Assembly (NCBI RefSeq): GCF_003704095.1
Contig: NW_020846227.1
Coordinates: 434,001-498,000 of the forward strand
Direction: 5' to 3'
DNA: 64,000 bases
From: Pocillopora damicornis
Lineage: Eukaryota
Both the position numbers and the translations under genes were made by a program. The notes below the pieces were generated by a model, which was not told the origin of the DNA, ran no database searches, and saw nothing but the letters and a program-made list of their open reading frames with translations. Below, in pieces: positions 1 to 64,000 of this stretch. The stretch's first letter is position 1, and the number at the start of each line of letters is the position of its first letter.

Positions 1-63
1 CCTACAAATGCTCATTTGCCTTCTATTGTTAACTTAGTTGAAAACCCTCTGTTGTTCCTGCAG

Positions 64-2151
64 GCTTTAAAGGGACGCCCCACAATTGATGGAAGGCCAG
101 GAGAATCTTTGGAGCCACTCGACTTTGACGCACTGAAAAGTAAACTGCAAGAGGAATTCGGTAAGAAGTGCGCCAGGTTGATCTAAATTTACAATAATCT
201 GTATATTTATAAATTATTTGTCGATCTATGTACCTCAGCTTGTTTAATGGAAAAAGGACATTTTTGAAACGTCCGATCTGTGATCAGGGTCAGTTTAATC
301 TCGTTTTTATCGACGATCTCTTTTAAGAGGGGAGAGGCCGGTATGAAGTGAATGGCTAAACCTGAGAGAAGTATAGCTGAGCCCGTGTTAAGCGGTCACC
401 CTGTATTATTAAGCGGTCGGTTGTCAAAGTCCAGAATTTTTTTCCCCCTTAAGCAAACTTTTTTTCACCTGTATTAGGCGTTCACCTCTATTAAGCGTAT
501 AGGCCTGTTTTTATCGTCTTCCACTGTATCGAACGGACATTTAAAGAAAAACCACTCAAACGAATCTAAGAAGAATCTCTCGAGTCAAGTTTATTCCATA
601 TTTATCGCTGAAAACGTTGTAAGCACTTTGAGTTCAAATATCCTCACTGTTTTGCCGATTATCTTTTTTCTTTGGACTGTTAAGACATGCACAAGACATG
701 CGCAAGTCATTTGCTGGTGAACCTGTGTGAAACGGTCACCCTGCCATTCCTCCTGGTTGGCCTTATCATACAGGTTTTATTGTATGAGGAAAACGGGGAC
801 TTAACCCTTTATCTCCCGTGAGTGACCAGGACAGAATTTCTCCCTACAATATCAATACAATATACAGCTGGCAAGGGAAGAAAATTTTGAAAAAAAAATG
901 ATAAGGGGGTTATAAGTTGATTAAATGCCAAATTCTCATGACTAAAATCATAAGAATTGTATGGCGGAGAGAAAGGAGAATTAGCTAGGAGATCTTGAGA
1001 GGCAAAGGGAGTACTTCAATGTTACCATTGGTCAGATGGCAATGGTGAGATTGCACCAAACGTAATGTTCTCTACCAGAGGCGGAACATGTCACAGGTCC
1101 AAAAACTGTAACCTTACTTGAACATCTTAATTAATTCTTTAGCCCTCTTTTCAAACCTCATAGCCCTCAAAGCGGTAGAAAATCTCTAATGTTAAGCACA
1201 CGCTTTTGTTTTGCAGGAGAAAATGCTATCCGAGATGAGGACGTACTTAGCGCCGCTCTGTACCCAAAAGTTTTCAATGATTACATGGTGTTCAGGGAGG
1301 AGTTTGGTCCAGTTGATGGACTACCCACCAGACTCTTCTTCACTGGCCCTGAAATCGGAGAAGAATTCCAAGTGGCGATCGAGCCTGGAAAAGTTTTGAA
1401 CATCAAAGTACTGGCCATCAGTGACTTGCACCCGAATGGACAGAGAGAAGTATTCTGTGAGATGAACGGACAACTGAGAACAGTTTTGGTGGAGGACAAG
1501 TCTGTAACAAAGGTATCTACTGCCCTAACGTGAAAACAAGCTCTCGTATCTCGTATATATCAACGTTTTTCGATGTAAATTTTGAGAGTCATATCTATCC
1601 TGATTTTCAATGTCTTTTTTGTGTTCACCTCGGTGCGAAGACTTAACTCATGGGATTGTTACTTTGTGAAAATCAAAGTTACCATGTCAGTAAAAAGCAC
1701 CAAATCCAGGTACAACCCAGATCTTCTCGTGCCTCTCAGATGGTCCGCTAAATATATAAAAAAAGAATTCCTTAAGTTTCTGTCTCACAGGTTAAAGATC
1801 TATTATAATTATTGCCATTATTATTATTGTTCTTACTGTTGCTACTTTTTCCCCTCATGCGATCTGACAATTGTTTTTTTTTTCTTCCTCCTTTCTCAGA
1901 CTCTTGAGCGACATCCCAAAGCCGACAAATCTGTCAAAGGTTCCGTGGGAGCCCCCATGCCGGGTAAAGTTGTCGGCATCCGAGCAAAAGAGAACGAAGT
2001 GGTGAAGAAGGGAGACCCGCTGGTTGTTCTCAGCGCCATGAAGATGGAGACTAACGTGACTGCCCCTATCGACGGAACTGTGACGAAGATTTCCGTCAAA
2101 TTGAACCAGAACTTAGAGGCGGGCGATCTCTTGGTGGATATCGAGCCTTAA
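64..2151 (+). CDS. PC: Pyruvate carboxylase, last three exons (64-160, 1217-1512, 1900-2151); the gene starts upstream of the window
   Basis: Phase-compatible GT-AG exons translate to [21 protein letters not shown]...[12 protein letters not shown]...[10 protein letters not shown]...[12 protein letters not shown]...GAPMPGKVV...LSAMKMET. This includes the biotin-attachment motif AMKM. Stop TAA at 2149-2151. Confidence 0.96.
372..784. mobile_element. Degenerate non-autonomous DNA transposon (Tc1/mariner-pogo-like MITE) in a PC intron
   Basis: Imperfect terminal inverted repeats (TAtagctgagcccgtgttaagcggtcacc ... ggttggccttatcatacaggttttattgTA) bounded by TA, with internal repeats of the tattaagcgg/ggtcaccctg motif. 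Confidence 0.5.
801..1010. mobile_element. piggyBac-type MITE (TTAA-CCCTTT...AAAGGG family)
   Basis: Starts ttaaccctttatctccc and ends gagatcttgagaggcaaaggga. The internal sequence is similar to the copy at 9354-9564. Confidence 0.7.
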
Positions 2152-2377
2152 AGTTAAACCGGTCGGTGACTGATCGTAATCGTTCGGTGCACCTTCGGAT
2201 AACTTCGGGAAGTTTCTAATGATATTGTCGGTATACAAGCACGTCCGTGTCATGTGGTTCAACATTATCAATAGTCGAATGCTAGAATGTGTATTGGTAT
2301 TGTATCCAAAGTTGAATCATGGAAAGCACTTCTCAATGAAATCTGATGTCAGAAATGGGTGGTCTATAGTGGTCCCC

Positions 2378-2587
2378 TACCCTTAAACTCTCAAGATCCA
2401 ATTAGTTTTTCTCCCAACTGACTACCACGTATTTCCTTGCAAATTAGGCAAGAGAATTGAATGTTATGTCAAGATAACACGCGCTAGCTGTTTGCTATGT
2501 CTGTTCTCCAAACCTGTCTGCAGAATAACACATTGAGATCACAAGGCGACGTTACATGTTAGTCACTCATGGGAGTTAAAGGGTTAA
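2378..2587. mobile_element. piggyBac-type MITE
   Basis: Ends gggagttaaagggttaa. The internal sequence is similar to the copy at 55478-55686. Confidence 0.65.
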
Positions 2588-4652
2588 GATACTCTTTGAT
2601 TTAACTTATTTTAGGTTTTGCGATTGCTTTTTATTGGTTTATGGTTTTTGTGGTATGTTTTGTTGTCAGTGTTTACTTCCCTGTCTTCATTTTCAATACG
2701 TTAACAAATCGTTCTCAATCCCTCTAATTTTGTTTAATTTATCAAATTTAGAGTTTTACTTGGGTTTCCAACAAAAATGATCACAATTGAAATAAGTTAT
2801 CTCCAAAATACTTAATAGTGAGAGGAACACGAGAAGTTTAAGACGTTAATTTAAGGATTTAAATATTTTAGCAAGTTCTACTTTCAATCAACAATCTTAA
2901 GTTGATGTCGACCCACAGAAATGTCATTATCTACCAAAACGAGAGTAAATATATCTATGAACTAACTTATAATTTGCATTTTGTGGGGCTTAAAATATTT
3001 CAGTCGATTTATTGAAAAACGCCGATTTCAGATTAGAGTTGAATACAATTTTCAGGCTGAGACACGTTGGGACGAATAAGGAATTCACTGGGTTCAATTT
3101 TTTTTTAAGTCAGAAAGAGTGTAAAAGTTTTAAGGAAGCTTCATTGGTAAATTTGATAAATAAATCTAAGCGAAAAAAAAAAACTGAAAGTCGTTTGAAT
3201 GTTCGATATCAGCGAAATCTAACCACCCTGCTGATGTTTTTAGAATGCCGTTAATCGGTTCTTCGACATCAACATCTCTCAAGCTTTCTGTATTGTCATT
3301 TTGCGGGTACTTTGGAGTATTATGTTCCTGAGACCTAAGGAATGCTGTGCTAGGATGAATACCCATGCACCGAGTTCCAAATCCTTATTTTTACTATTAC
3401 TTACTAATTAGCGCTATTTCTTTTTGCCCGAGAAACACGGTTTAGTCAGTTACGTATGCATTATTTCGTCTCGGTGTGGGAAGTGGTATTCGCTTAGCAT
3501 TTTTGTATGACGATGCCGACGGTTTGTGAACCATGAAAAAGTTTCTCAAATGACAAGGCTTTATTAGTGATATGAGAGAAGGTGTATAGATATTGTTTAG
3601 ACACACTAAGACAAGATATAGTCATTATTGATTCAAAATTTAGACAGTTTTTTCACTTTTACCGCACTTAAAAGGTCGGGTTGGTGCTTGACTGCGTGAC
3701 GGATGATACGAATGAGCAGGTCCTGGTAACTAATTGGAATGCGTGACATACAATAATTGTGGTGCAATAACTACACCAGAGGATGATTTCTTCGTTTTTG
3801 TGGGGACTTTTAGGACACCAGATGAAATGGGGGATATTTAAGTTAAGCTTTTTATGTTTAGAAATAACTTTTGATTAAAATGAACAATTCGCGAAGTCAG
3901 CGACTCGCAGATGAGGCAAGCGCTGGAAAGCCGCTAAAGGTGAGGAACATCCGTTTAACTTTTTCGTAAAGTAAAATTCGATTGTCCAGCATTTTTTAAC
4001 ACTCCCAGTCTCAGACAAGAGCGAGCAATATTCTGGATAAATCCATAAATCCAGGACAGTGTAAAAGGAGACTGATTCACAAAGGTTATGGATTTGAATG
4101 ATGGAGAGGCCGGCCCACTTTTCCGGCCTTGGGTCGCGGTGGCTATCACAAAACTTTCATTGTCAATCTCCTCTCAATAAATGATAATGACTCTTTACTC
4201 TCTACTGCCTACCCTAGGTCAATGAATAACTGTAGATCATTCTCACCGGACATGCCTTCTTACGATACTGTTTTTTCGTTACATGTGGCTTAATTAGCTA
4301 ACAGACTTTTGATTTTTCCCTTCACCAATCACATATTTTCCTATACATTATTTCAACCTAGTTTACTATCACAAAGCATAATTCATAAGTGACAGTGTAG
4401 TACCTGATCTAGGTCTACAGATATCGGCGTTAAGGTTACGGCGAAATTCGTAATTTAATTCGTTTGTCTCTACATAGGGGCATTTCATGAAGCCACTTAG
4501 TTTGTCGGAAGCTTTATATTATTACCAGGAAAACAACGAGTTTTGTAATTATCATAATTACCTGCAGATATTTCCTGCCGTGAAATTTGATACAACCTGA
4601 CTAATTTCATTAGGGAAAAAAAGGTAATTTTTTTTTCTTTTGTCAGACTGAG

Positions 4653-7485
4653 GTCACAATATTCAACTGTCCAAAGCTCTTTCATACATTCTTCGACATG
4701 GTGCATCAAAAGAGGGGCTGAAAATGTCTGAAGGTAAATGTTTCTAGAATTGTATTATTGGTCAAGCCATGTTGGTTCACTTTGCTGCTGCAATGTTTAT
4801 CCTGGTACTGAGTGATCCAAGCCCTAAACAAAACTGGCTAACTTTGTCAAAATCATACACTGATGGCAATCAAGGGAGCCATCCCCACTTACTAGTAAGC
4901 AGTTGAGATCCTGCAATTGTGTAAGACTCAGAGTCATGGCTTGCTCTCCAAGCATTTGATTCATGACAAGCCAACTTGGAAGTACCAATTAAGCCCAGGG
5001 TAGATGGATATGGCCTCTGGAACAACATCAAAATCTGAATTCATGCACTCAATTGAAGACCTGCAAGACTTAAATTAATGTAAAAAAGTTCCACATTGAA
5101 TTTAAAAGAAAATTAATCCCATCAAGTAGTATTAACACTTTCACTCCCAAGATTCAAAATATCATATCGTCTCACCATCTGTCACACACATCTTGTATCT
5201 GAGAATTTGATGTTGTAAGTCTAGCAGTTCATTATATGTATTCAGTAATTTTCCTTTTCTTCCATCACCCATCTGTTTTAAAATGTATTGAGATTCTTGA
5301 GAGAAATGAATTATTATTATTTTTTTGGGCAGGAAAAGAATGGTTTACTCAGTGATTATAGAATATATTTGTTAGTATTAATTTGATATTTATGCCCACA
5401 GGATTTGTCTTTGTTGATGAGCTGTTAAAATTACGACAGTTTAAAAGATATTCTGAGAATGAAATCAGAAAAGTTGTTGATGAGAATGACAAGAAGAGGT
5501 TTGCCCTGAGACTTGATCCAGTGACAAACAGGCTGCAAATCAGAGCAAATCAAGGACACACCATCGAGGTTAGCATTTCTGCATTGAAAGGGATTAGGAA
5601 TGTTGACTTTCAGAAAAGAAATCTCTTTAGACAATCACGATGCAGGATTTCAGTTTTATGTTATATTATTAGGGCTTACAATATGACAATTCAATATCAA
5701 ACAGCCAAGTGATGAGAACAGCTATAAATGTTTACTAATAATTTAAAATTTATGATAATAACTTGAATAATTGTTCAGCCCAATATACATATGAAAAAAT
5801 ATGATCTAAACATTCGATGACTAATGAAGTGGGCCTTGGATCCAGCATGCACAACTTTTTCACTGACTTCTGGATTAAAGTGCAAATGGACAAAACAACT
5901 CCAGCCTTTGCTCAAATTGGCCAATGAAACTAAGGGATTATTTGTCACTAAATAACACTAAATTCTCAGAAAAAGATTCATGAGAAATGTGTTATGAGAT
6001 GTATCTTCATTAAGATATCAAGAGTGAAAGAGTTAATAATTGTTGGTTGATTTTTTTTTTTGGCATTTTAGGTTGATGACCTTGAACTTAATCCCATCAC
6101 AGATCCCTCCGATGCACCAGTTGTTGTGCATGGCACCTATCGTGAGTGTTGGGAGCTAATAAAAGCTCAGGTGGGTGTTTTTACTTTTTCACTATTTTTT
6201 TTTTGCTTTCCTTTTTCATCAACCTCATCTAGCTCAGTTGGTACTTGCAAAAAACACATTTTTTTCTCTTATCAGGGTTTGTCAAGAATGAGCAGAAATC
6301 ACATCCATTTTGCACCAGGAGAACCAGGGGAAGAAGGAGTCATCAGTGGTTAGTAAATTAAAGGTTATAAGTACAGTAAATGCTGTGCCTCTCTATAAGT
6401 TAATGATTTATTTTGCTAGACACTGTGCAATACATTTTTGTAATTTTAAAGAATAGAATACATACCTGTATTCTGAGGAAGGGCCAGTGCTTGAAATGTC
6501 AGCTTTTAAACTCTTTACAGTGGCCAATTTATGTTATCAACTCAGTTGATAACACTTAATTACCCTGTTATATTCTCCCACCAATGCGGCACCATTACCC
6601 CTCTTCATTCATTTTTTTTTTTTTTTTTTCAAAGAAGGGTAATTTAGTGTAAACATTTGAGTTGATAACCTAAATTAGCCTCTGTGAAGAGTTAATAAAC
6701 CCAGGTCTTGAGCATTAGCCCTTCTTCAGAGCTTAATAGGAAGGGCTAATGTCTGAAATGTCAGCTCACAAACTCTTTACTGTGGCTAATTTACCATATT
6801 AACTCAGTTGATAACACTTAATTACCCTGTTATACCCTTGCACCAAAGCAGCACCACAACTTATTTCAAAACTTACCCTCTCTAAGTATGTATTTGAAAT
6901 ACTTAACAAATGTTACTAATAAAATCATCAATGATGGCTCCATTGTAAGGTTCAAAGACAACCCTTTCAACAACTTATAGTAACACTGTGCCTTAATTGT
7001 GGTTTACATGTATTATGCACTTCTGGTTGAGAAGGTTGATTAAGAGTCCACAACTCCTGTTTAAATCAATTTTTTACATAATCTTTTTTTTTTGTAAGAA
7101 GTAATGACACTTTTGAAGCCAATCAGTCATTAATACCTGTACCTCAGTAGAAGTAGCTTTACAAAGAGCTAATCAGGAGTGTAACATCATAAGCTTAGGG
7201 AATATTACTAAGAGTACAAGTGGAGAAAAAAACAACAACAACCACAACAACAATAACAACAACAAATAACCAATCGAAGAAAACAAAGCAGAAAAAGGGA
7301 GGGATGGGTGACTGTTCCCATAATTTTTTGGCATAACATGTGAATAAACTGACCATTTCTAATCTTAACATGTGTCTGTGAGTCAGTCAGTTATTCTCAT
7401 TGTTTTCTTTTACTAAATTTAATTTGTAATCCTTTAGGAATGCGTTCAAGCTGTGAGATCCTGGTGTTTATTGACCTCAGAAAGG
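4653..7485 (+). CDS. TRPT1: tRNA 2'-phosphotransferase 1 (Tpt1/KptA family), partial. Exons ~4653-4733, 5402-5568, 6072-6170, 6276-6348, 7438-gap; possible first exon 3880-3939
   Basis: Spliced translation gives QLSKALSYILRHGA...NDKKRF...IRANQGHT...VVHGT...GLSRMSRNHIHF...GMRSSCEILVFID, the conserved Tpt1 motifs. Splice phases are compatible. The 3' end falls in the gap and the 5' end is unresolved. Confidence 0.92.
6470..6885. mobile_element. Degenerate Penelope-like terminal repeats with a hammerhead-like motif, in a TRPT1 intron
   Basis: Two forward copies and one inverted partial copy of the unit seen at 58281-58490 (ctgaggaagggccagtgcttgaaatgtcagc...tatcaactcagttgataac). Confidence 0.6.
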
Positions 7486-8277
7486 NNNNNNNNNNNNNNN
7501 NNNNNNNNNNNNNNNNNNNNNNNNNNNNNNNNNNNNNNNNNNNNNNNNNNNNNNNNNNNNNNNNNNNNNNNNNNNNNNNNNNNNNAAAGATCTTTTACTT
7601 TTCTATATGTCTAACTTCTAATAAGTTGTACTGGATTGAAGACCAACTCACTGACGTTTCTACTCAATTTTATACATCTGTGAGTTGGCGACTTGACTGG
7701 ATACTTATTTTGCCACTGTGACTATTACCCTGATAATTTTCTTATCTGAAGACGGAAATATTTGCCATCAGGAATATCAAAAATTTTAATCCCTTAGCTC
7801 CCTGAGGTGATAAGCAAGTACAGGTATATTTTCCTTGCAATATTGTTGCATTTTTCAGCCAACATAATGGGAAGAAACAACTTTATCAGCTCCAAGGTGT
7901 TACCTGGATACATATTTGTACAACACTGAATTTAGATCTTTGGAATTATGATTCATTATTTTAAAGTACAAGAATGATCCTTAGAGATGAGCTGCAATGA
8001 AAGAAATTGCACAAAAAAGAAGCCTGAAAAAGTCAGGTTTTGATAGGATTGGGATGCGTGCCTCACAGATACTAGTTGAGCTGTGTAAAGCCACATGTTG
8101 GAAGACAGGCAAATTTTAGTGGGCTCTTCATTTGTGTAAAGGAATATTCAGTATTCAATTTTGCAACAAAAAAGAGAATTTCTGTTCAAAACATTGAATG
8201 CAACAAAACACACCACACATGGAGAAAGTGCCATAATCATGGCTTTCAAAAGCCTTAAATGTTACCATCATCATTAC

Positions 8278-10851
8278 CTGAAATTCAAACACCCTTTCAG
8301 AACCACAATCACATATTGGAATGTCGTCTTCGCTAGGCTTGCCTTCATCAGAGACCCAGAGAGGTTCACCACTTTGGTGATAGCGCAAAACCTGAAGGAC
8401 AAAACAGGACATCTATCACAAAAAGTTCTGGTGTTTTACTAAGCTTGCAAAAAATTCCCTGTTAAAAGGGTTGTATTCCAAGAACTCGCACATGTGCTCT
8501 AACAGACTAATAATAACATTACTTTGTCTTTAAAAGAAGACTGTAATGGAGAGGGAAAAGGTCTTTACAAAAGTGCTAGCATTAAATTTTTTTTGTCAGC
8601 CCAGTTCATCCAAATGGAACTAGAACTAGAACTCTGGTAAATCTGAGTGGACAAAAAAGGAGGTTCCATAATTTACAGTACAGACTGAGAAAAATTATGT
8701 TAATGAGATATTTATAAATATATCTCTGGGGTCGAATAGAGGAGAAAGATTTCATTTCAAACCAACTTCTGAATTCAGCAGACTGTCCAGTGAAATACAG
8801 CCCACTAAATTGACCAATCATGGTGCATGAGTTAGATATGTAATGAAACAATTACCTCCACTACCCAAAACCCAATTAACAGACTTTAACAAGCAAAATA
8901 AGCATTTAGTGCCAAATGAAGGGGGGGGGGGAAGAGAATGTTTTAAGATTCTTTCTTACTCTCTCTTTAACAGACCTGTTTAGGTTCTCTGGTAATTCTC
9001 TTTTTGAATTTTCTAAACTGTTTATCAGCAAGTAAAGCTTCCTTTCCAAGAGAAGCTAAGGATTCTAGTTCTTTGTCACTTTCTGTATCAGTGAGCAGCT
9101 CATTTGCTCTCACAAACTGTTTGTATTCATCTAATCTGTCTTTTTCACTTTTCTCACTTTCATCAGTTAAATCTGGTTCTGTTTCAATAAGTAACTCATA
9201 TTCTGGAAAGAGAATTCTTCTATTGCTATACTTGTTGTCTGAAAATAAAATGAATGAATAAATAGATAAATAAAAGAAAACACAAACAAACTGAAAAAAT
9301 GCATAAAAACCAAAGTCAAATTTTATAACCTCCTAGGGAATATGTTGGAGGTATTAACCCTTTCACTCCCACAAGTGACCAAGATAGAATTTCTCCTTAC
9401 AATATCAATACAATATCAAGCAGGCAGGTGATGAGAATAGAGAAGAATATCAATTATGGGATTATTTGTGATTCAATACCAAATTCTCCGAACTAACATC
9501 ATAAGAATTGTATGGCAGATAGTAAGGAGAATTACTAATTAGATCTTGGGAGTGAAAGGGTTGAAAGAGTTTGATATTTTTCAGCATTAATGGTTTTACT
9601 GTTATATGTCTTGGTAACTTCTACAGGTTGGTGATTTTTGCTAAATATGTTCTAGCTCGTCATATTATTTTTTTTACATAAAAGCCCTACACAGCTTGTT
9701 ATGAAATTCAACCATTAAAAACCTTGAGACTTGAAATGCATCCTAATAAATGTTATCATCAATATCATCTTTTTAATAGTAATAAATGAACTAGGCAAAG
9801 TCCTCACACAATGCAAGATCTCTGCACAACCATATGCTTCATTATGCATAAAATTCTTGGATATAGAAAACAATTTTGAAATGATATATTGTCTTTTGGG
9901 CTATGGCTTGGTTGTAAAATAATAGAGGGTTTAACTAAAAACATTCCTGCATCCAATTTAGTACAACCTTACATTAAATAAATGTTCTGTAAAAGAGAAA
10001 GTGATGAAGAAATAAATAGGACAAATCACACAAACAAATGATAGAAGGCTATTGAAGAATTCTTTACAAATTCTTTACACCATTCTACTATATATATAAA
10101 CGTATAATGACTCTATTAGTAACCCTTCATCTCCCAGAGGTGATCAACATGTTCCTTTCCCTTCTTAATACCCATCTACTATCCAGAATAACTAATTTAC
10201 AAGGAAATGTATAGCAGCTAGAACTGACAATCAGATCTTGGGAGTTAAAGGTTTAAAATCACCTTGTAACAGTTGCTCTTTATTTTCCTGTGCGCACAGT
10301 TTCGGACACAAGTTCTTATGACCTGATTTCCAATCCACCGTCTGATGTTCACGGCCACAGTACTGTGCCACGTGACATTTAGAACATTTCTTATCCCCTT
10401 TACACCCGCACACATCGCATAAACTGATCCATGTTTTAGGTTTGAACTCTTCAGCTACACATTCCATAGACAGCTCGTTAATTTCGTCCAATTCTGGCGG
10501 CGGATTATAGCTGTAAAACTTGTTATCGCGTTTTAATTGACTTCTTAGTACAAGGAAACAATCGGTGTAGTTTTTAGAGTGACAATTGCCATCTTTACAA
10601 CAAAAAACGAAGATCGTTCGATGAAAACTTTGGTCATGTGGCATAGGAGCGTACACTTGTAAGAGAAATGCCATCGGTTTGAGGCAGATTTTGCACACCG
10701 TACAACTTGAATTGGGCAAATCTTGCAAGTTTAACCATGCTGGGGTTCCACCGATTTTGCTCGGAAAGAAGGCACTTGTCATCTGCAGTTTACGAACAGC
10801 ATCGTCACCAATTTCTTCTGCAAATCCTAATTCCACTTCTTTGGCCGCCAT
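8278..10851 (-). CDS. PDCD2: Programmed cell death protein 2 (MYND zinc finger plus PDCD2_C). Exons 10851-10263, 9238-8976, 8391-8278; last exon probably in the gap at 7486-7585
   Basis: MAAKEVELGF...FPSKIGGTPAWL...FLLQVYAP...FHRTIFVFCC; MYND finger CDVCGCKGDKKCSKCHVAQYCGREHQTVDWKSGHKNLC; then LFPEYEL...FRKFKKRITREPKQ|VLRY...PLW...IPICDCGSERVFEFQ. GT-AG phases are consistent. Confidence 0.95.
9354..9564. mobile_element. piggyBac-type MITE in PDCD2 intron 1
   Basis: Termini ttaaccctttcactccca ... tgggagtgaaagggttga form a near-perfect inverted repeat with TTAA-like flanks. Confidence 0.8.
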
Positions 10852-12460
10852 GTTGATTCACAAAGTTGACCGCTGACGAGGAAAGGTACGGGCTCTATCC
10901 CAGAGGGTAGTTTGAGGAGGGAGTGGGTAGGGATTTAAAAAAAAAAGTTAAAATGTGAGGTGTAAAAAAGAAATCTTGGTGCAACTGATAAGAGTTAGAT
11001 TCTGATCCGATTTGTACTTCAGATGCTTTACCTCTGAGCTATAGGAGTCTGATGGCAGGCTAGAGTATTTCACTAGGTCTATGGTGACAAACTTCCTGCT
11101 TACAGGTAGGGTAGGAAATGTGTCGATATGTGATGCTTATGCCCAGTGACATGGAAATAAAGATGGTCAAATGAAGATGATCAAATGTAGAGGATCAAAC
11201 AGTAGATTACATACAAGATACCCCTATTTAGAAAGCTCTTTGATGCTGTCTTGAATATTTGAATCAATCACAACAAATTTGCCCAAGTCAATAAAATTGA
11301 TAGTTATATGTATGATAATTTTACATAATAATAATAATAATAATAATCAACAATCACTGAATAAGCTTGGGGAAAATGTTGGGATTAAATAGCATCATAC
11401 CACTTCTGCATGCCAATTCAAGCTACATGCATTCATCCAAATAAAAACAAATGTGTGACTTAAAAAAAACAGTCTGTATCTGAGAGGGTAACTTTAATTT
11501 TTCATAGATTAACTATAGTACACTATAGTTATAACAAAGTATCTATTAAATAACTAAACAAAAAAATACACCCCTACTCACCTTAAATTCTATTTTTATT
11601 TATTGTGAAGTTATGAAGTATCAACATCCTACAAATATGTGTTCTGATATGTAATTTAATTTTAATACATTGATTTTTCCACATACTTACAAAAAGTTAT
11701 GTACTCAGTTTAAATACTGTCACTCAAACTTCTGGCCAGGGAGGAAATGCATTTACAATAAATACAGTGACATACTTTTACTGCTATATGTAATATCAAC
11801 AGAATGAATTTGTTGTGAAGCTGAATGGGATACATGACTGTATAAATTCATTATTTTTTATGTCTTGGTAGGGTTATCACAGCTTTCAAAAATACCTCAC
11901 ATTAAAGCTCAATCTAAATATGTAGGAAAAAGTGAACTTAGAATAATTTACTGACACAATAACTTAAATGAAGCCTGAGAAAGCAGAAACAATTTTTGCT
12001 CCATAAAAAGGCCTCATAGTCTTCATATACTGACAGAGCTGTTCTGAAAGTCTACCTCATGCTTTCAAATGCTTTCAGTGGAAACAGAAGCATATGACCT
12101 AGGTTATAAGCTCAGTTCTGGTTGTACCGTATGGCTTATTGGCAAATATTACCAGTACATGTCATGTGCAGTAAGCGAGTCATCTTTCATTCAAGGCTGA
12201 TTCCTTGGCTAATTTCAAGCTTTTTCTCTCAGGGTTTTCATTAAGTTTCAAAGCAAACAGCAAAAACTGCAAGGTAGATGGCTAACAAAAGTGCAATTTT
12301 CACTCCAATGTTCTTTAAGTTTCAGAAAATTTTGCAGGAAATATTGTTAGAAATATATACAGTGAATTTTGCCCCTAATTGGCTCTTAATATAGAAATCC
12401 CAGTATCTACTTGCATCTTTTTTGCTGTCTCTACATTCCTCTAAAACACCGTTCCCTCCT

Positions 12461-13991
12461 TTAATCAAACCCTCCTCCATCATCAAAACCTCCGCCATCA
12501 AATCCACCACCATCATCAAACCCCCCACCACCATCAAACCCACCATTGTCACCATAATGTTCATGATACTCAGGGCCTCCATAGTGATGGTGCTCGTGAA
12601 AGTGATCCCCACCACTATGGAAGTGGTCGTGATCATGGATATGGATATGTGACCCGTGCCCATAGTAATGAGGTCCATGCAGAGCATTTGCCATTACTGC
12701 TCCGGCTGCCATTCCAACCAAGAGGTCTCCACCTCTGTCTCTATCCTGGACCACAACTGTCTGAGGTTGCTGAATGACCCCAGGGGTTCCATATCCAACA
12801 GGCTGACCAGGATAACGCTGGTTGTAGTAAGCTGGTGGTGGTCCACGTTGTTGTGGATAGACTGCTTGTCGTGGGTAAGATGAGGGATATTGCACTGGAA
12901 ATAGGAAATTTATCAGAAACTGTTATGAGGGAGACATTGTTTGATAAATATCTCAATGTTTCTGATGATGGAGGTGAGATTTCAGAAAAACAAAGTTAAC
13001 TGTTAATTCCACAGTCAGATACCATTTATTAAGTTATTTGTTACATTAAGCACAACAGAGGCATTATGTGACAAAATGTTGGAAAAAAAATGGAAAATTT
13101 TCTGCTAAGTTGCAGGTAAGCTGGCGTACAAGTTAAAACACCACTTTACTTAATATTTCATGCCATCTTCAATCATGCTCTCTTCACACACAACAACCAT
13201 CAGTGGTCAGCATTTGCCAGTAACAGTGCACTGTTACCCTCTGATTCCAGCTAATTTTACAATCTCGCCCACGAGCTGAGACTTTTCACAAGAAAGAGTC
13301 TCGTATCTACCCCTCGGCAGAAAACTTCCCAACAATTAACATACATACGGTGGCGATACTAACCTACTGTTTGAGTTCCACTGTATTGTGGTGTTACCAC
13401 AGTCGATTGCTGAGTTGTTATCTAATAGTAAACAAACCAGAAATAATAATACGGTTTACGTTACAGAAGTTACTAATCCTGCGTTATATCTTTTCACTAT
13501 AGTTGTGAGAATTCAAACGACAAGTATGTCTTTTCCAGATCAATGGCTTCCATTTCTAGCTAAAGCATCGTTAGGGAGCAAAGTATACAGTTTTCAAAAC
13601 TCCACAAGGTTATAATAAGGGAAAATTTAAGGAATAACTTGGGAGGAGGAAGAAACAATTCACTTGACTAATTCTATTATAGGCATTGGTGTTCAACAAA
13701 ATTGGTGTCGATGTCTGGACGTTAAGTATACGCTTGTCTTCATTACTTCCTGATTAATGAAACGGTGCCAACTTCAGCTTAACATGTCGAATCAAGCATT
13801 CTGCGAGATAAAGCTCGACTGGATGTTCTAAAAATCAGCCTCAAAAGAGAAATTAAAACAAATCTAGTCACCTGCGTGACAGCAATTTAAGGGAAAATAG
13901 TAAATCGAACGATTGCAACTTAGAGAAAAGATGATTTCACTCTGGTTTGTACCCTTACCACAGCACCCGACGAAGAACTCCCGCAACCCAT
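12461..13991 (-). CDS. Uncharacterised 174-aa low-complexity protein (acylation motif, Pro/Gln/Tyr-rich region with PPxY, Gly/Ala hydrophobic segment, His-rich tract, FDGGG tail). Exons 13991-13959, 13421-13364, 12894-12461
   Basis: Three GT-AG exons join in frame (phases 0 and 1): MGCGSSSSGAV|ITTQQSTVVTPQYSGTQTV|VQYPSSYPRQ...GPPPAYY...GDLLVGMAAGAVMANALH...HIHIHDHDHFH...GGFDGGGGFDDGGGFD*. Confidence 0.8.
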
Positions 13992-14912
13992 GAAGAAACA
14001 ATTATAAACGAAAAAGCACCATAGTAGAAAATCGTCTACATTTGCACAACATTTATCACGAGTATCGAAGATTGAACGAAGAAAATCGATTACTAGCAAC
14101 TAATTCTAGTCATAGCGCCTGCGTATGACGTGCGGGTTCCATGGTAACGATGGCAGCAAAAACAGCTGGGACATTTAAAGTGAAAAACATGACGTAGTAT
14201 TTTGGAGAAATTTTGTATATACTTCCCTTGGCCTGTGAAAACAATTCTTCCACGCATCATTCGAGATTCTCGCATCAGACGCTGATCCTGGCATCAGAGA
14301 GGTGTTTTTCCAGGTTATTCAAAAGAGCATTCCAGAAATCGTACCGTCTCAGGTTGAGAATCTTCACGGAAAATTCTGATTTTTTCCGCTTTACTTCTCG
14401 TATTCGTGAATAATAAAAAATAATTTTCCTTCTTCGACTGCCGGCTCGATTAATTCGGCTGAGCCCGAAATTCACAAACAATTTCAATCTTAAAACAAAA
14501 ATTCCTTTCTTCGACATAGTGATATAATGTGGCGGAAACCGAATGTCGATTTTAGATATTAGTCTTCTTGTTGTTGTTGTTGTTTTTGTTCTTATGTTTC
14601 AGTTTGTCATATTTTAGTTGCTTGGTTCTCTGTCTATCTTCTTTATTTTTCATCTTTTTTCCTCGCCGGTAACACTGATGGGGTGTATCTGATTACGTGT
14701 TAAGGATGTCAAAACTGGTGGAAATTTTACACTTACTTTTTAAGTTTGTTCTTACTAGTAATTGCTCAAGATTATCCGAATCTAAACTACCAACCGCAAC
14801 AATAAAGTTTATAATGTCAAATACGACTTAAATCTGCGGTAATGTTATAGAGTCAACAAAAGTTTTCAATACTTTTCAAATGCAAGGCCGTTACAACTTG
14901 GGCAATGTAACG

Positions 14913-15292
14913 TTAAGCTACACCATAACACTTCAGTTTTCCCAATGTATAATATCCTTTTTCGTGCGAGCCATTTAAGTCTCCGAGTCTAATTTGTGTT
15001 ACAGGCAGAACTGCCTTGTCCGTCAACAGACCGCCATCCTCTCTCCAGCCACTGAAACTGCCTCTACAATTACACATGTGACCGCTGGAACAAGAATTTG
15101 TTACTCCGCATGCGCACTTATTGTCATGTCCTGTAGCTCCTCCCCAAAAGTTCATCCGCGTTCCACTGCGTGACACCCACCAAGCATAACCAGCCTCGAA
15201 AAACGCTACACCAGCTGTACACTCAAAATTGAGGAACTGTTCGCAATTTTGTGAGACTCGAGTTAGTGCTGCTAGTTGAGCAATACTGACTC
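14913..15292 (-). CDS. C-terminal Caspr/CNTNAP-type fibrinogen-like domain of a collagen-Ig-FBG family gene (partial, runs into gap)
   Basis: Open frame VSIAQLAALTRVSQNCEQFLNFEC...AWWVSRSGTRMNFWGGA...CACGVTNSC...WREDGGLLTDKAVLPVTQIRLGDL...GYYTLGKLKCYGVA*, which has the pattern of the neurexin-IV/Caspr fibrinogen-like module. Confidence 0.8.
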
Positions 15293-15493
15293 NNNNNNNN
15301 NNNNNNNNNNNNNNNNNNNNNNNNNNNNNNNNNNNNNNNNNNNNNNNNNNNNNNNNNNNNNNNNNNNNNNNNNNNNNNNNNNNNNNNNNNNNCGTATTTA
15401 TGCCTCCCTTGTAATTACATAGGCCCAGGCTTATATAGTTTTCGTAAAACAAAGACTTTGCTTTTTCACAACCTCGCCAAGGCAGACAGTGTT

Positions 15494-16914
15494 ATGGAGA
15501 GATCAAAGATGACCCCAGTTGATAACAAGCTGGTGTTTTCATCCTTATTTCTCTTCGTTATTTGCTTCGCGGGACTGATTCATGTCGAGATCGAACTTTA
15601 CGCTCATCGACAAATGCTTCAAGCCTTGAGTCAACCAAAAGAAGAGAAAGTCGAGCTGAGGAACACAGAAAACGACGAAAAAACGAATGAGATGATCATG
15701 TTATTCCCTTACTCGCATAAAGGTGAGTTTAAGTGCAAAACACTTAGAACGGTAGAACGACCTCTAACTAAAATTGGTTGATGCAGATCCTGAGTAACGT
15801 TCAAAAAGTTGGGAAGTCCGATTTGTAATGTGGAAAGTTTTCATTTGAAATTCGTTTAAACGTTCGTCTCCTCGTTGTTTCTTGAATACCTCTATAGCTT
15901 AAAGTAAAGAGCTGTCGACCCAAGCAATTGTGTTTTTTGTGTTTTTTAATGGTGTAAAGATTCACTAGGTCAGCCTCAACACATCAATCAACAATCAAAG
16001 AGTCACATGCTACTTTACTCAGATGACGATTTGTCTGGTTCTGTTTCGTGTCGTTTCAGTTTGATTTCAAAACATGACATTCCATGCGCAAAAGCTGTTT
16101 TACGAATTGAAGTTATCTTTTGTCGTCTAATGGGTACTTTTATTGAAGTACAACCTAGAAATTTCATTTATTTTTCGCTCGAACGGCCCGGAATGGGGCT
16201 AATTCTTGATGGAATTCACAACAGGAGTAAAATAAAGGAAGTTTCAGGGGAAAATTAATACGCTGGGGATTACAGCTTTGAAACAGTTAAAAATACTTTG
16301 AACAAAATCGTTTTTTTAGAATAATTTTCACATGAGAAGATAAATAAAACCTTAAGAGACACACGGAAAAAAGTCAAGTATCACAACCAACAAATCGAAT
16401 TATCGCCGTTATCGCAACTAATCTCTGGTTTCGACTCAATTTCTGTCGTTTTGTGGAGTTCACTCATTTCTTAGACAGCTGCTGGAAATCGAGCCAACTT
16501 GAATTTGAGTTCGAAATGACCCGGCTTTCAAAATGAGGCCTTGTTCATGGTAATAAATATCCATTTCCGTATGAGGGCCTCGCACTTAGCTTCGTTTTAA
16601 AACGGGCTCTGAGTATTTTCCAAGTGGTCTAATAAAATGAATGGAACTTCGCCGAACTAATTCTGTGAAGTTTCTCGCAGAACCAAAAATTCGTTACAAA
16701 CGGCACGTGAAAGCTACAGACAGGAGATTGAACGGCAGTGTGACCATCGATCGTGAAGCGATCAGAAAAGAAGTACGACTTGTAATCAAGAGCCAGGCCT
16801 GCAGTGTTCATTGCCCCAAGAGCATCAGGGGAAGACGAGGCAGACCTGGTCAAAGAGGGCCCCCAGGTAAACATGGACCACCTGGGCCACAGGGAGTAAA
16901 GGGACCTAAAGGAA
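15494..16914 (+). CDS. N-terminal part of a type II transmembrane collagen-domain protein (exons 15494-15722, 16681-gap)
   Basis: Short N-terminal tail, hydrophobic anchor LVFSSLFLFVICFAGLIHV, stalk, furin-type RYKR, CSVHC, then Gly-X-Y repeats GRRGRPGQRGPPGKHGPPGPQGVKGPKG. Phase-1 GT-AG junction. Confidence 0.8.
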
Positions 16915-17048
16915 NNNNNNNNNNNNNNNNNNNNNNNNNNNNNNNNNNNNNNNNNNNNNNNNNNNNNNNNNNNNNNNNNNNNNNNNNNNNNNNNNNNNNN
17001 NNNNNNNNNNNNNNTGCAACGTGGAATTGACGTTGTTTTTCCTGTTCA

Positions 17049-17261
17049 GAGGGTGTCAATGAGGTGATAGCTTTTACGGCTAACGGTTAAAGTTTTGGCC
17101 AATTTACGGCTAACAGTTAACGTCTTTTCATTGTTTCCATCAGACATTTTTTACGGTTAACGTTTTTTTTCAACTAACGGTTAAAATTTGTCAATTTTTA
17201 CGCCTAACGGCTAAAGTTTAAGGCCGTGTGATGGCTATCAGTTAACCCCATTAAGGACCTC
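17049..17261. mobile_element. 213-bp MITE with internal tandem subrepeats (ttttacggctaacggttaa)
   Basis: Inverted termini gagggtgtcaatgaggt / accccattaaggacctc, flanked by duplicated tgttca. The paralogous block near 21690 lacks the insertion. Confidence 0.75.
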
Positions 17262-18006
17262 TGTTCAAGGAGTCACGGTGTGCTTGCCAGAAAAGGAATA
17301 ACGATTCAGGATTTCTAGAGCCTTAGACTTCGGATTAGTCCACTTCTTCATTTGACTTTTCAGATATTTATCTTTCAATGGGTGCTGACAAAGAGATAGG
17401 AAGTGCTTCTTTTCTCGTACCCAAGCCTCTCTCCAGGCTTATATGTTGATCTTGACAGATAATAGATTGGCAGCCTTCCTTCCTTCCATCCATAGTCTAG
17501 TCCAAGGCTAAATAGGGTCATACAAACAATGAAAAATGCTGTTTTTGATGGTATTGGAATCTACTCTGTTTAGATGATTATTTCTAGTATTCCAAATGCT
17601 ATGCTTAACATTTATAGTGTAATTAGAAAGTTACCTCCAATTTCTAGAGCTTTGGGAACGCCATGCTAGGGATGACACTTGCAGGGAAGGACATAACGAA
17701 TGGCATTAGAGAACTTGCTCCACACCAATTTGAATACTTTCACTAATATAAAGACTAAGGAATAGCCATCTTTCAGAAAATGCAACAGACCTTCCTTGGC
17801 TAGCTGCCTTGTTTATTGACGTTATGTAAGGGTTGGAAAACCAATGGGTTCTTCGCAAAAGAAAGTCAAGCTAAAGAAATAAAAAAGTTAGCTTTCTAAA
17901 ATCTCTTTAATCAAGTCCTTACTTAAAATTAATGCAACTGAATTTCAGAAAGATTGATATTTTTCCAAGTTCAGTCACACTTGCTGCACTATACATATTA
18001 AAATGT

Positions 18007-18716
18007 AAGCCACGTCATAACACTTGAGTTTTCCTAATGTATGATATCCTTCTTCTGATCTGGGTCACGGTCACCCATGTCACAGTACACATTGAAGGGT
18101 GTCACGCCTCCTTTTCCATCAGGATCAATCATATAAGTACCTGAAGATTTTCCTCCACTGTGTGTCTTTATGTCACTACAAGAGGTTGGTTTTCGAAATT
18201 CAAGCACGGTAGTTGCAATAACAAAGCGGTGAATATTTCGTGTGATGCAACTGTAGGATCCAGCATCGTGGCGAGCAACATTTTTTAAAAGTAGAGAGCC
18301 ATTTGAATAAAGGATATGACCTGAGGGCAGACCTTGACCGTTCCCCTGCCATACGACTTCTCTTGCTCCTTGTGGTTTGCAAGTCAGTAACACATTTTCT
18401 GAGGTGAGGCCAAACGTTTATGGGGAGGGAGTAATGTGAACTTGGGTTGTTCAAACACGGTGACTTGTGTATGGGCCGAGTCCTCGTTAAGAATGTTCTT
18501 TGCCGAACATGTGTAGTCTCCTCTGTCTGTTTTAGTCACATTGGTTATTTCCAATCTGCCATTAAAAACTCTTAATCTTTTGGATTTACATGTGACCGAC
18601 TGCTTTTCGCTACGTGACCGTTGGTGTCGGCTGACCGATAGCTTGGCAAACCAGACTCACCTTCTATCCTTCTTCAACGATAACTGATGAGGGTTTTTGA
18701 ATGATGGATGCACCAA
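18007..18716 (-). pseudogene. Pseudogene of the Ig-Ig-fibrinogen-like exon of the collagen-Ig-FBG family
   Basis: Ig motifs (VSLVCQAIGQPTPTVT, DRGDYTC, DAGSYSC) are interrupted by TAG/TAA stops and frameshifts. The FBG start (SCSDIK...SGTYMIDPDGKGGVTPFNVYCDM) is fused by deletion to the extreme C-terminus (EGYHTLGKLKCY). Confidence 0.8.
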
Positions 18717-20022
18717 CTGAATGAAAAACCGAGAGGTAAAAAAAGGTAAGCAAACTTTATCTATCTTCTCATGTGAAAATTATTCTAAAAAAACGTTTCT
18801 CTCCCAAGTACTTTTAGTTTTTCAAAGCTGTAATCTCAAGCGAATTAAAGCTCCTCCTAAGCCTTTATTGTGCTCTAGTTGTGAATTCCATAAAGAATTA
18901 GTTTTTCCGGCCGCTCGAGCGAAAAATATTGAAATTTTTTTAGTAATTCATCAATAAAAGTAACATTAAGGGGTAAAAGATAACTTCTTTTGGTAAAACA
19001 GCTTTTGCACAAGGAATGTTATATTTTTAAATCAAACTGAAACGACACGAAACAGAGCCAAAATAATCATCATTTGAGTAGAGCAGCACGTGACTCTTTG
19101 ACTGTTGACTGATGTGTTGAGGTTAACCTAAATAATTTTTATACCGAAAATAAAACTCTGCATTTTAAGTCTTGATCAGACTCGTCTTGAAAGCTGAAAG
19201 AAAATAAAATGTGGGCATCAGAGGAGTTTTTTTTTTTCCTGTCGTTAATTCTCAAAGGCTCAGTATCAATCTTAACAGAGTGTCATTCTGTTTGCTTACG
19301 ATGCAAAAACATCCTCTCTTATAGTTACGCTTTTGATTTGAAATAAAGGGTTAAATAAAAAAAAATTTTAAAAAAATAGACAGGAAGTGCTTCTTTTCTC
19401 GTACCCAAGCCTCTCTCATGGCTTATATGCTGATCATGACAGATAATAGATTGGCAGTCTTTCTTCCTTAGTCTGGTTCAAGGCCGCAATAGGGTCATAC
19501 GAGTGAGGAAGAATTCTGTTTTTGATGTTATTGAAATCTTTTCTGTGTAGCTGATCATTTTTAGTATTCCAGATGCTATGCCTAACATTTGTAGAGTAAC
19601 TAGAAAGTTAGCTCCAATTTCTAAAGCTTTGGGAACGCAATACTCACGATGCCACTGGTAGGAAAGACATAACCAATCTCATTGGAGATCTTGCTTTACA
19701 CCAATTTGAATTATTTCACTAAAAAAAGACTGAGGAATAGTCATCTTTTAGAAAATGTCCGACCTTCCTCGGTCAAACCTTGTTTATTGACGTAATGTGA
19801 GGGTTGGAAAACCAATGGAGTTTCTTCGCAAAAAAAAAAAAACTTGATCACCCAATCAAGCTAAAGAACTGAAAAAGTTAGATTTTTTAAAATCTCTTGA
19901 CTCAACTCCTTCCTGACAACCAAGGCAACTAAAATTCAGAAAGATCTTTTTTGTGTTTCCAAGTTCAGTCACACTTGCTGCACTGTACTAAGCTGCTGTA
20001 CTGTATATATTAAGATGTGGCC

Positions 20023-20504
20023 TTATGCCACACCATAACACTTGAGTTTCCCTAATGTATGATATCCTTCTTCCGTAATATGATTCAAGTCTCCGAGTAT
20101 GATTTGTGTAACTGGTAAAGCAGACTTGTCTGTCAACAGACCGCTGTCTTCTCTCCAGCCACTGCCACTGTTGTGACAATTACACTTTTTGCCATTTGAA
20201 CAAGAATTTGTTACTCCACATGCGCACATCTTATCAGAGCCTGATGCTCCTCCCCAGTAGTTCATCTTTGTTCCATCACGTGACACCCACCAAGCGTAAT
20301 TTTGCTCGATAAAAGCTACGTCATGGTTGCACTCGAACTTGATAAACTGTTCACAGCTCTGTGAGACTCGAGTGAGCGCTGCCAGCTGAGCGGTGCTGAC
20401 TCCAGTGTATCGCACATCTTTTCTGTAACATCCGCGTCCACCACATCCAGGAATGTTCCCAACATGAGTTCTTCTCTCACTGTCATGACTGATGACCGTC
20501 ACGC
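20023..20504 (-). CDS. C-terminal Caspr-type fibrinogen-like domain, second copy with an intact frame (partial, runs into gap)
   Basis: VTVISHDSERRTHV...CEQFIKFEC...WWVSRDGTKMNYWGGA...CACGVTNSC...EEGYHTLGKLKCYGVA*, a paralog of 14913-15292. Confidence 0.8.
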
Positions 20505-20787
20505 NNNNNNNNNNNNNNNNNNNNNNNNNNNNNNNNNNNNNNNNNNNNNNNNNNNNNNNNNNNNNNNNNNNNNNNNNNNNNNNNNNNNNNNNNNNNNNNN
20601 NNNNTTTTTTTTAAACCTTTTTTTCCTTGTTGGTAACACTGATGGGGTGTATATAATTACGTGTTAGAGATGTCAAAATTAGTGGAAATTTTGAACTTAG
20701 CTTTTCAGCTTGTTTTAATAATTGCTCAAAATTATCCGAATCAAAACTACCAACCGCGGCAATCAAGTGCACAATTTAAAATGCGAC

Positions 20788-20998
20788 TTAACCCTTTAAA
20801 CCCTAAGAGTGACCAACATGTGATTTCTCCTTACAGTAACACTGCTGAATCATTCATTAAGATCATGAGAAGAAAAGAAATGATCGCCAACCCGAAAAGC
20901 TACGATTGTTAAACAAATTCTCCTTGTCAGTACCAAAGGAAATGTATAGAGAAGAGTATAGAGAATATGGATGCTGGTGTGAGGGTGTAAAGGTTTAA
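20788..20998. mobile_element. piggyBac-type MITE with TTAA target-site duplication confirmed by an empty paralogous site
   Basis: Filled site gacTTAA[ccctttaaaccc...gggtgtaaaggt]TTAAatctgcgg versus empty paralogous site gacTTAAatctgcgg near 14825-14840. Confidence 0.85.
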
Positions 20999-21069
20999 AT
21001 CTGCGGTAACGTTATGGAGTCAACGGACATTTGGTTTTCGAGGCCGGGTAACTCCTGCGTAGTTTAACG

Positions 21070-21322
21070 TTAAGCCACACCATAACACTTCACTTTTCCC
21101 AACGTATACCCTTTTTCGTGCAGGTCATTCAAGTCTCCGAGTCTAATTTGTGTCACCGGCAGAACAGCTTTGTCTGTTAACAGACCGCCATGTTCTCTCC
21201 AGCCACCGAAAGGGCCTCTACAATTATACATTAAACCGCTAGAACAAGAATTTGTTACTCTTCATGCGCACTTATTGTCATGTTCCGTAGCTCCCCCGCA
21301 ATAGTTCATCCGCGTTCCACTG
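21070..21322 (-). pseudogene. Truncated fibrinogen-like C-terminal fragment, close to the 14913 copy
   Basis: Aligns by eye with 14913-15170. It carries a TGA in the CACG motif and a small deletion near GYYTL, and is cut off by unrelated sequence at about 21322. Confidence 0.75.
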
Positions 21323-22800
21323 TTCACACGTTCTTTGATTTTTCCATAACACGGAACGAAAGGCGAAACTGAAGTAAGATCTGTCAAGCATGAAAATAGC
21401 TTCTTCAAACTGCAACACAAGTATTTATAATCAAGCGAGATATTACGCGTGGGTATGGAGTTCTTACCCTCGAGTGACCTTGTGCTTTCTGGTATCAGTT
21501 TATACTGGTCAAGTTTTATTTCTCTTTTTAATTAAAGCTTCACCACTTCCTATAAGAACTTTCCCGGTCAGCTTAGGATTTGCAATTGCAATTGTGGCAA
21601 TGTCACAATCGGTTGGATGCAACCGTGTTCTGGATATCTTTATTAAGAAGAATTATTCGCCGATGTAACATAGAATTGACGTTGCTTTCCTTGTTCGAGG
21701 AGTCACGGCGTGCTTACCAGAAAAGAAATGACGATTCAGGATTTCTGGGGCCTTAAACTTCGGATTGGTCCACTTCTTCTTTTGCGTTTTCAGATATTTA
21801 TCTTTCAGTGGGTGCTGACAAAGAGATAGGAAGTGCTTCTTTTCTCGTACCCAAGCCTCTCTCATGGCTATTTTGTTGATCATAAGGGATAATAGATTGG
21901 CAGTCTTCCTTCCTCCAGCTCCATGACTTGCACAATAGCAAAGTCCTTGCCTAATAAGTTCTTTACAGAACATGATATGTAGTCTCCACCGTCTGTTTTA
22001 GTAGCATGGGATATTCCAATCTGCTATTAAGAACTCTTGATCTTTCTTTTGACATGTGACCGACTACCACGTGGCAGCTTGGCAAAAAAGATCATGATCA
22101 CCCTATCAAGTTAAAGAACTAAAAAAGTTAGGTTTTCAAAATCTCCTAACTTACAACTAATGTAACTAAAATTTAGAAAGATTGATATTTTTTTTTTCCA
22201 AGTTCAGTCAACCTTGTTGCACTGTAGTAAGCTGCTGTTCTGTATATATCAAAATGTGGCCTAAAATAGGGTCATACAAAAATAACGAAAAATGCTGTTT
22301 TGATGGCATTGAAATCTCTTCTGTGAAGATGATCATTTCTAGGATTCCAAATGCTATGCTTAACATTTATGAGATAACTAGAAAAGTAACTCCAATTTCC
22401 AGAGCTTTGGGAGCGCCATGCTAACGATGTCACTGGCAGGAAAGACATAAAGAATGGCATTAGAGAACATGCTCCACACCGATTTGAATACTTTCACTTA
22501 TAAAAAGACTAAGGAATAGTCATCTTTCAGAAAATGCAACGGACCTTCCTTGGCCGGCTGCCCTGTTTATTGACGTATTACAAGGGTCGGAAAACTAATG
22601 GAGTTTCTTCGCTAAAAAAAGTCAAGATCACCCTATCAAGCTAAAGAAATGAAAAGCTAGGTTTTTAAAATTTCTTGGTAACTCAAGTCCTTATTTAAAA
22701 CTAATGCAGCTAAAATTCGGAAAAATTGATATTTTTCGAAGTTCAGTCACACTTGCTGCACTGTAGTAAGCTGCTGTATTGTAAATATTAAAATGTGGTC

Positions 22801-23013
22801 TCATGCCACACCATAACACTTAAGTTTTCCTAATGTATGATATCCTTCTTCATTAGAATCATTTAAGTCTCCGAGTCTGATCTGGGTCACGGGGAGAACA
22901 GACTTGTCTGTCAATAGACCGCTGTCTTCTTTCCAGCCACTGTCAATGCGACGGTTGTAACAATTACACTTTTTGCCATTAGAACAAGAATTTGTTGCTC
23001 CACATGCGCACAT
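22801..23013 (-). pseudogene. Truncated fibrinogen-like C-terminal fragment
   Basis: MCACGATNSCSNGKKCNC...WKEDSGLLTDKSVLPVTQIRLGDLNDSNEEGYHTLGKLKCYGVA*, with unrelated sequence 5' of the homologous part. Confidence 0.7.
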
Positions 23014-24039
23014 CATAAAAAATACGCAATGCGTTTTGGTCATCTATTCCTTCCTTCCCTTCATTTCAACAAGTTTTTAGATTGTTGATGAAGAGTTAGA
23101 GGTCAGGTAAGGAATTAATTTTAGAAACAATCTTGCTTTGATTTTGACGCGGCTAATTCTGAGAGAGACTCTATTGAGAAAAAGAAAGAAAAATCTGCAT
23201 TGAATGGCCCCAACCTACTTCTAGAACTTCTTTATTTCTCTAGTTACCTCCAGACTTTTCAATCGGACGGGAAGAGTATATCATGCTTTGGCGACGAAGG
23301 GAATAAGACCTTGAAAAATTCAATTTCTTTACTTTTCACAAGAGTGCTGGGCTTTTCCATTAAGCGTGAAATGTCAGGGATATTGCATTTGCAACAGCCA
23401 CCCATAAAACGAAATTAAACTTTGAACTTTGAAATAAGACCACCACGTCCATCAATAGGTGATTGCTCATGTTATTGTTGAGCAACGTACTAATGAAAGT
23501 TTTCAGTCAAAACAGCAACATCTGAAACAACAAGGGTTTTTTTTTACTGGTGAAACCTTTTTCGTTTTATTACACGTTAACATTACCTTATGGAGACGCT
23601 ACGTCAACAGTATTACTCAGAAAAACACAAAAGTATAAAGCAATCTTTCTTTCTTAATCAGCTCTGGTGTTTCCCCAGGCCATATGAATTATTCGCCAAT
23701 CACACCTGTCCATTTTTTTCTCATCCAATCCCTTCCGCTCTCGCAAACCTAAACTTGTCGAGCAGAATATCTGCGCAAGCGTATTTCCGGATTCCGTGAC
23801 AGCATTCTTTTGCACCACAAAATTAAGAAGCGTTTTGAGGGGATTTAACAGAAGTTATTCAACTCACCTGTAAACTTCCTTGGCCTATTACTTAAAAAAA
23901 GAAGACATGTAAATAAAAAAGAATAAGAAAGATTCTTTGCAAGCGAACATTTTTCAATAATGTGGGGTTACAAAATTGATTGGTTCCTAACAGTTCCAAC
24001 ACAGCTATATATGATGAAACTTAACAATTCCATTTTTCC

Positions 24040-25258
24040 CGCTGGAATACAAGCGCAGCACTCCGCATGAGCACATCTAGTCCATCACGTGACACTCACC
24101 AGGCATAACGCCATTGGAGGAATGCAACATCATTATTGCACTTAAACTTGATCAACTGTTTACAATTTTGCGAGACTCGAGTAGGTGCTGCCAGCTTAGT
24201 GGTGATGACTCTAGATGAACCATCTACGTATTTTGGCTTTTAGCAACATAGATTCTGCTCTCACTGTAGTGACTGATGGTGGTCACGCCAACTTTGCTCT
24301 TGTCAGTCATATCACAGAACACACTTAAAGGTGGCCTTCTTTGCCATCAGGATCAATGACGTAGGTATCTGAAGGTGTTCCTCTATTGCGTGTACTTATT
24401 TTACTACAAGAACTAAAGGTTAATTTTCTAACTTTAAGCAGAGTACTTGCTCTTATGGAGCGATGAAAATTTCTCGCGACACAAGAGTAGGATCAAGCGA
24501 CAGATAACAGATGAGGGTTTTTGGATGATCAGCGCAACAGCTAAATAAAAAACCAAGAGATAGAAAAAGGTGAGAAACTGGCTTATTGAACACAGCAGTC
24601 AAACGTCTGTGCACGAGCGAACGTTGTAATGCCCTTCAGGCATTCATGAGCGCGCAGTCACAACGAATTTTCAGTTACAGTAGTTGCAAAATACCACATA
24701 ATTTAACTAATCACGGTTTTTTATAACTGCATAACGTTTTTGGTAAAGCTCAAGAAAAAACGATAAATCAATAGGACACACACATATATCCTATTGTAAT
24801 TAATAACCATCGCATAACTAAATATTTCTCTGGAGTATTGTGGCTCGACGCTTTAACTATGCTATAAATATGGGCATTTGAATTTGCGCTCAAACCCTTT
24901 CAGTCCGGGCGTGAACTCCATTGAAAATCGATGCTCCCAGGTAAACGAGCTGGATGCCATTTTCCCTTTTTCGTTTTCTTCAGTAAGAGTATCCATTAAA
25001 GAGATTTGGTCAAACCTACTTTCATCTGAGTCAGTGCTAAGAATTTTTGTCTCTTTCGTCCTCTGTTGTGTTTTGCAGTTCGAGTTTTTCTTCTTTTGTT
25101 TGACTCAAGTCTTGAAGCATTTGTCGATGAGCGTGAAGCTCGATCTCGACGTGAATCAGTCCCGTGAAGCAAAGAAAGAAAGAAATAACGATGAGAACAC
25201 CAGCTTGGTATGAACTGGGTTCATCTTTAATTTCTCCATAACTGAGTTGCGAGGTCAC
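24040..25258 (-). pseudogene. Degenerate collagen-Ig-FBG family copy: transmembrane exon (25258-25037) plus a deleted Ig/FBG exon (~24540-24040)
   Basis: GVLIVISFFLCFTGLIHVEIELHAHRQMLQDLSQTKEEKLEL is a paralog of 15494-15722. Downstream remnants (DTYVIDPDG, VFCDMTDKSKVGVTTISH, CKQLIKFKC, YAW*VSRDG) carry stops and deletions. Confidence 0.75.
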
Positions 25259-26780
25259 GAGATCTCAGAAAAAGAAGTCTTCTTTGGAAGGACAATCTTC
25301 TAAGTTGTGTATTTGCAATCAATGTGAAGACACGGAAAAAAACGAAAAAGCGGAAGGCACTGTCATCACCATTAACTTGACATAATAGTGGTTTCCTGTT
25401 GGGCAGCTTTTCTGCCCTCAAAATCTATATATATATATCTAGTTATTCACCAAAGAAAACCGTTCTTTCGTTATTGGAATGGAATGGAGCGGGCATAAAA
25501 TAATCAAACGTGACTCTGTAAACAACAATGTCGTATCCAATCAGGTATTAGGGGATGAGTAGCATGATTGTTTGACGGGAAATTAGTACCCACGGATTGT
25601 TATACAACGTGAGCAAGTCTTGATTCTCACACAGAATTAACACATCCAGATGCGAACGTCCTTCGCTAACAAATGCAGCTTTTTTTGTCACCTTAAGTTA
25701 AGTAGATCATAAAACGGAACGTGTAACGTTGAATTATAAAGAATAAAGTCAGAAGTGAGTAAAAGGATACGCTATTGAACCAGCTTGTGCTGAACATCTC
25801 TCTTACAGTCCTAACACAAGAGAGGAAATTCTGCGAAATATCCTTAGCGTTTACAAGATAAGATTCCACTACTACTTAGTTTCGTCTGATTTCAGTCTTT
25901 ATGACAGTGCGTTTTTAGGTTCCTCAAGACTAGTCAAAGGTCAGGTAAGTAATTAATTATAGAAAAAAGAAATGTAATTCGATCTCGACGCGACTATCAA
26001 ACTTTGAGAAAAACCCATTTGGGAACTGATTGCAAAAAATTAGCAATGAGTGACCTGAACCAGCCTTTTAAGCTTTCTCCTGCTATTTACACAATAGTAC
26101 TAGAATTTTCAATGGGAGGGACGAATATGTACTATTGTTTCGATAAAAGCCTCTTACGAAAAAAAGAGTCGCTTTTGAAAACTCTGTTTGCCGGCTAAAA
26201 GCGTTGCGCTATGATATGCCATTGAGCGAGATCAAATCTACTTGCCGATGACATTTTTATTTAGGTCAATGCAATACAGAGCAGAATCTACAAGGTTTTC
26301 CTGCAGTTAAGCGGTTGGCGTGGTTTTACGTGAGAGTTTCTTTAAACATGAATTCCCTTCAACATATTACACCTTAATTGAGCATAGCTGAAATGGTCGA
26401 CGATCTTAGCTTCGCTCACGGTTGCTCTAGTATTGGCCTCATGTGTATCCTTCAAACATAGCGTTTCGCCCCAATTTTGATTGATTTGTGATTGGGCTGA
26501 CCACACATAAAAAAAGAGATTTACAACCAAGAAGGTTTCATAATGCTGATGTACTGGAACGCTGAAGCCATATCTAAAGCATAACTGAAGCAATTTTGTG
26601 AATGAGATCTTAAGTCGTTGTTCCTCGTTATCCTGTCATTTTAAGACATAAAATTCATAAAACTTCTAAAAATCATGGGATAGGATAGAACAGAACCCAC
26701 ATTGTAATAAAATTGATTGCCTTTGACAGGAAAAAGGGATCCTCAAAAACTGTTCTTTAAAAGTGCAAGCGGTGATCATC

Positions 26781-26957
26781 ACTCTGATGACGAAGCTGCT
26801 TTTAGTGCAACCTGATCAGTCTTGTCGATTCTGTTGTAATGATAGAAAGTCCATGTTTCTTCTAATGAACCATTACTCTGATGAAGCTGCCTTTAGCGCA
26901 TCCTGATCAGTCTTGTTAATTCTGTTGTAATGATAGAAAGTCCACGTTTTCTTCTAA
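26781..26957. repeat. Two-copy tandem duplication of about 92 bp
   Basis: actctgatga...cctgatcagtcttgt...ttctgttgtaatgatagaaagtcca...ttcttctaa occurs at about 26781 and again at about 26875. Confidence 0.85.
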
Positions 26958-28894
26958 ACTAGAACTGTGTAACTGTTACGGAAAAGCGGCTCAAGTTTCC
27001 CGCTTTCGTCTGCCACTCAAAAGTCATTTTTTCCGTTTCAATCGACCACAAAAATCTACACAATGTTAAATTACTCCAGAGTCAGAAAATTTAGCAAAGA
27101 CCCAAGCCCTGATGATCATCTTCATCAAGCTTGTAATTCTTACACGTTAAATTTCATTGTTACTAAAAAGCTAAGGTTGTAGGTTGGCAGATAATCCTGA
27201 TCAGTCATTCCTGTGATGTAGCATGGCACTGCAATGATTATTTACTTAAAAGCAGATTCAAGATCAAGAATGAATTTATTTATTGTACCAGTTTATTGGT
27301 TTTTTTTTAAAAGCACAGCGCCTTGCCAAACTCCCATCAGCCTTCCCTTGTGTTCCATACACTACATCGTAATTTCCGATGTCTTCCTCACATGCTAAGA
27401 AAAACTGGAAAAATGATTAGAGACTGGGGTGAAAAACTCTTCTTTGCTGAAGTTTTCGAAATAACATTCCTGGACAAAGATATGCTAATTGTCTATAAGG
27501 TAACCTGTAAACACCATTCTATGTGTTGATAACCACGAGGTACTTTGCAAAAGAACGAATTTCTCACGGGAAATTCAGAAAAGGCGGGACTTAGCTAGGC
27601 AGTCAAAAGATTTAGTGGGATAGCTTGAATGGTGGTACAAGGAAATAATCAGATTGGTTGCTCATTTTAATGAGCAAAATACATGACTCAGTTTTGAAGA
27701 AAAACATATGTATTTCCTCACGAAAACAAATTCCCAAACAGATTGTTTTCCATACGGCCTCATCAGGGCATTTTCAATTAAACTTGATTTTGACGTTAGA
27801 ATGTATTGAAGCTGAGTTAAGATAAGGACTATTATTTTCTGAAATGTTTAAGACTTCAACCATGCAGTCTATTCAAAGCATCTGGCAGGTATACCAAACT
27901 GAATCGTTGATAGTTACACAGAATTTCATGAGAAGCAAAAAAGCGAGATTGCTTCAAAGAATCAAAACACTAAAGCAACATTGTTCCTAAACATGTGAAG
28001 ACTTCAAAAGCTTATTTTTACGTGTAAAACGTTCCAATTTTAAGAAAAACTTGAAAGGGGGTTGAAGCTGTTTGATGGAATGAGAAAAAAAAAAAGACTG
28101 AAATTTCCACCTAAAGGAAATAGATTGTCGTTTTTCAATTTGCCAAAATGGTCTGAAATCTCATCCAGAAATTTTTGTTACCTCAGATGCATTAAAGAAA
28201 AAATCTTCAAAGGAAAAAAAGAAAAGAACAAAGAAAAGAAGTCGTAACACAGAACAAACCAAATTAGAAATAGTCCAACACATCCTTGTAAACGTGGTGG
28301 TTCTCAGTTACGAAATTTAAACAATAGCAAAATGATCAGAAACTCTCCATAACATCTATTTGTGCTGACTTCTGAACACTATGAACAGCCCAAATTCCCC
28401 GCCACTGTTCTTCCAGATCTCTGACTAAATCGTGGAAATTTTTCGCCATTGCTACGATAATGGATCCTACACTTCTGATATTAAAAAAAAAAAAAAGGGA
28501 TAAGAGATCTTTAATGAGGGCCAGGTGTGACTAAACTACAATTTCGTGGTTTGAAACTGTTACATCAATTGCAAGAGACTTCAGTTTTACATATACAGGT
28601 TAACTTTTCGGTTTGCAAGGCCCCGGTGGATCACGACCCAGCGACCTAGATTTATTTGAGGTTAATTACTGTGTATACATAGGCATGTATTCTACGAAAA
28701 CGTACACATTTTTTCCTCGATACCTGAAAATGCTTTCTTTCTTTCTCCCACTTTCTCCTCTCCCCCTCTCTTCCCCTCTCTCTGAAGTTTTAGAATCGTA
28801 CAAGATCCGTTTTCAATTGACAAAAGAAAACGTACTAATTACAAGTATTGATCATTACAAAACACTGAAAATGTAGCAGAAGATCGATGTTTCT

Positions 28895-29220
28895 ATCGTC
28901 ATGTCATGTGCGGGGAACGAAGAAAAACTCTGATTCCTCAGAGGAGTCGACCCTCAGCCTTGTGGATTCTGCGGTCCACTGCATCATGATAAGCCAGGTT
29001 GCTGTCATTTAAGTTCATATGTGACGAATGTCTCGCATTTTTATAAAGACAATAGGTAAATACAATAGGAAATATTGTAACGTTTGAGCTCGACATTGTA
29101 AATAAAACAAGAAATATGGTAATCTTCATTGCGAATCATATTCTTTCTTTGTCCTTCGCTTGTGATAGGACGAGAAAAACATCTTTCTTGATTTCATTAG
29201 CGTGGTTAAAATTTACTATT
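28895..29220 (-). mobile_element. Degenerate tRNA-derived SINE-like repeat (a similar relic lies near 10960-11190)
   Basis: The segment gaaaaactctgattcctcagaggagtcgaccctcagccttgtggattctgcg resembles a reversed tRNA B-box head. Recognition is by eye only. Confidence 0.35.
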
Positions 29221-32200
29221 GCTGTGAATGTGTACCAAAATATTTGGAGACGAATGGTTGAGGCGAGACTCCAATGATGACTTTAGCTTTGTTAAGTACC
29301 CCGCTCTTTGCGACAGACCTGCAGTGACGAATATCCACAGCCAAATATGCATGCATACACTAAAAAACCCAAAAGAAGCAATAGATCTAACACTGAGAAA
29401 GTTTATTGCATATTTCTCATTTTATTTTAGCTTAGTTCGTAGTGTTTTGGAATGCTTTGTTTGAAAAAAATTGCCAATCATGATAAATAGAGGTTAATTT
29501 TTTTCCTTTTTTGGGTTGAGATAGTATAAAGGAATCTTGCCTTTAATGCGAAGGCTCTTTCCGCTGGATTATGGATCCTTCCTCCCTTTGATTTCTGCTT
29601 CCTCGGAATCAACTAAAATATTTCAATTTTGGATCAATAATACAGACAAATACACTAATTTGAAGAATTTAAGTTCATTTTACACTTCCTTTAAAACATC
29701 TTTTGCTTAACAAAAGAACAGCGTTCTCAGCGACTGCAATTAAAAATTTAGGCGATCATTAAATATTCAAATCATGAGTTTTCCATTGAGGCGACAATCG
29801 CATCAAAAGGCTTCTGGTGAAAGCGATAGCATGGCAATTCTAAGTTTATCAGGATACAAACTTAAAGAAACATTTTCGTATTTACCTAATATTTCAACGA
29901 GGTTCAGTCCTTGATTCGTTTGGTCCTTACTTATGTCAAAGGAAATTCTACGCAAGATCTCGTTTCCTTTGTTAGCCTTTTCCACGTATACAAATTAATA
30001 ACCTGTTCCTTTGTACAACACTCATGTTAAGAGAAAAGTCTTTTGTTGATTGCTATTAAAACTTGGAATAGGTGAAGCTAAGTTAGGTCATGGTGAAGGT
30101 GACGTTATTCCAACTTTAGACCTCACAACTTTTGAACACGTAGTTTATAACCAATTATCCAAATTTGTAAAATTGACTACACGCACTTTCATGAAAAAGT
30201 TGGAATAAATTGAAAATACATTCACCATTGCCCAAACGGAGACAATAGGAATACTCATGTAAGAAAACCTGCAAAGCTTTTAGAAACCAGGAAAGTGCTT
30301 TGTTAGTTAGTTATGAAAAGAACGTTAGAAATTCATCGACTGACCCGGCCATAGGAGTTTTACCATTTCAATCTAACCATCTTTTTTTTCCAACATTTTC
30401 TTCTTACGCATTAATATAAAGTATTCCAGTTGTTTTCAAAACTTCGTTTTAAAGCCATTTTGGAAAGAGGATGGGAAAGCTGAATGCAAATAAAGGAAAG
30501 TATTAACAAACTTGGCTTGTGTATCAAAAGTTAGGGAATGCGATTTACTTTACACTACAACGCAATCAGCGTAATTTGTTTAAATAACATTTGAAATGAA
30601 ATCTTCGAGGCATCTTTAATTTCTATGAGATGCTTAACACATTTGTAATTAAATAATGGTACATGTTTCACTCTTGTTCCATGTATTGTTGATCGATTTC
30701 ACTGCTTACCATTTTGAAGAGAGACGATCTTTTTTTGCAATAAGTATACAGGTTCGCTTCGATTTCGAATGGTGAATGGTACGTTGTTAAAATTTATCCT
30801 TTAACGCTCTCGCTTGTGACATGTTTACCTTTTTGTCGCAACTACCTCTTTTAACATAAACTCTATAACATTAGGAATAGAATTTTAGTCTTTACTTCAT
30901 TTGAACACTTTTCACCACAGAGACTTTGAAATCAGTGATGAGTTATTCTGGATCTTAAATGATGGGTGAGTCTGCTTTTCCAAATTACATCAAATATGGT
31001 AAACTTGACTTTTCACAGATTATAGATAGTCGAATGAGTAAACTAAACGGGATTTTTTTGATACTCAAATACTTCAAGCAAAAACTGTGGCCTTAATTAT
31101 CCGTAGAAGAAACATTACTTTAAAAGCTGATTTGAACATTTTTCACGTAAAACCATGGAAAAATATTAGTTTTTGAAATCTGCCTTTATTGGTGGCTATG
31201 ACAATCTCCAAGTAATTGTGTGGTTATCGAGGAACAATGAAAAACGGTATCCTTTTTCCTTTACCCAAACACAATATTTTCGTTGAAACTAGCTTTTCAT
31301 CCACGTTTTAAGTGGACTTTTATTACTCCTGTTATGAAGTAAACCGGATCATGACCTACTATTCTCGTGCTCCTAACAATTTATCTTAGTTGTGATTAAA
31401 GGGGAATAAAGGTTTGTTGTGAAGGCATTTGATAATGTGCATTTCATTTTCTTCGATACGTTTCCTAGTTTTTCCTTTTTAAGCAAATTTGAAAGCACCC
31501 CATGCGTAGTTCTCTGTGTTTTTTCTAAAATGTTGAATATCTTAAAACCTCTAAACTTGGTATCTTACCGTCACTCGTGTCGCACATGCTACACCTACGA
31601 ACAGAAACAAACTTATAATTAGTACGATTTTTATTTAATGGAGGAGTGACAAGCTTGCCATTCCACAAATTATCAAACTTTATAGATAAAGTGATTCAAG
31701 CCAATAAAATTTTTTTTTGTATATATTATGTATTGTTGAGGATGAACGTCAGCCATTTTGGACTGAAAACTTCGTACTTTTGATGGCTTTGTTTTTGACT
31801 TCGTCGACAAGGGAGACCTCTCCGAGGTTTGAGTTCTCTGATCCATCTTGTCATCCAATCCTTGTTAGGATTAAATGGGGAGGGGGGATGTAGGAACAAG
31901 GAGAATTTATCGTATTTATCCTAGATATACGTTTTATAATTATTTTTATCTTTTGGAAAATGAAAATGAACGCTCAATACATAGATGGTATTAAAACCGG
32001 CACCGATGTTTTCGGTGTAGTAAATGTAAGACATATCATATATAATTTTCCCTGAAGTACAGGGATCTGGAAACTCATATTCGTTGCAAAAGGATGAAAA
32101 TCCAAGCGTTACGCAAAATCCACTCGCACCTTCTCCTTTTCTCGAATTTCAGGAAAGGGAAATGTTGCTCTCACACGGCAAGGCAAATCTCTGTGGCGCA

Positions 32201-35200
32201 CGCTGTACGCTCTTGAGCATTTTCTGCAGACTTGGCCAAAGAAATCAAGCAAAACGGAAGGACACCCTTACTAGGGAAATATCAAGAATGAAGGAAATCT
32301 GCAATTTTCAATACATATGATTAAATGATGCCATCACCACGCGCAGAATAACTACGATAATGGCTTATGAAAACACAGCGTTAGGGTCAAAAGTAACAAA
32401 ATTTTTAACGTTTTCTTTTTTTTTTTTTTACAAATCCCTCCGTAATTTCAGGGTCTGAGGTTTGCGGAGACTATATTAAAACTACTTTTATTCGAGTGTG
32501 CATTTCTAACAGTTTTTGTCATGATCGAAAATGTTGCCAGATCTTCTTTTGTTCACAATGTCTTGAAACGTGAGTTCTGCATAAAGTCAAAAGACCTCGA
32601 CATGCTAAGCAAAGTTGGATTACGTTTAAGCGGGAGTTTTTATTAAATTAATGATCCTCTTCTGCTTGGGCTTAGTTTTACAGTTTTGCAGACTCTCTGT
32701 AAACTAAAGTACTTGTACTTTGAATTAATTCGTTCTAGGCAAGGCAAACGTTGCATACCACGTGCGTCGTGGATTATAAATCCAAGCCTCTCACTAGGCA
32801 AATGTCAGTTGATCAAGAGTGAAAGAAATTTATTGGCGTAATGACGAAGAAAATATATTATTATCTTGAAAGACACGTGTTTCTTAAAATATTACAATTG
32901 TTAAGCCCCAAGTTGACAAAATTAAGAAAATACAACGGAAAATAAGCGCCCTTCATTCCACAAAGGCGCCGGTTAATGTGAGTGTTGTTTTATAAACATG
33001 TACTATGCACTAGTATTAAATAGATGAAAATACGTTCGTTGTTTTTCACGCCGTAAAAGTGGTACTGGATTAAGCTTGTGGATTAAAGGATATCAAGGTC
33101 AATAATTTCACCAGATGTTTGCTTTCCCAAATTTACCATGAAAAAATAAATGACTCAAATGAAACAACAACTTTTACATTTGTATGTAGAGTTTTAGTAT
33201 GTTTTGGTACATTTAAAGAAATGATTTCCCTATTCCTGGCATATTCAGCTGAGATGGTTGCATTGAAATTTTTCCTACTGAAGTCTAATTTGAGTTGAAG
33301 AACTGAGCACTGTAGCTTTAGTTTCCCTGAGTATCATTGAAGATCATTTGAACTTCTGTCAGTTCTTTGAACCTAAAAGCTTCAGGGCGTCTTTTATCCC
33401 AAGGGGGTGATTACCACCAATTAGCTAAGGACAAATGCAATCTATGAAGTTGAATGAAAAATCTATTGACCTTGAGTGGGCACAAACACATTTGAAAGTC
33501 TTATCGGTTGTATGCAACGAGAAATGCGAAGTTTTATCTCTTGAATACAAGATCGTGAGAGGCCTTCTTTTTGTTAAAACATAATCCGGTATGCGACAAT
33601 TATTTCAATCAGTTCAAAGCACAGATTATACCATGTCGATCACAAATCGCATGGTTCTCCAATAAAGGCTGTTATCTAATTAGGTCTTGACTTGAATAAA
33701 ACAAAATCACGGACTGAGGCCTAGTGCCACAACACCTGCCGACCTGGCATCTGTATATTGATAAGAATACTGGTTCATTAACTTAAATGATAATCAGGTT
33801 TTACCATTATAGAGGCACTTCACTAAGTAACTGGTATCTTCTTTGGTGTGGCCAAGCACAAGAAAATTACCAACCCACTCCACCATTCAAAACCTGGAAG
33901 CTAAGGCCGCCACAGAAGGACGTTTTTTCAGAGGCGGACGGTGCGGGAAGCGTAAGAGTTCCTTTCCGAAGCGCATCTATAATTACTACAAATCTTTTGT
34001 CTGTACCGTTTACTGTAATTCAAAATTAAATTAAAGGCTCTCAAGATGATAGCTTGATGTTACTGCGCACTAAAAATACTTGCATTATACTTTTTTACCA
34101 TCGTTTGTCCTTCATAAATGTCCGCGCTCAAGTTTTTTTATTAGAATGTCTTATGAGGTTTGTTGAAAACAAAACAAAGAAAAGTATTGACAAGAAATCT
34201 GCATTTACTTGATAGTGGTAAATACACATAGGTACCGAAACTGCGCTTTCAATCAGAACTCGTCCTTCAAACCCTTCCAGGGTTGCTTTTCCATAACTCT
34301 TCATCGCACAAAAAAATATTAATTATGACCAGCAGCTACTCTCACTATCTTCCGTAACGTGGCCTTTTGTTTCAAAACCCGAACCCTTATCTACATCTCA
34401 TGGTACGTCAACTTTTAATCTCTGGCGGCTTTTCATCTTTCGCGGTAATAAATGTTCCTATGAACTCTCCATGGCATTAATTTCCCTTCTATCAAATTAA
34501 AATAAGTACTGTTATTCACCGTCAAAATACTGAAGAAGGATATCAGGCGAGATTTTTTCAAAATGGACCTAAAATTCTCTCCTGCTTAATTGACGGATAC
34601 AAACTGGAAAATTTAAGAAATTCGAATCTGTTTCAGTCGTACTCTGAAAGTTGAGTAACATTGCATTATGTTGAAATAAAATTTAGAGATTCTCGACAAA
34701 TGGAAGCTGTTTTTTTTTCCATTAACAAAAATTCTTCTTTCTTTACATTATCTACAAGTAAAACATGTCACAAATCTGGCAAACTTTGCACATCATTGAT
34801 AAATTATTTACCAAAACGTTTTGAAAAAATACAAAAAAAAAAAATACAAATATTCCACGTGTAGATAATGAAATTTTCTTTTTACAGACAGGGATAGTAA
34901 ACTAGACAGAAAGCAAAAGTTATTTGTATCTATGGAACAATAGTTAATTCCAGATACCCGTGAGAATCTTCCATGAACGATAAACGAGATTTTACTACCT
35001 GGCATGAATAAAAGGCGTGTTTTGGTGGTTTCATGGACGCTGTATTCAGAATTAAGTAAAATTTTCCATCTAGGTTTAACACTTTCTATTGAAAACATGT
35101 GCCTTAAAAAAAATATACCAATTGTGGCCATATTGGGAAAGATGTTTACAGTACATACGCAAAAGCACCACAGTACGTCTTATTACTTTGTATTAGCACC

Positions 35201-38200
35201 AATCGGTACCATTATTACAATGCGCGAAAGAAAAAAAACGTAAAGAAAACATTGTGTATCATAAACAAACGAAAATAGATAACACTTGTTTAGAATCAAG
35301 CTAATTTCTCGGAGTTATTCATTTGCAATTTGCCTCCAGTCTTTAATGTCTATCTTTGTTCTCTTACGTTTTGTCTGCTCGATCAATCTCAAGTATATGA
35401 AGTTAGCTAAAGCGTTAGGGAATAGTTAGGGAAAATATAACGTTTCGTATAGACTAACTTGAAATCGTCGAAGCACTTTAAGAAATTCATGAAGGCAATA
35501 TATATGAGGTGCTAGATAGTTACTCGCGATATATTGGTTTCAATGAGACAAATCTCCAAGCAGATTTTATAGCATCGAGTAACCTTCAAAGTCGTTACCT
35601 TGCATTCCTCGTGAAATTTAATTATTAGACGCAAATTTACCCATATACGAGGATTGTGTTCTTACTGAGCTTTCATCGCTGGATAATATTTGAACGTTAT
35701 ATGTCTTCGATTGAACTTGCCAGGTTTTCCGATTATTTAGACAGATCATAACAAGCTGCCCTTGTTTTCTAGTTAAACAAGTTTAAAATGTGAATGAAAA
35801 TTGTGTATCGCCGCATTGGCTAAAAAAGATCGTTGTTAAATGTCAGAGGCATTGAACAAGTCAAGGTATTCGTCCATGTTTTTATCATCTAACAAGACAA
35901 TCATTTCCAATCGATTCTGAAAAAGGAAAATCTGAAATTTTTACTCGAACAGACCACACCGAAAAGATATGACTTTTAATTTCTCATTTTGAACTTCCCA
36001 ACGTTACAAAATTTTATCACCTGAAAATGGTTAATTGTAATATTTATATAAGACATCTAAACGAAGGTCAAGAGCGATTTTTATCGGATGGCAAAATGTA
36101 ACACAGGAAACAGCCTAATGTTGAAATTCTGCGCTGTAAAAAATTGAAATAAAAGTACAATTCCAAGTTTAAAATTGACTTCAAAATGCGTGAAAGCGGC
36201 GAGAAAACCTGAAGGAAACTGCTCGATCAAGAAACCCTGGGGCGACCTCAGGCGGTAACAAAAAATTAAATGGTTTGAATGATCAATTAAGCCGCATTTT
36301 ACCAACAGTTTCAGCATTTATTTCGGTATCTTACCTCGCGCGTAAAAATGACTAGTTTAGTCGCGTCTCTTCTTAATGTTAGCATGGATCGTTTATGATG
36401 TCTCTTCAATCGAAGATACTGCATATTTGTCTTTTTTTTTTAAAAGGCTCAAAATTCTAATACCTACAACATTTTAGGAGTTAATCGTGAATAAGGAGTG
36501 AATCGCTTTTTATATAGAAATGCGTCATTAGAAAGGAACCCTCTCTGACCGGAAATTGAAATTGAAGTTTTGTTCTGCGAGGCCCGCTGTGCTAGCATCT
36601 CGGCAGTATTGTTGTGCTTTCAAATCGCGCTATAAGTAACCTTGCAGTATACATAGCTCCCTCCCTGCCGCGACTTCTTCCAAACAGTGAAAACACGAAC
36701 ATTGTTACGATCCGAATGTTTGAAGGAAACAGAGATGAAAATATAGAAAATAGTTTAGAGCAAGGAGATTGTTCTCAACATAACTCTTTGCGTGAACGAA
36801 GTGGCTTTCTTGCATGTGTTGTGTCCTTCCGTGATCTCTCAGTTCGCGGTGCTTCAGCGGGAATCCGCGCTTTTGTATCAGCGTTCCAATTTGGAAAACA
36901 ATTGCCTTACTTCTGAGTCGATTTGTTTTTCTAACTATTGGTACTCTGAAAAATGGGTGGGATCGTTTGGGTTCGGCTACATGGTTTGATTCGCTTGTTT
37001 GAGGCGCAACAGTACTAAAATTTCATTATTTTAGAATTCAAGATAGTCTTGATGATACCAGTTTTTCATTTTGTCCGGTTTCACATTCCATATGTTAGGC
37101 TACAATTTAAGTAACATAAAAGCAAGAAAATGACTGGCGGCGGGTCGATTAAAAAATACTGCGTTACCACTTTTCTGTGCGGACTTTGTTTAGACCAATT
37201 TGTGCTTTTGTTTATCTCTCAGATTATTGACTCCTCGCTAATGACTGCCATATGCTTGATTGATGGAGTTTTTAACCATGAAATAACTTTAGAGTAGTAA
37301 TGCTTAGAAGTTTGCAAAAGTTACTAACTAGGTTTAATTTATCGCGACAGCATTGAAAGCAGTGTTTGGAAAACTTTGTCGAGCTGAGATGGTCAAAGTT
37401 CGACGAAGTTGTTTACTTTGATGTGAGCTCGTCATTTATACAAAAAGCTAAGACACAAAACATTACGCCAAGCTTTATAGATGGGGGACGGGTTAATTAA
37501 GAAAATTACGCTGTAGTGAGCTCAAGCGTGCTGTAAATAGGCCTCCCCAATGTTGCACAACAGACGATGAAGAGAGAAGTAAACAAAAGGCAGCCAACAG
37601 TGGACAAACAATGGATTACTAACTAAATAATGAGCTCTGCGAGCTAAAAGAACACTACTGGATTCCAGCTATTATGCTATTTGTTTTAACCATTGAGGTG
37701 TGTGTAAAAACGCTCTTACGATGAATTAGCATATGAAAGCAGTTAAGTCGCGGCTCATATGTTTTCCACGCTGCGCCTTTGTTTAATTCCCAAACAAATA
37801 ACTCCACAGGGTTGTCAAGAAAAAAACTGGACTCGTCTACACTTGACCTTTTGAAGCTCTCAAGACAAAACTGTTCAAGACAGTCGAACAGTCAACAAAA
37901 AAGCGAAGATGGTATCGTTTTTGATCGGCGCAAGAAGAAAGAAGGCTGGACAGAGTTTACCGTGGTTTTTCTATGTAATCATAGCCAAATAAAGGTCCGT
38001 AAGCTACATGCGAAGGTGCTAATTAACCGAAGTGAAGCTTTACAGACTATTTCTTCTGCTAATTGCCTTAAGCAATTAAGAGACTCTGAAATGGGACGAA
38101 AGAGCCATAACAGTTGAATGGTATTGAGTCAAGTCTCTTGTGTTGAGTGTAAAAGAACGAGATGGTTCTCTCTGTCGACTAAATTTATTCCATAGCCTTT

Positions 38201-38938
38201 AGTTTTTCGCTTTTTAAAGGACAGTTTTTCTCTGAAAAGGAAAGTTTTAAGTTTGGAAAGGAGCCTAAAGAGTGAAAAATGAAGCCAGGAAAACTACGGT
38301 AACGGCATAGCTATATAATTAACTCCGGCGCTCTTCAATAAAACATGCAGGTTTTGGAATACAGTTGTTCCTGTGTGTGATAATAGACTTACTCTTTCAC
38401 CTGTTAAGGTACTAGCTGAGAAATATCAATTGAATAGATTATAACTCGTTGGCAAACAGTTCTGATTTACATGTCCACACAAGGAAACCGTGTTGTTAAA
38501 TTTTAATGTGGTAATTGAATTAACAAGACACATTTCAGCCATAAATATTTATCTAGTATTTGCTCACATTCACGGATTGAGGTGTCAACGTACTAGCAAA
38601 ATTTACAAATTTACACGATTTAGTTATTGACTTTACTTGTCTCATTAATGTTTAAAACGGTGACTTTGAAATTAACTTTCACTAGATTTTTTTTGACCTG
38701 CTAGTCCCAAACAGTACGTTTTAGACAATTAACGAAAATATTGAACAAAGTGGCTTTAGTAATACTGCGAATTAGCGACGATTCACTGTAAATAAACATC
38801 ATTTCAGCTGGCTATTTCTTGTCGTACAACCGCAAATATATCACAGTTTCTTGGGCGCTTTGTTTTCGCTCCTCGGTTTAATTTCTATTCTGTCTTTTCT
38901 TTTAAATCAAGATTTATATCAACGTCCAATTTAAACGT

Positions 38939-40387
38939 TTATTTGCACTCGGACAGGAAAGTGGTGCGCGAAGCGGGAGAAGCGTTTTCTTTTAAGAAAG
39001 AGAAGGTAGGTCGTAATGCAGGAGAACCAAATGGTATTTTAGGTACTGTGCTGAACGCAGACGGGAAAACAGAGTCACTATTTGTCATGAACCTGTCTGC
39101 TGAAAATGGGGAAGACGGTTTTGAACTCGGCCACTGTGGTTCCATTGTGGGACGTGCATGGCTGACGGGGAAATGGCCACTTTGAGGGAAAGACGGTGGT
39201 AGAACGCCAAACCCGTGGCAGCGGCTTGGAAGGCTCATCTCTGGTGATGAAGAAAAAAGGCATCGGATGCTAGGAGATGGGTGTGGAAGAACTGGCGTTG
39301 GATGAGGGAGGGACGAATTACAGTTCATTGTACAGGACATTCCCAATAGGTCGTTTCTTCTCATATGCGGAGACAAAGACGCTGAGAATATGGATGGTGG
39401 ATAGGGCCAGAAACTTGAACAGAAACCAGCTTGAGATGGGTCCAAAGGATACCTTGGAATTGGAGAGATTCTCTGTTGCCGTTTTAGCGCTATACGGTTT
39501 CTGGACGATGGAGGATTTCGTCGTTTAAGCTTCCCTGTCGTACCACCGATGACCACATCGTCTGCACTAGGATCTAACATCCAGTAATTGCCTTTACCAG
39601 GATCGTCGTAGTGGCGAGGGATTTTCACGAAACATTTGTTGAGGGAGAGGTTGTGTCTGATGGAGTTCTGCCAACCTTGCTTGTTATTACGATAGTACGG
39701 AAAATTCTGCAAAAAAAAACAAAAAAGAACAAAAAAATTGATAATCAAATTAGTCCGAAAGGCCAGATGTCAATTCGCAAATTAGTCATGATATTGATGA
39801 GCCGGTTTCACGTTGTTCTTTGCGGTAAACGTTACAAATAAATAATATTATCAGTGCTTAATTTGGATAATTTTTCTATCCGATGGCTTTTTTCGATTAC
39901 GCTGAAATGTAACAAGCTCGTTTTGTTTTAACCCACTTTGGGTTAGATATACCTTACATAAAATCCACAGTTAAACTGACTAACTGTCAATTGTACTCAT
40001 AATATTACTCATATTAAAAGCTTAAAGAGTAAAAAAAAAACTTAGTAGTGAAATAAAGACAGCACGTTGGATACTGACCTTCATAATGAAATCGTATATA
40101 CCACTCAGAGTGAGTCTTTTCTCCGGTGACCCGCGAATAGCCATCATTATTAAAGCATTGTACGAAAATGGCGGCTTCTCAAACTTTTTCTCTTCTCCCC
40201 CTTTGCTTTCGCACTTTCCTGTTTGCTCGTCCTCTTTGGATTTTTCAGACTCTTTATCTTCTTCGCTCACCCTCTCTTGGTTAGCAACCGAATGGCCATC
40301 CTGGTTTCCCGAAACCTTCTCGTCCGAAGTTGTTATCGTTTCTTGAGAACCCATTTCTTGATTATATAATCCAACCTGATCTTTCAT
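38939..40387 (-). CDS. FOXG1: Forkhead box protein G (FoxG/BF-1/sloppy-paired class), 358 aa. Exons 40387-40079, 39706-38939
   Basis: [34 protein letters not shown]|[63 protein letters not shown] is diagnostic of FoxG. The intron is phase 0 GT-AG, and an in-frame stop lies upstream of ATG 40387. Confidence 0.95.
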
Positions 40388-42222
40388 GACCACTACAATG
40401 TCCGTCGTGCTTGTAAAAAACTGTGTACAAATGCTATCAATTCAACGAGACCTGGTTGTCACAATGTTTACACGACAGCGCAGGATAGACGAGTGGCAGC
40501 TTCTCAACTGACGGCGTTAATTTGTTGTCAGTATTTTTGACCCAATGTTAACCAAGCAGCGTAATTGATACGGTGGTGTACCATTTTTTATCGCGAGCCA
40601 ATCAAAACGCCAGGTTACAAACAAAGTGCAGTGACATGAAAGAGACATCAGGGTCGATGATGCGGTCGTTCATTGTGTTTAGTGTTTGTGTTAATAATCT
40701 ACGTTTTATTGTTTGCTTCAAAGAGGTGCTAAATTCGCAACCAATAACTTTGCCTAAGAGTCCAGTGTGGCTCCGCCTTTTTAACGAAACTACACGCGGG
40801 GGTTACAATCAAACAATGTAATGAATAGCACAAGTAACCCATACTGTCTTCAAAAGAGCTATAATTCGTGATTAGTAAGGAGTTAGGTTTTTGTTCTTTC
40901 CAGCCCATTTTGAATATCTTAGATCATCGTTGTTACATGTATTTCCTGCCTCGCCGCTGGTGGCGTCTGTATAACAATCCTTCGCGGTTCATTTTACCTT
41001 TGGGGCATGCCTGATTTCTTCTCACTTGAGAATCATGTGAGATGCCACGCAGAACCGACATGTCTTCTAATCTTCAGAGCCTTTCCCTAAAGAAAAGGAA
41101 GATGACTTTGTGTGCGGGATAATGGCCTGTTAATAGCGCATGCAAACAAACAAACATGAGTGCTTCTGATATGTGGCAGTTTGGCGATAGTAAAAATCAA
41201 AGATAGCTTCAGTTTGAGATTTCGCCAGACATGTTCGAACGCTTTGGTGGATATTAATATTCGATATTATCCTATCCTTTGAATGAACTGACTTTGACAA
41301 GTTTAGTCAGTTTTTCTGTTCTTTGCCATTGTCTTAACTAACGAATGGGACGGCAGTAACTGAAAAGTTAATTTGATCTTTGTAACGTGGTGGGAACTAT
41401 GTTTGAATAAATGAAACTCGGTGTGAAGATCAACTTTGCAAAAATTTGATTGTAGATATGAAGTAAATTACTATATCGAACTTTCAAAGCAAGAACATTA
41501 GGAGCCAGCTTTGTTTTGAAGACTGAAGACAAGATACATGCCACAGTCACGAATGGCGTGATGCACGCAGGAGCGCCTCCTTTGTTCCAAGTAGCTATTG
41601 TTCAGTTAAATATACCAACTCCATGTGCTTCGCGAGATGGCCACTTCTTTTGGGTTGCAAAGATTTCCAACTGGGGACTGCTGATCGTAACTACATGAAA
41701 ACCCGGGGGATAAAGGTGAAACGAGCGTGGGAAAAAAACCAAATTCACGACATCCAAATCACAATGCATAAAGTTATTTATAGGTACGTCTCTGTTTGAT
41801 ACTAGAAAATTAACTCTCTGGTCTCGAGTGAAAGAGACAAACAGGGCACTTATATTCACGAAAACAAAGGAAAAAGAACGGATCGACATATAGTTAAGAC
41901 ATCGTTGTTTAGCCACAGCAGAAATTTTCTGCCATGTTCATTAAATTGACTCATGAATGTTACTTGTTTATTGTCATTTCGTGGTTTTACAGCAAAATTT
42001 TCCTACTGCCGTGAGGAAAATAGCTAACAAATGAAATTTCGGGAAGAGCAAATGGTTCCCTGATTTCTATCGGATCACAATGTTGACAAAAATCTAAGAA
42101 ATTCTTTGTTTTCCCGTTAATTTCTTATTCAACTTTTCACTTAATAAACGCTGGTGACCAATAATGCTTATAACAAAAATGACAGAGAACCATTACAGAA
42201 AGAAATAAAAAAAAAACGGTTC

Positions 42223-42301
42223 TTTTTGGAATTATATATTAGACAGAATAACGTAAGTATACACATTTTTTTTGGAATTATATATTAGACAGAATAACGT
42301 A
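42223..42301. repeat. Short two-copy tandem duplication
   Basis: tttttggaattatatattagacagaataacgta occurs twice. Confidence 0.8.
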
Positions 42302-44139
42302 TGTATAGGAAATATATTGTAAACTTATGGTAAATTTATGATTACTTTAGGTCGGATTAAGAGATCAAACGCCACCATAACTAAACTACTTACAGATCTT
42401 GATGAAGATTTAAAACAGTCAAGCATTCAACCGTTTGTTAACAAAATGTCTTCATACAACGCTGAGGTAACGTATCAGTAAAAAAAAGCTCAAATGTTTT
42501 TTGCAAAATGGGTCAGTAGTTGTTCTGACGAAAAACTAGCCGGAGCAAGTTCGGCGACAACGCCCTTGATAGCTAAACATTATCACCCGTGTTGTCAAAA
42601 CACGGAACTTGACATACTGACGGGATCTTAAGATAAATAAAAGGTGAGATAAAGAAACACCGCAAATCACAAAAGCACAGACCCCCACATAACACAGCTT
42701 GGTGTTACGGCAAAGAAAAGTTTATCACTAGTGGACGCAGTAGGTGCCGCGGAAGGGAGCACACGGTGCTGTGATCAACAGCTGTTGATGACCCTTCGCC
42801 ATACTCTATCTTTGATCAACCATCTACTTTGGTCACGAACAGTTTATTTGGCCATTACTCGGCTCTTAAAGAACCAGATTGCGGCAGAACAAGCTCAGGT
42901 TAGTTCTAGTGAGTGGAAGCTAAACGATAATCGACTTTTAAATTGCAAGAACGGTTTCATCTGTCTTCTAGTGATTGCGAGTCCTGCGCTTTCCTGTCAG
43001 CATGAGTGTATACCCATATGAATACGCGTTGTTTGAAATCCTCTATGGGTGAGTTAATAATGACGTCAGTGTTTACGTTTGTTCTTAAACATGTTGGTTT
43101 GGTCGCAGAGAACGTTCCGGTAGACACGAATTCTAATTCAAAAGTTTTGGGAATATACTAGTGTGGGCTATCTGTAAAGTTTTGAACTCTTTCCAAGGAA
43201 TCTTCTTGAAAATACCGTCCATCAATAACTGCATTTCCGGGTGGTAGAACTTACGATGAACCTAACACTTTTTGTTAATGACGAGTGTTTGAAGAATCAT
43301 GTCTATGAAGGCATTTTCTATTTTGAGCGCATATTTTCAAACGAAGTCAGCTACACTCATTTAGAATTCCGAATGCTTCGGCGTCTGATATCTTACCTGG
43401 TAATGATCAGTAACAAAATAGTGGCAAAGCAACTGTTGTGAACAGCTGATTTCGAGATTTGACGCGACAAATTCAAGTTCTTTTACAGCTCCTACACGCT
43501 CTGACTGATGAGCAATCTTTAAGGTTTACCCATTCAATTAAAGTTGCGAGGCCGTTGATTCATTATGGCTGTTGACACTTGAAAAACTATTGAAATTTAA
43601 AAACTTGGAGAACACTCCAATTGCACCCAGAGGAAGGGAAGAAATTTTGAATAGCGGTGAGAGGTATGGGTCTAAACTAAAAAAGTTAATTACACTCTTA
43701 AATCAGAATTAAAAGGTCAGGGTTTGAACGCTGTTTGAACACTGTTTGAACGCTGCCCTACCTAGTCGCTTCATTACACTGACGAAAGCTGGAATACGCC
43801 CCGACTATGATATTAAGGCGTGCAGTTTACATCAGGGTGAGAGATTAGCAGTTAACACAAACACACACCATAATACGATGGATGTGAGCAATTAAGAGAG
43901 GATTTTAAAAATGTCGTCATACAACGTAACTTCGAAATGTGAGGACCGATTAGCGCAGATTTTATACGCGAAAGGCTCAGACAGAATAGCCTAAGAATGT
44001 AAGAACAGAGTGAATCCTCGATCCTTTGGCAAATCTTGAGTTACAGCTCACTTCAAGGCATGCCTTGAGATCTTTAAAATTCATCCGTTGGTTGGTCGCG
44101 GTTTGTGAGAAGCTCGAGCATCAATAACCTTAAAAGATC

Positions 44140-44440
44140 GATTGGGCAATTTTTCTGAGTGCCGAAAGGAGTTTTGGGATTGCTTTGCTTTTGCTTTACT
44201 TCGCGCGCTGACTGGCCTGGAAAGCTCGCGCCACTTTCTCAACCAATCAGATTGCGAACTAAAGCCAACAGTGACTTGAACAATCGCATTTCCCCGCGCT
44301 TTATGAAGTTTTCTTGTTTTCACTTTAAATTCTCATTGGCTCCTTGTGACATTTACCTTTATGCTGATTGGCTGTAGTCAGGAGCCCATTACTAGGCTCC
44401 TGCTGTCGTAAAGTAACGACGCTCAATCGAAATGCGCTCA
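44140..44440. repeat. Dispersed ~300-bp repeat; related copies at ~48640-48930 (inverted) and ~55155-55340
   Basis: Shared core ttttgctttac...gattgg/gactgg...cgccactttctcaaccaatcaga...aaagccaa among the copies. Confidence 0.55.
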
Positions 44441-44939
44441 TTTTGAAGAGTTTGAATCGAATGGTACAAAAAGATTGTTGTGAAGTGAAATTATCGTTAG
44501 TTTGTTTAACAAATCAGAATAAATTGCTTTGTTAATTTGACTCACTATGAGAATCAAATGGTCGCTCTTGAGAGTGAAAGGTTGAAGGCCTGTAAGCAAC
44601 AAAATTGGTACCAGGGAGATAAACATGGAAATCCATAGACTCCCAGTTTACCGTTTTGCGCTTCTTTACGCATTTTACTGACGCCATTGTGAAAAAATCT
44701 ATACTGCAACGAAGAAGGACAAAAAAATTACAGTTTTCAAAGATATCCGGATGTATCCTTGCTGTTGTATATTCATTTAATTCACTCTTTAATTGCTCTA
44801 AATCTTGTCTTTATTCATCGATTAAGTACCTAATAAGCTAGTACAATCATGTTGCTTGATTACAGTATTTTTATATTATTCAGTAGTCCCATTGGTACAG
44901 GTACTTTTACCATTTTTTCAGTGCATTGCACTTGCCTCT

Positions 44940-45151
44940 CCACTCTTTACACCCTAACATCAGTATGAATATTCTCCATTCTGTTCTCCATACATTTCCT
45001 TAAGCGCTGACAAGGAGAATTTGATTAAAAATCAAGAGCTTTAATGAGTTAGTGATCATTTCCTTGATTTCTCGTGACCACGATGTTCGTTTCAGGGATG
45101 ATATTGTAATGAGAAATTAGAAGCTGGTCACTCTTAGGGGTTAAAGGGTTA
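44940..45151. mobile_element. piggyBac-type MITE; same subfamily at 47787-48000 and 62810-63020, inverted at 20788-20998
   Basis: ctttacaccctaacatcagtatgaatattctcca...gctgacaaggagaatttg...gtcactcttaggggttaaagggtta is shared among the copies. Confidence 0.75.
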
Positions 45152-45383
45152 TGTACCATTCAACACAAAAATTAACGTTTTGAGGCTATTACTTTTATGT
45201 ATTTGCTTAAAACCTCTATGAAACTTGGCAGATACACTACGCTCGAAACGGTCGATTGATGTCTGATGATTTTCTAACGGTTATACACAAAAGGAAAATT
45301 TGTCTGCGTTGCGTGACAACGTCGAACTATTGCGTGACTAACACCGTGTTGTTTAAAGGTGTAAATAAATAAGTAACGTTTTA

Positions 45384-46298
45384 TCACTTGTAGATTATTA
45401 CTACGGCACTGCGTCCTTGCACAAACTTGTCGCCGTTTTCTTTGGTAAAAGTCAATGAATCGATAAACTCAATCACACTGTGATACAAATCTGGCTCGGC
45501 AGTCGCCCGGAAATTTTGCTGTTGAGTCAAAAAGTCAATCAACAAGTCACCTCTTTCAGTTGGCTCCTCGGCAAGGCAGCTGGTCACGTTGATCTCAAAC
45601 TGTTCCTTGAGGGGAACGGAGTACTTCCATCCGTGTTTCTCAGCAATAGCAACAAGCTCCTGATCCGTGCGGAAGGACATGTCCTCTGAACCACAACTCA
45701 GTTTTCCCTTAAATTTGTGGCTCACCAGGGCAATGTATGAATCCTCAGCTTGAACCAGACACAATATTACCCCACTGTCGGTTGTCAGATGCTCTTCGAA
45801 ACAGGATCGCAGCGCGTATTCCACATCCAAGTAATAAATGCTGTGGTAAAAGTGAATGAGCTGAAAACGATTCTTTTCAGCAGTTTCCTCGTGGAATTCA
45901 CGAAATGTTTTCTGGTGCCATTCAAACGAGATACTCTCGGTAATCTGTTGTAACAATGGCGGCAACGAAGAAACCTTCGCCTTGAATTCATCGAGGAGAC
46001 AGGAACTTGGTTCAACGATCACATTCTGGAGTGCAGGCTTCTTGCCCTTTTTCGACGTAAAATATTCCCCTATAGTTGGTAAAATTAGCAAATCCTTGTC
46101 ACCCGGGCCGCTACCAATTCCCAAAATTTTAAGGGGCTCGCTCGGGTCAACTGTGTCTATAACTTTCTTCAGAGCTTCAGCGGCAGCGTCTTGATTCAAG
46201 TGAAGTAAAGCTGATTGTCTGATGTTGGAGTTGTCTATAAGTGCCCGGAAAGACCTCTTGTACATTTCCTCCGATTCCCATAACGGCACTTGAGGCAT
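45384..46298 (-). CDS. Histamine N-methyltransferase-like class I SAM-dependent methyltransferase, 304 aa, single coding exon
   Basis: Uninterrupted ORF with motif I KILGIGSGPGDKD, VIVEPS, FEWHQKTF, FQLIHFYHSIYYL and LIDFLTQ, which resemble HNMT. Confidence 0.85.
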   Translation of the reverse strand: MPQVPLWESEEMYKRSFRALIDNSNIRQSALLHLNQDAAAEALKKVIDTVDPSEPLKILGIGSGPGDKDLLILPTIGEYFTSKKGKKPALQNVIVEPSSCLLDEFKAKVSSLPPLLQQITESISFEWHQKTFREFHEETAEKNRFQLIHFYHSIYYLDVEYALRSCFEEHLTTDSGVILCLVQAEDSYIALVSHKFKGKLSCGSEDMSFRTDQELVAIAEKHGWKYSVPLKEQFEINVTSCLAEEPTERGDLLIDFLTQQQNFRATAEPDLYHSVIEFIDSLTFTKENGDKFVQGRSAVVIIYK

Positions 46299-46637
46299 TT
46301 CTGAGAGAGGCTAAGTAATATGACGGTGTTTATGAGGCAGCAGCGAATCAGTAATTTTTCAGATGATGCAAGCAGAATCATGCAACTATGTATTAGCGAA
46401 GTCAATTAAGCTACTAATGCACACAGATAGGTTAGCACTTTCATACACGTGCAGCCTACGAACTAACTTCATAACGACCCCCTCTCTCAAAATGTTTTTA
46501 TAAGCAACTTTTGTAGAAAAAGTGATACAGAAGGCAANNNNNNNNNNNNNNNNNNNNNNNNNNNNNNNNNNNNNNNNNNNNNNNNNNNNNNNNNNNNNNN
46601 NNNNNNNNNNNNNNNNNNNNNNNNNNNNNNNNNNNNN

Positions 46638-46870
46638 CCCCCATACCCCTAAAATATTACCCTGTCCATACATCCCCATTCCCTTAAAAAATTACCCTGT
46701 CTACCCAACCCCATCCTCTTGAAAAAGGTTATCTTGTCTATCCACCCCCATCCACTTAAAAAAATTACCATGTCCATCCACCCCTATCCCCTTAAAAAAA
46801 TTGCCTATGTCCATCCACCCCCTTCTGCTCAAAAAATTGCCCTGTCCATCCACTCCCATCCCCTCAAAAA
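46638..46870. repeat. Minisatellite of a ~37-bp unit (ccccatccccttaaaaaattaccctgtccatcca), about 6 copies, next to a gap
   Basis: Directly visible imperfect tandem units. It may have caused the adjacent assembly gap. Confidence 0.85.
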
Positions 46871-47532
46871 GTTGTGAGAAGAGTATAATTCATAGGAAGC
46901 CAGTGACAACACAGATGTGATAAGTTCAAGAGCGCAATCTTGGTCCACCCTCTGCACAACCTCAAAATTACTGCCTCTGCTCGAATCATGCTCACATCTT
47001 TCCCTCTTTCCTTTCCTTTACAAAAATGATTACATTTGTTGAAATATTAAAGTGCTTAATTTTGAAATTAGCTTGCCCATTCAACATTATTCTTTCACTT
47101 TGTGAACAAGTTAGGCTTGGAAAAATAACTTTGAGTAACAACTCTCTGGGGTCAGCTACTGTATATTAACACACCAATTATTTTGTTGTTAATGTGTAAA
47201 TGTTCTCTAGCAAGAAAAAGAAATCATGTCTGTTCAAGATTTGGGGAAAAGGGAATAAGTGCCTCCCTCAAAAAAGCTCTTACCCAGCTCCTTCCCTCAA
47301 AAAAATTGCCCCCCATCCTGACCTAAATATGAAATAAGAGCCCTGGGCCGGGTTGTTCAAAGCTGGGTTAAGATAACTGTTATTTGTCTACGGTTGATAA
47401 CTGGATGCCTTTCAAATAGAAAATAATTATAGAAAATTATCCAAGAAAGTCTTTTGAACAAAGGGATAAAGAAACCCAGATTAAAATTTAACCCTAGGTT
47501 GGCCCTAATCAGCCTTCAAACAACTGGTTTAC

Positions 47533-50500
47533 CTGTTTGCATTGTACACCTGAGGAACCAGGCATAAGTCAGCCATTGATATCTGCCAAGTTGAAAATGA
47601 TAAGCAATTAATTACAGATATGCTTAACAGACTACTTATTATAAAGAGTGCACATTTGTAACAGTAATTATATTACCTATTAAAGAAACATATTTCTTAT
47701 TGATAGTTACCTCATCTCCAACACAATACTTCCCTGATGTCCTTTCCAAGATTTTCTCCAGATCTGTTAGTCAAGATGATTAATATTTAACCCTTTATAA
47801 TCTAACAGCATTCTGTATATTCTCAGTACTGTTCTCTATACAATTCCGAAGGTGCTGGCAAGGAGAATTTGGTTAACAATCAAGAGCTTCTTTAGTTGGT
47901 GATCATTTCCTTTATTCCGGTGACCATAAAATTTGATTCAGGGGTGACATTGTGAGAAATTAGATTCTAGTCACTCTTAGGAGCTAATTAAAAGGGTTTA
48001 TGATTAAACTGCACAATTGAATGAGACCCATATCTGATTTAATATTTTTTAAGTGTGGAGGAGTGGGGAGGGGAGAAGAGGGAAGGAGAGGGGGAGGGGT
48101 AGGGGAAGGTTGCAGTGCACATGAACCAGATAGCCTAGTGAGCTTTGTGCCCATCTACATGTATTGGCTGATTGTGGGTAATCTGCTGCAGAGAAGCTTC
48201 TCCTCTCAATCAGTACCAAGTTAAAGGATCATACCCATGACAAAAGCGCACTGAGGAAAATTTGGCTCTAATCTTGCTCACCTTTCACTCAACATCAAGA
48301 AATTTTAAAAAAAGTAAGAATCTCCTGTTCACAGCTCACACAACTATTATCACTTTGAATTGAAAAGTGTAAAAAAGTGCTGCAGGAAAACAGAAGGCAA
48401 TTAATTTAACTTGCTGCATACCGTAGCCTCTATTATAGGGGGAAGTCACTCAATGAATGTGCTAACTCACTATGAAATCCTTTGTTTATCCAATGATGTC
48501 CCCACTCTGCTTTTCTCTCGTCGCCAAGATACTTCAGGACAGAAAGATTCTGGATTGGTTGTATTCCACTGGCTATAGTTTGGCTCACTTGCCTCACCTG
48601 AAAGATTTTCCACGAATTAAATTTGATAATTTCAATCTAACTAGAGTGCTTTTAAATTGAGTACCATTAATAAAACTAAAACCAAAGTCATCACCACCCG
48701 ATGAATGCCCAATCAGAAGAGAGAAGAATACTTTTCAGAGCCAAGAAGACGTCAACACTAAACCAACCAAACTGCCTGAAATGCAAGAAAATGCTGGCAA
48801 CCAAGTTTTGATTGATTTTAGTTTTGAACATCATCGTTTGAGAAGGTGGTGAAAGTTTCCTAGACTGATCACAGAGCAAAGTAAAGCAGAAAACATTTAG
48901 CATCCAAGATTACTTTCGAAAATTGCTCCAAATTAGATCATGTATATATGACTACTTGTAATTCAGCTTCAAATCTGAGGACATTGATGGTAGAATTTTC
49001 TATATTCCAAAAACAGAGAATAACTTCATACCAGTGCTTTCTTGAATGGGTCACCTCTGGGTAGCAGGGGGGGATCAGGTCTTGTTTCATCCAGATACTC
49101 TATTATGCTCAGCTGCAAAATTGAACATGATCCATTAGACCCTAAGCTTAATGTTCGTTTAATCACTTCTGTATTTTTTTTTCCTCTGCATCTCGCAATT
49201 ATCAGGATCTCCAATGCATGGGTTGTTTGACAAAGTGTACCTGCCAAACTAATTGAAGGAAGAGAAGGTAACTATGGATGGAATAACTCATCCAGTGCAC
49301 TCCTAATCATGACTAGGAGTATTTCTACTCCCCCCTGGATGAGATCCTAGTCCATGGAAAATTGCCCCTCCCCCTTTCATCAGAATTTCATGAGGCTTCC
49401 TTCACAGACTACCACTACCCAAATGCAAAGATTCCACACTTACTGAGTCAGCAAGGGTGTGTCCATCTATAACCAGAGCAGGAACATAGCCCATGGGATT
49501 TAACTTTTTAAACTCATCTGAAAACTTTATAAGAACAATCATAATTTTTGCACATATAAATAACAAAGTTAACCATATTTTATCTCATGTAAGGTTATTC
49601 TATTGTAATGGACACTGGTAACTCCTCTTTTTAATATGTCTAAATTTGCTGAATCAGTTGCAAACTTAAAGGTCCTATCAACATGACAGCCTTTTCTCTG
49701 TGTCTGAAGCCCGCCACACAGATGCATAAATAATCATATATACAAAATTTTTAATTAACGTTTTAACTCCCAAGATATCTTTAGTAATTCCCCTTACTTT
49801 CTGCCATACAATTCATATAACATTAGTTTGGAGAATTTGGAATTGGATCGACCAATAATCCCCTAGTTGATATTTTTCTTTATTCTCACTACTTGTCTGC
49901 TTAATATTGTACTGATAGAGTGGGGAGAAGTACTGTGCTTTGATATCTTAACAAAAAATATCATATCATATCATGTTGTGTGTCCACCTCATTTGTGTGA
50001 ACACTCAAAATTAAAGAGCCAATCAAAGACATTTGTAAAAACTTACTTGCTGGCCTCCATCTTTCAGCAGGTGAACAGCATGTGTGTCATAATCAATTTC
50101 TTTTATGGCAAGAGCTAAAGAAACACAATAGTAGCATTACTGAGTTTCACAAGAAGCCTTGTATTATTTGCATAATCATAAAAGTAGGCAGTTGGCATCT
50201 ATTTTGCAAACGTTTTAAGTTGAAAGACTTGGGAAATAATGCTTGGCCTATGTTTCATTTTAGGTCACTCTGTCATTTATTATTTCTTTTTGTTAAAACA
50301 TTGAGGAAACTGAATTTTTTATATTTTGCTCTTTCATGAAAAAAAATTTAAAAAATACTGGAATATTTAAATACAACCTTCTTGAACTTGTGCCTGTGCC
50401 AATCTGGGTAGATCAATTATGCAATAACTTTTTAAGAGCATCCCAAAATTTTAGTAGCTTTCTTGTTCAGCCACAATGTTCTGGATGTAACATTCTTATT

Positions 50501-51483
50501 TGAAAAATTGGATGTTCAACACTCAGTCAAACTATTAATTATGCTCCAACTTCTTTCATGCCCCAAATATTATTGACCTTGACCAAACCCAGTTATCATC
50601 TGATGTAGCTGACGATATCAAATAAGGCAATCTGAAAAACACTGTCATGACATACCAGTCCTAACTCTCCACGAGCAAGAACTTCGGAAATAAGAATACA
50701 ACACTGGCTGTAAAGAGAAATCACAGGAAAGCATAATTATTGAAAACCATGCAAACTTTTTTTTCTTCAAGTTAAGAGTCAGTCTTTGGCACAACAGAAA
50801 TCAAACAAACAAAGGCAGCAAAGTTTATAGTTTAAACAACACAAAATAAAATGAAAAACCAAAAGACACACAAAAAAAAGTCAATTAATTTTTCATGGTA
50901 AGCCATCCCTGTTAACACCTTTACCCAGTCCCTGAGATTTGATCAAAGCTGATTGATATTATTTCCCAGGCTTAATTTAAAATTCAGTTTTACTTTAAAG
51001 CTGCTTTCAGTAAACATACATGTGCATTGTGAAGAATAGGTCTATTACATTTGTCTGTCTAGGAATCATTTAATGAGGGGTGTCGGGGAGTAAAGGGAAA
51101 TTTTGTTCATTAAGTGTTCACATGAACAGAACTGAGAAAATCGAGGCAAACTAGAGCAAATTTAGCTTGAAACTGAACAGATCAGCAATAGTTCTTTGAA
51201 ATAAGGTTGAAAGGCAAACGTATACACCTAATAACTGAATATGTCTTCGCCAAAATCTGTCGTGATTCAAGATTTAGAGCTCCCTCCTGGAGGTTGCGCG
51301 CGCTGCGAGCTCCGCCGTTAAATGTTATAGGCGAGTTTTTGATTGAAAAAGAAAAAGATGGCATCGATACTAGTCGAACTTAGCCATAACTTAATTTTCA
51401 TATTTTGTCTATAGAATCAAAGAAGGTGTTTTCGTCGCAAGAAGGATAGAAGATTGCAATCAAAGCGCACTTACTTTTGCCAT
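47533..51483 (-). CDS. GSTZ1: Glutathione S-transferase zeta / maleylacetoacetate isomerase. Exons 51483-51475, 50707-50656, 50114-50047, 49524-49444, 49112-49032, 48597-48471, 47763-47711, 47582-47533; last exon probably in the gap at 46538-46637
   Basis: Spliced translation MAK|PVLYSYFRSSCSWRVRT|ALAIKEIDYDTHAVHLLKDGGQQ|FSDEFKKLNPMGYVPALVIDGHTLADS|LSIIEYLDETRP...|VRQVSQTIASGIQPIQNLSVLK...|NLEKILERTSGKYCVGDE|ISMADLCLVPQVYNANR. It contains the zeta-class SSC signature, and all junctions are GT-AG and in phase. Confidence 0.95.
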
Positions 51484-51589
51484 GTCGACCATCGTCAAAT
51501 ATTGCTCCAGGCATTCCAGACGTTAGAAACCAGTCCTTTTACGTTGGAAGCATCTTATTGTCACATATTATTTATTCAAATGCTGAGAG
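51484..51589. promoter_or_regulatory. Putative bidirectional promoter or overlapping 5' UTR region between GSTZ1 and the SLC25 carrier
   Basis: Divergent start codons at 51483 (-) and 51590 (+) are separated by 106 bp. Confidence 0.55.
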
Positions 51590-54500
51590 ATGGAGGTCGG
51601 ACGTGAATTCATTGCCGGTTGGTGCGCAGGTAAATCAAGGGAAAATTATTTATTTTACTCAAACCCACTTTGTATGGAGTAAAGAATCGAACAGACCCCG
51701 GGAAGTAATTACTTTGTATTATTGATATAAATCAGCGAGGCTTGATGTAAATTCGTCCACGAAACCTCTCCGTCGACAGTTGCTTTGATATAAAGGAACT
51801 GTAAGGAAACCACTACGACGATGACGACCTTGAGAACGTAGCGAAACAAAAGATTTAATGAGAACGTAGCGAAGCTAATGATAAAATCTCCGCACAGCCC
51901 CATATTACATTATGCATTCAGTTCTTGGATAGAGAAAACAATGACAAATACAATACATTGCCATTGGGAAAACAGATCTGTTTTACAATAGTATAGGGCT
52001 GTGCGGAAATTTGACCAAACTAATGATCAAATAAGAAAAAAATATTATATTGTTCCAGAATAATTGGGGTCGAGGTAGGGGTTAGCAGCCAAAGCCGATC
52101 GAAGGCCGAAGTTAAAAACCATGCGTTACCGAGACGTTAAAGGACAAAAGCAAGAATGGACCATTGGACCCCTGGACTCCTGGACTATCGGACTATTTTT
52201 TTGGGACCAATTTTTGGAACATCCTCTGGACCCTCTTTTTTTGTACCATTTTATTGGGGGTAGGCAGACCGTCAGTACTTAGGGAGGGGTGGGATGAGTC
52301 TATCAGTAATCAGGGAGGGTGGGAGGCAGACTCTTGTTACAGGGAGGGGAAGAAGACGAACCGCTAATACGCAGGGAGGGGTGGGGAGAAGTTGTATCAA
52401 CAAATGCTAATGATGAATGTTCTTTTTTTTTTTTTTTTACTGGATCATACAAATTATTTTGAGTGGTTTTCCGACTGGCTATTTCTTATTTTAAAATTTT
52501 TGCGCTTAGTGGTGGCGTTTCTTTATTTTTTTTGTCATGCGAATGCAAAGCTGGCATCTGAACACTGGACTATAATTGTTATTGAAAATATCGCCAATTC
52601 CCGTTTTCTATCATCCACTCTTGAGTCACGCATGTGCCTTTTAAGTTGACTCGTTCCAGTGCTAAATAATACTCACTGGTTATCACGAATCATCCACCAG
52701 TTGCTTAACGTTTCCCTTTCAGTATATCATTACTAAATTTTTTCCATCTACCTTTTGTCATTGATCTTAATTGAAAAATGAGATCGCGAAATTTCCGGTC
52801 CTTAGCCTTTAATTTAGCGGCATGGTATTCACCAGCACTATTGCAATTTCAACGTTTACACCTCTACTATGAAAACATTGTTGGTACAATCGTTGAAAGC
52901 AATCTTCCCTCCCTGAGCAACAACAGTCTGCCTCCTACCTTTTCCTGAGTAGTCATAGATAGTATCCCACCCCCGCCTGAATACTAGAGGTCTATCTCCA
53001 CCCACCCCCTCCCGATAAAGTGGTCCCAAAAAATGGTCTTAAAAAGTCTATATGTTATCCTATGCCTTACTGAGGCCTTGATTATTCTAAACATCAACAA
53101 AAACCGAATCTAAAAACTGAATCTTGTCCCATTTTTACTTTGAACTTGACACCACATTCACATGTTATGCCGAAGTGAAGATGTCGCACCGTCAGAAACG
53201 GATCGAACTATTGGTGAAAATCTTAGAGGAAAATAAATTACGTTTTTTCAGTAACATATTACCACACGTCGCTGTCGCCGTAGTGACATCTTAAACTCCC
53301 TAATATTCACACGAGGCGAGATTTTTTATGCGTGTTGTACGTTTTCTGGTCGAGATTTGCATTTTAAGTCTGGTATAATCGACTTGGACTCCATCCAACC
53401 TGTCACCATTCTTTACGCGCTGAAAGTACGGGTGATAGTTGGTTGCGTTTAGCATGTGCCTAGCACGCGGCAAAAATAATGAAATGTTATGGCTTTTGAC
53501 GTATTCAAGAACTCTGATCACGCGACGGCTGTTAGTTAAGCAGAGAATTGAGAAATTGTGACTAAAAGAGTGACTCGTTTATCGCAGAAGCTTCAAATAT
53601 GAAAGCGCACGCCAGCGATGTTTATCATACCACGTATAGCATCGTCCTATTGTACATATCGAATACGACGGGTTTACCACATTACCCTTCTTTTTTCCTA
53701 TATTTCTTTCCTAAACTGCAGGATGCGCTGGAGTGATTGTCACACAACCGTTGGATACTGTGAAGGTGAGCGAAACGCGTGTTCAACCTTGGGCCTATCC
53801 AGGCTAATAAGTATTAACATTGTGGCCTTTTTGAACTTTAATTAGCCTTCGCGATTCCGATAGAGTAACTAATGCCTGATTCACACGTGCGATGCAAATG
53901 TAACACAAATGTAAATGCATGGAAATGTTTGTGTGAACTACCTAAATGCAATTGGAATGCAAGCGCGAACGTAAGCGTCAACGTAAGAAATGGAAAAAAA
54001 TATATTTTCTTGCACTTTTAGTTGCGTTTGCGTTCGCTTCCCACACGTGTGAACTGGGGTAACGCAAACGCAAATGTAAATGTAAGGCGAGAAACACAGT
54101 TTCCATGGGTTCCATACCCCACGGCACAGTTCAATATGGCGTTATGCTAAGAGCTGGGGAGGGTGGTGGAAATCTCCTGCATTGTCAGCGATTCGGTTTT
54201 CCTCTAACAGATCTTAAATAAGAAATCAAAATGCTTGTAAAATTGAACTTATCTTATAAAACCTTATTGACAATGACTCTCGACCAATGAGCGCGCGAGA
54301 TCACTAGAATTTCTACAGCTATTTCAAAAATATATAATGGACCTCATATTATTCATAGGTGAGAATGCAAGTTCTCTCTTCAGGAAGAAAACCAGCTGTC
54401 ACCACATCGTTATCCTGTTTTTACAATATCATCAAACATGAAACGGTGAGAGCTTCATTGAATATTCTCTTCAAGTCTTATTCAAGCATCTAAGAGCGCG

Positions 54501-56319
54501 ATGAGAGCGGAGGAGTGAAATTAAAAAACAGAAAGGTTTGGGTTGAATCGTGTTAAATTCTCAACGTCACCCGGCCTGGGCTTTCCTCGTTTTTGCTCTA
54601 CCGCTGCTTTTGCGCCGTTCAGTATTTCGCTCTGTTTTATGCCATAAGTCAGTGAGTGACGTGTCCGTAGATGATTGGTGATATCTAACACACGTTAAAA
54701 AAATTATCATAATTTTTTACACATGTGCAGTTGGCACCTTTTCATAGGGCGGGAAATCCTTAAATAACACCGCAGGTCATATGCTTAAGTGTATTAATAG
54801 ACGTCCTCATAGGCATTGTCCTGGTGATTGCCGTATATCTCTTGTTTTCCTTAGGGGTTACGTTTTTCCTCTTTCCTTTCTACTTTCCTACTCGATCTTA
54901 TCTTGATCCATGTTAGGTATTCGGTTTGTTCAAAGGCATGGCACCTCCTCTTGCTGCTGTGGCCCTGCAGAACGCCATTTTATTTGGAGTATATGGTAAT
55001 GTACTGAAAATGTTCTCATCCGAGAAGGGGGACAAGCCAGCGCTGTCTCACGTCTGTGTGGCCGCGGCTGCCTCGGGAGCCGCTCAGCTCTGGGTGGTGA
55101 GTCCTATGGAACTTATCAAGATCAAACTACAGATGCAAACCGAAGGTACAAGCTAGTTGAGTTATTTTCAAATCGTTGTCGAAATTAATTTTTAAATAGT
55201 TTTGCTTAAGCTCGCTTTTTGATTGGTCAAGAAATTTACGTCATTTATCTCATACAATCAAATGCTTAACGTTAGCCAATCGCGACCTGATCTCCTGCGT
55301 TTTCCAGCGCTTTAGACACTTGGCGCGTTTTTACTTTCAATCTTTATTTGCAACTTGAGAACTGCTAAGAATGGTAAGGCGGAAACTTGTGGAATTGTAC
55401 TCATGTCTTTGATGAAAAGTCATGTCGGGGATGGGAAAAGTGTTCAGAGGAACTTGCTCGACATGATGAAGTTCGACTTAACCCTTTATCACCCAAGATC
55501 CAATTAGCTTTCCTTCCGACTGACTGCTATACAGCTCCTTGCAGTTAGACAAGAGAATTTGGTTTTACGCTAAGATTACATCCGTTAGCTGAATATCATA
55601 TCTGCTCTTATTAACTGTTGACGAATAGCATTCAGAGTCACCATCAGAACTTACATGTTAATCACTTCTGGGAATAAAAGGTTTAGATCGAGCAGAGATT
55701 TCATTTCAGCAATTCAGGCAGTATGCCAATATTGATATATATAACGAGCTAAGTCATGTTTTTGCTTTTGTTTCAAAATTATGACAAGCGTTTTGCTATA
55801 GTTTCGTTAGGAAAGCATGGGAAATCTTCGCACTATCGCGGAGCTCTAGATTGCATCCGCAAGATTTACAAGACGGCCGGTAGCAGGGGATTTTTCCAAG
55901 GAGCTACACCTCTTGTTTTCCGGGATATCCCGGGCTTTGCCGTTTACTTTGCATCATACGAGATCCTTCTGGATGCGCTCTCACAAAAAAAGTCACGCAC
56001 TGACATGCAACCGCTGGTTACAGTGTTCGCTGGAGGCCTTGCTGGAATGATAAGCTGGTTCTCCACTTTTCCGTTTGACGGCATTAAGTCTCGTATGCAG
56101 GCAGATGGGAATAAAGGACTTTTTATCTACAAAGGAACTGCGGATTGTTTTCTTCAAACGTACAGGGCAGGAGGCTTGAAAAGTTTTTACGCGGGCCTAG
56201 GACCATGCTTACTACGAGCGTTTCCACACAACGCAGTTCTTTTCCTTGTGTACAACTTGGTCTCGAACTGGTTAGGAGAATCGCATCTCAATAATGGCCA
56301 CAATTTAAATGTGGATTAA
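51590..56319 (+). CDS. Mitochondrial carrier, SLC25A45/A48/A29 subgroup, ~302 aa. Exons 51590-51629, 53722-53765, 54359-54445, 54917-55145, 55811-56319
   Basis: MEVGREFIAGWCAG|CAGVIVTQPLDTVK|VRMQ...|VFGLFKGMAPPL...SPMELIKIKLQ...|YRGALDC...RDIPGFAVYF...FPFDGIKSRMQ...LLRAFPHNA. It has three Px[DE]xxKx[RK] carrier signatures, and the phases are consistent. Confidence 0.93.
52160..53045. mobile_element. Foldback/MITE-like element with long degenerate G-rich terminal inverted repeats, in carrier intron 1
   Basis: The left arm (ttttttgggacc...ggggtgggat...agggtgggaggcagact..ttgtt..cagggaggg) matches the reverse complement of the right arm at 52904-53045. Confidence 0.6.
53872..54060. mobile_element. 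Short MITE with ttcacacg...cgtgtgaa inverted termini (PIF/Harbinger-like)
   Basis: gcctgattcacacgtg ... cacgtgtgaactggg, with internal gcaaat/gcaaac hexamer repeats. Confidence 0.45.
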
Positions 56320-58280
56320 TTAGAGCCAAAAGAGAACAGTTAGTTGGTTAAGCGTTTTACCTTCATTTACCAACATTTATGTACGAAGTGTAATAGAAAC
56401 GGAGAAAGTAGATTGATTCCTCTTTTAAATTAAATGAACTAGAAATTTAACAAATTATTAAACTTGCGGAATTTATTTGCAATAACTTTTTCCCAAGAGT
56501 TTCCTCATTCAATGATGTCTATTGAACTTATACTGAATTCAATATGCGGCACATTTCGATACGTTATTCAGCGATGAAGAAAACTTTTAAAAAATTCGTG
56601 TTAAACCATACTTGTTTGGGAAACTTCACGTTGCCATGTTTTCAACCAATTAGATGCAAAACTTAAACCAGACGACACTCTACACATTTTCCTTTGTTTT
56701 GAGAAAACAAAAAAGTCTTAATATGAATTAGTTTCTCAGCTGTGTCATACAAAATCAGTGTTACAGCTAAGCTACCCAAGTACGAGAGTACGTAGCCTGT
56801 TGCTGGCGTTCAGGTAATAACGGGAAGCTCATACTTTACTTAATTTTTTTTTTTGTTGCTGTTTTTTTTTTTATGACCATTTTGTCTGGGAGGTGCGTGA
56901 TGGAGGAGTGTTGTTTCAAAGGTAATTTTTGATTTGAATTAATTTTTCAGCTATGTTAACAAAATCTAAGTTATAGCTATGCTTTTCAAGTACGAGAGAA
57001 ATCCGTTCATCAGATAGTTTATAGGCAAGGAAGTTTTACAAACTCTGTCGTCTCCCTGTTCCAGGCATTCAGTTAATGAAACGGAGCTAACATTGTAAAC
57101 GGCACCAGAGCAGCGGCGGTGCAAAAAAAAAAAAGAAAAAAAACCGTGGGAAATTGGGTCGAGTCGCGTAGAAGAATAAGATCGGGTCGTGTCCTTTACG
57201 CGACTCTACCCAAACAGGCCATCCTTAATCAAGGCAATTAAATCAAAACCAAGTCATTTACTTACTCAGTCACGTACCTTATCGAAACGTAATAAAGACA
57301 CACCTAGTAACAAACTCTAGTTTCCTGATTAATGCCCGTCTTAGCACATGCGCTGCATTCGGACAAGAGGAAATAATACCGTATTGTACCGTATTTTCTT
57401 TTCTTCTTTACGACGATTTGATTTGGGAGGTGCGTGAGGGAAGATGGTTGTTTAAAAGGTTGGCTTTAAAAGATATAGGTATGCTTTTGACTCGGTTTCA
57501 ACGGGTTGTCTGTCTTTTAAAATCAGTCAATATTAGCGTGTCTGAAAAGTTCTGCGTTGCATATCTAAATGCTGAACAGTTGGGTCTTCGATAGAAATAA
57601 GCAGATTGGGCCCTCTTTTCCGGGTTTGGCCAGCCCATTAAATAAAGAAGTCAGTTTGTCACAACAGCTTTGTAAGATTCATGCCTTTCGTAGTGATAGA
57701 TCAGTTCCCGCTTTGTGCAGTTTCGCACCATTAATTACTAATTAATTAGTATGTTTAAATTGGTTTCTAGTCGTTTGCCACTAACTGAATGCAGCCGCGA
57801 AAATAAAGACAATTTTTTGTTGTTCCAGTTAGATTGAGTCGGTAAATTGAACTATTAGTAAGAGTCGATAAATTCGAGTCAAAACTTTTGAGTTGCGTTT
57901 AATAAAGGTAGAAAATACGATCGTATTTGCATGAACTTCTAAAATCTAAAGGTCATGAACTTTTAAACTTCTAAAAATCCAAAGAAGACTCCGACATGTT
58001 TTTCAAAAGGCGTTAAAACTGTTGGAGGTGACAGTTTGACAATTCTGAATTGAGTTAATTTCATGTCTCCCAAGCTGCAGAAACATGTTTGTATTGTCTA
58101 CGTATTTCAGCCAAAGAGGAAGAAAACGGTACACCAACTGTTTGGTATCATAGGCCGACAGAAATTGTCTATATCACTTACAGTAAAACATATTTTTATC
58201 TGGGACGCTAAATCAGAAGTTGACATAAAGGAGAAACAAAAATTGGAATAAAATTGAAAATGAACCTAGAAAGTTTATCA

Positions 58281-58490
58281 AGATAATTTGGTTTCATCAA
58301 CTGAGCGTTAGCCCTTCGTCAGAATGTTTCGTCGCCTTTCGCTCCGACGAAGGGCTAACGCTCGAAACGTCAGCTTTGAAACTCTTTACGGTGGCCAATT
58401 TACTTTATCAACTCAGTTGATAAAACCAAAATTATCTCGTTATACTCCCCCTAACGCAGCACCGTAGTTTCTTTAGGGACCTATTCCCTT
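58281..58490. mobile_element. Penelope-like terminal inverted repeat containing a minimal type I hammerhead motif (58341-58374)
   Basis: gct-CCGACGA-a-GGGC-taac-GCTC-GAAA-cg-TC-agc on the + strand. An inverted partial copy (CTGACGA-a-GGGC-taac-GCTC on the - strand) lies at 58303-58322. 58281-58305 is complementary to 58412-58437. Confidence 0.7.
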
Positions 58491-60011
58491 TATTTATAAG
58501 TTAGTTTACCAGTCGCATTGAGTCTGGACATCAGACTTAATTTATCACTTGGAAATATTCATGATTTGCGGAGGCAAAAATAATCTGCCATAAGTTATTA
58601 AATGAAAGCCCGGAAACAAGTTTTGTCTCGCAGGAGAGTAAATCAGTGTTTGTGAAGCCCACTTCCTTGGAGTTGATTCAGTTAGGGCATAATAAGCTAA
58701 GATTTTCTCTTTATAAGCTTATACAAGTATCTAATGAAAAGTACGGATTAGCAATAAGATTTTAGGATTGGGTTATTAATTGGCTTACGAAAGATAACAG
58801 ATTTCGCCAACGTCACGGTTTGAAGTAGGGCTTCCGAAAGGCCATTTACGTGGAATCTGGGTGAAATGAATGTCAGTATCTTTGAAGGTTCCACTGAAAG
58901 TGATAAAAAACATCAGAGAGTTAAGTTTGTTTTTTACCATCAAGAAAAGGTAGTTTGGGACAGTCGAAATAGTTAAGCCGGTTGTTTACAACCTTTTTGC
59001 CCTCGAGGGAATATTTTATTGGGTCAAGGTCGTTAGACCGGTTGAATGGAAATCACTTACTTTCAATGCCATTTAGCAGGTTTCTTTGATAAAAAAAAAT
59101 CAGGATTGCTAGCCAACCGATTGATTTTTCTTTAAGAATTTTTATCTTATCAAGCTTCTCGCTTGAGACTCGCCAAGCTCAATGTGATTTCTTTATTTTC
59201 CAGTTCGTTCGAAACCAAGAACGCAACTACTGGTGCGTGTATTAAATGTACATCGATTTGCTGCAAAGCTTATTCCCTGCATGCATGTTGGAAATGTCTA
59301 CTTTTTTACCGCATAGGGAAGAGGTAAGTTGCCGCGCATAGTGCCCTTCTCGATTGAAATGTCATTATGTGTAGAGGGCGAAATCAAGATTCAGTTAAGT
59401 CCTGTTAAAATGTATTTGAGCGCATATAATTTTTTCCACAAGAAAAATGTCTGGGATGTTTTGCCTGTAGCACAATAGAAATCTTGTTTTTCATTTTCGC
59501 ACGCGTGGCACGTGGTCTTATTGTGTGGTTTTCTTAGCTCCGACGGCATGTCGGCAAGCAATCAATCAAGGCTATTCGTTTCTCAGGTAACTTCTGTTTT
59601 GCATAAATGTTCCCCCTCTTAGTAAAAAGCTTCAATGGACAATTTGACCATTCCTCTCTGCACTCTCACAGTCGAATATTTGAATATAATACGCTTTTTA
59701 TCTCATTTAAAAGATAAGTATTGAAGTTGTTTTAAATTCAAACAAAAACCCTGTTTCGACTTGTTTTCAAGCTGACTATCTCCTCGAGGAAAAAGGTTAA
59801 AACAACACCGGAAACCAAGAATTATCTTTATCTTCAACTAGCCAATCAAAACCTCAATGTCAATAATGACATCACTTCCGCTAGCTCCCGACTTACCACG
59901 AACGCAACCTTTGAATTCTGATGTAGTTTCCTTATATTTAAACCGTTTTCGCTGAATAAGGAATCAACAATATATTTTCACGACACGCATGTAACCGGCT
60001 GCGCGTTCGAA

Positions 60012-61205
60012 ATGGAGAGCAATGAGAGAAAATTACTCATGGAAGAATCCGAGAGCCGTGTCATTAAATGTGTGATCGTGGGAGACGGCGGAGTTGGTAA
60101 AACTTCCTTGCTTATAAGCTACCTTATGAACGGATTTCCCAACGATTATATTCCGACGGCTTTTGACGACTACAGTGGTAGGTCGAGGTTACGAATGAGT
60201 TCTTGATGGCCATGTTTCTGCGGTGAAGAGAATTCTCGTGCCATTCATTATTTATTTTGTTGTTATTTCAGTGTCGGTAAAAGTCGATAAGGTGCCTTAT
60301 TCACTGCAATTCTGCGATACTGCAGGACAGGTAAGTCGCTTTTGTTTCGAAATTATTTATTTCGATTTTACTTTCCCTGAGATCTGTTGCATTTATGTCG
60401 TAATTCTTCTATTTGCAATAAAATTAAGTAAATAAAAGACTGTGTTAAAATTTGTAAAATGCCTTGTGAATTCATGGTTCGTGACAGGGGTTTAATTACT
60501 AGCACAGTAAGCAATGTGTTTCTTTTTTAATAATTTATCAAACCGTTTCGGTTCAATGAAACATATTCTTTCGTTGTATATTGATTTAATGCTCAATTAA
60601 GCTAGCAATTGAACGAAGTTAAGAAATATGCCGATCAAAGTTACCTCACACAAGTCTCAAGGAGCGCGATGTAATTGCCTCGTCTTGAAAGAACACAAAG
60701 TTTAAAACAGTTTGTTTACATTGCAAAAGTGTCTTAATTTGCATGCGCTATCTAGTTGTTATGTTGAATATTATATTGTTTATTTTGCAAATTTAAGGAG
60801 GACTTTGACTCTCTCCGGCCGCTCTGTTATCCATCAACAGACGTTTTTATTGTTTGCTTTTCCGTGGTTTCGCCGACATCTTTCGCAAATGTTGCACAAA
60901 AATGGCTCCCTGAAATACGTGGCTATTCGTCAAATGTTCCTGTCATCCTTGTAGGAACACACTGTGATTTGAGAGCGAACGTTCAAGAACTAATACGCCT
61001 TTCTGACCTTGGACAAGGACCTATTACGCCGCAGAAAGCCGAGAGCCTAGTCAAGAAGGCAGGGGTCGTTTGCTATATTGAAACTTCAGCAGTAACTCAG
61101 AAGAACTTGAAATCCGTTTTTGATGAAGCAATTATTAGCGGATTAAGACCACCAACGTCTTCAAGAAGAAGTGACCTCAAAGGTTGCGCTTGTACTGTGA
61201 TGTAA
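60012..61205 (+). CDS. RHOU: Rho-family small GTPase, RhoU/RhoV (Wrch/Chp) class, 210 aa. Exons 60012-60177, 60272-60330, 60798-61205
   Basis: [48 protein letters not shown] and [15 protein letters not shown] include the RhoU/V-type PTAFD, CDTAGQ and GTxxDLR variants. The protein ends in CTVM. Confidence 0.88.
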
Positions 61206-62359
61206 TACTGTAACACGCTTCACCTGTTTCCTATTTGGTTCTCAAGTTTCGGGTTTGACGTAACTTTCTTGAGAATATACTTGTCAGCAACCGTTAAAAT
61301 ATCACAGTGATATCACTGTTGGAAATAATATAATTGGTTATGAAATATTTATTTATAATTTTTTTAAAGACCACGTTTCAATCATGCGCTCAAAGCGGAC
61401 CACAAAGGAGACATTAATTTCCTGTTATGTTAAAAGGGAAGTGGAGACAAAAATAATTTGCTATTTATATTCTTTTCTGAAGGAAATTGTGGTCTTTTTA
61501 AAAGGGAACCAACATAAAAAAAATTAGCCCGCCAGACTATGTGGCTGTTTTTGCCGTAATTAACGTAATGATTTAAGTAATACATGATGGTGACCCTCTC
61601 AGGAATATTGTTAACATTAAACCGGCCGGCCTGGCATGGTTCAGTGGCTTTCCCTTCATCCATATTTTTAGAACCTTATACTTCATTTTGTCATTGTGTG
61701 ATCAGTATGTTGAAATCAAATGACAGCAATAATTACTGACCCCTATTTTACACTTGGGTGAACAGTCAGGTCTGCAATTTGATTTTAATAAAAGCTAGGT
61801 GCAGGTACTGAGAAGAACACAATATATTTTGCATTGCTCATACTAACCAAAACCACCGGATGACTCTGTGAATAGGTCTTCCTGCTAAAAGCACTATATG
61901 TCATGCAATATTATGTCTCATTTCATGTATTAATTGAGTTCACAGACTCAACAGGAAATAAATTCGAGTACAAAGTTATGGGCAAAAGTGATGCATGCTA
62001 TTTAAAAGTAATTTTAACAAGAATCTTCCTCCAGCAGTGACACACTGTTGAATGGATCCTTAAAATAGACTGGCGGTGGCATATGTAAAGCTTTAGGTGT
62101 CAATCTCAAATCTGCTTTAATTTTCTAATTGGCTTGTGTGATCTGTCAGACTCACTTGAGAAATTAGCCATCAGTGTAACTCATATTAAGTCCCTGCGTC
62201 TGAGCCTTGTCTGAATGAACAAATTAATGCAATATGTCAGAAAACTTAATACTGGATAGTGACCCATCCAAGAACAATAGCTTGATACATCCTTTACTTT
62301 AAGCATCATGCAATTTTCATCGGAACCAATAACTTCTTAACAAATAGACCTCATCTTAC

Positions 62360-62533
62360 CCTGTGTCTGTCCAGTAATAGATCACAGGCGACATTGAAAT
62401 GTAATCAGAACTGAAAAAGTGTTGACGGAAGTTGGTACCCAGTGTGATTGACAGGTCATTCTCGTGAAGAGTGAGCATATGGAGAGAATCACTGTAGTTT
62501 GTGAGTACTAGGGTTGGGTGCAAATCGTAATGC
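62360..62533 (-). CDS. Candidate internal exon of an unidentified gene
   Basis: Pyrimidine-rich acceptor (tattacttag) and GTAAG donor bracket an open phase-2/phase-2 frame, HYDLHPTLVLTNYSDSLHML...SPVIYYWTDTG. I do not recognise a family. Confidence 0.4.
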
Positions 62534-64000
62534 CTAAGTAATAGAATAAACAGTAATAAAGAAGTTTTTTCTGCTGGGAGATTTCTTTTACGAGGGCATT
62601 TCCAAAAGTGAAGGTGCAGCCAATTGCGTCTGTGATATTTTTTCCTCATTTTGATGTCTTCTGTGATCTATTACTGAACACACCCACTACAGAATAGGTT
62701 GTATTTCAGTGTTTTAAATAATAAACAAGCAAAATATTGATAATGGTGATGTCATCTATGCATCTGTCCCCTAAAAGACCATATGTTAAAACCAATCAAA
62801 ATGGGTGTATAAACCTTTACACCATAACACCTGAATGCATATTCTCCATACTGTTCTCTATACATTTCCAATGAGGCTGACAAGGAGAATTTGTGTAACA
62901 ATCAAGAGCTGCTTAAGTTGGTGATCACCTCCTCTATTCTCATAACTTTCATGTTTGATTCAGGGGTGATATTGTGAGGAGAAATTAGATGCTAGTCACT
63001 CTTAGGAGCTAAAGGGATAATTTAGATTGTTACATAATATAATATAATTAGATTGTTACATAATATAATATGTTACATAATATTGACTGGGTGGGTAATC
63101 ATGATTATTTTTACAACAGGCATAACTTTGGATCATAGGGTTATAGCTCAAGTCGTGGCCAACTGAGGCTCAATTTGACTTGATTATGAATTTGTTCTTC
63201 TCCCCTCCACATGCTCCTTGAAAGTGGTGAAAATCAAGCCCATGGCTGGCCTGGTTCATTGACATGTGCTCTCTTTAAGTCACTTCCAAGTAACTTCCTG
63301 TGTTAATAAGTTTAAGTGATACGAATCCTTAACTGGTTCCATAAAGTGTCTCCTATGTACTATGTGTGACCATGGAGTGTCATAGTCAAGTATTCCGTTG
63401 AGTAGCATACAATTACCACAATTGTAGTCTGGACATTTTAAATTGGCTTAGTCCTCACAAATACTCTGACAGAACGATGGGTTGATTAGATTTACGTTTT
63501 GACACATACGGAATCGCAACACAAATATTTATCATTATTATTATTAATATTGCTGACGAGGCCCGTGGGCAATATGAAGCGAATCCAGTGCTCTGACTGG
63601 CTACCCGAGAGGGCAAGATGAGCCCATCTTGCCAATATCCAGCCATCTTGACCTTACGCTTGGTCAATATATACCAAACGAAGCCATAGCTAACGGGTGC
63701 TAAAATGAAGTAAGCATGAAATTCTATTCTTTGTTGCAATTTTTGCGATTTCCTGCTCTCCATATAGTTTTCGGGTGCTTTATTGGTTCCCTTTATACAA
63801 TAATTTTTTTTTCACGGATCCATAAGATGCACCATCTTTCTATTTCCGCTGTGACGTTTCATAGAGCGTGAAATGAAAAGCGGTGATTATTCGAGGGTGG
63901 CGTTTATTTCAAATTCACTCGAAGTAGTATTTCTGAAATTACTAACCGGTTCATGAATAACGGTAAATCATTAGGACAGTAGTTTGTTTTAAGCTCCAAT

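Follow-up and report, generated by a model that had tools for sequence, protein, structure and literature searches.

The window analysed here, a 64,000-nt stretch of the Pocillopora damicornis genome, carries on its minus strand a real, spliced coral gene whose product of 174 residues appears to be undescribed. Our preferred explanation, which is tentative and to which we give a probability of about 0.35, is that the protein is a doubly acylated, disordered scaffold attached to a membrane from the cytosolic side, where it would bind Zn2+ or Cu2+ through His and Asp residues and cluster in a manner that depends on metal and pH.

Gene structure and splicing

The initial annotation had added two small upstream exons to the open reading frame, and the resulting three-exon model is borne out: the 525-nt coding sequence is open, it encodes a 174-aa product, and both introns are of the GT..AG type. 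All features of the gene and its promoter lie on the minus strand. The coding part of exon 1 (13959..13991) specifies residues 1-11, exon 2 (13364..13421) encodes a T/Q/V-rich linker (residues 12-31), and the coding part of exon 3 (12461..12894) supplies residues 31-174 and the stop codon. Six metagenome loci contain the gene; exon 1, with MGCGSS and the same donor position, recurs in three of these (L034, L035, L036), and L034 has a matching exon 2. Alternative splice sites were rejected, as they cause frameshifts or lack GT/AG.

The two predicted junctions (13959/13421 and 13364/12894) were recovered as joints, to the nucleotide, in contigs from five of the eight runs compared (X1, X7, X8, X10 and X13), representing five studies. 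The evidence for splicing comes throughout from contigs, from which expression level is not derivable, and for X7, X10 and X13 the RNA origin is a guess, X10 being labelled 'probably DNA'. Joints at intron 1 have a short side of just 29-30 letters and are weaker than those at intron 2 (58-59 letters, in X8 and X10). Neither junction was seen as a joint in X5 or X6, and a contig of X16 passes unspliced across the boundary of exon 3 and the intron (12464-13312). A Logan protein of 174 aa (P0015) spans the two junctions; it departs from the model at two residues of the tail.

The stop codon is followed by a long 3′ UTR (11360..12460) defined by contig ends, and its own end is uncertain: contigs of X1 and X8 stop near 11360, that of X13 extends to 10969 and that of X10 to 10665. 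One X10 contig (10665-12894) links exon 3 and the 3′ UTR to the first exon of PDCD2 and omits 11046-11470, a gap with non-canonical ends; the contig may represent read-through or a deletion allele.

Relatives and genomic neighbourhood

A single-sequence search yielded seven proteins from 764 candidates, a search of a representative library of 1.84 billion sequences gave four, and a profile search gave eight strong matches and a weak tail. Two relatives carry names. One is Actinia tenebrosa XP_031567318, annotated as 'glycine-rich cell wall structural protein 1.8-like'; the other is a gene model of Stylophora pistillata (P0039), in which the gene is joined to the C-terminal half of PDCD2. Judged by the records that carry names, the family spans corals and an anemone. 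A 74-aa form (P0009), reduced to the core, a short stretch of His and the tail, is either a fragment or a short paralogue. Protein and pattern searches of genome G000 found no paralogue besides the gene's own locus, although introns or divergence could hide one, and scans of viral and bacterial loci confirmed no relative, the matches to loose patterns being mostly off-frame noise. A GMxAGA pattern did retrieve a family of long Ala/Gly-rich ORFs with a common repeated domain (L013, L014, L031 and L032, on C1433 and C4196 of G000), which is unrelated to the gene.

The protein had been called an orphan that fits no named animal family. The second part of this description holds, since Pfam, NCBIfam, PDB and the ESM Atlas contain no match above threshold. 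Exon 3 hits no Pfam family and ten A2 members give just sub-cut-off matches; NCBIfam has nothing for P0015; the best ESM Atlas score (0.85) belongs to an unnamed entry, with no usable named match; and a PDB match to a His-tagged enzyme was rejected as a product of chance and the tag. In the narrow sense, however, a protein with a conserved coral and anemone family is no orphan.

The gene that follows downstream in the window is PDCD2. Because it adjoins the present gene but begins with a separate first exon (∼10851) and has a spliced contig to itself (X6), the fusion in P0039 is probably an annotation error, one that points to conserved gene order. P0039 lacks both the N-terminus of PDCD2 and the P/Y region of the present protein. 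For the window, a fusion was rejected: the stop codon at 12461 is kept in all coral relatives, and none of the joints listed fuses the gene to PDCD2. The first PDCD2 intron also holds a MITE-like element (9356-9562, with a partial copy at 10211-10258) that has 16-nt perfect terminal inverted repeats; its summed contig depth, from tens of thousands to more than 400,000, indicates a very high copy number.

Judged by appearance, the other neighbours presumably include pyruvate carboxylase (1135-2151), a tRNA 2'-phosphotransferase-like gene (5362-5712), a forkhead gene of FoxG type (38939-40441), a histamine N-methyltransferase-like gene (45384-46310), an SLC25 carrier (55753-56319) and a RhoU/V-like gene (60768-61205). 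We take the region 14913-20610, which is interrupted by assembly gaps, to contain at least two tandem gene copies that bear collagen-like and fibrinogen/contactin-associated-like exons.

Protein segments and selection

All of the motifs described in the initial annotation are present in the product: MGCGSSSS, GPPPAYY, the hydrophobic segment LLVGMAAGAVMANAL, HIHIHDHDHFH, HFHEHHH and five GGFD units. MGCGSS (13974-13991, within exon 1) is a predicted signal for myristoylation of Gly2 and palmitoylation of Cys3. It is conserved in all four relatives that are full-length and start credibly (P0004, P0005, P0007 and P0039), as well as in L034, L035 and L036; P0008, a distant relative with 9 His, starts without it and is possibly a truncated call. 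GPPPAYY (residues 48-54; 12824..12844), which contains the PPxY motif, lies in a presumably disordered region rich in Pro, Tyr and Gln and is not kept in all relatives. QQPQTVVVQ (residues 72-80; 12746..12772) is a conserved, β-prone segment, in which Q72, P74, V77, V78 and Q80 are invariant across the 14 rows of alignment A4.

Next comes a short hydrophobic helix rich in Gly and Ala, with the spacing G91xxxG95xxxA/S99 (residues 87-103; 12677..12727). Hydropathy in this segment reaches 1.89 for the best 15-mer and 1.09 for the best 19-mer, the latter being under the usual transmembrane level, and the helix is probably too short and too mild to cross a membrane. Neither a signal peptide nor a hydrophobic span of 19 residues is evident in the protein sequence. 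The His block (residues 107-145; 12551..12667) has 14 His, 6 Asp/Glu and no Lys/Arg, arranged as three HxH runs with Gly turns between them; P0004, P0005, P0007 and P0015 have 14-21 His. Five GGFD units make up the acidic tail, which extends to the C-terminus (12464..12544) and varies in unit number among relatives. The tandem GFD pattern has three matches in the window, compared to none in 100 shuffles. Lysine is absent from 13 of the 14 rows of A4.

Exon 3 is under purifying selection, with dN/dS values of 0.055-0.094 against each of four orthologous coral loci (L034, L037, L038 and L039). Comparing regions, for which these four related loci offer 25-39 codons per region, we found dN/dS to be highest in the P/Y region (0.23-0.30), the least constrained part. 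Values were 0.03-0.07 for the core from TVVVQ to the helix (defined in three of the four comparisons), 0.029 and 0.039 for the His block (the other two of four comparisons being saturated at synonymous sites, with pN of 0.03-0.04), and 0.007-0.13 for the tail. Selection is thus strongest on the helix core and the His block and, in the majority of comparisons, also on the tail. The hydrophobic helix and the His block are conserved.

An AF2 model contains a single helix (residues 87-101) and no strands; its mean pLDDT is low (43.6), which, coming from an input alignment of 14 rows, is no proof of disorder. A predicted trimer of residues 66-145 with zinc scored 0.00 against a mark of 0.32, with the alignment unused, and this result is evidence neither way.

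A tentative model: an acylated, metal-binding scaffold

In the scaffold reading, acylation, membrane side, metal binding and clustering are predictions. Following removal of Met, myristoylation of Gly2 and palmitoylation of Cys3 would tether the protein, much as double acylation at G2/C3 or G2/C4 is reported to anchor RP2 and RNF11 (PMC6678300, PMC7697665). The 15-residue Gly/Ala helix would sit in the membrane surface or pack on a partner rather than pass through the bilayer. The His block would chelate divalent metal without folding, in the fashion of the disordered His/Asp loop of IRT1, which is reported to bind Zn and Mn at nanomolar levels without folding and to control ubiquitination (PMC12203963). 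Metal bridges between adjacent tethered chains, along with Tyr and Phe acting as stickers, would then concentrate the protein, while the PPxY motif would be an accessory that the protein can do without, serving its turnover or the recruitment of a ligase.

The pattern of constraint favours the C-terminal half of the protein over the PPxY motif. Small, palmitoylated, low-complexity CYSTM proteins have been linked to metal tolerance, but the paper concerned doubts chelation as their mode of action and admits that the mechanism is unknown (PMC10840359). His richness may serve something else, such as β-strand pairing or pH. The alternatives considered below overlap in part.

A putative RFX site upstream of the gene

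About 157 nt before the ATG lies a 13-bp stretch resembling an RFX X-box (14136..14148), one base short of the 14-bp form, and close to it a 9-nt GC-rich element (14115..14123), presumably NRF1-like, that exactly matches the L034 promoter. L034 and L035 have a 14-bp X-box at about −149 and the same GC-rich element at similar spacing, in flanking DNA that is otherwise unalignable, and L036 has an X-box-like stretch at −21. A ciliary or flagellar membrane protein (compare cystin, CIL-7, RP2 and calflagin) would account for these sites: controlled by RFX and delivered by its acyl chains, it would act in scaffolding ciliary vesicles or in shedding them, a role compatible with metal binding. In flies, a conserved X-box is reported to predict RFX targets (PMC2375033), and several ciliary proteins are said to be targeted by double acylation (PMC6678300). 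The 14-bp class is enriched ∼23-fold in G000 (256 versus 11 in a reversed control, with palindromes counted twice).

The window's site, however, departs from the published consensus (PMC2375033), and the 13-bp class to which it belongs is barely enriched in G000 (11 versus 4). L034 and L035 are near-identical, so they count as one independent orthologue, and although no other local alignment of the upstream regions scores higher than the X-box/GC block, 56 of 1000 shuffles reach it. Twenty-eight 14-bp sites were examined; a Pfam match lies near 14 of them, and one neighbour, a dynein light chain, is plausibly ciliary, with one additional weak Kelch/DRC7 match. None of ten 13-bp sites is clearly ciliary by its top neighbouring ORFs. 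We regard the promoter signal as a hint rather than as support, and a ciliary function as unlikely. Several of the 14-bp sites examined sit between exons and not at promoters. The window holds a second X-box-like sequence, a 14-bp palindrome at 59578-59591, flanked by ORFs that we take to be mitochondrial-carrier-like and Rho-like.

The PPxY motif and NEDD4-family ligases

A link to the WW domains of NEDD4-family ligases, proposed in the initial annotation, is weakened by the comparative data. Thirteen rows of A4 cover the motif, and nine of them, anemone included, have PPxY (one row lacks coverage). In the other four it is absent: L034, L037 and L038 read GPPPQGYY, where a one-residue insertion creates PPPQGY, and P0008 is without the motif. 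Since L034, L037 and L038 form one supported clade (98/97), PPPQGY represents a single loss and P0008 a second absence; P0039 was left out of this count because its P/Y gap probably stems from the same faulty model as the fusion.

These losses, and the position of the motif in the region of highest dN/dS, count against a protein that serves chiefly to recruit or activate NEDD4-family ligases at a membrane, akin to RNF11 minus its RING or to evectin-2 with acyl chains replacing the PH domain, a reading that we consider rather improbable. The window's protein, moreover, has a single PPxY, and PP/Y runs are common in such regions. The retention of the motif in an anemone and the near-complete lack of lysine are consistent with an adaptor, as are precedents reported for RNF11 (PMC7697665), evectin-2 (PMC5665887), yeast Ydl012c (PMC10840359) and Wwm1 (PMC1557994).

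Histidine spacing and possible self-assembly

HxH spacing occurs 9 times in P0015, compared to a shuffled mean of 4.7 (p ∼0.006), and it exceeds what composition predicts in the coral rows generally (p 0.0002-0.015). Such a register, together with an invariant TVVV-type segment and flanks rich in Gln, Tyr, Gly and Phe, would suit a self-assembling structural protein in which TVVVQ and the HxHxH strands form a membrane-nucleated cross-β filament or condensate with a His ladder. But neither the anemone protein P0007 (6 versus 5.5) nor P0008 (3 versus 1.6) shows the register more often than chance would give, which weakens the case for a fixed amyloid ladder, and the AF2 model lacks strands. We consider this explanation doubtful.

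Resemblance to phage-type lipoproteins and DUF2076

The core of the protein weakly resembles small phage-type lipoproteins and DUF2076. A conceivable but quite doubtful interpretation is that the coral protein is a stand-alone version of an old membrane-active module (P/Q-rich region, TVVV, Gly/Ala helix, β-prone segment and charged tail) that it shares with DUF2076 proteins, with a nematode PH protein and with small lipoproteins of phage type; the work would then fall to the helix, and His enrichment would be late. A lipobox protein, P0032, matches at E 8e-4 and scores 35 bits on a tail-free profile (0 of 300 shuffles), and P0007 matches phrog_3559 over the core at E 1.1e-5. In IMG/VR, a 10-codon core pattern matched a single protein, a jumbo-phage lipoprotein in which a Gly/Ala stretch follows. 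Positions ∼102-264 of Pfam DUF2076 are collinear with P0007, P0038 and P0040, and once tails are trimmed and bias correction is switched off, the helices of DUF2076 align to that of the coral protein (0-24 of 500 shuffles), at scores of 1-7 bits for DUF2076 and P0040.

With bias correction on, however, DUF2076 and P0040 match through the GGFD tail alone and the helix does not rise above shuffles; the targets had been picked by the same profile, so the helix alignment obtained without correction is partly circular. DUF2076 scores 13.8-17.4 bits against a cut-off of 38, the best member being P0007 (13.8 bits, E 0.061). Only one of five proteins reaches E < 0.001 with phrog_3559, and P0015 gives no match. 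A looser pattern returned one such lipoprotein in 37 viral matches and none among the bacterial matches listed, of 120, and tblastn of P0032 and P0007 against phage genomes came back empty. A search of G000 with phrog_3559 gave no match to the gene, and one with DUF2076 gave no match. In L060, a 247-kb phage contig, the small lipoprotein ORF (1321-1812) directly follows an ORF at 641-1324 that, by its TIGFGD signature, we take to be potassium-channel-like.

Least probable is a combination of these ideas, a stand-alone lipid-tethered metal/pH switch in which an IRT1-type loop, set free on a helix-strand module common to phage and bacterial lipoproteins, would assemble on possibly ciliary membranes as Zn/Cu or protons rise.

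Novelty and implications

Among the papers listed by literature searches aimed at the protein, none describes it, a weak negative. The motifs that compose it are all of known kinds, and proteins of low complexity confined to a single lineage are common. Should the protein indeed bind metal, corals and anemones would possess a dedicated, membrane-tethered protein responsive to Zn, Cu or pH, short and encoded by a single-copy gene, which would bear on copper toxicity and on cytosolic pH shifts in reef corals. Its occurrence in Actinia, which is skeleton-free, argues against an origin for calcification; Actinia also lacks algal symbionts. Public annotation is misleading here, with the Stylophora model fused to PDCD2 and the Actinia record naming a cell-wall protein, and expression atlases may mislabel the gene as a result. 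The parallel with lipid-anchored phage-type lipoproteins would matter if homology were established.

Comparison with known systems

RNF11 resembles the coral protein in its reported Gly2 myristoylation, palmitoylation of a nearby Cys and PPxY some 40-50 residues in (PMC7697665), the coral modifications being predicted. It differs in that the coral protein has no RING (no Cys/His pattern) and no lysines, its PPxY is lost in some relatives, and no sequence match between the two was found. Evectin-2 (PLEKHB2) likewise has a membrane-targeting head and a P/Y-rich region with PPxY (PMC5665887), whereas the coral transcript starts with MGCGSS and matches no PH domain. Pattern searches of G000 found no evectin-like paralogue. 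The coral helix may resemble the evectin C-terminus.

In a nematode PH protein (P0040), TVII, a Gly-rich hydrophobic stretch, a β-prone segment and a GGFD tail follow in the same order, but the match (E 2.2) is significant solely by the tail. DUF2076 (PF09849), whose occurrence in mitochondrial Mix17 has been reported (PMC5714876), is similar in segment order and GGFD tail; it falls far under the cut-off, and its N-terminal helical part is missing from the coral protein. The phage-type lipoproteins (P0032, the L060 ORF, phrog_3559 and phrog_21570) share an N-terminal lipidated Cys, predicted in the coral case, QQPxTVVVQ and a Gly/Ala-rich stretch. They are, however, exported proteins with a lipobox and basic tails, whereas the coral protein has a cytosolic acylation signal, no hydrophobic leader and an acidic tail. 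The C-terminal tails of yeast Wwm1 and plant SRC2 may resemble the coral protein, but the latter has neither a WW nor a C2 domain. Wwm1 is reported to retain PPxY (PMC1557994).

The CYSTM/CYSPD proteins (yeast Cpp1-3, plant CDT1/PCC1) are likewise small and of low complexity, are reported to use an acylation anchor instead of a transmembrane span and to be linked to metal tolerance, and include one yeast member with PPxY and Rsp5-dependent turnover (PMC10840359). The P/G-rich composition of the coral protein fits this group, and its acylation is predicted. Those proteins are anchored by 5-6 Cys clustered at the C-terminus, whereas the coral protein has a single Cys among its 174 residues, in third position; it also has an additional His block and acidic tail, and no Pfam match. 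In the ZIP transporter IRT1, a disordered His/Asp loop likewise lies near the membrane, where it could sense metal and feed ubiquitination (PMC12203963). The coral block differs in forming part of a separate protein with no transporter, and in having 14 His rather than four.
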